This document shows, one piece after another, positions 1 to 64,000 of a stretch of 64,000 nucleotides of DNA. The stretch is from Eledone cirrhosa. Taxonomy: Eukaryota. The DNA lies in NCBI GenBank assembly GCA_964016885.1, contig CAXHJY010001084.1, positions 1-64,000 on the forward strand, written 5' to 3'. A program made the translations under genes and the position numbers. The stretch's first letter is position 1, and each line of letters begins with the position of its first letter. Under the pieces are notes generated by a model. The model saw only the letters and a list, made by a program, of their open reading frames with translations. It searched no databases and was not told where the DNA came from.

Positions 1-381
1 AGTGTCACAGGTCCCCTTCTCCTCTCATTGGTCAGTTATTAAAATTTGTTTGTTTGAATTCATATGACTCCAGTTCCCCAGTGAATTAACAACCCAACAA
101 GGAACTGGGCATATCAGAGTATTGACAATATCATACACCTAAACAACATATGTACTTGTCTATACCATACTAATTCAAACTGCCTGAAGAGGTCACAGCC
201 AAAGATGGCTGTCACTGAAATATATATAGCAGTAATAAACGAAGCTAAATTTTAATCATTTGACTTTTATTTAACTTTATTTTACACTACTCCGGAGTAA
301 CGAAACCAACCTGCGCACTTCGTCGAGTGCTCCAGCCTGCATACTGAAGTGTTGGTATACAACCAACATAAACTCAAAATC

Positions 382-383
<2 letters not shown>
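1..383 (+). mobile_element. Penelope-like pLTR/tail fragment (5' end outside window or undefined)
   Basis: Hammerhead plus AATAAA, T-rich tail, GAGTGCTCC motif (325-333), ends TCTA at a (TA)n tract like the other hammerhead inserts. Confidence 0.5.
179..233 (+). ncRNA. Minimal type I hammerhead ribozyme (Penelope-like element type)
   Basis: Stem I ACTGC(179-183)/GCAGT(229-233); core CTGAAGA (184-190); stem II GGTCACAGCCA-aaga-TGGCTGTCACT (11 positions, one C.C mismatch); GAAA (217-220); mini stem III with palindromic loop ATAT; AUA cleavage triplet; AATAAA immediately 3' (234-239). Confidence 0.8.
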
Positions 384-469
<86 letters not shown>

Positions 470-730
470 CATATATACATATATATATATACATATATAT
501 ATATACATATATACATATATATATACATATACATATATACATATACATATACATATATACATATACACATATACATATATACATATACATATATACATAT
601 ATACATATACATATATACATATATATATATATACATATATACATATACATATATACATATACACATATACATATATACATATACATATATACATATATAT
701 ACATATATATATATACATATATATATATAC

Positions 731-779
<49 letters not shown>

Positions 780-900
780 CATATATACATATACATATAT
801 ACATATATACATATATATACATATATATACATATATATACATATATATACATATATATACATATATATACATATATATACATATATATACATATATATAC

Positions 901-937
<37 letters not shown>

Positions 938-1039
938 TATACATATATATACATATATATATATATACATATATATACATATATATACATATATATATAT
1001 ATACATACATATATATATATACATACATATATATACATA

Positions 1040-1080
<41 letters not shown>

Positions 1081-1115
1081 ACATACATATATATACATAT
1101 ATATATATACATACA
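384..1115. repeat. (TA)n microsatellite with TACA interruptions
   Basis: Directly visible. Confidence 0.97.
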
Positions 1116-1711
1116 TGATGCGCATGAAAGTCGATAGCTGTATAACAAAGTGCAGGGCAATAAAGATAGACGGTAGTCACGGAATAGGCAGACCTAGAAA
1201 AACCTGGGACGAGCTGATAAACTCCGACATCACACACTTACACCTCTCCAAGACAATGTCACTGGACCGAGACCTTTGGCGGTACTCAGTAACAGAGAAG
1301 ACCCGCCTTACCTAAATATATAGTAAAACCTACTCCAGCCAGTAGGCATCTCTAACAAAATACACCCCGTCCCACCACCCCCACCCCCACCCGATCCACA
1401 CCACCCCGTTCTATGTAAAGTTATGTTGGTGCCGCGCCATCGAGGCCGAAACAAATGAGATCGTGTAGGTGTCACGACAAAAAAACACACAGTCCACGCT
1501 GTAATGTGGCCGTGTAGGCAACACGGTAAAAACCTCCCAGACCCACACTGTAAATGTGGTTGGTGTTAGGAAGGGCATCCAACTGTAGAAAACCTGCCAG
1601 ACAGTCCTATGCGAGCAAGACAATCACTCTTGCCTCAAGTGGGACTACCCCCGTCCAAACCCATGCAAGCGTGGAACACGGACGTTAAACGTTGATGATG
1701 ATGATGATGAT
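1116..1711 (+). mobile_element. RTE-clade LINE, 5'-truncated 3' fragment
   Basis: ORF2 C-terminus MRMKVDSC...[11 protein letters not shown]...DRDLWR, 3' UTR and GGACGTTAAACGTT(GAT)n tail; near-identical to 9206-9785 on the minus strand. Confidence 0.93.
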
Positions 1712-1713
1712 AC

Positions 1714-1750
<37 letters not shown>

Positions 1751-1754
1751 CATA

Positions 1755-1806
<52 letters not shown>

Positions 1807-1807
1807 C

Positions 1808-1838
<31 letters not shown>

Positions 1839-2122
1839 CATATATATACATATATATACATATATATACATATATATACATATATATACATATATACATA
1901 CATATACATATATATATATATATACATACATACATACATATACATATATATACATATATATACATACATACATATACATATATATACATACATACATATA
2001 CATACATACATATACATATATATAATATACATATATATACATATATATATATACATACACATACATACATATACATATATATACATACATATACATATAT
2101 ATATATATATACATACATATAC

Positions 2123-2189
<67 letters not shown>

Positions 2190-2232
2190 CATATATATAT
2201 ACATATATATACATATACATATATATACATAT
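1712..2232. repeat. (TA)n/(TACA)n microsatellite
   Basis: Directly visible. Confidence 0.97.
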
Positions 2233-2450
2233 GGTGGCTGCCAACTCGTTTTCGAGTACGGCCACTACTTTACATCCATGTAGGATAACCCCTACCGAAG
2301 CGCTGAACGAGTGTGACTTTTTAGTCCAGCCAGCGACTTGAAACCTCTGGTACAAACACTACACCTGTGACAATCATTGACACATAGTGCTGGGCCCATG
2401 GTAGGACAACTATTGACACATAGTGCTGGGCCCATGTGAGGACAAGTGCA
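2233..2450 (-). mobile_element. 3' end of a different LINE (RTE/BovB-like) with C-terminal zinc-finger motif
   Basis: Minus frame ends [20 protein letters not shown] (C-x2-C-x12-H); short 3' UTR ends in hairpin GTGGC-cgt-ACTCG-aaaa-CGAGT-tggca-GCCAC at the (TA)n junction; 36-bp internal tandem duplication at about 2376-2447. Confidence 0.55.
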
Positions 2451-2717
2451 GAGAGATCTCCAGATATAAAGCAATGCCTGTGCCGTGAAGCTTTTATAGT
2501 GAGCAAAGGCACTGCACAAAGCCAGTCCCACTCTCTTAACCAAGATGATATTTACCAAAAAGAAGAACAAGTCAACATCATTGGATTACCATCAGGGTTG
2601 CAGGTGTTATATCAGAGTTTTCCTTCTCCTAGAATTCTGCCTTGACAAAGGCTAAGGGGTCATCTCTCCCGGTGATTTTGGATGGCCATTGACTCTTAAG
2701 AGCTCCTTTGCCCTTTG

Positions 2718-3908
<1,191 letters not shown>

Positions 3909-3939
3909 AAGATCAAAAGATGGTTAAAAGAGTTCCATG

Positions 3940-4010
3940 TATTTTATTATGCGCATTTCAAAAACAAATGTCATCATGCAATAACATTTGTGTTTTCATC
4001 AGATAAAACA
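3940..4010 (-). ncRNA. Minimal type I hammerhead ribozyme
   Basis: Minus strand: TGTTTTAT-CTGATGA-AAACACAAATGTTATT-gcat-GATGACATTTGTTTTT-GAAA-T-GCGC-A-TA-ATAAAATA. Confidence 0.8.
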
Positions 4011-4109
4011 GTAAGACATGATTGTGGATAGTGCAGTTTTAAATCAACATATGTTGATTTAAAACTGCACTATCCACAAGTGTTTTTTAACCTTCATATC
4101 ATATCTTCC

Positions 4110-4180
4110 TATTTTATCTGATGAAAACCCAAATGTTATTGCATGATGATATTTGTTTTTGAAATGTGCATAATAAAATA
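4110..4180 (+). ncRNA. Minimal type I hammerhead ribozyme
   Basis: TATTTTAT(4110-4117)-CTGATGA(4118-4124)-16-position stem II-GAAA(4161-4164)-T-GTGC-A-TA-ATAAAATA(4173-4180). Confidence 0.78.
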
Positions 4181-4306
4181 CATGGAACTCTTTTAACCAT
4201 CTTTTGATCTTATATATTATGTATACTCCAGTCCTACAAACTGTAGAGTGCTTCTTATCCGATATCTGCATTGCTTTATTGTACTACAATAAAACTCACC
4301 TCCTAC

Positions 4307-5331
<1,025 letters not shown>

Positions 5332-5495
5332 TAAATCTATTGTAACCTTACTTCTTTTTAAAGTCATTCAAGCTGGAAATATTTCTGTTTCACTTTAGTT
5401 TGCAATATATATTGTATATGTATGACTGTGTTTATTTGTGTGTGTTGATATATATATATATGTCATCATCACATACGCTTTTCCATGCTTGCATT

Positions 5496-5498
<3 letters not shown>
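5332..5498 (+). repeat. Left arm of long-range inverted duplication (partner 13375-13541)
   Basis: 167 bp appear identical to the reverse complement of 13375-13541 (identical translations [33 protein letters not shown] at 5400+ and 13473-); the adjacent TATCAATGTATATG-interrupted microsatellite is also mirrored. Confidence 0.92.
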
Positions 5499-5893
<395 letters not shown>

Positions 5894-8863
5894 TAACTTT
5901 GAATAACTTTGAAATGTTTTGGCCAGTATTGGCCCAGGCCATGTCTAACTTAATAGCACCACCTGGCGAAGTCTTTCAATTCAGGATTTGGGCACCATGG
6001 CCCATTCGAGAAGAGAATTACTGTTTGCGGAGACATATCCGGGTGTGGGTGGTTTGTCCGGGATTACTTGGAGGAATTTGTCCAAAGACTTCTTGAATTT
6101 TGTGTGGTCAGTTTCTGTTTTGACGTGTCCTGGTGTGATGTTGAAGAGAGCAGGGCCGATTGAGGTGAAATAATTGTGCCGTATTGTTGTTATGAGTTGC
6201 GATTTAGATTTTTGAATGGGACGGATAGCACGGGGCCCAAGCCTTGGGTGTATCTTGAAGGCGATGCCAACATCATTTGGGCAGTGATGATGGAACATTT
6301 TCCACATCATGCAGATAATATAACGCTCACGGCGACGTTGGAGTGAGTAAAGTTTCAGGTTTTCCAATCGACCCCAGTAGTCAAGGTCTGACATGCCATC
6401 TATCTTTTTCGTGATTGCCCTTTGAGGAGCTTCAAGTTTCATGATACTTTGTTTCGTGTGGGGAGACCACAGTGGACAACAGTATTCAAGGTGTGGTCGG
6501 GCGAAAGTAGAGAAGAGAAGGATAATGGTGCGGGAATCTCTCGACTGGAAGGTTCTGAGGATCCAGGAACACATTCTGCGGGCCATGTCAACTTTGCTGC
6601 TTATATGCGTGGTCCAGCTTATGTTGCTGTCCACGGTTACTCCCAAGTCTCTGATGTTGTTAGATGCCACGAGAGTTTCCCCGGAGGGAAGGGAGTACGG
6701 GAGTTTCAGAGCATCCTCTTTTCCAAAGTGGATCAGTTCGAATTTGTCTTCGTTCAGTAACATGTTGTTCTTTTCTGCCCATTGGGTAACAGCCAGTAGG
6801 TCTGACTGAAGGCTTATCCGGTCATCCACGCCATTGATGACCTTTTGGAGCTTGGAATCATCAGCGAAAATTTTAATGTTGCTGTGTTTGATGATGTCAG
6901 TGATGTCATTAATATAGATGATGAAGAGAAGTGGGCCCAACACAGTGCCTTGTGGGACTCCACTACTGACTTTGGCTGGGCTTGATTTGACTCCCTCAAC
7001 TACAACATGTTGGGTTCTGTTTGACAGGAAGCTCTTGATCCACTGCAGCAGCTTTCCAGTGACACCAATATTGGACAGCTTTCTCAGTAGAATGTTATGA
7101 TCAACCCTGTCAAAGGCCTTGCTGAAATCAAGGTAGATAACATCAGTGTTGGAACCCTCTCCCAAGGCTCTCAAAATGTCATCAAAGTGATGCAGTAGTT
7201 GCGTCAGGCAATCCCTTCCATTACGGAATCCATGCTGGTTGGAGTTCAGCATATTGTTACTCTCAAGGAAGTGGGTCATTCGCGATCTCACCACTCGCTC
7301 AAATACCTTAATGATATGAGAGGTGAGTGAGATTGGACGGTAATTCACGGCAAGGGATTTGTTTCCCTTTTTGAAAACTGGGACAACAGACTGGGATAGA
7401 AGGTTTTCTGGCACATATCCAGCATCCAGTGAGTTCCGCCACAGATTGGCAAGAGGAGAAGCAAGTTGGTGTTGACACGCCTTCAAGACACAAGCAGGGA
7501 ACCTATCGGGACCTACTGCTGAATTATGCTTGATTTCCTTTATTGCCGCCAAGACATCAGGGGCGCCAAACGTTATGTCCGATAAGGTGTAATGGGGAGT
7601 AACATCGCCGATACAGCCCAGATCGGCCATATCAGGATTGCTGAAAACAGAGCAGTATTGTTTCTGCAGTATCTCACCCATGGTTTTAGCATTGTCTTGA
7701 AGAGTGCCATTTTCATCAATTAGAGGGCCAACAGTAGAGCCAGTGATTTTGTGTTTTTTTGCAAATGAAAAGAACACTTTGGGATTGAGTTTGATCTTCT
7801 CAATGGCCCAGGCCTCTTCAGCTCTTCTCTGATTGTTGATGAGGGACATTATGTTGTTTTGGAGGTTATGTTTTTTAATCTCTAGTGATGAAATGGCAGT
7901 CAAGTTGATGTGTTGCTGCTGACAGTATTTCAGATTGTTGATTTTTTTGTTCGTTCTCTTAATTTTTCTGATGAGCGTTTTTCTATTTCTAGGGATTCTG
8001 CTCTTAGATTTGTTTATAGTTCTTAATGGGGTGTGTTTAGCACATATGTTTGTAACAGTGTCCACAAATGTCTGCCAGGACTTTTTGATGTTAGTGGGTG
8101 TATGAGTGTGCGTGAAGGACCAGTCGACATGTGCAAGATCATGACTGATCGCTTCCCAGTTTGCATTGTGGAAATCCATAGCGTCAAACGGATGGACAGG
8201 AGAAATGACATTGGGTTTGTATATTGGACGGTGGAATCTCAGATCACAGAGAACCATGTCATGATCAGAGAGTAGAGTTTTCTCCACTGCAATATTGTGG
8301 ATATTGTCAGTGTGATTGCTGAAAATTAAGTCTAGGACGTTTTTGTGGCACCTCGTTGGTTCGAGCACTAGTTGGGATAGGAAGAAATCATCCATGAAGT
8401 CAAGAAGCGATTCCACAGCTTCCCTGTCAGAGGTTGAGGCAGAAGAACCTGGTGGCAGGGTGTTTGTGGACCAGTCAACTCCGGGGAGGTTGAAGTCCCC
8501 CATCATTAAGATGTTGTCAGGGTGACACTCTTGGATGAAACACTTTATGCTGTTGAGGCATTCCTTGAAGCATGGTACAGGCGTTTGGGGTGGCCTATAG
8601 AGCCCAACTACTAATAGGTTGTTGGTTTGACTGAATACAGTGACTGCCTCACAGTATCCATTAGTGAATATGTTCATAGCCTCTGTTGAGAAAGAATTAT
8701 GGACATAAATGGCAGTTCCGCCCTTTCTTCTGCCAGCGCGATCAGCACGGATGGCTTTGAAATTTTTCACTTTCACCTCGGCTTCCAAGTGGAGGTTACT
8801 GAGATGGGTTTCAGTGAGGACGAAGAAAGGGATGTGGTTTGGATGGACATCAATCCAGTCCTC
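5894..8863 (-). mobile_element. CR1-clade LINE, 5'-truncated just inside ORF2
   Basis: APE+RT ORF, 87-bp 3' UTR with GGCCA-atac-TGGCC hairpin and terminal (TTCAAAGTTA)2 repeat; both ends abut (TA)n. Confidence 0.92.
5981..8863 (-). CDS. Non-LTR retrotransposon ORF2 (apurinic endonuclease + reverse transcriptase), CR1 clade, N-terminus truncated
   Basis: Open frame of 961 codons. APE motifs VLTETHL (upstream of the called TTG), GGTAIYV, LYRPP, GDFNLP, LDLIF, SDHD. RT motifs [43 protein letters not shown]1-type C-terminus [13 protein letters not shown] and [11 protein letters not shown]. Confidence 0.93.
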
Positions 8864-13374
<4,511 letters not shown>

Positions 13375-13541
13375 ACCAATGCAAGCATGGAAAAGCGTAT
13401 GTGATGATGACATATATATATATATCAACACACACAAATAAACACAGTCATACATATACAATATATATTGCAAACTAAAGTGAAACAGAAATATTTCCAG
13501 CTTGAATGACTTTAAAAAGAAGTAAGGTTACAATAGATTTA
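13375..13541 (-). repeat. Right arm of long-range inverted duplication (partner 5332-5498)
   Basis: Reverse complement of 5332-5498; continues into unique DNA at 13542, so probably the original copy. Confidence 0.92.
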
Positions 13542-13975
13542 GCTAATTACACATTAGATTCACACTCTTTTAACACCAACCCTAACTAAAGAGAATCCAC
13601 AGTGTGCTTAACAGAGCAAATAAACATTAGTAGCCAGCAGGCTCTTTAGTGTATGATCAATGCACTTGCACAGCATTTGTGAGGTGTAGAGTTCAATGCC
13701 CTGCAGGTCCCCCTTTCATCTCCAAGAGTACTTTACTCAATTTTCTTTAATATTATTGATTGACTCTTATTATAGTCATTTGCGTTGGGACGACTACATT
13801 TCAAAATTTCAATATTGAACGGTTTTGATGGGAGGAAGCATGAAATCAGAGAACACACTTCGATAAAGAACTGACTACTGACGCGTGTGTGTGTATGAGT
13901 GTATTTGCCTTATAAGTGTGTAAAGTATTGTATATATATTTTATAATGTACACGGAACAATTTATTGTATATACA

Positions 13976-13977
13976 TG

Positions 13978-14008
<31 letters not shown>

Positions 14009-14035
14009 GTGTGTGGTGTGTGGTGTGTGGTGTGT

Positions 14036-14106
<71 letters not shown>
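13976..14106. repeat. (GT)n/(GTGTGGT)n microsatellite
   Basis: Directly visible. Confidence 0.95.
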
Positions 14107-14107
<1 letters not shown>

Positions 14108-14769
14108 TATATATATATATTGCTACTTACTGAATAAACATGTATGCATGCAATTAGATTATGGATAATAAAAAAAATGAACTGTAAAATAAATAATACT
14201 ATATTATTATTATTATTAGACTAATAATAATTGTTTCTAATATTGGCCAGCAATTATCCCAGTACATTACTGGTACTTTATTATCATTATTAGACTAATA
14301 ATAAAGATAAAATAAGCTATAAAATGAGTTCAATATTTGCCTGTTATGCAAGAAACAAGCTTAAGAAGTGGCACTTTATCGACAAAAGATCGACAAACAG
14401 AAGTAATAGTGTTGAACTATGAGGGGATTGTGGTGAGGGAGACTATTGGACAAGTTGCAAGTAGCCATGAAGCGAGAACATCTTAGGTTAACTAGCATGT
14501 GTCTTAAGACTTGTTGGAAGATTGTTTAACAATTTCCACTTAATACTCCCACCCACCCATCTCCCAGCTAAACAAGAACATCAATAAATTCAATGAGGAC
14601 AAGGCAAGCATGGGTGCTGCATATTTTTCATCTATCATTTTAATCTATCTATTCAGTTCTATCCATTCACTTATTTATATATCTCGTTCTATCCATATAT
14701 TTATCAACAGTTCCATACAGCTATTTGCCCAATTCCACCAGGCCACCTGGATAGTTATCCCGTTTTACT

Positions 14770-14806
14770 TACACGGCCATCCATCCACCTATCAATCCAT
14801 CCTTCC

Positions 14807-14841
<35 letters not shown>

Positions 14842-15090
14842 ATCACCACCCATCCATCTATATATTCATATATCTATCTAATTAACTATCCACCTATCTA
14901 TCTATCCATCCATTTATCCACCTCTCTATTTTTCTAACCATCTATCAATCTATCTGTTTATCTATCTCTCTATCTATCTATCTAGCCATCATTCTATATG
15001 AAGCCATCTCTCTATCTAGCCTTCTATCCATCTATTTAGCAATCTCGCTATCTCTCTAGTCATCTAGCCATCTACTAATACATATCTAAG
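14770..15090. repeat. Degenerate (ATCT)n/(ATCC)n microsatellite
   Basis: Directly visible. Confidence 0.85.
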
Positions 15091-15766
15091 TTCTTCAACA
15101 CCTACTGTAGTTATTATATCCATCTTCTGCTACAACTATGAGATTAAGCAAGTTTTACCTGTGTGATCCCCTGGTTCGATTGTCATCTTCTCTGGATATA
15201 GAACTTGCCGTTTCAGAATTAAAACACAGTAGTTCCTCCTCCATGGTCGAGGGTATGAAGCTTGTAATTCCAGTGTCAATGTAGTTGAATAGCAACAGAA
15301 AGCTGTCCTGTCCTTACTTTTTAAAATCAAAACAGGGTGGGAAAGGGGAAGGAGATTTGTGTGTTGAAAATCCACACTGGCAGGGAAGAGAAGTAAGAAG
15401 GAATATAACAACAACTGGTGCAGGAATTTGGGTGGGGGAAGAGAAATTCGGACATAAGAACTCCAAAATTCTCAAACTCAACTGAGCTCCAAGTAGCATG
15501 AAGCATCAACAGTGGTCATTTGGGATAGTGTTATTTGATGCCACTTTGGTAAGGAGCAGCAACAAGAAGAGCAGTAGGGGGAGCAGCAGCAGTAGTAAAG
15601 AGGATAATGACAACATGAAGCTTAGTGTGACACTGATGAGGCCAACTGACAATGACAAAGAAGGAGACACCTGCAGTAGCAGCAGTGCTTAAGAAGACAA
15701 CACCGCTTCCTAAACATAAACATCAGCAGAAGTGATAACAACAACAGCAGCAGCAACGGCAGCAGT

Positions 15767-15799
<33 letters not shown>

Positions 15800-16099
15800 A
15801 GAATAAGGAGCGAAGGCCATCATCTATTTCATTAGTGTCCACCTGCCAGAAGTAAAGAGTATCATCTCAACTAGCAGGCCTTGAACATAGTACAAGAGAG
15901 AGAAAGATATAGCAGTAGAAGCAGCAGCTAGTTGTTGTTGTCATCAACAGTAGCAGTTGTAGAAGTAACAGTAGCACAATCAGTAGTATGGTTCCTTCCT
16001 ACTGCCTGCTGCTGTTGTCACAGGAGTAGATACCGATGATGATGATGATGATGATGATGATAGTATTGTTACTATTACTACTATCACTAATAATAATGA

Positions 16100-16280
16100 T
16101 TTCTACTTTAGACACAAGACCAATAATTTGGGGGAAAGGGGAAGTTGATTATATAGACCTCAGTATTTCACCGGTACTTTACTTTGTCGACCTTGAAAGG
16201 AGAAAAAGCAAAGTTGACATTGGCAGGATTTGAACTCAGAACATACCATTCAACATTCCACCAAAACTACCAATCCACCA
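16100..16280 (-). mobile_element. tRNA-derived SINE
   Basis: Homologous to other copies in the window: B-box-like GAGTTCAAATCC and core GCCTTTCATCCTT..GGGTCGATAAAATAAAGTACCAGT on the element strand. Confidence 0.75.
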
Positions 16281-16288
16281 TCATATTA

Positions 16289-16656
16289 CCGTATTTGCTC
16301 TATTATAAGACCTACTCCAAAAATAACCCCTAGCATGATTTTTATGTTGCTGTCCAATATAAGCCCAACTCTGGAAATAAGTCCCAGCGCATTTTTGTGA
16401 GAAAAATTAATACAAAAAATAATATAAAACACAGATTTCCAATGTCTTACTGCTTACTAATATAATAAATTCTTTTAACGGTATTGTTTTTAACTCTATA
16501 ATATAATTTGACATCATAATGATACTTTTATCAAAACTCTTGTGCTGTTATTTTTTTTTTAGTAAAAACATAAACCCTACCCCGAAAATAAGCCCAAGTG
16601 CCTTTTGTTTTAGGGAAAAATAATATAAGACTTATCTTATAATAGGGAAAACATGG
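16289..16656. mobile_element. Non-autonomous Tc1/mariner-superfamily (pogo/Tc2-like) MITE
   Basis: Imperfect TIRs CCGTATTTGCTCTATTATAAGA / TCTTATAATAGGGAAAACATGG with TA on both sides; internal AAATAAGCCC-type subrepeats. Confidence 0.65.
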
Positions 16657-16682
16657 TATTACTACTACTAATAATAATAATG

Positions 16683-16930
16683 TTTCTACTTTAGGCACAG
16701 GGCCAGCAATTACACAGTACATTACTGGTACTTTATTTTATCGACCCTGTAAGGATGAAAGGCAAAGTTAACCTTAGCGGGATTTGAACTCAGACCATAA
16801 AGGGCCGTAACTTTTCTACTTTAGGCATAAGGCCAGTAATTTGAAGGGAAGGGGAAAGTCGATTAAATCGACCCCAGTGCTTTACTGGTGCTTTATTTTA
16901 TCGACCCCATAAGAATGAAAGGCAAAGCTA
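16683..16930 (-). mobile_element. Two adjacent tRNA-derived SINE fragments
   Basis: Two copies of TTTCTACTTTAGGCA...ATCGACCC...GATGAAAGGCAAAG. Confidence 0.75.
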
Positions 16931-18902
16931 ATAATAATAATAATAGTTGCAGCAGAGAGCTGATAATGCTGATGGTGATGATGCTGTGCAATCTGTGTTT
17001 GGCTTGTTTTCTTTGTATCTTGTTTACTACTTCCTCACCTTTCACACTGTATTCTTTCTGATTCTTCTCTCTCATTCATTTCACTTGCAGCTTCTTCTCT
17101 CATTCTATGTTGCTCGCTCTTCTCCATCTCTTCATTCTTGAACATTTATTCCACATCTATCAACACTCATTTTTTACTAACTTAAATCTCCAACACACTC
17201 CACCACCTCCTCCTTCTCTCTTTAATCTACTCCACCAAACTCACTAACTTTTTCTCTTGTGTCACTCTTAGTCTCATACCACCCAACCCCCATCTTTCTC
17301 TCTCTCTCTCTCTTCACACTCACACACCTGTATTCTTTAGCCACCTTTACTTTCCATTAAAAAAAAAAAGAAATCACTCCATCCCTTCCCTACTCCCTCC
17401 CACATCCCTTCCCTACTCCCTGTAGTCATCTTACCAGTCCTGAAAGGAAATCCTTCCCTCTATACCATTCCTCAATGTCAAAATAATAATTCCTCTCTCT
17501 CTCTCTCCAATCTACCCAACTTGCTTTGACCTGCTCTCTACATGTTATTCATTAATTCATTTTTTTCTAACAGTTCTCAACATGTTCTGACATCTACCCC
17601 CACCCAACCTGAATGCTACACACACTCCTCAGGTGTTTTATGTTATTTCAATGAATCTGTTTGTCCCTTCTGTTTTCCATCATACAAACCCTCCAAATCC
17701 TTTCTCTTGCTACTTTCACATTAACTAAATCACTGACCTTCAAATTATTTACTCATCCTTTTCATCTGTCTACATTTACCTCACACCTTTTCCACCTTTC
17801 CTAAATTGTTCAATACTTTTCATTACACACCCTACTTTTTTCTTTTCCACATATTATTTTAGATTCCCCCACAACCTTTCTTAACCCTTTTGCTACCATA
17901 TTTCTAATGAAAGACACTGCCAATGTATTTCAATTGATTTTGAAAATAATTGTTAAAAATTTAATAAAATGCCTAACTTTTCATTATTAAGTTGATGTTT
18001 GGACAAAACGTCCTTCTTTGCCCACTTATTCCTGAGAGGGTCATGGGGACAGTTCTCAAACACTCCTTCCAGTGGGTCCTGTCAGAAGCAACTGTCTCTA
18101 ATTGATGTGACTAGGATTCCCAAGTGAGACCAGCTGAGTTCAATGGATGTTATCATTAGACTAACAGGAAGGGAAGGCTTTGTATGCTATTTATAATAAA
18201 TTGAATTACCACAGAGGCTCCCAAGATTAAGTTGGTGGCTAGCAGAATTAATAAGAGCTTTGTATACTAGAATCAGAAAAGCATTAGACAAATTACTTTG
18301 TGATGTTGAGTGAAATTCTGATTTCAAAACATACCCAAACTTAACTTTGAATTTCATCTTCCTTGAATCAATAAAATAAATACCATTCAAGTACTCAAAA
18401 TAATGCCCCAGTATGGCAGCAATTCAATGAATGAAACCAGTGAGTGTGTACATATCATCATCATGATAAATGGTCCTTATAATATGTGTTGAGGGGAAAT
18501 AAGTTTGACAGAGGCAACTCTTCTCCAGATACACATACACACAAAGACATAGAAGTAAAAGAGAGAGGAAAACTATCTTCAATTACACCTCAAAATGAGA
18601 TCAGTTAATATCAAGATGTATTGCAAACTACAGCATTGCAGCCATATCAAACCCATTGAAGCAGAAACAAACTGAAAGATACTTAGACATGCTTGCTGAA
18701 GCAGTAAATCAGACATTAGAAAGTTGAACCTTACAGATGAGAAAAGGTTCTCATTAGATCAGGTGTTATAAGATTCATCTTCATGGATGAGAGGAGATGG
18801 AATTGAATTGTATAAAAAGAAGTAATACTGCAGACAAATACAACCCACTGGAGCCTAGAATAACTAGCTAAATATATTTAACAATGCTTGGTCAATCATT
18901 TC

Positions 18903-19065
18903 ATAAATTTAATAATAAATAGATAAAAATTAAATAAATAAATAAATAAATAATATATAAATAAAAATAAAAACAAAATAAAAATAAAATAAAAATAAAA
19001 AAAAATAAAAAAAAAATAAAAAATAAATAAATAAAAAAATAAAAATAAAATAAATAAATAAATAA
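18903..19065. repeat. A-rich (AAAT)n low-complexity tract
   Basis: Directly visible. Confidence 0.9.
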
Positions 19066-21000
19066 TTTTATTTTAAAATGAAACTGGAAAATCAATCATT
19101 GGCAGTGTCACTCTTGGAAAATATATCTTCATATGCTAACACTTCCAGCCCATGCTAACATATATTTTAAACCCATAAAATGTTAAAAATACATAAATAA
19201 ATGCTTAAATGAATACTCAAATGAAAAAACTGCAATTCAAGGGACAAGCTCAGAAATATCACACCCCCTTAAGTGAAAATTAAAAAAAGAGGAGATGGCT
19301 AATAACTATTTAAATCTGCAGCAGTTCCTGAAAGCTTTCAATCAATTAGCTTTCCAATCATTCCATTATTTGTTTACAGACATTTTGGAATTGAAAAGAT
19401 TACCTTTGTGATTCTCATGCATCTATTCTCTCTCTATATCCAATATGAGACACGGTTCAGAGCTTGATTCAGCATATTAACACAAAATATACTGTTTCTA
19501 TTTAGATTTCAGCTTGATGAAAGAAAATCCATTTCCTCTCCCCAAACCATTCCACCCCAAAGTATGTGCCATGGATTTTAATAAATTTCCAGCCAGTAAT
19601 AAATTCAAGCAAAGTAAAGCAGATTGTTTATGTTACATCCAGCTGCATTTTATTTAATAATGAGGTATTATTTTCAGAACAAATCAAACCAATATGTACA
19701 CAACGCATTCATGCACACACAAACGCAAGCAGACACATACCTTCTTGCCAAAAAATTGTTATTACTTTTTATTTTATTAACAAATATTGTATAGACATAT
19801 CAAATAAATGTATTTAATACGAGCCGGAAAAAATATTTGACAGAAATATTTTAATATAATTTTCATTTCAGAAAGCAAAGTAACCACAATTACTGAGAGA
19901 AAAACTGTATATAAGAGGAATCAAATGTAGTACTCAAAAATAAGACTGCACCAATATGCATATGGATGATGACACATTTCAGGTATTTTTATGAAAAAAA
20001 TGTTCTTTGAATGACTGCAGTATTATCATCTTCATCATTGTCATTTCCATATAATTTTGCTTTGGAGAACATGTCATTTGGAAAAGGTTACTAAGAGTAA
20101 TATCAAAATTTGCAAGACAAATATTTGCCTACTCATCTGGAAACACTGACTCTCAAGTCAAAAATATTTCCTCACTTACCAGCAGACACTGACTTTAAAG
20201 TAAAAAATATTTCCCCATTAACCTTCAAGACCATATTCTAATGAAAGACATTACCTATATATTTTATTCATTTTTAAAATGATCGAAAATTGTTGAGGGA
20301 TTTACTAGGTTAACTAATTTTTTTATTACAAAGCTATTGTTTAAAACAGACAGGTTCTTACTAAAATTATGATAGAAGTTTACATTTATATACAATCACA
20401 TTTAAAAGAGTAATTTTGTATCATAGAAGCAGGGACAGTCTAAGTTGGATTGGTACAAAAAGTGATAATGCTCTCTTTTACCATCCTTTTCATAAATAGT
20501 CACAAGTTAAGGTTCATGTCCTTTGATAATGCACACATTGACAGAAAAAATTATCAGGTGCAAAATCACAAGAGAAATAGGCAAATTAAAGCTTACCCTT
20601 TTATTTGTAAAACTTTTTCGGGAATGTTTTCTTTCAGACATCAGCTTCAGACTTAATCTGAAAAAATAAAGGATTATACTTAGTAAAATGTTATATGAAA
20701 TATTGAAAAGGGGTCTGAGCCAACCTCACCTCCATGTTTTGCTAATTAGGCTTTGTGTATGAAAAAATATTTTGATGAATGACAATACACACACACACAC
20801 ACACACACACATATACGTGCATATGTATGTCATAAATGTTGATCACATATTTGCTGACCAGACATGATGTGGCACGAAATGAAAAAAAATAGAGAAATGC
20901 TGAAATTGAATGTACAGCTACTTGTAGGCTTTACTCATTAAATCTTGATCCAAAATGATAACAATCAACAGAACAACACTTGAAAGAAATACATTAAATA

Positions 21001-21163
21001 AAAATGTCAAATGCTTGAAGTGGATGGAGACTGTGGAAAGAGAGAGAGAGAGACTGTGGAAAGAGAGAGAGAGAGAGACTGTGGAAAGAGAGAGAGAGAG
21101 AGACTGTGGAAAGAGAGAGAGAGAGAGACTGTGGAAAGAGAGAGAGAGAGAGAGACTGTGGGA

Positions 21164-21194
<31 letters not shown>

Positions 21195-24100
21195 GGAAAG
21201 AGAGAGAGAGAGAGACTGTGGAAAGAGAGAGAGAGAGACTGTGGAAAGAGAGAGAGAGAGAGACTGTGGAAAGAGAGAGAGAGAGAGACTGTGGAAAGAG
21301 AGAGAGAGAGAGACTGTGGAAAGAGAGAGAGAGAGAGACTGTGGAAAGAGAGAGAGAGAGACTGTGGGAAGATAGCAAGACTTGGGAAGATAGCAAGACT
21401 TGGGAAGAGAGCGAGAGACTTGGAAAGAGAGAGAGAGAGATTTGGAAGGAGAGAGAGATTTGGAAGGAGAGAGAGAGAGATTTGGAAGGAGAGAGAGATT
21501 TGGAAAGAGAGAGAGAGACTTGGGGAGAGAGAGAGACTTGGGAAGAGAGAGAGACTTGGGAAGAGAGAGAGAGACTTGGGAAGAGAGAGAGAGAGAGAGA
21601 GACTTGGGAAGAGAGAGGGAGAGAGACTTGGGAAGAGAGAGGGAGAGAGACTTGGAAAGAGTGAGAGAGAGACTTGAAAAGAGAGAGAGAGACTTGGGAA
21701 GAGAGAGAGAGAGACATGGGAAGAGAGAGAGAGAGACTTGGGAAGAGAGAGAGAGACTTGGAAAGAGAGAGACTTGGGAAGAGAGAGAGAGACTTGGGAA
21801 GAGAGAGAGACTTGGGAAGAGAGAGAGAGACTTGGGAAGAGAGAGAGAGACTTGGGAAGAGAGAGAGAGACTTGGGAAGAGAGAGAGACTTGGGAAGAGA
21901 GAGAGACTTGGGAAGAGAGAGAGAGAGAGACTTGGGCAGAGAGAGAGAGAGAGAGAGAGACTTGGGAAGAGAGAGAGAGAGATATTGGGAAGAGAGAGAG
22001 AGACACTTGGGAAGAGAGAGAGAGAGACTTGGGGAGAGAGAGAGAGAGACTTGGGGAGAGAGAGAGAGATTTGGGAAGAGAGAGAGAGAGATTTGGGAAG
22101 AGAGAGAGAGAGATTTGGGAAGAGAGAGAGATTTGGGAAGAGAGATTTGGGAAGAGAGAAAGAGAGAAAGAGATTTGGGAAGAGAAAGAGAGAAAGAGAT
22201 TTGGGGAGAGAGAGAGAGATTTAGGAAGAGAGAGAGAGGGAAGAGAGAGAGAGGGACTTGGAAAGAGAGAGAGAGAGAGAGGGACTTGGAAAGAGAGAGA
22301 GAGAGAGGGACTTGGAAAGAGAGAGTGAGAGAGGGACTTGGAAAGAGAGAGAGAGAGGGACTTGGAAAGAGAGAGAGAGAGGGACTTGGAAAGAGAGAGA
22401 GGGGGACTTGGAAAGAGAGAGAGGGGGACTTGGAAAGAGAGAGAGGGGGACTTGGAAAGAGAGAGAGGGGGACTTGGAAAGAGAGAGAGAGGGACTTGGA
22501 AAGAGAGAGAGAGGGACTTGGAAAGAGAGAGAGAGGGACTTGGAAAGAGAGAGAGAGGGACTTGGAAAGAGAGAGAGAGGGACTTGGAAAGAGAGAGAGA
22601 GGGACTTGGAAAGAGAGAGAGAGGGACTTGGAAAGAGAGAGGGAGGGACTTGGAAAGAGAGAGGGAGGGACTTAGAAAGAGAGAAGGACTTAGAAAGAGA
22701 GAGAGAGGGACTTGGAAAGAGAGAGAGAGGGACTTGGAAAGAGAGAGAGGGACTTGGGAATAGAGAGAGAGCGAGACTTGAGAAGAGAGAGAGAGACTTG
22801 GGGAGAGAGAGAGACTTGGGAAGAGAGAGAGAGAGACTTGGGGAGAGAGAGAGAGAGAGACTTGCGAAGAGAGAGAGAGTGACTTGGAAAGAGAGAGAGA
22901 GAGACTTGGGAAGAGAGAGAGGGACTTGGGAAGAGAGAGAGGGACTTGGGAAGAGAGAGAGGGACTTGGGAAGAGAGAGAGGGACTTGGGAAGAGAGAGA
23001 GGGACTTGGGGAGAGAGAGAGAGACTTGGGGAGAGAGAGAGAGACTTGGGGAGAGAGAGAGAGACTTGGGAGGAAGAGAGAGACTTGGTAGGAAGAGAGA
23101 GACTTGGGAGGAAGAGAGAGACTTGGGAGGAAGAGAGAGACTTGGGAAGAGAGAGAGAGAGAGACTTGGGAAGAGAGAGAGAGACTTGGGAAGAGAGAGA
23201 GAGACTTGGGAAGAAGAGAGAGACTTGGGAGGAAGAGAGAGACTTGGGAGGAAGAGAGAGACTTGGGAGGAAGAGAGAGACTTGGGAGGAAGAGAGAGAC
23301 TTGGAAAGAGAGAGAGACTTGGAAAGAGAGAGACTTGGGAAGAGAGAGAGAGACTTGGGAAGAGAGAGAGAGACTTGGGAAGAGAGAGAGAGACTTGGGA
23401 AGAGAGAGAGAGACTTGGGAAGAGAGAGAGAGACTTGGGAAGAGAGAGAGAGACTTGGGAAGAGAGAGAGAGACTTGGGAAGAGAGAGGGACTTGGGAAG
23501 AGAGAGAGGGACTTGGGAAGAGAGAGAGGGACTTGGGAAGAGAGAGAGGGACTTGGGAAGAGAGAGAGGGACTTGGGAAGAGAGAGAGGGACTTGGGAAG
23601 AGAGAGAGGGACTTGGGAAGAGAGAGAGAGGGACTTGGGAAGAGAGAGAGAGGGACTTGGGAAGAGAGAGAGAGACTTGGGAAGAGAGAGACTTGGGAAG
23701 AGAGAGAGAACTTGGGAAGAGAGAGAGAGACTTGGGAAGAGAGAGAGACTTGGGAGGAAGAGAGAGACTTGGGAAGAGAGAGAGACTTGGAAAGAGAGAG
23801 AGAGACTTGGAAAGAGAGAGAGGGACTTGGGAAGAGAGAGAGGGACTTGGGAAGAGCGAGAGGGACTTGGAAAGATAGAGAGACTTGGAAAGATAGAGAG
23901 ACTTGGGAAGAGAGAGAGACTTGGGAAGAGAGAGAGAGAGACTTGGGAAGAGAGAGAGAGACTTGGGAAGAGAGAGAGAGACTTGGGAAGAGAGAGAGAC
24001 TTGGGAGGAAGAGAGAGACTTGGAAAGAGAGAGAGACTTGGAAAGAGAGAGAGACTTGAAAAGAGAGAGAGAGACTTGGGAAGAGAGAGAGAGACTTGGG

Positions 24101-25461
24101 AAGAGAGAGAGAGACTTGGGAAGAGAGAGAGAGACTTGGGAAGAGAGAGAGAGACTTGGGAAGAGAGAGAGAGAGAGACTTGGGAAGAGAGAGAGAGAGG
24201 GACTTGGAAAGAGAGAGAGAGAGGGACTTGGAAAGAGAGAGAGGGACTTAGAAAGAGAGAGAGAAGGACTTGGAAAGAGAGAGAGAGGGACTTGGAAAGA
24301 GAGAGAGGGACTTGGAAAGAGAGAGAGAGAGACTTGGAAAGAGAGAGAGAGGCTTGGAAAGAGAGAGAGAGGCTTGGAAAGAGAGAGAGAGGCTTGGAAA
24401 GAGAGAGACTTGGAAAGAGAGAGAGAGAGACTTGGGAATAGAGAGAGAGCGAGACTTGGGAATAGAGAGAGAGCGAGACTTGGGAATAGAGAGAGAGCGA
24501 GACTTGAGAAGAGAGAGAGAGACTTGGGAAGAGAGAGAGAGAGACTTGGGTAGAGAGAGAGAGAGACTTGCGAAGAGAGAGTGAGAGAGACTTGCGAAGA
24601 GAGAGAGAGAGACTTGCGAAGAGAGAGTGAGAGAGACTTGGGAAGAGAGAGAGGGACTTGGGAAGAGAGAGAGAGGGACCTGGGAAGAGAGAGAGAGGGA
24701 CCTGGGAAGAGAGAGAGAGGGACTTGGGAAGAGAGAGAGAGGGATTTGGGAAGAGAGAGAGAGGGATTTGGGAAGAGAGAGAGAGAGGGATTTGGGAAGA
24801 GAGAGAGAGGGATTTGGGAAGAGAGAGAGAGGGATTTGGGAAGAGAGAGAGAGGGACTTGGGAAGAGAGAGAGAGGGACTTGGGAAGAGAGAGAGAGGGA
24901 CTTGGGAAGAGAGAGGGACTTGGGAAGAGAGAGAGAGGGACTTGGGAAGAGAGAGAGAGAGAGAGGGACTTGGGAAGAGAGAGAGAGAGAGGGACTTGGG
25001 AAGAGAGAGACATAGACTTGGGAAGAGAGAGAGAGAGACTTGGAGAGAGAGAGAGAGAGAGAGAGACTTGGAAAGAGAGAGAGAGACTTGGGAAGAGAGA
25101 GAGAGACTTGGGAAGAGAGAGAGACTTGGGAAGAGAGAGAGAGACTTGGGAAGAGAGAGAGAGACTTGGGAAGAGAGAGAGAGAGACTTGGGAAGAGAGA
25201 GAGAGACTTGGGAAGAGAGAGAGAGACTTGGGAAGAGAGAGAGAGACTTGGGAAGAGAGAGAGAGACTTGGGAAGAGAGAGAGGGACTTGGAAAGAGAGA
25301 GAGAGACTTGGGAAGAGAGAGATGGACTTGGAAAGAGAGAGAGAGGGACTTGGAAAGAGAGAGAGAGGGACTTGGAAAGAGAGGGACTTGGGAAGAGAGA
25401 GAGGGACTTGGGAAGAGAGAGAGAGAGACTTGGAGAGAGAGAGAGAGAGAGAGACTTGGAA

Positions 25462-25493
<32 letters not shown>

Positions 25494-26490
25494 GGAAAGA
25501 GAGAGAGAGACTTGGGAAGAGAGAGAGAGACTTGGGAAGAGAGAGAGAGACTTGGGAAGAGAGAGAGAGACTTGGGAAGAGAGAGAGAGACTTGGGAAGA
25601 GAGAGAGAGACTTGGGAAGAGAGAGGGGGACTTGGGAAGAGAGAGGGGGACTTGGAAAGAGAGAGAGAGACTTGGGAAGAGAGAGATGGACTTGGAAAGA
25701 GAGAGAGAGGGACTTGGAAAGAGAGAGAGAGGGACTTGGAAAGAGAGGGACTTGGGAAGAGAGGGACTTGGGAAGAGAGAGAGGGACTTGGGAAGAGAGA
25801 GAGGGACTTGGGAAGAGAGAGAGGGACTTGGGAAGAGAGAGAGGGACTTGGGAAGAGAGAGAGGGACTTGGGAAGAGAGAGAGGGACTTGGGAGGAAGAG
25901 AGAGGGACTTGGGAGGAAGAGAGAGGGACTTGGGAGGAAGAGAGAGGGACTTGGGAGGAAGAGAGAGGGACTTGGGAGGAAGAGAGAGGGACTTGGGAGG
26001 AAGAGAGGGACTTGGGAGGAAGCGAGAGACTTGGAAAGATAGAGAGACTTGGAAAGAGAGAGAGACTTGGGAAGAGAGAGAGAGACTCGGGAAGAGAGAG
26101 AGAGACTGTGGAAGAGAGAGAGAGACTTGGGAAGAGAGAGAGAGACTTGGGAAGAGAGAGAGAGAGACTTGGGAAGAGAGAGAGAGACTTTGGAAGAGAG
26201 AGAGACTTTGGAAGAGAGAGAGACTTGGGAGGAAGAGAGAGACTTGGGAGGAAGAGAGAGACTTGGAAAGAGAGAGAGACTTGGAAAGAGAGAGAGACTT
26301 GGAAAGAGAGAGAGACTTGGAAAGAGAGAGAGACTTGGGAAGAGAGAGAGAGACTTGGGAAGAGAGAGAGAGACTTGGCAACACATGGGATGATGTAAAG
26401 AATAACCTCAAGAAACTGAACCTCATGAAATGACACAATAGAGTTGACTGGCAATATGTTCTAATACAAAAGACCCACCTACCTGTACAA
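21001..26490 (+). pseudogene. Old RTE ORF2 C-terminal relic split by the GA satellite
   Basis: Left flank reads KCQMLEVDGDCGK and right flank TWDDVKNNLKKLNL...VDWQYVLIQKTHL, collinear with the young RTE segment [33 protein letters not shown]...[13 protein letters not shown]. Confidence 0.7.
21026..26379. repeat. 5.3-kb polypurine satellite: (GA)n punctuated by CTGTGGAA / CTTGGGAA / GGGACTTGGAAA, units about 16-26 bp
   Basis: Directly visible; extreme purine/pyrimidine strand asymmetry. Confidence 0.97.
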
Positions 26491-28022
26491 TGTATGCATT
26501 GAGTGACTGGAGACTATGGTATTGACAATCGGAGACAATATAGGGTTCGTCAATATTACGTGAGATAATTATATGAGGTAAAGCCTTTACCACAAAAATA
26601 CAGCAGTAAATATAGAGTAATGTAAATGCTAAAGAGTTAAATTAAAGAAACTCATTGTTAAGTCCTCTATAAAAATTCCATAGTTTGAATCAACATCTAC
26701 ACCCACCGACACCACTCCAACTGTTAATGAATATGTTTGTGTAAGCAGAAACTACTAAAAAAAAATAAACAAGAATACTATAATATAAATATATAAGTAA
26801 TAGTTCAACCAATAGTTTAGGGAGAATTTATAACATTTTATTAGGTTTACATCCTTTTCAACAACTCAATTAAAATCTATAGATAGGGATGGTTAAAAAA
26901 ATTATAAAAGTTATAAATTCTCCCTAAAAACCCTGGTTCGAATATTACTTATTTATACCCTGTAACCTTACACTTGTACAATATTTTGCTTTTTTATTCT
27001 ATGGATTACACCTTGAATGAATTTGTTCATTATATTTACAGATCAGACTAACATTGAGCTATAAACTTCTTGATATACCTCAACTAAGTTAATCAGTCAG
27101 CTTATTAAATTTTTGTTTATATAGAAAATGTAGGGATCCAAATGTAGGAAAGACTGTTATAGCAGTTGATTGATATAAATAATAGCCTAGAAAATTGGGT
27201 AAAATACCACTATAGAAAAAAAAATTAGACCAATAGTTACTATGAAGAAGAAAACTCTGTATTGCTCGAATTCCAATCAAGTGTTGTAACCATTTAGACC
27301 TCTGACAACAATTTCTGTCTAAATTAGAAGCTATATACGAACAGCTTGGATGTAAAACACTCTTAGATATAAACTATTGAAGTGCTGGGAAATATGAAAT
27401 TCTTTATAGAAAATGCAGGAATCCCAAATATAGAAAAAACTGTAACAACATTCGATTGCTATAAATAAAAACCTAGAAATTGGGTAAAATAATCCTATAG
27501 ATAAACACTACAGGCTTCCACACAGTTTCCATCTACCAAATTTCAGTCACAAGGCATTAATCAACCTGAAACCACGTGGTTGTGAAGCAAACTCCTTAAC
27601 CACACAATCATTATATATATTTTTTCTGTACTGTATTATCTCTACAAGATAATTTTTCACTCAGAGCATGATAAGCTATTCTATTAATGTGCAATATGAT
27701 AAAATGTTCAAGCTCAATTAATTGTTTACTATAAGAAGTCTCCCAACAGGACTCTAACAGTGTATTTATTGTTAGTGGAATAACTGTATTAAACAGTTGC
27801 ACTACAGAATTACTGCCATTCTCTAATCTCAAATTAGGTGTGCCATGTAAAACTTTTCTATTGCTATTTTAATTGTGCTACTTTATATCCAGTAGATAAT
27901 TTACCTGTCCACTTAGTACTAGCAGGTGTATCAGTCATCCACCCACCCCACACTATTTCACTGTTACTAATGTTGGTTTCTTTCTAAATTAACTATTAAT
28001 GATTTTAATGTAAATGATATTA

Positions 28023-28230
28023 GTTTCTGATTTAGGCACAAGGCCAACAATTTGGGGGGAGGGGAAAGTCGACTAAATCAACCCAGTGCATTACTGGTAC
28101 TTTATTTTATCAACCCTGTAAGAACGAAAGGCAAAGATAAGCTCAGCAGGATTTGAATTCAGATCGTAAAAGGCAGTAACTCTATGCTATAAAGCATGTT
28201 ATCCAACGCTCCACTGATACTGCCAATCCT
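28023..28230 (-). mobile_element. tRNA-derived SINE
   Basis: Same family core as 32136-32333 and 42251-42475. Confidence 0.75.
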
Positions 28231-28429
28231 GTCCTTTTAATGTAAATACTACAGAAGACCCGCCCTCCCATATGCTTGAGCTGAGGCATATATCTAATAG
28301 GCAACACCTTCATCAACCTTCTCCCCTCCCATACACCTCCCTTTGTGATAACCATCCCTCCCCTATTACCTATGTCCGCAATTTCACCAAGCTTCCTCCC
28401 CCACTCCCTAGTTCCAAGACAAAAACGGC

Positions 28430-28700
28430 CAGTCCACTCTGTAAAGTGATCATGTTGGTGACAACAAAAAGTGCCTAATCCACACTGTAATGTGGTTGTG
28501 TAGATGACATGACAAAAAACACCCAGCACATATTGTAAATGTGGTTGGCATTAGGAAGAGCATCCAGCTGTAGAAACCAAGCCAAAATCTGCCCCGGATG
28601 AGCTAAACATAGTCCTTTGACCTGATTCTCTCCCTAAGGGTCAACCTGTCCTACCAATGTTAGCATGGAAGATGGACGTTAAACAATGATGATGATGATA
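28430..28700 (+). mobile_element. Old RTE 3' UTR / RTE-tailed SINE fragment
   Basis: GGCATTAGGAAGAGCATCCAGCTGTAGAAA...AGCATGGAAGATGGACGTTAAAC(GAT)n matches the RTE tail. Similar relics lie at about 30630-30960(-), 36228-36292(+), 38300-38560(-), 41935-42245(+), 48130-48460(-) and 50690-50880(+). Confidence 0.65.
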
Positions 28701-28865
28701 TTAAACATTATGATAGAAATATGATCTGAGTTATGTCAATAGGTCTGCTGCTCCTTTCTTTATCAACAAATTAATGCTTGAAATGTGTAATTTCATATAC
28801 ATTAAATTCTTTGAAAGTAATTCAATCCAACTTAATCAAAATGTAATTTATTTCCATTACTTTAA

Positions 28866-29107
28866 TCCTTTTGATACCAAATTTCTCCTCATTCTACAAT
28901 ACAAAGCTGTTTATTTTAAAGTATTTGAATTTATCTAAAATCCTTCCATTATAATTTTATGTAAGAAATTTTATTCAGTTATGTTCCAAACACCAGCTTA
29001 ATAATGAGAAAGTTATATTACTAAATCCCTCCAAATTCATGAATATTTTCTAAATTATTTGAAAATCCTAGACTGTGTCTTTCATTGAAAATATGGTAAT
29101 GAAAGGG
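28866..29107. mobile_element. piggyBac-type MITE (TTAA-CCC...GGG family A), degraded
   Basis: Homologous to 39937-40148 and 44146-44372; ends GAAAGGG. Confidence 0.55.
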
Positions 29108-29229
29108 TTTTAAAGTGTTTATATCTGACTAAAAACCTTCCATTATAATTTTATGTAAGAACCTTCATTAAGATGTTCTATCATCATCATCGTTTAATGT
29201 CTATCTTCCACGCAAGCATGGGTTTAGAC

Positions 29230-30571
29230 CACAGGTTCTCAACCCATTTAGGCTAAACGCCCCCTTTTGTCCGTCAAAATCACGAAACGCCCCCCCCCCC
29301 CCCCCTCCCTTATTTTTCCATTTTTCAATATACTACTGATTTTCATATCAGTAGATTACTAAAAAATTGATTAACAATATTCCAAAGATGTGTGTATTAT
29401 CTGATTATGTGATGTATGTGGTCCTAGATGTGTGTATTATCTGATTATGTGATGTATGTGGTCCTAGATGTGTGTATTATCTGATTATGTGTTGTATGTG
29501 GTCCTAGATGTGTGTATTATCTGATTATGTGATGTATGTGGTCCTAGATGTGTGTATTATCTGATTATGTGTTGTATGTGGTCCTAGATGTGTGTATTAT
29601 CTGATTATGTGATGTATGTGGTCCTAGATGTGTGTATTATCTGATTATGTGTTGTATGTGGTCCTAGATGTGTGTATTATCTGATTATGTGATGTATGTG
29701 GTCCTAGATGTGTGTATTATCTGATTATGTGATGTATGTGGTCCTAGATGTGTGTATTATCTGATTATGTGATGTATGTGATCCTAGATGTGTGTATTAT
29801 CTGATTATGTGATGTATGTGGTCCTAGATGTGTGTATTATCTGATTATGTGATGTATGTGGTCCTAGATGTGTGTATTATCTGATTATGTGATGTATGTG
29901 GTCCTAGATGTGTGTATTATCTGATTATGTGGTGTATGTGGTCCTAGATGTGTGTATTATCTGATTATGTGATGTATGTGGTCCTAGATGTGTGTATTAT
30001 CTGATTATGTGTTGTATGTGGTCCTAGATGTGTGTATTATCTGATTATGTGTTGTATGTGGTCCTAGATGTGTGTGCTACCCACTACTGTTTTTTCTTTT
30101 CTTTTTTTTATTTGTAATATTATTTATACAATAGGGAATAAAATAGATCTACATAGTGTTAACTCATTGCAGCTGAGTCAATAATTTCAGACATGAAATA
30201 CATTGTTATCGGTGAAGGAAAGATAAGATTCTAACTGGCTGCACTCAAAGTGTCTTTGACCCAGTTGACTGGGTTTTTCCATTTTTAGGATCTCGATTAC
30301 CGGTTAATGTCTCAATTACCGGACATGCCTGCACACCTGCTAACAGCTGCGGTCAGACTATAGTTTTGCTGTCTGCAAGCTCATTCAAATGCATTCACAC
30401 TGGCTGTCTCAAAGACATACAAATATGGCTTATAAATCTTACCAAAATAAAGAGCCTTCCAGTCCCCCTCTAACCCCCCTCCCCCAGCTCCCCCCCCCCC
30501 CCCCCCCCCCAACGCGACCTTGCTCCCAAACGCCCCCCGGAGGTGCATATGCCCCCTGTTGAGAACCTTTG
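29230..30571. mobile_element. Non-autonomous hAT (Charlie-like) transposon
   Basis: TIRs CACAGGTTCTCAAC / GTTGAGAACCTTTG; perfect 8-bp TSD GTTTAGAC (29222-29229 and 30572-30579); inserted in an RTE tail relic. Confidence 0.88.
29386..30076. repeat. 40-bp minisatellite, 17 full units
   Basis: Unit AGATGTGTGTATTATCTGATTATGTG(A/T/G)TGTATGTGGTCCT, head-to-tail with no spacers. Confidence 0.97.
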
Positions 30572-31050
30572 GTTTAGACGTTCCAAAGACTGAAAAATGT
30601 CAAGGAGACATCCTTTCCCTCTTTGATTAATCATCATCATTTTAATGTCTGCTTTTCCTACTAGTAACGGTTGGACAGGTCTACATAAACCAAGTCAGAA
30701 CTGAAGCAGGGCTACTGATCTCCCAGACAGGCCAAGGATCTGCATCTCATTTATGTACAGTCTCACATTCTACTGAGTGCACAGGAGAGGTTGCCATGTC
30801 TGATAAAACTGAGGATCCTCCCAACCCTTTGTTTGGCAAGCTTACTATGGCTGGATGCCCTTCCTATCACCAACCACTTTACAGCGTGTACTGGGTGCAT
30901 TTATCACCAACACTAGAGAGATTGTCATGTCCTTGACATGACTGAGGAGTCCTCCCGTCGCTCTGTTTGTCAAGTCACAAATCACTTGACCAATTTGATT
31001 TTAGCTGAGATCCAGCTGCTACTACTAATAGGTCAAACAGGTACATAGAA

Positions 31051-31210
31051 CAGTGTTTCTCAACCATTTTTGTTCCATGCATGACTGATTTAATAATACA
31101 TGTGCCCCGCAATGATTGCACAAAGTTAGTATATAACATACCATATACACACCAATCTGAAGTCCCATGCACCACCAAAATATTGTTGCACCCCACCTTG
31201 AGCAACACTG
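31051..31210. mobile_element. hAT/Charlie-like MITE
   Basis: TIRs CAGTGTTTCTCAA / TTGAGCAACACTG; TSD only partly preserved. Confidence 0.6.
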
Positions 31211-32135
31211 ACAGAAAGTTAGCTCAGTATTGTTATCTCACCAACCGTCAGTGTATGGGACAAAGTATTTGTCCATATGGCAAATTGATGAAACATATTG
31301 GCAATACTAGCTGTGTATTTAACTAAAGGATATGAAATAGCTATTGCAACCACACCCTGGTAGGTTACTAAGACAACAGAAGTTGTCATAATATTAACAA
31401 CTATGATTTCACTATATATATATATATATATATATATAGATATCACTGTTTGTACAGTCCACATTTGGATTTGTTGTGAGAAAAAATAGAGCCAAATCAA
31501 GGTGGTTGGTAGAAAGAATCAGACAAATGAGAGAGGGGGGGAGGTAACAGATCAGACAGTGAGACAGTTGAAGAGAATGATAACTAAAGAGAAAGAGGGG
31601 GAAAAGAAAGAACAAAAAAGAAAGAAAAATAGAGTGTAAAAAGAAAAAGAGAAAGATACAAAGAAAAAAAGAAAGTAAGACAAAGAGTAGAAAGAAAGAA
31701 AAACAAAAAAAATCAGAGAAATAAGATAAAAAGAGAGAGAGAGAGAGAAAATTGATGGAAGGGTCAAAGAGGGGTAGATAGAGCACCAGTATGGATGGAA
31801 TCAATAGATGGAGAGAAAGGGAGAAAGATAAGATAAGATATAAAGAAGAAAAAGGAAAAAGAGACAGATGGTGTTAGAGACTCAGTTGCCACCACCAACA
31901 CCACCACCAATAACAACAACAATTTATACAATTCTGTAGTAGGAGGGAATCAATAAAAATACAGAACTAAAGTCCAAAGTAAACTGAAAACAAAAACTGA
32001 GTTTAGTTCAATAACTGAACTAAATATCGAAGCTTTCTCAGAATTATGGCAATAACAATAATATATATTAGATAACAATAATAATTGTTTCTACTATTGG
32101 CACAAGGCCAGCAATTACCCAGTACCAATAATAAT

Positions 32136-32333
32136 TGTTTCTACGTTAGGCACAAGGCCAGCAATTACCCAGTGCATTACTGGTACTTTATTTTATCGAC
32201 CCCGTAAGGATGAAAGGCAAAGTTAAGCTCGGCGGGATTTGAACTCAGAATGGCAAGGGCCGTAACTATGCGCCAAAGCATGGCGTCCGACACTCTACCA
32301 ATACTGCCAATCCACCGCCAATACCGCCAATCC
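32136..32333 (-). mobile_element. tRNA-derived SINE with 19-bp TSD
   Basis: Flanked by direct repeat ACCCAGTACCAATAATAAT (32117-32135, 32334-32352); well-preserved core. Confidence 0.85.
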
Positions 32334-32455
32334 ACCCAGTACCAATAATAATGGCTTCAAATTTAGGTAGAAATCATGCAATTTAACCCTTTAACATTTA
32401 CATTACTCTATATTTACTGTTGTATATTCACAGTAAAGGTTTTACCTCACATAAT

Positions 32456-32631
32456 TATCTCACTAGAGAGTCGGACGCCATGCTTTGTAGCATAGAGTTA
32501 TGCCCCTTTATGGTCCGAGTTCAAATCCTGCTGAGGTTAACTTTGCCTTTCATCCTTACGGGGTCGATAAAATAAAGTACCAGTAATGCACTGGGTAATT
32601 TCTGGCCTTGTGCCAAAAGTAGAAACAATAA
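32456..32631 (+). mobile_element. tRNA-derived SINE with 14-bp TSD, inserted in a piggyBac-type MITE
   Basis: TSD TTACCTCACATAAT (32442-32455, 32632-32645); the flanks rejoin to match the intact MITE at 47583-47746. Confidence 0.85.
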
Positions 32632-32694
32632 TTACCTCACATAATATCGAATCTATGAGATTTTGATATTTATTTTGAGAACAATACCTTAACA

Positions 32695-34740
32695 TCAGTT
32701 ACAGGCGGTGCCTACTAACTGAAGGTTTCGCTGTGGGGTTCGCTTTGCAAGGCGGGTCTTCTGTATTACTGCGTAGCACCAAAGATCTCGGTCCAAAGAT
32801 CTCAGTGACATTGTCTTAGAGAGGTGTAAGTGTGTAAGGTCGGAATTTATCAAATCGTCCCAGGTTATTCTGGGTCGACTTACTCTGTAACTTCCCTCAA
32901 TTTTGATCACCCAGCACTTTTTTATACAACTGTCATCTTTCATGCGCATCACATGACCATACCAACGTAGTCTTCTCTCGAGTAAACAGTATCTGATCCC
33001 TCTTATTCCTAATTTCTCACTTAGTTCATTTATGCTTTACCGTTCACGTATATTACTATTACACATCCAACAAAGCATGCATGCTTCGTTCCTCTCCAAT
33101 CTGCGCAGATCCTCTAGACACAATGCCCATGTCTCACTGCCATGTAACATTGCTGTTCATATACAGGCATCATACAATCTGCCTTTCATTTTTAGAGAGA
33201 AACCTTTAGTGGCCAATAGTGGTTTAAGCTCTCTGAACTTTTTCCATCCCGTTCTGACTCTGGCTACTGTACTTTCAGAGCACCCTCCACCACTGCTGAT
33301 TTTGTCACCCAGGTAACGGAAGGTGTCCACTATTTCTATAGAACCATCTGGGCAATAGAAGGAGCTAGTATCCTGTGGGCACTTGCTACTTATTGTACCT
33401 GAGCATCGGCCATATATAAAATCTATGTTCTTAGATAGCTTACCTGTGATCCCACTACATTCTTTATGTACCCATACTTTGCATTTGGGACATAAAATGG
33501 AATTTCTGCCTACTCCTTTCCTACACACTCAGCATGGCCATTTCCCAGAGGGTACCTGTGCCCTATTTTCCTTTCTACATACTAGAACTTTAGTCTTAGA
33601 CAAGTTAACTTTAAGGCCTTTTGATTCTAGGCCATGTTTGGAATTTCTTCTCTAGTTCGGCCATAGATTCAGCTATGAGAGTTAGATCATCTGCGTATAG
33701 AAGTTCCCTTGGGCAGCCAGTCTTGAACTCCTCTGTTATAGCTTGAAGTGCAATAATAAATAGGAGGGGGCTAAGGACAGAGCCTTGATGAACACCAACT
33801 TTTACGCTAAATTCTTCACTATATTCGTTGTTAATTCTAACCTTGCTGACTGTTTCTTTATACATGGCTTGTATAGCTCTCACAAGCCATTCATCAACAC
33901 CTAGTTTTCTAAGAGCCCACCAGATAATGGAGCGGGGAACTCTGTCAAAGGCTTTCTCCAAGTCAACAAAAGCTAAGTATAGGGGTTTACTTTTAGCTAG
34001 GTACTTTTCCTGTAGTTGTCGTACAAGGAAAAGAGCGTCTGTGGTACTTTTACCTGACACAAACCCAAACTGATTTCATCTAGATCAGTTCGCTCTCTGA
34101 CTAGTTGCTCTATAACTCTTTCTGTGACCTTCATGACCTGGTCAACCAATTTAATGCCTCTATAGTTTCCCCTATCTAGGGCATCTCCTTTACCCTTGTA
34201 GCAGTTAATGATGATGCTGCTATGCCAGTCATTTGGTATGACCCCATTCTGTATGAATTGGTTTACTATCCGGGTGACCATAGTGTGTCCCACCATTACA
34301 GATGCTTTCAGCATTTCGGCAACTATCTCCGAAGGCCCAGCTGCTTTGCCTGTCTTCATATCTTTGATTGCCTTACTTACTATACTACCTTTAACTTGCA
34401 CTGCTGGTCCCTCTATTGGATTGATTTGAGGCAGACTATCTTTGTCCCATTTATTCTCCTCATTTAGTAGTCTCTTGTAGTGACACTTCCAAGCTACCTT
34501 CTTATCAGCATCAGTGATGACAAGTACACCATCATCATTACGGACACACTTCTCCCCGACAATATCACAGTTTTCCTTTACACATTGTCTTGCAATCCTG
34601 AACGCCTCACGTTTTTGGTCCTCGCGCTGTAGAACATGCTTGAACTTTCTTTCCTCTGCTTCCCCTCTTTCAAAGTACACTTGTCTCCTAGCTTCTCTCC
34701 TGGCCACTTGATAGTGTTCTCTACTTCCCCCATTCTTGCA
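32695..34740 (-). pseudogene. Older RTE LINE copy, frameshifted RT/PHD region
   Basis: Four ORF pieces collinear with 9586-11607 but diverged and broken; family 3' UTR absent. Confidence 0.9.
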
Positions 34741-35000
34741 AAAGAGGGAGGGGCACAGTGTGGGTGATCGGGTGCTTTAGCGTTGGAAAAGTTTTAGAAT
34801 GAAAATGAATCAACTGGGGAAGAATTAGACTACCAAAATGTTGATAAGAGAAAAATTAACGCTGCAGGGTTTCTGGTGGATGAGTGACTAGATATTAAGC
34901 AAACAGAAAGGAAGAGATGGAGTTTAATATTGCAAAGTGTACTGCCCTGACTATGAAGAGAAGTAGGCTTGTATATAGTGGTGGGATTGAGTTACTTTGA

Positions 35001-35290
35001 GTGACCCTGGAGCTTGAGAAAGTTCTAAATGAGATGAAAGGAAATATGAAGGAAGTCTATCTAAATTGGTTAGAACTGCTACTGAAAACGAAATTGTATG
35101 AGAAGAACTTGATTATCGCTATCAATATCTGGGCTGTGTCTGTTATTAGACACAGGGCGGCTATTTTTGATTGGACCAATGAAGAAATAGAGAAGTTAGA
35201 TAGACTAACCTGTAAAAAAAATGGTTGACAATAGTGCATTGCACCCAAAGGCAAATGTCATAAGGCTATGTACACTGCAGAACATAAGAG
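35001..35290 (+). pseudogene. Degraded R4/Dong-type RT C-terminal fragment
   Basis: IAINIWAVSVIRHRAAIFDWTNEEIEKLDRLTCKK aligns by eye to IAHNTYAVPILTPTFGLLNWSLQELSEMDVRTRKL of the 53.8-kb element. Confidence 0.6.
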
Positions 35291-36791
35291 GTTGCGGACA
35301 AAGCTGGGGGGGGGGGGGGGGGGGGCTTTTAGTTCTGCTCCTGTTACAACAGTCTGCTAAACTTCTTAAACTCCTGCTTCGTCCTGGATTAAATTAAATT
35401 CTTAGGAGGAGAAATTTCATCATCTTTCACCACTTCAGGAAGCAAAGCGGAAGTAGGTGGGTGATGGAGCATCAGGTGAGAAATTCCTCACCGGAATCTT
35501 GGTCAGAATGCTTGCAACAGAGTATCCCAGAAGTCTTGACCCTTCCTCGTTTTTTTTTTCTACCATACTTGTATCCTCCATGTACTCTAGGGAAGCTGTT
35601 CTAGTGTTTCTTAATGCTCACTGTAAGATGGTTGGCCATAGGAAGGACAGTTTGCTATAGAAGCTATGCCAAAATGGTCAAGAGGACTCTTTAGTTGTGT
35701 CAGGAGCACAACAATCTCTCTAGTGTTGGTGATCAACATGATAAACACACCCAGTGAAAGAGAGAGAATTTTACACAGACAAACATACATTTTCATCATA
35801 AGTCATAAAATTATCAAGCCATAGTGCCTGAGTATTCTGAAAGTTGTGAAGTGAAAAATATCAGCTGATAAAAGATTCACAAAACTACATGTGATTCTTT
35901 CTAAGCTCTTATGTTAAAATAGATGAAGTTAATGAAATACTGCTATAATTGTCTAACCCTTGCTAGCGTGGAAAGTGGACGTTAAACAATGATGACGATG
36001 AATCCAGGTTTGGGATTCATAGTGTTAGATTTCCACCTTGTTGTTGGGTGGAATAAATAATTTTATTTTTTTGATGTTTCTGTCCCATTAAAACTTGTAG
36101 TGTTTAAAAAGATAATTACTTAAAAAATAAACATGTTGCCTGTGTGTGATTTCGCTTTTATGGCTTGAAAACATTGCTAAGCTATGAAGAGAGTTGTATT
36201 TTCATTCAATATAGACTAACATATATGTGTCCGTCCAAACCCATGTAAGCGTGGAAGATGGACGTTAAACGATGATGATGATGATGATGATGTATATGAT
36301 GTCAACAAATTTCAATTTGTACTGATAGATTTGTAATTTTTAGATACAATTTTATGGAGGTCTCAAAAGCAGGTGTCACTATGAGTTATGACATCACTGG
36401 TGCCAACTTGTATTGGCCTTTTCCTTTCCCTTGGACACCATCGGTGGCGAGAGGGGAGACTGGTATGCATGGGTGACTGCGGGTCTTCCACAAAACAACC
36501 TTGCCTGGACTTGTGCCCTGGAGGGGAACTTTCTAGGTGAAAATCCCATGGTGATTCGTGACCGAAGGGTGTCTTTATCTTTTTATCATATTTGTTTACA
36601 GCCAGAGCAAGTCAAAAATTTACACCACTAGCAAACTAGATTACTATTCTACCACAAATAAGGTGTGAAACTCAGTAATATTGAGCAAATAGAAAGAAGA
36701 AACCATATCTCCATATGCAAAAATAATAACAAACAACAAAGCTCATAACTACAAGTACTAGATTCCACCATAATCATTATTTTAGTTCTAA

Positions 36792-37030
36792 CTAGCAGAA
36801 TGGCCCAGCGTTGCTCAGGATTTGCTCCAGGGTTCTTATATATTCGATATATATTTATCCTTATCGAGCCTTGTGAAATAAATACGTTTGTTTATATTTT
36901 GTTATTGTGTATGCAAAAATATCTGTACACGAATATATAATTATATATATATATATATATATAAAACAGTACAGAGAAGTACGGAATACCTCGGCCTCAG
37001 GATGGTGTCTACATTTTGTGCTTATAAAGA
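36792..37030 (-). mobile_element. Short non-autonomous Helitron-like element
   Basis: Minus strand A|TCTTTATAAG...CCTGAGCAACGCTGGGC...GCTAG|T; 3' end resembles 49519-49547. Confidence 0.5.
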
Positions 37031-38949
37031 TAATATCAAGAAGAGTATGAATCTATCTGTATAACTGTCGAATTGTATTAAGCTTAGCAGTAATAGACAA
37101 AATGGATGGAAAAAGGATAAAATAAAAACTAAGGCCACATGATAGTTCAGCATACAAAATTTAGATGATATAAAATGACTAAACAATTAATTCTCAAATG
37201 AGTTCTAAAGATGACTATGATAAAAATCAAAGAGCTAGTTAGTAACAAAATCCTAGTGCTATATAGGAAGTCATTTTTCTTGATATATAGAAATAAACAG
37301 GATAAGTTGATACTGTATCCTTGATGCAAGCAATGATTACTTACAATGGGCAATGGAATCACTTGCAAAATGACAGAAAATAGGATCATTTGATGTGATC
37401 AATATACAGTTATAGTTAATAGTATCTGTTATTGAGGTGGTCAAATTAGTGCTGAAGGTGGCTGCAGTGAAAGTATAGGAACTGGACTCAGAGAGGAATG
37501 GAACATATTCATATAGTTATTTGCCTCCTTTAACAACAAATTGTGTCTTTTTTTTACATGAAAACTATGGTATGAGGCATGTGTGAAAAAGTATCATGCT
37601 ACATGATGGCAAAACATGGCTAAACCTGTGCTCTGAGAATAAAGACATTTCCAATATTTGTTCTATGTGGAGTTATAGACATTTCTGTCTCTGATGTCCT
37701 CCAAAATGCAGTGACCCATGATCGACCCATTAAAAATGTAACCAAGGGATATAAAACAAAAACATTTTTTTAGTCTTTTAAATTATACTAAATAAAACAA
37801 TACAAAGTCTGTTAGATGATCGTTTTGGTGCCACAATGAAAAAGCACACAGTCCACCCTGTTAAATGATCATTTTGGTGCCACAATGAAAAATACACTTT
37901 CTCTTCTTCAACTAGTCACTACCTTCAATTCTATATTTATATCTGCATGTTATCTTTCTGATAAATGAGTCATTAAACCTTTCTAATTTTCTATTGGCAC
38001 ATTTATGACTTGACTGAGTGGATGAATGATTGACTGATTTTAAATAATAAGCAAGTGGCTGAGAAAAAAAGAGTGTCATATCTAGCCATTGCTTGGTGAA
38101 CCAACCACATTTTATGTGAATGGATGCAAATAATATTTTTTTTTTGCTTGATTAATGAAAGATTAAAAGTTAACATATCTTTTTATCTTTCTTTCTTATC
38201 TTTCATTTCTACAAATATTCTGGAGTGCTTGATAATATAATTTCACAATTTAGGTGTCTAGATCTTTTTTCTTTGTCACTAAGTCACAATCTTGCATCCC
38301 ATTTCCACACTGGCATGGGTTAGATAGGTTGTCACGATGGGTTGGGCAACTCATCTTACTCATTACGTTCCACATTTGGCATCATTTCTATGGCTAGAAT
38401 TCTATACTTAATGACAACCACCTTACAGGGTGTCCCAGGTGTGTTTTTCATGACAACTACTACCACTTGACTGAGTACACTGGGTGTATTTTATCGTGGT
38501 ACCAACACTAGATAGTTGTCACATACTAGGATAAACTGAAGAGTCTTCTCAAATCCTATATTATCTATTTTGCATTTTTTTTTTAATCTAAAATCTGCTG
38601 TTACGGGTTAGATAAAAAAAAATGTTATTTCGTTTAGTTGTATTTCTTTTTTCATGAATCCATCATCATCACTAAACAAATCAAGTCAGGTGACCATGTC
38701 TTGCTCTGTTTCTGGCTTCGTTTCTATGGCTTGATGCCCTTCCTAACACCCAAAACATTACTAATTTGTTCTCTTCATATTTCATTCTCCCATCCTTCCT
38801 TTCACTCTGTCTTCCTCCCATCCTTTGTCCTCTTTTCTATCTATTCTTCTCTCTCTCTCTTTTCTGTTATTCTCCTTCATTCTCTTTTTCAACCAACCAC
38901 TACCTTCAATTCTATATATCTAAATGTTATCTTTGATTAGCAGAAGAAA

Positions 38950-39335
38950 GAAGTTGAGAAACATTATTGAGAGTTGATGAATGTGGAGAATGAATGGAAG
39001 GAAGAGAGATACTCCCAACAGACTCAACAGAGGGGCCAGCTATTGAATCTAACAATTATAGGGTGAAAGAAGCAATAAAACAAAATGGAAAAGCTAGCTA
39101 CAGTCAAGGATAGTTGCTGAGATGTTGAAACCATCTGATGAAGTAGGAGTCAAGCTATTCACCCACATAATCAATCAAGTGATACATGGTGGTTTCATAC
39201 ACAATGACTGATGGAGCATGTTCATTATTTGTTACAAGGGAAAAGGTGATGCACTTGTCAAGAACAACTACAGAGGCATAAGACTGATGGATCAAGTTAT
39301 GAAAGTGACAGAAAGAGTTTGGGCACAACTAATAA
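38950..39335 (+). pseudogene. Highly degraded RTE RT relic
   Basis: Recognisable VAEMLK and [27 protein letters not shown] codons. Confidence 0.75.
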
Positions 39336-39936
39336 GCAGCTAAATATCCCACAAATTACACCCCTTCTGTGATGAAAAAGGAATGACAAATTAGATAATA
39401 TAATCCTAGATGTGCAATGTCTTAGAGAAGGACTGAATGGTTACAGCTAGAACATCCTTAACTGCTGACCTAGGGCTAAACAACAACAAAAGCCGTCCAG
39501 AACTTCCTTCCTGTCCACGTTTTCTCCACCTGTAAAGTAAAACCCCAACTATATTGATCTCACAAGTTCAATAGGGTTTAAAAAGGGCTATGGATAATGT
39601 TTCCTCTGAAATAATAAAATAATAGAAAAAAATTAAATGAAAAGGTATAGATTATATTTTTTAACATGTCTATGACACAACTAAAGTGTCTTGCCAACCC
39701 TTTGTTTCATAAGTGAAAAAAAAAAAAATAGGTCTCACTTTCAAAAAATATATAAAGGAAAAATAAAATTGCACTACAACTGTCATAACAATGACAAACT
39801 ACCTAGATTTACAGGATTGATCAACCCTAGACATTGGAATAGTTACACATTCTAAATTGTAGGAATTAATAAAGTGTAAAAAATATATTAATGTCACAAT
39901 GACCTTCTGTTGTTTATTGTTAGCTATCATATTTAA

Positions 39937-40148
39937 CCCTTGTGATAGCAAGCCACCTAACAATGCCTCTGGTTCTACAATATTAAGCTGTTTATTCTAA
40001 AGTGTATATATTTATCAACAAACTTTTTATCATAATTTTATGTAATAATTTAGTTAAATTATACAACAAACACCAGCTTAGTAAATCCCTCCAAATTCTC
40101 GACTATTCAAAAAGCTACGTCTTTCATTAGAAATATGTAATGAAAGGG
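39937..40148. mobile_element. piggyBac-type MITE (family A)
   Basis: TTAA|CCCTT...AAAGGG|TTAA; related partial copies at about 17881, 20218, 43670 and 46202. Confidence 0.7.
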
Positions 40149-40724
40149 TTAAAGCAGACAAATTATATATATAGAAAGAGAGGGGGTGGGGTGAGAGGGA
40201 GGGAGAGAGAGAAAGAGAGTGACATGTTGGTATTCCTATGTTGGAGGTGGTGTCATGTTGGTATTCCTTGTTTTGTCTTTAGCCTCTTACTCATTTAGAC
40301 AACGTTTGGCTTATGTCAAACGCTGTGACATGGGATGAACGAGTAGTAGTACCATTAGTAGGAGTCAAAACTGCTAAGTCCATCTCAACAGCCAATAACC
40401 ATGGAGTTCTGTGTCCATTTGTATATTATTTTTAAAAAATAATTATTTAAGATTTCCCCTTAAAAAATTGTTTTACATTTTGTTTCTGCTCATTGTCTTG
40501 CCCTTTCTTTGCTAATTTTCTTATGTTTATATATATATAAATATATAATCCCACCAAGAATATGAATGAAAGACACCGACTCTCTCTCCATATTTGCTTC
40601 TGCCAACCATTATGTTCCGTCTCCATCACCCATATCCATACATAAGACCAATACCATCATGTTCTCGTCTCATGTGATTTAGCTGTCCTTCACAACTCGC
40701 CCTCATACTTCTCATATTACTTGA

Positions 40725-40778
<54 letters not shown>

Positions 40779-40782
<4 letters not shown>

Positions 40783-41339
40783 GTTGGTGCATAATTATTG
40801 CGGATTTTTTTCAACAAATTTTATTTAACAAAAACATTAACAATATTTAACAAAAACATCTTTAAATGGCGGTCGGGTTTTTCTCTTTTCAGAATGTGCA
40901 TCGAAAATCCTATCCTCATTCGTCATATTATGCTCTACCACTTCGAGAAAGGTTGGAATGCAGCCTCAGTCATTTCGCAATCTCAATGAACTTTTTGGTG
41001 AAGGAACAATCAGCAAAAGCCAAGTTGAAAGATGGTTCAGGAGGTTCAAATCGGGCGATACAAACCTCGCAGATGAAGAAGGAAGAGGTCGACCATCAAA
41101 TTTCAATGACCAGGCACTTTTGGCAGCAGCGGAAGAGGACGAAAGCTTGACAACGAGAATGTTGGCCGAAGACTTCAATGTGGACCATTCGACCATCGTT
41201 CGTCGTCTCAAAAAGCTCAGAAAGCTCGGAAATTGGCTGGGTGGGTCCCCCACGAACTCTCCGATAACAACAAAGCCGAACGTCTTTTATTGAATAAAAT
41301 TTGTTGAAAAAAGGCCGCAATAATTATGCACCAACCCAA
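40779..41339 (+). mobile_element. Internally deleted mariner transposon (TIR resembles Hsmar1/cecropia type)
   Basis: TIR TTGGGTTGGTGCATAATTATTGCGG (25 bp perfect, imperfectly extended to about 50 bp), TA flanks within a (TA)n tract. Confidence 0.93.
40894..41283 (+). pseudogene. Mariner transposase N-terminal DNA-binding domain remnant
   Basis: MCIENPILIRHIMLYHFEKGWNAA /frameshift/ ...VERWFRRFKSGDTNLADEEGRGRP...TTRMLAEDFNVDHSTIVRRLKK /frameshift/ WVPHEL (41242-41259); DD34D catalytic domain absent. Confidence 0.88.
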
Positions 41340-41699
41340 TATATACAAAATGCACACATACATGCATATGCATGCACATATATACATGCACACGTACATG
41401 CATGTGCACTCATACATACACACACATTCATGCACACACACACACATACAGACACACGTGTACACATACCTACATGTAATCACATGCACAACGATACTTA
41501 ACACAAGCAAAATACAACCATGTAACAATCATTGTTTTCTGTTCCCTCATACATTTTCCCTGTTACACATATATAATACTCTCCCCTCCTTCAACAGTCG
41601 AATTACACACTTTGGCATGTTTGCTATGAAAGAACCAAAACAATATAGAATGGAGAAAAAGAATTTTGCCTCATGAGGACCAGGCAACTTCACTAGAGT

Positions 41700-41905
41700 T
41701 AGTCTTCTTCTTACTCTTATTGCCCAATAAGCCACAGAGCATAAAAGGATCCTTGTCTTCAATTTACACAATCAGCTGCGACATCTTGCATAGTTTCCCA
41801 GTCCAGTCCAATCTTCTGGAGATCTTCTTTGAAAGTTGAGTGCCAAGTTTTCTTGGTCTCCCTTTTTTCCACTTACCACCAACTGGGATCCATCTCATTG
41901 CCACA
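41700..41905 (-). pseudogene. RTE-like ORF2 C-terminal relic (another family)
   Basis: Minus strand AMRWIPVGGKWKKGRPR.TWHSTFKEDLQKIGLDWE. Confidence 0.6.
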
Positions 41906-42250
41906 GAGGGGTCCCAGTACTATGATAAAATGCACCAAGTGTACTCTGTAAAGTAGTTGATGATTGAAGATTCCATAAGGTAGAGAGGTGTTTTTAGTTT
42001 TGTCAAGGACACACCAACCACTCTCATGCTGGTGCCTCAATAAAATGCACTCAGAATATTCTAAGTTTCTCACACCAAATGTTAGGAAGGGCATCTGGTC
42101 GTAGAACTCATACAAAATATTAGACCATACAAGCAAGACAGTTTATTACCCCACCAGAAGCCATCTGGGAGAGCAGTAACTCTAAATAAGAATCCATGTA
42201 ACCCATACCAACATGACAAGTAGATGTAAAATGTAGATGATTATTATTAT

Positions 42251-42655
42251 AAGGGCGGTGAATTGGCAATATCAATAGAGTGTCAGACAACATGTTTTGT
42301 GGCACAGTTATGGCTCTTTACGTTCTGAGTTCAAAACTCGCTGAGGTTAGCTTTGCCTTTCATCCTTACATGGTCGGTAAAATAAAGTACCAGTAACATA
42401 CTGGTGTTGATTTAATTGACTTTTCCCTCCTTAAAAATTGTTGGCCTTAAGCCTAAATCAGAAACCATTATTATTGGCAGTATCAGTAGAACGTTAGACA
42501 ACATGGTTTGCGGCATAGAGTAACAGCCCTTTACATTCTGAGTTCAAATCCTGCCAAAGTCAACTTTTACTTTCATCCTTTCTTGGACGATAAAATAAAG
42601 TACCACTCAAGAACTGGAGTCGATATAATCGACTTTCCCTTACCCCAAAATTATA
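42251..42655 (+). mobile_element. Two tandem tRNA-derived SINEs
   Basis: First copy near full length: A-box-like GGCGGTGAATTGGC, B-box-like GAGTTCAAA, GCCTTTCATCCTT core, AT-rich tail. Confidence 0.78.
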
Positions 42656-43406
42656 TGGTTAAGAAGTTTACTTGCAATCATGTGGTTTAGAGTTCAATCC
42701 CACTGCATAGCACCATGAGCAAGTATTTTCTACTACACCACATTTTGATAATAAAGTCATATCAATGATTAAAGCATTCATACAACTTTCAATTTAAATC
42801 TGAGATGACATTTTTTGACAAAGAACAACACAAAAACTGCAGCTTCACTCTTAGTCAGAGATAAAAAATAGTAACAAACAAAAACAAATTAGTTGAAATA
42901 AATGGCTGCCTGAATACACATGCTTTTTCTAAAAAAAATTGTTTTTCTGTTCCTTCCTCATCTCACAACCTTTCTATTTCTTATACTATCTTCTGATGAA
43001 AATCTACTGTCACAAACAAAGACTCTTTTCCTACTATATCAAGTGTTAAACTAATATATTTCTTCATTGTACTGTGTTGTTTCCTTTGTTTTCCCATTTA
43101 CTTTTTGCATACATTTATTGTATTGCCCTATTTTACAACCTGCTACAGCAGTGAAAATATTACCTGAAGACATCAACTCTTAACACCCTGCATGGTAAGA
43201 AACCATGTTAGCAAAATGTTCTTGACTGCATCACTTTAAAAATTGAAGTCTTTATTTTAATTTATGGCAAATTTTCGCAATGGTAAGGATATATTAAACC
43301 TATTTTTACATATTTTCTGCTAAATTATTACAGTATGCTAACAGCTAAATACAAAATTAAAACATTATCTGAGCAAGAAAGGTTTATTTATGAACAAAAA
43401 ATAATG

Positions 43407-43607
43407 ATTTCTACTTTAGGCACAAAGCCAGCAATTTGAAGGGAAGGGAAAGTTGATTAAACTGATTCCAGTAATTGAATGGTATTTTATTTTATTGACC
43501 CCAGAAAGATGAAAGGCAAATTTGACCCCAGTGGGATTTGAACTCAGAACAGAAGGAGCTGTAACTATATGACACAAAGCATTTTATCTGATACTGCCAA
43601 TCCACAG
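43407..43607 (-). mobile_element. tRNA-derived SINE
   Basis: Same family core. Confidence 0.75.
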
Positions 43608-43850
43608 TAAAACCTTAATGTTATGCATTAAAGTTACAGTCTATGGTCTGCCATGACCAAAGTAGGCCTTTAATCCTTTTGATAAACTGCCTGAAACCTC
43701 CCCCTTTTCTATGATACAAAACTGTCTATTTTAAAGTGTTTATATTTATCTAAAAACCTATCATAATCTTGTGTAAGAATCTTCCTTACTTGAAAACCAT
43801 AGGCAGCAACTTTCATAAGAAATATGATAACAAAATGGTTAAATATGGAA

Positions 43851-44486
43851 CAATGTTTCTTAATCTTTGGTATGTAACTCGGCTCCTACCCATATTTTGC
43901 GAAAAACAGCAAATTATTTTAAACAAACAAAAAGAAAATGTTTGCAGTGGTTTATTTCCTATCTATAATGTGCCTCCAGCATGTGCTTCCATTTAGATAT
44001 TTACAGTCGTTTTGGGAAATTACTAAAGAAAGTACATCATTAGTCATGTTTCTGCTTACTGATAATGTAATGTATTATTCATACTAACTCTGACAAAGAT
44101 TTTTCTGAAAATGTGTTTAAAAAATAAGTATTGTACCTGGGTTAACCCTTTCAAAACCATATCTCTAATGAAACACACTACCTATTATTTTCAAATAATT
44201 TGGAAAATAACCAAGAATTTAGAGGTGTTTAGTAATATAACTAAACTGGACATTATTAAGCTGGTATTTGGAACATAGCATGATGGTTCTTACATGAAAG
44301 TATGATGGACGGTTTTTATTAAAATAAAATACAATACTAGGTGAAGTTTCATGCAATTTGGTATCAAAAGGGTTAAATATTTTATTTCTAAGAAAAATCA
44401 TAACCCCTTCACATACACAGTGCCACCCCACCACCTCTAACATTTACTATCCCATTGAAAACTCACAATGCCTTTAAGAACCACTG
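43851..44486. mobile_element. Old hAT-like MITE containing a nested piggyBac-type MITE (44146-44372)
   Basis: Outer ends CAATGTTTCTTAA / TTAAGAACCACTG with a 5/8 TSD match; inner TTAA|CCCTTT...AAAGGG|TTAA. Confidence 0.5.
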
Positions 44487-47400
44487 TTATAGAGTTAAAT
44501 AAGTTGCTATATGTCTTTAGCAATACTACAATTCAAAATACATAACAAAAAAGGTTTTAAATGTTCTGATTTGTGAAACAAAGTATCAGTAATGTTTGAA
44601 TAATTGAAGTAATGCTAAGAGGTGGTGTGATGAAGTTTTGAAAATTCTCACCACTAAAACTATATTAAATAACAAATAACACATATTCCCAGTTGACAAT
44701 TGACCAAAATTATATTGACTATCAAAAAAATCTCAATTTTCTGAACTATTTTAACTATTTTAGGGTTGGAGGGGAAAAAAAGCAGCATTAAAAATAATAG
44801 ATAAAATAAAAGCTTAAAATAACGAGACCTTTTATGGTAAATTAAAGACTGACAGATTGACAACTGAAATGAAAACTAGGGATTTAAATACCCATTTTCT
44901 TATGAGATCAGAACCTCCTCTCGTAACAATAGCAAACAGCAACAATATCATCTAATGCAACATGCACATACATATGCACATACAATCACATGCACACCTA
45001 CACACAATCACATGCGATCATCATTTTTACATCTACTTTTCTATGTTGAAATAGGTTGGTGAGGATATTCTAGTCAGATGCTCTTCCTGATGCCAACCCA
45101 TTTATGAGACCATTATGCCATGTAGAGAAATGCTGTACCCATTCTAGAAACCAGGATACACATGGCAAAAGAAACATTAAAATAGTACTTAAGAACACAA
45201 GGAAAATAGAAGTCTTGTTATGCAACTTTATATTGTTTTATTGAGTGAGAAAATCAAAATCCATGAGGTTTGGGGTTTTTTTTTTTAGATGCTCTACTAT
45301 GTTTGATTAAATGTGGTGGCAACAGAGAAGGGATAGGGAGATAAATAAAGTGAACACACGCATTGAATTTTTAAAACAGACTTGTTTTAGTAGTTCACAC
45401 AAAGAGAAGACAGAGGGGAGGGTACAGAGGGAGAATCACATCAGTGAAGTTGTCCCTTCCCTCTCATAACAGAAGCTAACACAATCCAGGCAAGAGTGTA
45501 CTTGGTAGCTTAAAACATCAAATGGAAGGAAATATTATTGGCTGAATATTCTGTCACCTTGACAATTACATCAAATATAACAGTAAAAATTAATGTGTCA
45601 ACATATTTGACCGCATTTTTCACTCCTCTCTCAAGTCAGTCTTTTCTTGGGTCAATATTACCTATTTACTCGGCTAGGCCACTACTAATTTTAGTATTTG
45701 ATTCAGCCTTGGTTATTTTCACGATTATTATAGTTTTATTATCCTCTCAGAAATGATTTATGACAGGTAAGATCGAAACAGAAAATGTCATATTTAAATG
45801 CTTTTAATCCAATTGTTGACAACATTTTACAGCAAGAAGAAAAAAAACACAGGTTCAAAGAAAAATCTGTCTTTTTCTTTTGTCTTTTCGTACAATATTT
45901 TAGTATGTGTGGTTATGTGGTGGTGAATACATTTGTAGAAACAATCAAGTATTGAAATTGCCAGCTTTACTCATAATCCATTGCTTAAATTAGCAATAAA
46001 TTAAACATGGCAAAACATGCCCTAACAAAGTATTTATAAAAATTAACCAGAGACTGGTATAAAAAATAAAATATATTGGATATATCAAAGATTCCATAAA
46101 TTACAAATATTTAAATGCAGTAAAGGATTATAAATATTCAGAAATTCCAGAAATGTGTCCTAGTAAAGATGATAACTATTCCACAAATACACAGTAATAT
46201 TAACTTTATACCAAACTGCCTACAACCACTCCTGGTTCCATGATACAATGTTGTTTGATCTAACATCATATTGTTTATATAAAAACTTTCCTTCATAACA
46301 CTAACTTAATAATGACATAATTTGTTATTTTACTAAGTAGAAATATGATAATGAAAGAGTTAATGTTTCTACTATTGTTTGTTTCATAATGGTTTGAGTT
46401 AGGTGATTAGATCGGCTTGTCCTCTTTAATTCTAACATTAACTGATAACAGACAAAAACTAGAAACCAGTTACACAGAGCAATTTATGAAGAAAAGGAAA
46501 CAAAATTGGCAACTGTCCTTAAATGTTGATACTTTATGGATGATATTGATTCATACAAAGAAATAGTCTGAAAGAGAACAGACAACATAAATTTGTTATC
46601 AAGAAAAAATTCTTTGCTTTAAATAATGTCTTATTTTTCTAGAAGTAGAATACAGATCTACATACATAAGATATTCTTTTATCTTAAATTGGCATTATTC
46701 AATAGATGGTTTACTACAAAGAGACAAATCAAACCTGCACATCTCAAAAAGTAGAAAAGGTCATACACATTGCTTTAAGGAAAACTTCTGAGATAGCAAT
46801 ATATTTCGAAATAGATTTAATTAACATTTAAAACCACAGTTATTGTTATTTATGAATCATTAACAAAGGCTTTGATTTTTATTCATCACTTATTTATATA
46901 TAAAATAAGTTCCATCTTTTCTGTCATATAAATATTTGTGTTTTGATTTTGAGCCATAACAGACCAAGTTGTACACATCATGTGAGTCATGCAGCTCAGT
47001 GGTTTGCTGTGAAGGATAGAGTCAGTATGAGCATCCAGCCATAGAATACTCACTCAAAAGGTTTCATCCAACCCCTGCCAACATGAAAAAGCAGACATAA
47101 AAATGGCAATAAGTGACATCAAGAAAATATTTCTAATCCTTTTATAAAGAAATGTTATGGAAACAAAGGAAATTATCATAATTTAACACTTGACTCTTAA
47201 GTCAAAGAGAATAATCACAATTACAATACGAGAACAGTTGGTTGAGTGGTTTAAGCACTACATGAGTGATATAAGAACTACACCTCTGAAGTAGGAAACT
47301 TACATCCACCACCATTACCAACGTACTGATGTGGAATATAGCTTATACCATTATTTTTTGTGTGCTTTTCAAGTTGAAAGAGATTTCTACTTTCAGTTAG

Positions 47401-47582
47401 TTTAACAAGGAAAAGTAGAATTATATTTTATTTCACTCTGTAACATAATGAAAAACAGACATATAACACAGAATGATAATTTCCATTAAAGTACACCTAT
47501 GTGTACAGACTATGATTTTGCATTGTCTAGGGAATATTCCAAGATTCAGTCTTATCTAATATTTTAGAGGTAATTGATTTAA

Positions 47583-47746
47583 CCCTTTAGCATTTACATT
47601 ACTCTATATATACTTTTGTATTTTCGTGATAAAGGCTTTATCTCACATAATATCGAATCTATGAGATTTTGATATTATTTATTTTGAGAACAATACCTTA
47701 ACAACAGTATGAGTGGCCTGTTATGGCCGGTTTAAATGCGAAAGGG
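47583..47746. mobile_element. piggyBac-type MITE (family B), intact
   Basis: TIRs CCCTTTAGCATTTA / TAAATGCGAAAGGG, TTAA on both sides; second, interrupted copy from 32387. Confidence 0.82.
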
Positions 47747-48656
47747 TTAAGCCAAGCGGAATTGGAACTCAACTATATAAGATCAAATGGTGTGCTACAT
47801 TCTACTGATGACTTTTTTTATTATTATTTTTGGTATTTTTTTTGTTACTATAATCAATAGTATTTATTTATTACATAAATATAATCAATTAATTATTGCT
47901 AGGAACCTTATGAATATAATACACAAAATGAAAAAATAGCATCAATTCAACACTATGTGCATTAATTGGTCACACACTGCAAAGGTCATTGGAACTTTTT
48001 GAGGCAACCTGAATTCCAGTGAAGCTTCTGTTTTACACTTCTATTAGAAAAACACCAAGTATTATATAACTATTTCTATTTCTCGCAATATTATTAACCA
48101 ATTATAAAGAAAATTGAGATGTATTTGTTTTCTCACATCATCATTACCATCAGCTTGCATGAGTTAAATGAGTTGTCACATTCTGAGGCGTGACCAATCA
48201 GGGGACCATGTCTAGTACCTATGTTCCATTTTTGGTTTCGTTTCTTTGGTTTGTAGATGTAATTTCTAATATCAGCCACTTTAAAGCATGTACTAGAAGC
48301 ATTTTATTTGTAACACCATCTTACAGAATGGACTGAGTACTTTTTTATCATGGCACTAATACTTACAGTAGGGTGAAATGAGTGATTTTTATCATAGCAC
48401 CTGTAGTACCACCTTACAGGGTGAACTGGGTGCAATTTATCATGACATCAACACTAGCACTTTGAATAGTAGGCTGGGTGAAAAATATATTTTTCACATG
48501 CTTGATTAGTAGAGACATCAAATTTCCATGTGTTTTGGGAACAATTTTCTCAGTATAACTATTCACAAAAAAATGACTACAGTTAAATTATTCAATCAGC
48601 TGAATATCAACCATTTTAAAAATTGCTTATGCTATTAAGTTCATATATCATCATAA

Positions 48657-49547
48657 TCTATAAAGCTCAGTGTTTGGTCAAGCTCCTTCGTTATAGAAAT
48701 CTACGATATAGAATTTCTTCAATTGAAATTTACAATTCAGTATTCGAAATAGTTTCGATTGCGTCTTGACGCAGATAATTTTTTCAATTTCACCCACAAT
48801 TACGCAAAAAATAGATAAAACTCAATATTTTACGATTTTCCTGTCATTTAAACTGCTAAACTCTTTCCACTACCATTCAAAATCTATACAACTTCATACT
48901 TTCTGCTACTTTCTCTTTCCAAGCTTGATGGTGATACTGTCCGTTCACACCACTCCCTACTGTCTTAAATTTAGAAAACACATATCCTCTATGAGGTTAC
49001 TAAACCTGCTAGAAACAGCAGCTAACTCTCCCCCATATCACACCCCTCCCTACTGTCTTAAATTTAGAAAACATATCTTCTATGAGGTCACTAAACCTGC
49101 TAGAAACAGCAGCTAACTCTCCCCCATATCACACCACTCCCTACTGTCTTAAATTTAGAAAACACATATCCTCTATGAGGTCACTAAACCTGCTAGAAAC
49201 AACAGCTAACTCTCCCTCATATCACAACCCTCCCTACTGTCTTAAATTTAGAAAACACACAGACAACCATGCAGAACAACTCCATCGCAGCTCTGTTGTT
49301 CGGCTGGCATCGTCTACGCGCGTGTTGCGCAAGTACTGTGAAACAATAAATTTCAACACTCTTTTGCATAATATCCATAGGCGAAACTACAATTGTCACT
49401 GCTGGCGCAGCTCCTGCTTCGGCAGTCCAGGTCTGCAATTCATTCACCCAGTGCCTGGCAGACAAAAAAAGTGCTGCCATAAAATGGGTGGTGCAACCTA
49501 ACTTTGGTAACTTAATGACCCCGAGCAACGCCAGGCTTTAATGCTAG
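48657..49547 (+). mobile_element. Non-autonomous Helitron-like element
   Basis: A|TC 5' end, subterminal GC-rich CCCGAGCAACGCCAGGC, CTAG|T 3' end, no TSD; the 5' boundary is inferred. Confidence 0.6.
48945..49259. repeat. 91-93-bp tandem repeat, about 3.4 copies
   Basis: Units start at 48945, 49038, 49129 and 49222. Confidence 0.93.
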
Positions 49548-49834
49548 TATTAGATAAAGCTGTGTTAGCATCACAATTAGCCAAATAATATCTTCAATGG
49601 CTATTTTACTCTTTAAAATCAAATACTTAAAAGAATAGAGTTTAATTTAGTAAAGCTGACCCTTATTAACAGAAAGCAAGAAAATATTTTATTGGATCAA
49701 TTCAAAAATCATCTTGACCATTTTAAAAATATTTAAAATAAAAAGCAAATAGACAAATTGTCAATAATTTCATATGCTGGTTTTAACTCTCAAATTAAAG
49801 TAGAAAACCGACAGTACTAGTAGTAATATCAATC

Positions 49835-50010
49835 AAACTTAGTCTTGTTTTCATTGAGATGAAGATCAATAAGAGTAGCTGCTACTTGGAGTTATGAGAA
49901 GGTGTTGGGTATACTCCATGTAGTCAGAAGAGCAATGTTATCTGCAAGGTCAAGATCTGTAAGATGTTTGGAGTGGTGTTTTGAGTTCAAGTGAGGTTTG
50001 ATGGTGTCTA
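49835..50010 (-). pseudogene. Degraded RTE-type RT relic
   Basis: Minus strand KHLTDLDLADNIALL...LHLNENKTK (degenerate FADD region). Confidence 0.55.
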
Positions 50011-50886
50011 AAGAGATACTAAGAGTGTAGTCTAGTGCTATAAGGAAAAAGCTTTAGAAAATTTACAAAGAGATGGTTTGCACCCATTATGTTGCCACCT
50101 TAGTGCAGGCTGGCTCCCTTGTGCAAGTGTGTTGCCTTTCAATAGACCCACAAAGATGTCAAAACTTCAGTTAAGTTAATAAGAATAATTATAGTTTAAC
50201 TGAGTACCTCAGTTGCTTCCACAAGCATGGGTGGAATGCCATAGAAAAGAAGGATACGGAAGAGGACATCTCTATTTATGCTGTCAAAAGCTTTAGAAAA
50301 ACTACAAAGAGAAGAGTCATTTCATGCTGGAATTCCTTACTTCTTCAGCTATCCTTCTTTAGGCTAAAATTTGAGCAAGAATAGATCTTCATTGTCTGAA
50401 ACAATTTTGGTTGATTCAGAGGAGTGAATCAATTTGATGAAACAATCAATTTAGAATAAGTGTTTGGAGTGGCAAAGCACCTCAGCCTCTGCGTGTGTGA
50501 GCCACACAGATGTCATCGTGGAACAATGGTTTTCACCCATTATCTTGCCACCTTAGTGCAGGCTGGCTCCCTTGTCCCACTCTGAACGACATCATCATCA
50601 GGAGCCTCAACACAGCTGATTTCTATGGGAAAACAAAAAGTGAAGAGGACTCATAGTTGTCTCAAAGACATGACAACCTCCTTAGTGTGTTGATGCCATC
50701 ATAAAATGCACCTAGTACACTCTGTAAAGTGGTGGTTGATAGGAAGGAGATCCAGCTGCAAAAACTGCTCCAAAACCAGGACACGGTCCACATCTAAGAG
50801 TACATTAGCTCCAATTAATTACTTAGTCTGTGGCAATCCTTCCAACTCATGATAGTATAGATAAACAGATGTATGATGATAATTTT

Positions 50887-51663
50887 GGTTTGTTGTTTTT
50901 TTTGCTGTTTTCTCTTTTCTTCCCCTTTTCCCTTCTCTCCCTCCTCCGTTTTCCCAATAACTTACCCAGTTATTGAACGCTCTGGAGGTAGATATATTGT
51001 CTTTAAAGCGTTGAAATATCTGAGACCCCAGTAGACAACTGATGAGGAAAACTGCCCCCCCCCCCTTCTTGCTTTCTTCTTATTCTCATTCCATTTTTAA
51101 GCCTAACTTAAATAGCAACCAAAATTTCATTTCCTATTCCTACTCTAAATAGTGAATTCAAAGGACAACCACACAGCCATCCTATTCTCCATATATTTTA
51201 TCATGTTTCGCTGTGACCTGTCATCTCTCTCCTACCTATTTCGTTACTATCTACGCTTCCCCCCCTCTTTCTTCCTCCCTCTCACTCACCCTCTCTCTGC
51301 CTGCAACCTCATTGTTTCCCTCGCCTAACCCTCTAGCAGTCCTTTTCTCACACTCGCTTGGGTCAGTCGTGTCATTTCGTTCAATCACACGCTCTTGAAC
51401 TTAAGTTCTGTTACCGCTGTGGTCTTGGATTCTCTTGCCTTCAGTTGTTTACACATTCTTCGGTTTGTTGTTGTTTTTTTGGTGTTTTCTCTTTTCTTCC
51501 CCTTTTCCCCTCTATTTTCCCAATAACTTACCCAGTTATTGAACGCTCTGGGGGCAGATTTATTGTCTTTAAAGCGTTGATATATCCAAGACCCCCAGTA
51601 GACAAGTGATGAGTAAAACTACCCCCACCCAGTTCTTGATTTCTTCTTATTCCATTTTTAAGC
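50887..51663 (+). repeat. About 210-bp diverged direct repeat (50887-51102 / 51462-51663), possibly tandem Penelope-like pLTRs
   Basis: Direct repeat visible; the element assignment is inference. Confidence 0.6.
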
Positions 51664-51817
51664 AGAGAGAGGACCATATATCCGAGAAAATACACAATAT
51701 ATTGTATAAATACAAAGCACATATAAACTCTAAATGAATATTTTTCTTTGAAATATGTGCTTTGTATATATATATACAATATATTGTGTATTCTCTCGGA
51801 TATATGGTCCTTTCTCT
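51664..51817. repeat. Fold-back element, about 60-bp arms and 28-bp spacer
   Basis: AGGACCATATATCCGAGA.AATACACAATATATTGTATA..TACAAAGCACATAT and its reverse complement. Confidence 0.85.
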
Positions 51818-51845
51818 CTCTCTCTATGAAATATATAGATATATA

Positions 51846-52088
51846 TATGGACATGTAATACACATGGAGGATGACCCCTGGGTAAAGAAGTTCCAAGAAA
51901 TCCCAGTGGAAGGAAGACTTACTAAAGGAACACCACGAAAATCATGGGCGGAGGTGGTGAGAGCTGACCTCAGATTGGTGAAGCTCACAGGGGGGATGAC
52001 GAAGGACTGTCACGAATGGAGAGATGCTGTACTGGATAGGACCCGTCCCACCCTTGCAAGCAAGGAAAAGCAGACGTAAAATGAGGAT
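51846..52088 (+). mobile_element. RTE 3' fragment of a short-UTR family
   Basis: YGHVIHMEDDPWVKK...GTPRKSWAEVVRADL...EWRDAV, running directly into tail GCAGACGTAAAATGAGGAT. Confidence 0.75.
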
Positions 52089-52224
52089 ATATATATATAT
52101 ATATAAGTTATTCTGGGTTGAATCGGAGGTAATCACAGTAAGTAAGGTACTCAATACATAGCAGAGTATAAATGTTTTAATATAGTAGCTCTTCTATATT
52201 AAATATATATATAGAGAGAGAGAG

Positions 52225-52424
52225 AGAAGTGGTAACACAACAGTAAGTTCACTATACCAAGAACAATTGTTTCACCTTAGCGGATCTTCAGCTGAAGACC
52301 CGCTAAGGTGAAACAATTGTTCTCGGTATGGTGAATTAACTGTTGTCTGTGTTACCACTTCTACCTAACTCGTCCCATGGATTGAGTGCTCTACCACTAC
52401 GGATATTACCTTCCAGTGTTCTAC
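52225..52424 (+). mobile_element. Penelope-like pLTR-only insertion; palindrome 52225-52362 of two truncated hammerhead cores
   Basis: Centre TCTTCAG|CTGAAGA (52291/52292); core CTGAAGA-(C/T)CCGCTAAGGT-GAAA-C-AATT-G-TT; tail with GAGTGCTCT..TACGGAT ending TCTAC. Confidence 0.62.
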
Positions 52425-52537
52425 CTCTCTCTCTCTCTCTACATATATATATATACATACATACATACATATATATATACATACATATATATATATATAA
52501 ATACATATATACATACATACATATATATATATATAAA

Positions 52538-53406
52538 GAAAAAGTTCAGAGAGCTTATACCACTATTAGCTGCTAAAGGGTTCTCCCTAAAAATGAAAGG
52601 CAGGCTGTACGATGCCTGCATACGAACAGCAATGTTGCATGGCAGTGAGACCTGGGCATTGTGTGCAGAGGATATACGCAGACTAGAGAGAAACGAAGCT
52701 TGCATGCTCCGCTGGATGTGTAATAGTAATATACGTGAACGACAAAGCATAAACGAACTAAGGAAAAAATTAGAAATAAGAGGGATCAGATGTTGTTTAC
52801 TAGAGAGAAGGCTACGTTGGTATGGTCACGTGATGCGCATGAAGGATGATAGCTGTATAACAAAGTGCAGGGCAATAAAGATAGACGGTAGCCACGGAAT
52901 AGGCAGACCCAGAAAAACCTGGGACGAGCTGATAAACTCCGACCTCACACACTTACACCTCACCAAGACAATGTCACTGGACCGAGACCTTTGGCGGTAC
53001 TCAGTAATAGAGAAGACACGCCTTGCCAGTAGGCATCTCTAACAAAATACACCCCGTCCCACCACCACCACCCCACCCCATCCACACCATCCACACCACC
53101 CCGTTCTATGTAAAGTTATGTTGGTGCCGCGCCATCCAGGCCGAAACAAATGAGATCGTGTAGGTGTCACGACAAAAAAACACACAGTCCACGCTGTAAT
53201 GTGGCCGTGTAGGCAACACGGTAAAAACCTCCCAGACCCACACTGTAAATGTGGTTGGTGTTAGGAAGAGCATCCAACTGTAGAAAACCTGCCAGACAGT
53301 CCTATGCGAGCAAGAAAATCAATCTTGCCTCAAGTGGGACTACCCACGTCCAAACCCATGCAAGCGTGGAACACGGACGTTAAACGTTGATGATGATGAT
53401 GATGAT
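52538..53406 (+). mobile_element. RTE LINE, 5'-truncated
   Basis: [10 protein letters not shown]...EKTRLASRHL* (stop at 53042), 3' UTR, (GAT)n tail. Confidence 0.93.
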
Positions 53407-53827
<421 letters not shown>

Positions 53828-56162
53828 AGGAAATCGCCAGGCCCAGACCTCATTACAGGATACTGGTTGAAGAATTTCACTTTCTATCGGCAAGATCTCA
53901 TACGGCTGTTTACAGAAACCATTAAGGGCACACAAGAACTGCCCAGATGGTTATCAACTGCCTCTACTCTCCTCATTCCCCAAAATAGCCAAACCACCCT
54001 TGCTAAAAATTACCGCCCAATTGCCTGCCAAAACATCATGTATAAATTATATACTGGGTGCATTAACCTGTTCTTACAGGATCACTGTGCTACCAACAAC
54101 ATCATAACACCTGAGCAAGCTGGTGGAAAGAGGGAGGTGTGGGGTTGCATAGATCACCTACTAACTAACAAAATGATTCAGGAAAAAACAACAAAGAATC
54201 GCAGAAACATGACTGTCGTGTGGCTGGACTATCAAAAAGCATTTGATAGTGTACCTCATGGGTGGATTGTTAAGGCTTTACAGTTAGCTAAAGTCCCACA
54301 ACCATTGGTAGCTGCTGTTGAACGCATGACCAAGAACTGGTACACCAGTTTGATCCTTAGAGGTGAGAAGGAGCAGGTTAAGACTGATAAGATACATTAC
54401 CAGAAGGGCATCTTTCAGGGTGATAGCTTGTCAGTGCTACTCTTCGTTCTCTCACTGAATCCACTATCTTACCTACTCAGGAAACAAGGTGGACAAAGAA
54501 GTGGGCCCAGAAGTATCTCCCATCTTTTCTTTGTTGATGACCTGAAGTTGTATGGGCCAAATATCAATGACATCAAGAAACAATTGGACCTCATTACACA
54601 ATTTTCAACCGACATCAAAATGAAATTTGGTGAGTCCAAGTGTGCATATTTGGCAGTAAAACGTGGAAGAGCTGTGCCCTCCTCTAGAAATCTAGAGATG
54701 AACGGCCTGACAATACAACCTCTGCAGTCAGGTGACAGCTACAGATATCTTGGACAGGATGAGAATGTCAGATATGATGGACCCATAAATAAGGAGAGAA
54801 CCAGAACTGAATACCTCAGAAGAGTAAAGAAAATATGGTCATCAGAACTGTCAGCATACAACAAATACATTGCCCACAATACTTATGCTGTGCCAATTCT
54901 AACGCCAACATTTGGCCTACTGAACTGGTCATTGCAAGAACTAAGTGAGATGGATGTTAGAACTCGAAAACTTCTCAGTGTTACTGGGAACTTTAACATC
55001 AATGGTGATGTGGATAGGCTATACTTCTCACGCAAGGAAGGTGGCCGGGGTCTAAAATCAATATTAACAACATATGAGACCCGGATAGTAACACTGAAGC
55101 AACACCTTCAACAGAGGAAAAAGGTTGGCAACCATCTTGCCCAGGTTTATGACCATGAAAAAAGAAATATCATTAGAATAGCGACTGATCTGGAGGAGAG
55201 ATATGGAATAAAGCCTGATATAAATCTCTCACCCGGAGAAATCGGAAGATCCTATTCAATGTTCAAACAAGATTAAAAAATTGACCAATTTACAAAAAAA
55301 GTTGTGCATGGATACTTGAGGCGTAAAACGCAGACCATAGAGGGGATAAACCACTCAAAAAGCCTGGCATGGAGTTCCGACAAGTTTATGACATCACACC
55401 TTGAGGGATATCTCTATGCAATACAGGAACAAGAACTCCCTACCAAATATCTGCTGCACAAAAGAGGAGGGCCAGCAGCTATGTAAAACAAAGATCGAGG
55501 ATGTAAGCCACATTGTTGCCAGCTGCGAAAGAATGTCATCTCGCTACTACCTCCCCATGAGACACGATGGGATAGCTAGAACCATCTGGAACGCACTTCG
55601 GAAAACAAAATTAACAACAAACGAGGAAGAATATATTGAGACAGATGGCACTAAGGAATACTGGTGGAACCTGAAAATAAAAACTGCCACCAAATTAAAG
55701 CACAACTGGCCTGATATTGTAGTTTGGGACCACACATTGAAAACGTGTTCTGTTGTGGAGATCAGCTGCCCACTTGATGTAAACGTTGTCTGTTGTAGAA
55801 ATCAGCTGCCCACTTGATGTAAACGTTGTCAGAAAAATACAGGAGAAGGAGGACATCTACGGGCCATTGATGAGGAGTTTACAAATCCAGTATCCAAAAT
55901 ACACCTTTAGCTTCATACCCATCATTATTGGTGCTACGGGTTATATACCAACCCGCTTGGACAAAAGTATGACTGAACTTGGATTTGCGGACAAAAAGCG
56001 CAGCTCCCTAATTCATAGTCTACAAATGGCTGCGATAGCTGGCACCTTCAAAATTTGCAAAACATTCTTGCGATTCAAGGGATGACAATTTCTTTTCTTT
56101 TACAACCTTGCCACCAGGAAGGTGGCCGGTCAAAAAAATATACTCGAAATTAAGAGAAAGAG

Positions 56163-56167
<5 letters not shown>
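53828..56167 (+). mobile_element. R4/Dong-clade non-LTR retrotransposon (RT + restriction-like endonuclease), 5'-truncated and disrupted
   Basis: KSPGPD, NYRPIAC, WLDYQKAFDSVPH, GIFQGDSLS, HLFFVDDLKLY, RLYFSRKEGGRGL; partial CCHC (LCK..EDVSHIVASC), RHD, PDIV, VEISCP, KEDIY; stop at 55276, deletion near 55480, 40-bp duplication 55749-55830; 3' UTR hairpin GCCACC-aggaa-GGTGGC. Confidence 0.87.
53867..55276 (+). pseudogene. R4/Dong-type reverse transcriptase domain (open 469 aa, premature stop)
   Basis: RT motifs as listed for the element. Confidence 0.87.
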
Positions 56168-56197
<30 letters not shown>

Positions 56198-56511
56198 AAT
56201 ACATGCATACATATATAAATACATACATACATATATATATACATATATATATACATACATATATAAATACATACATACATATATATATACATATATATAT
56301 ACATACATATATACATACATATATACATACATACATATATACATACATATATATATACATACATACATATATAAATACATACATATATAAATACATACAT
56401 ACATATATATATACATACATACATACATATATACATACATACATATATATATACATACATATATATATACATACATATATATATACATACATATATATAT
56501 ATACATACATA
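56168..56511. repeat. (TACA)/(TA)n microsatellite
   Basis: Directly visible. Confidence 0.96.
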
Positions 56512-57909
56512 TATTATTGCCCTTCAGGCTATAACAGAGGAGTTCAAGACAGGCTGCCCATGGGAACTCCTATACGCAGACGACCTGACACTCATAGCGG
56601 AATCAATGGCCGAGCTAGAGAAGAAATTCCAAACATGGAAGCACGGCCTAGAGTCAAAAGGACTTAAAATTAACCTGGCTAAGACCAAAGTTCTAGTTTG
56701 TAGGAAAGAAAACAAGGCGGCGGTCCCTTCTGGGAAATGGTCGTGCTCGGTGTGTAGGAAAGGCGTAGGTAGAAACTCCATTTTATGTCCTAAATGCAAA
56801 GTATGGGTGCATAAAAGATGTAGTGGGATCACAGGTAAGCTAACTAAGAACATAGATTTTACATGTGGCCGGTGTTCTGGTGAAATAAGTAGCAGCAAGT
56901 GCCCACAAAATACTAGCTCTTTCAATTGCGCACAGGGTTCTATAGAAATAGTGGACAGCTTCCGTTACCTGGGCGATAAAATCAGCAGTGGGGGAGGGTG
57001 CTCTGAAAGTACTGTAGCTAGAGTCAGAACTGGTTGGAAAAAGTTCAGAGAGCTTATACCACTATTAGCTGCTAAAGGGTTCTCCCTAAAAATGAAAGGC
57101 AGGTTGTACGATGCCTGCATACGAACAGCAATGTTGCATGGCAGTGAGACCTGGGCATTGTGTGCAGAGGATATACGCAGACTAGAGAGGAACGAAGCTT
57201 GCATGCTCCGCTGGATGTGTAACAGTAATATACGTGAACGGCAAAGCATAAACGAACTAAGGAAAAAATTAGAGATAAGAGGGATCAGATGTTGTTTACT
57301 CGAGAGAAGGCTACGTTGGTATGGACACGTGATGCGCATGAAAGTCGATAGCTGTATAACAAAGTGCAGGGCAATAAAGATAGACGGTAGCCACGGAATA
57401 GGCAGACCTAGAAAAACCTGGGATGAGCTGATAAACTCCGACCTCACACACTTACACCTCTCCAAGACAATGTCACTGGACCGAGACCTTTGGCGGTACT
57501 CAGTAACAGAGAAGACCCGCCTTGCCAGTAGGCATCTCTAACAAAATACACCCCGTCCCGCCACCACCCCACCCCATCCACACCACCCCCACCCCATCCA
57601 CACCACCCGTTCTATGTAAAGTTATGTTGGTGGCGCGCCATCGAGGCCGAAACAAATGAGATCGTGTAGGTGTCACGACAAAAAAACACACAGTCCACGC
57701 TGTAATGTGGCCGTGTAGGCAACACGGTAAAAACCTCCCAGACCCACACTGTAAATGTGGTTGGTGTTAGGAAGGGCATCCAACTGTAGAAAACCCGCCA
57801 GACAGTCCTATGCGAGCAAGACAATCACTCTTGCCTCAAGTGGAACTACCCCCGTCCAAACCCATGCAAGAGTGGAACACGAACGTTAAACGTTGATGAT
57901 GATCATGAT
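56512..57909 (+). mobile_element. RTE LINE, 5'-truncated within RT
   Basis: [25 protein letters not shown]...PHD (56744-56875)...EKTRLASRHL* (57541), 3' UTR, (GAT)n tail. Confidence 0.94.
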
Positions 57910-57964
57910 ATATATAATACATACATATATATATACATACATGTATATATACATACATATATAT

Positions 57965-57997
<33 letters not shown>

Positions 57998-57999
57998 CA

Positions 58000-58035
<36 letters not shown>

Positions 58036-58367
58036 CATACATACATACATATATACATACATACATATATACATACATATATATATACATACATATATAT
58101 ATACATACATATATATATACATATATATATACATACATATATATATACATACATATATATATACATACATATATATATACATACATATATATATACATAC
58201 ATATATATATACATACATATATATATACATACATATATATATACATACATATATATATACATACATATATATATATACATACATATATATATACATACAT
58301 ATATATATACATACATATATATATACATACATACATATATACATACATGTATATATACATACATTAT
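57910..58367. repeat. (TACA)/(TA)n microsatellite, 16-bp higher-order unit
   Basis: Directly visible. Confidence 0.96.
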
Positions 58368-58565
58368 GTAGATAAATCTACCAAGAGTTTACGGTAGTGT
58401 CCAATCCGTATGAAGAACTCAATGTAATCCGGATATCATGGAAAGAAGAGATGCAATGAAAAATCACTTTCGGTGAAAGATAAACGGAATACAGAGTCAA
58501 GATAAAGTATTAAAAAAATAATGAATAAAACAATGGAACAGTTCCTTATATTAAACAAAAAAAGT

Positions 58566-58715
58566 TCATTATTTAACGATCGTTTCTAGGATATATATGT
58601 GTTAGAATTGGCATGCATATTCAACAGATCTATGTACAAAATTATACAAAATTATACAAACTATCAAAATTAAATATACATACCAACACATAAATATGCC
58701 GTCTTCAGAAATAAT
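58566..58715 (-). ncRNA. Mirror-copy hammerhead ribozyme with extended stem II
   Basis: Reverse complement of the above with a 7-bp stem I. Confidence 0.62.
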
Positions 58716-58866
58716 CATTATTTCTGAAGACGGCATATATATGTGTTGGTATGTATATTTAATTTTGATAGTTTGTATAATTTTGTATAATTTTGTACAT
58801 AGATCTGTTGAATATGCATGCCAATTCTAACACATATATATCCTAGAAACGATCGTTAAATAATGA
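58715..58866 (+). ncRNA. Type I hammerhead ribozyme with greatly extended stem II
   Basis: Stem I TCATTATTT/AAATAATGA (9 bp); CTGAAGA (58724-58730); 115-nt stem II region; GAAA (58846-58849)-C-GATC-G-TT. The base of stem II is non-canonical (C.A). Confidence 0.65.
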
Positions 58867-58934
58867 ACTTTTTTTGTTTCATATAAGGAACTGTTTCATT
58901 GTTTTATTCATTATTTTTTTAATATTTTTAATAT

Positions 58935-64000
<5,066 letters not shown>

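Follow-up and report, generated by a model that had tools for sequence, protein, structure and literature searches.

The 64-kb window of Eledone cirrhosa DNA analysed here (contig CAXHJY010001084.1, positions 1 to 64,000) contains a tandem array on the forward strand at 21029–26382, which our parse resolves into 255 cores over 5,354 nt, with a median unit of 20 nt (range 14–37 nt). TRF reports 259.9 copies of period 20 at 21041–26378, and both analyses recover the tandem GA array noted in a first-pass annotation of this DNA. The repeat unit is compound, consisting of a core plus (AG)n, and (AG)n accounts for 52% of the array length. Describing the array as expanded coding DNA, as had been done, is thus apt for the cores but not for this 52%, which would stem from dinucleotide slippage rather than from copied codons. 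Two core types are present, the right type being the commoner, and they are polarised: left-type cores adjoin the left flank, and right-type cores extend to the right flank.

Block A (21029–21379, forward strand) consists of 14 left-type units of 19–35 nt, in which ACTGTGGAAAG occurs twelve times and an A>G variant twice, each with (AG)n. Block B (21380–26370, forward strand) holds 240 units, chiefly ACTTGGGAAG (110) or ACTTGGAAAG (55) plus (AG)n, with variants grouped in local runs and a single isolated A-like core at 26105. At the A/B boundary (21361–21417, forward strand), three units carry impure spacers, ATAGCAAG in two of them and then a spacer with one C, so that odd spacers occur on both sides of the core-type switch; two pyrimidines are found in 3 of 254 spacers, two of these three lying at this boundary. 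The boundary spacers represent either edge decay or a leftover of the original junction. Derivation from (AG)n by decay requires three changes; as the original junction they call for one extra codon, the spacing being canonical in 91 of 126 relatives and longer by one residue in 21. The array closes with a terminal core (26371–26382, forward strand), which lacks a spacer, stands in frame at the R-P-R-K position directly before the T-W codons, and shows two differences from the nearest common core.

Neighbouring units are identical in 133 of 253 cases, against 25.5 expected (maximum 40 in 2,000 shuffles). At a larger scale, a multi-unit internal duplication at 25038–25785 (forward strand) comprises copies of ~390 and ~360 nt, covering 17 units, with a unit-level score of 24.9 compared with a null maximum of 16.0 in 200 shuffles; the copies are identical at 353 of 358 aligned bases, with 32 gap positions. 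Further rare variants common to distant blocks score 11.8, which is not above the same null maximum of 16.0. Altogether 52 unit variants occur, in ordered runs, and only 23 of 254 units fall off an even-length ladder, 19 of them belonging to one recurrent variant class. The array strand is 85% purine, with 238 purine runs of at least 12 nt, and loose G4 motifs number 24 in the array and 14 in the remaining 58.6 kb, both strands counted. None of the three main cores has an exact copy outside the array within the window.

The first-pass annotation had called this array a satellite. Its units lie head-to-tail and fall within the 10–100 bp by which minisatellites are defined (PMC3389668). One convention, given in PMC6947457, which itself notes that no consensus exists, sets minisatellites at up to ~100 units, a figure that the 255 cores exceed. 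Satellites in the traditional sense would form very long, high-copy arrays, abundant throughout the genome and heterochromatic; here 5,354 nt are bounded by unique sequence on both sides. At this locus the array is a compound minisatellite, and the name satellite is not supported.

Flanking remnants of a likely RTE-type element

Coding remnants abut the array on both sides. The left piece (21002–21040, forward strand) spans 13 codons, corresponding to columns 91–103 of a profile built from 175 relatives, and its last four codons (21029–21040) double as the first array core. The right piece (26383–26478, forward strand) reaches the end of the RTE open reading frame, with three codons missing relative to its relatives; read from the terminal core onwards, 26371–26478 translates with one in-frame stop (TGA at 26431–26433), and 17 of 19 nt match an older RTE copy at 32750–32768. 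Both flank translations given earlier were reproduced at these coordinates, and the peptide to which they had been compared is a young RTE-family copy within the same window. The relic keeps ~50 codons, or ~150 nt of a decayed 3' fragment, with no RT domain, and when read with X at the array its closest protein, P0001, is identical at 21 of 49 positions. Its C-terminal segment is collinear with RTE-type proteins (K-C...V-x-G...G-R-P-R-K-T-W...D-L...W), and we take this motif to be a mark of the RTE clade. None of the protein matches carried an RTE name; 7 of the 15 longer relatives, of 1,006–1,076 aa, combine PF03372 with PF00078, and a young RTE-family copy in the window carries RVT_1 and a PHD-like finger. 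On these sequence features, the split fragment is likely to be the relic of an RTE-type retrotransposon. The label 'RTE ORF2' used previously does not suit such an element, as RTE elements have a single open reading frame (PMC2887409).

An anchored, frameshift-aware alignment of both flanks to the profile scored 34.8 bits, which none of 6,672 random flank pairs reached; the margin over their maximum (32.7 bits) is small, and the null DNA includes unmasked old RTE relics. With every array unit excluded, 3 of 6,672 pairs equalled or exceeded the score of 30.0 bits. For the relic with X in place of the array the score was 20.2 bits, compared with a best of 9.0 among 5,000 shuffles, and its flanks gave the best two-sided score, 32.0, of the window's 70 array-by-strand flank pairs (next best 24.4). 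The collinearity of the flanks exceeds chance, in agreement with their earlier reading as adjacent RTE segments. Taken singly, the flanks are weak: of 6,672 random flanks, 28 did as well as one and 96 as well as the other. When the profile was run blind over all six reading frames of the window (1,278 frames), the young RTE copies emerged but neither flank was prominent, so the flanks count only as a pair. At the DNA level, the left flank alone gave no significant alignment to three RTE copies in the window (p 0.3–0.4), and for the relic 3' end, shuffles did as well as the matches to three window copies in 42, 55 and 4 of 500 cases.

Homology further upstream (20815–21001), suggested by eye, gained no support from frameshift-aware alignment back to 20815. 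Four young RTE copies in the window end in (GAT)n; no recognisable tail follows 26478. Searching a database with the right flank for the subfamily to which the relic belongs returned four candidates, none at E<=10, and 40 pattern matches in prokaryotic genome contigs yielded no confirmed RTE-relative DNA. A motif match to RTE-2_OV was absent from the 8 supplementary files of PMC9115989 searched. Among 17 non-repeat open reading frames scanned for host exons near the array, a mariner-type HTH alone turned up.

Codon register and origin of the array

The reading frame places the array to the codon. Fitted freely between 0 and 11 with array units excluded, the gap between the flanks is 10 codons; since this equals the first core (four codons), one further codon, and the last core plus Thr (five), the array occupies a single codon. 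It stands in place of the G-R-P Gly, and the codon count there is unchanged. The 14 consecutive left-type cores repeat the four codons preceding this Gly, as the earlier claim that the first units copy left-flank codons had held, and x-x-G-[RK], which carries on the register of the left flank, is read at 15 of 332 positions in block A. Within the array, 120 of 5,329 12-mers lie within two mismatches of the R-P-R-K codons (582 within three); the 120 fall almost exclusively in the core register next to T-W.

Later units had been said to resemble G-R-P-R-K codons. The likeness holds for R-P-R-K, from which the common core differs by two transitions; the Gly codon is absent, and T-W lies outside the array. 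Right-type cores are two edits from the R-P-R-K codons and likewise two from the left core, and both changes from R-P-R-K increase likeness to the left core. As one deletion is enough to turn the left core into the right-type A variant, descent of the common core from R-P-R-K is a tie. The first and terminal cores differ by three edits over 12–13 nt and have their first five bases in common, a near-repeat that we infer to be older than the array. Young RTE copies in the window have other codons at this site, without the near-repeat, and few relatives have the Asp or the Cys found in the left core (4 and 1 of 126).

A single array splits the ~150-nt 3' relic at one codon, and we consider it probable that it grew in place by slippage, starting from the near-identical 12–13-nt stretches flanking that codon. 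The left x-x-G-K and right R-P-R-K stretches, which share an AGAC start and a GG..AAG end and lie ~15 nt apart, would have allowed misaligned replication or repair to duplicate the DNA between them. The resulting AAG-AG-AC join would supply a two-to-three-copy AG seed, from which dinucleotide slippage may have produced the variable spacer. Exact cores show all four combinations at the two distinguishing sites (12, 2, 55 and 110); template switches to the left or right of these sites could have generated left-type, right-type and both hybrid cores, and the same pattern can also come from one recurrent transition. Later single- and multi-unit duplications would account for the length of 5.35 kb and for patchy homogenisation, which the terminal core may have escaped, and the purine-rich strand could help through putative triplex or G-quadruplex structures. 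That the array originated in situ, among the G-R-P-R-K-T-W codons of a 3' relic of RTE type, as first proposed, is supported, and the suggested ~200-fold expansion of ~25 bp corresponds well to 27 nt becoming 5,354 nt (198-fold). The birth is 'directly readable', as had been claimed, in outline but not in the order of events. The array is most likely neutral, unstable DNA, without implied function.

The left x-x-G-K codons could have given rise to the array by themselves, through a duplication in which one unit lost a G and this variant swept rightwards, the terminal unit being a chimera in which an array core is joined to R-P-R-K remains. The single deletion separating the right-type A variant from the left core speaks for such a course, as do the A>G change already present in the last left-type unit and the odd spacer that this unit has in common with the first right-type unit. 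However, the R-P-R-K codons fit the common core better (two mismatches) than the terminal core (three), and the array ends exactly in frame and without a spacer, so we regard this course as unlikely; it needs the same earlier near-repeat, and alters the lineage of one core rather than the in-situ origin. It is quite improbable that an active RTE master copy, or a SINE with an RTE tail, acquired the initial duplication or AG seed and that retrotransposition brought it here, where it then lengthened, as part of a multi-locus minisatellite family. The element is recognisable at its 3' end only, as are 5'-truncated LINE copies and LINE-tailed SINEs (PMC5786205), RTE elements have spread microsatellite families in Lepidoptera (PMC2887409), and 185 of 5,932 human transposon-derived clusters are multi-locus (PMC3389668). 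Against this, an array is absent from all six other RTE copies that were read at this position in the window (these belong to other subfamilies, though), and 19000–28000 contains no tRNA-like SINE head, of which decayed examples would escape detection.

Insertion of a foreign, genome-dispersed GA-rich repeat into the relic, or conversion of the relic by one, at a site of chance similarity, would suit a window in which long simple-repeat arrays abound, the comparison being limited to these 64 kb. Such an event appears very improbable: both array ends lie in coding register (which applies to ~4.5% and 2–11% of positions), the codon count is preserved, core type tracks the adjacent flank, and within the window the three main cores have exact copies only inside the array. 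A long-read bias against simple purine-rich repeats has been reported (bioRxiv 10.64898/2026.07.13.738322), and the length and inner order of the array might then be an assembly artefact; the ordered runs of variants, the small number of units off the even-length ladder and the differences between the internal duplicates argue against this. A chance RTE match is rejected by the random-junction, shuffle and 70-pair window tests, and artefact or chance together seem extremely improbable.

Growth in place at one codon would bear on how minisatellites begin, a first step that is hard to observe. We think it rather unlikely that the purine-rich codons of G-x-x-G-K/R-G-R-P-R-K, near the 3' end of this RTE subfamily, act as a built-in seed, such that many dispersed copies of the subfamily grew arrays independently at the same codon. 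If they did, the starting sequence would be known for a whole set of parallel, frame-anchored minisatellite births. Comparing them would show whether the AG seed or the unit duplication came first, and the growth from few to hundreds of units could be read and counted.

Relation to known repeats

Among human minisatellites, 7,276 of 31,472 (23%) are transposon-derived, mostly at single loci (Ahmed and Liang 2012, PMC3389668), and this type of origin is already well documented. Published models have birth occur at short direct repeats or with an incomplete terminal unit (PMC3389668; PMC6947457), and account for only 6% of human transposon-derived arrays (PMC3389668). Both signatures are present here, in the short direct repeats that bound the unit (first and terminal cores) and in the terminal core without a spacer, in an array of 255 units whose ancestral spacing is fixed to the codon by a decayed reading frame. 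As in the human cases, tandem units would have been taken from a stretch of a retroelement and multiplied on site; unlike there, each unit includes a variable microsatellite and derives from coding sequence, the reading frame serving as a ruler, and human Alu-derived arrays average 2.3–2.4 units (PMC3389668). The locus offers a clean worked example in which the growth of a microsatellite and that of a minisatellite are nested in each other. It is likely a clear, if ordinary, example of a tandem repeat seeded by transposon debris. The general picture stays unchanged, and no function follows from it, except if the same codon should turn out to be a recurrent birthplace.

Our literature search, mostly at title level and outside subscription papers, found no minisatellite within an RTE open reading frame and no account of minisatellite birth in cephalopods. 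The mouse (GGCAGA)n VNTR from SINE B1 and Ms6-hm/Hm-2 from MaLR LTRs resemble the array in having a short purine-rich unit and a retroelement near-repeat, but their sources are non-coding SINE or LTR sequences and the B1-derived repeat is a family (PMC9659126, PMC6947457), whereas the array here is known so far from one locus and has a compound unit with two core types. PROsat and Pvc 20 (LINE-1 ORF2) and chicken HinfI (CR1) likewise comprise repeats from LINE coding sequence; they involve different LINE clades and are described as linked to them by sequence similarity (PMC9659126), while the Eledone array still has the codons next to its source on either side. RTE-associated microsatellites (Tay et al. 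2010, PMC2887409), and RTE-2_OV of Octopus vulgaris (PMC9115989), also join an RTE 3' region to simple repeats. Those repeats are described in the 3' UTR or tail and as spread by retrotransposition, in contrast to the Eledone array, which lies inside the open reading frame, ~35 codons before its end.

Array flanks as one RTE-type fragment

The GA-rich array (21029–26382; 5,354 nt, 85% purine) splits a recognisable relic that runs from 21002 to 26478, amounts to ~150 nt once the array is removed, and in its right part contains one stop and lacks three codons. In a blind scan of the window with a profile built from 175 sequences related to the C-terminus of the young RTE-family copy found there, neither array flank was prominent, and single flanks were matched by 28 and by 96 of 6,672 random flanks. 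Scored jointly by an anchored, frameshift-aware alignment, the flanks reached 34.8 bits, as did none of 6,672 random pairs (maximum 32.7), bearing out the first-pass annotation in its claim that collinear RTE-type pieces flank the array; excluding every array unit left 30.0 bits, reached by three of 6,672 random pairs. With X in place of the array, the relic reached 20.2 bits and the best of 5,000 shuffles 9.0; the relic is identical at 21 of 49 positions to P0001, its closest protein. None of the window's other array-by-strand flank pairs, 70 in all, equalled this array in two-sided score (32.0 vs 24.4); one pair had a higher total, 64.3, but from a young RTE copy on a single side only. At the DNA level, comparison with three window copies gave p = 0.003–0.007 for the paired flanks and no significance for the left flank alone. 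Judged from these alignments, the two flanks taken jointly are convincing as one RTE fragment.

We apply the label RTE because of the C-terminal motif of the relic, which we take to be RTE-type, the protein architecture of its relatives (7 of the 15 longer ones are endonuclease-plus-RT proteins of 1,006–1,076 aa) and the (GAT)n tails present on the young RTE copies of the window. The sole named relatives are Hydractinia proteins, at 43–46% identity. The relic may represent either a truncated LINE or a SINE tail (PMC5786205); no tRNA-like SINE head was found between 19000 and 28000.

Array structure and seating in the reading frame

The array parses into 255 cores and 254 full units (14–37 nt, median 20), each made of a 10–11-nt core followed by an (AG)n spacer of variable length, with spacers totalling 2,789 nt (52% of the array). 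Its unit size makes it a minisatellite rather than the satellite first proposed, and at this locus it does not rank as satellite DNA by size. The first 14 units carry a left-type core, and the remaining cores are one base shorter, except for a lone left-like core at 26105; impure spacers at the boundary between the two blocks (21361–21417) may have arisen by decay at the edge or may retain part of the original junction. Divergence from the nearest main core type is 3.3% of sites for interior cores and 2 of 10 sites for the terminal core. Outside the array, the 64-kb window contains no exact copy of any of the three main cores.

When array units are left out of the alignment, a gap of 10 codons between the flanks fits best (0–11 allowed): four come from the first core, five from the terminal core plus Thr, and the one left is the Gly of G-R-P. 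On this count 27 nt grew to 5,354 nt, 198-fold, and the junction shows no net loss of coding length. The left array end lies in coding register (x-x-G-[RK] occurs at 15 of 332 left-block positions), as does the right end, and core type matches the adjoining flank. The terminal core has three mismatches to the R-P-R-K codons and the common core two; among the 5,329 array 12-mers, 120 differ from these codons at no more than two positions and 582 at no more than three. Were the array a foreign repeat rather than local growth, the codon count, the register at both ends and the core-flank match would not all be expected. The array is a long compound minisatellite that likely arose in situ within an RTE-type 3′ relic.

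Proposed birth and growth, and known parallels

The interpretation first proposed holds in part: in-situ birth from RTE codons is likely, but descent of the common core from the R-P-R-K codons is, on sequence comparison, a tie with descent from the left core: it lies two edits from either, and its A variant one edit from the left core. Relatives rarely share the left core's Asp and Cys (4 and 1, respectively, of the 126 relatives selected from the 175 for carrying the G-R-P motif). Young RTE copies of the window have different codons at the core positions, without the near-repeat described below. Neither a database search with the right flank nor a search of prokaryotic genome contigs found DNA of the relic's own subfamily.

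The steps of birth and growth are all inferred from one haplotype. The first core and the core at the R-P-R-K position are near-repeats ~15 nt apart, now differing by three edits over 12–13 nt; their misalignment may have duplicated the intervening DNA, creating where the duplicated stretches join an AG seed that slippage would have lengthened. The position of template switching would determine the type of core added; all four combinations of two diagnostic core sites are present (12, 2, 55 and 110). Subsequent growth was probably by local duplication, since neighbouring units are often identical (133 of 253 neighbours vs 25.5 expected) and a 17-unit duplication occupies 25038–25785 (score 24.9 vs a null maximum of 16.0), its copies agreeing at 353 of 358 aligned bases. 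The purine strand carries 238 runs of at least 12 nt and 24 loose G4 motifs, which could favour instability.

The array belongs to a known, common kind: 7,276 of 31,472 human minisatellites are transposon-derived, most of them single-locus, and 6% are explained by birth either at short direct repeats or with the terminal unit left incomplete (PMC3389668). Reviews cite purine-rich arrays of the mouse that come from B1 and MaLR elements, along with repeats of LINE-1 ORF2 and CR1 origin (PMC9659126, PMC6947457). In PMC2887409 and PMC9115989 the RTE-microsatellite association is via RTE 3′ UTRs, with nothing further on this from PMC4758252. The literature searched yielded no account of a minisatellite lying within the ORF of an RTE element, which, given the limited coverage, is weak evidence. 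What is unusual here is the 255 units and the codon-exact seating. It is improbable that the same codon has been a recurrent birthplace of arrays across the RTE subfamily; if true, this would raise the significance of the array.

Other repeats and elements of the window

The window is animal DNA rich in repeats: TA and ATAC arrays are numerous, several copies of LINEs are present, and the repeat make-up is presumably octopus-like. Four near-identical young RTE-type copies (1113–1710, 52535–53405 and 56514–57908 on the plus strand, 9210–11607 on the minus) carry a PHD-like finger downstream of RT. In each, the 5′ truncation abuts a TA/ATAC array and the (GAT)n tail is followed by another TA-type array, which suggests insertion into TA microsatellites. 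Of two other LINEs (about 5900–8770, minus; 53825–56130, plus), one has endonuclease plus RT and is presumably CR1/L2-like, and the other is an RT element with an RHD...PD motif that we take to be R4/Dong-like. Both have TA/ATAC arrays at either side, each adjoining the tail of an RTE copy, so that the same kind of array hosts three LINE types. A Dong element is reported from Octopus bimaculoides (PMC9115989).

Older RTE-type relics of several ages and subfamilies lie at 32695–34776 (−), 51846–52090 (+), 41777–41895 (−), 38929–39334 (+) and 37205–37640 (+), without an array at the G-R-P position in both readable cases. Multi-kilobase simple-repeat arrays are frequent (TA/ATAC arrays of 1.8–6 kb at 2721–5892, 11609–13375 and 57908–63989), suggesting a genome-wide tendency to expansion, not a special property of the GA locus. 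A 40-bp × 17 minisatellite (29386–30075; units 98% matching) has a unit unmatched elsewhere in the window and flanks without RTE match, and the unit of a 93-bp × 3.4 tandem repeat (48945–49259; 94% matching) is likewise absent elsewhere in the window. A Mariner/Mos1-type transposase fragment lies at 40841–41290 (+; HTH_48, E 1e-10). An 80-nt dispersed repeat, 88% identical, occurs at 26560–26645, 32380–32463 and 47574–47651, one copy starting ~80 nt past the right end of the relic.
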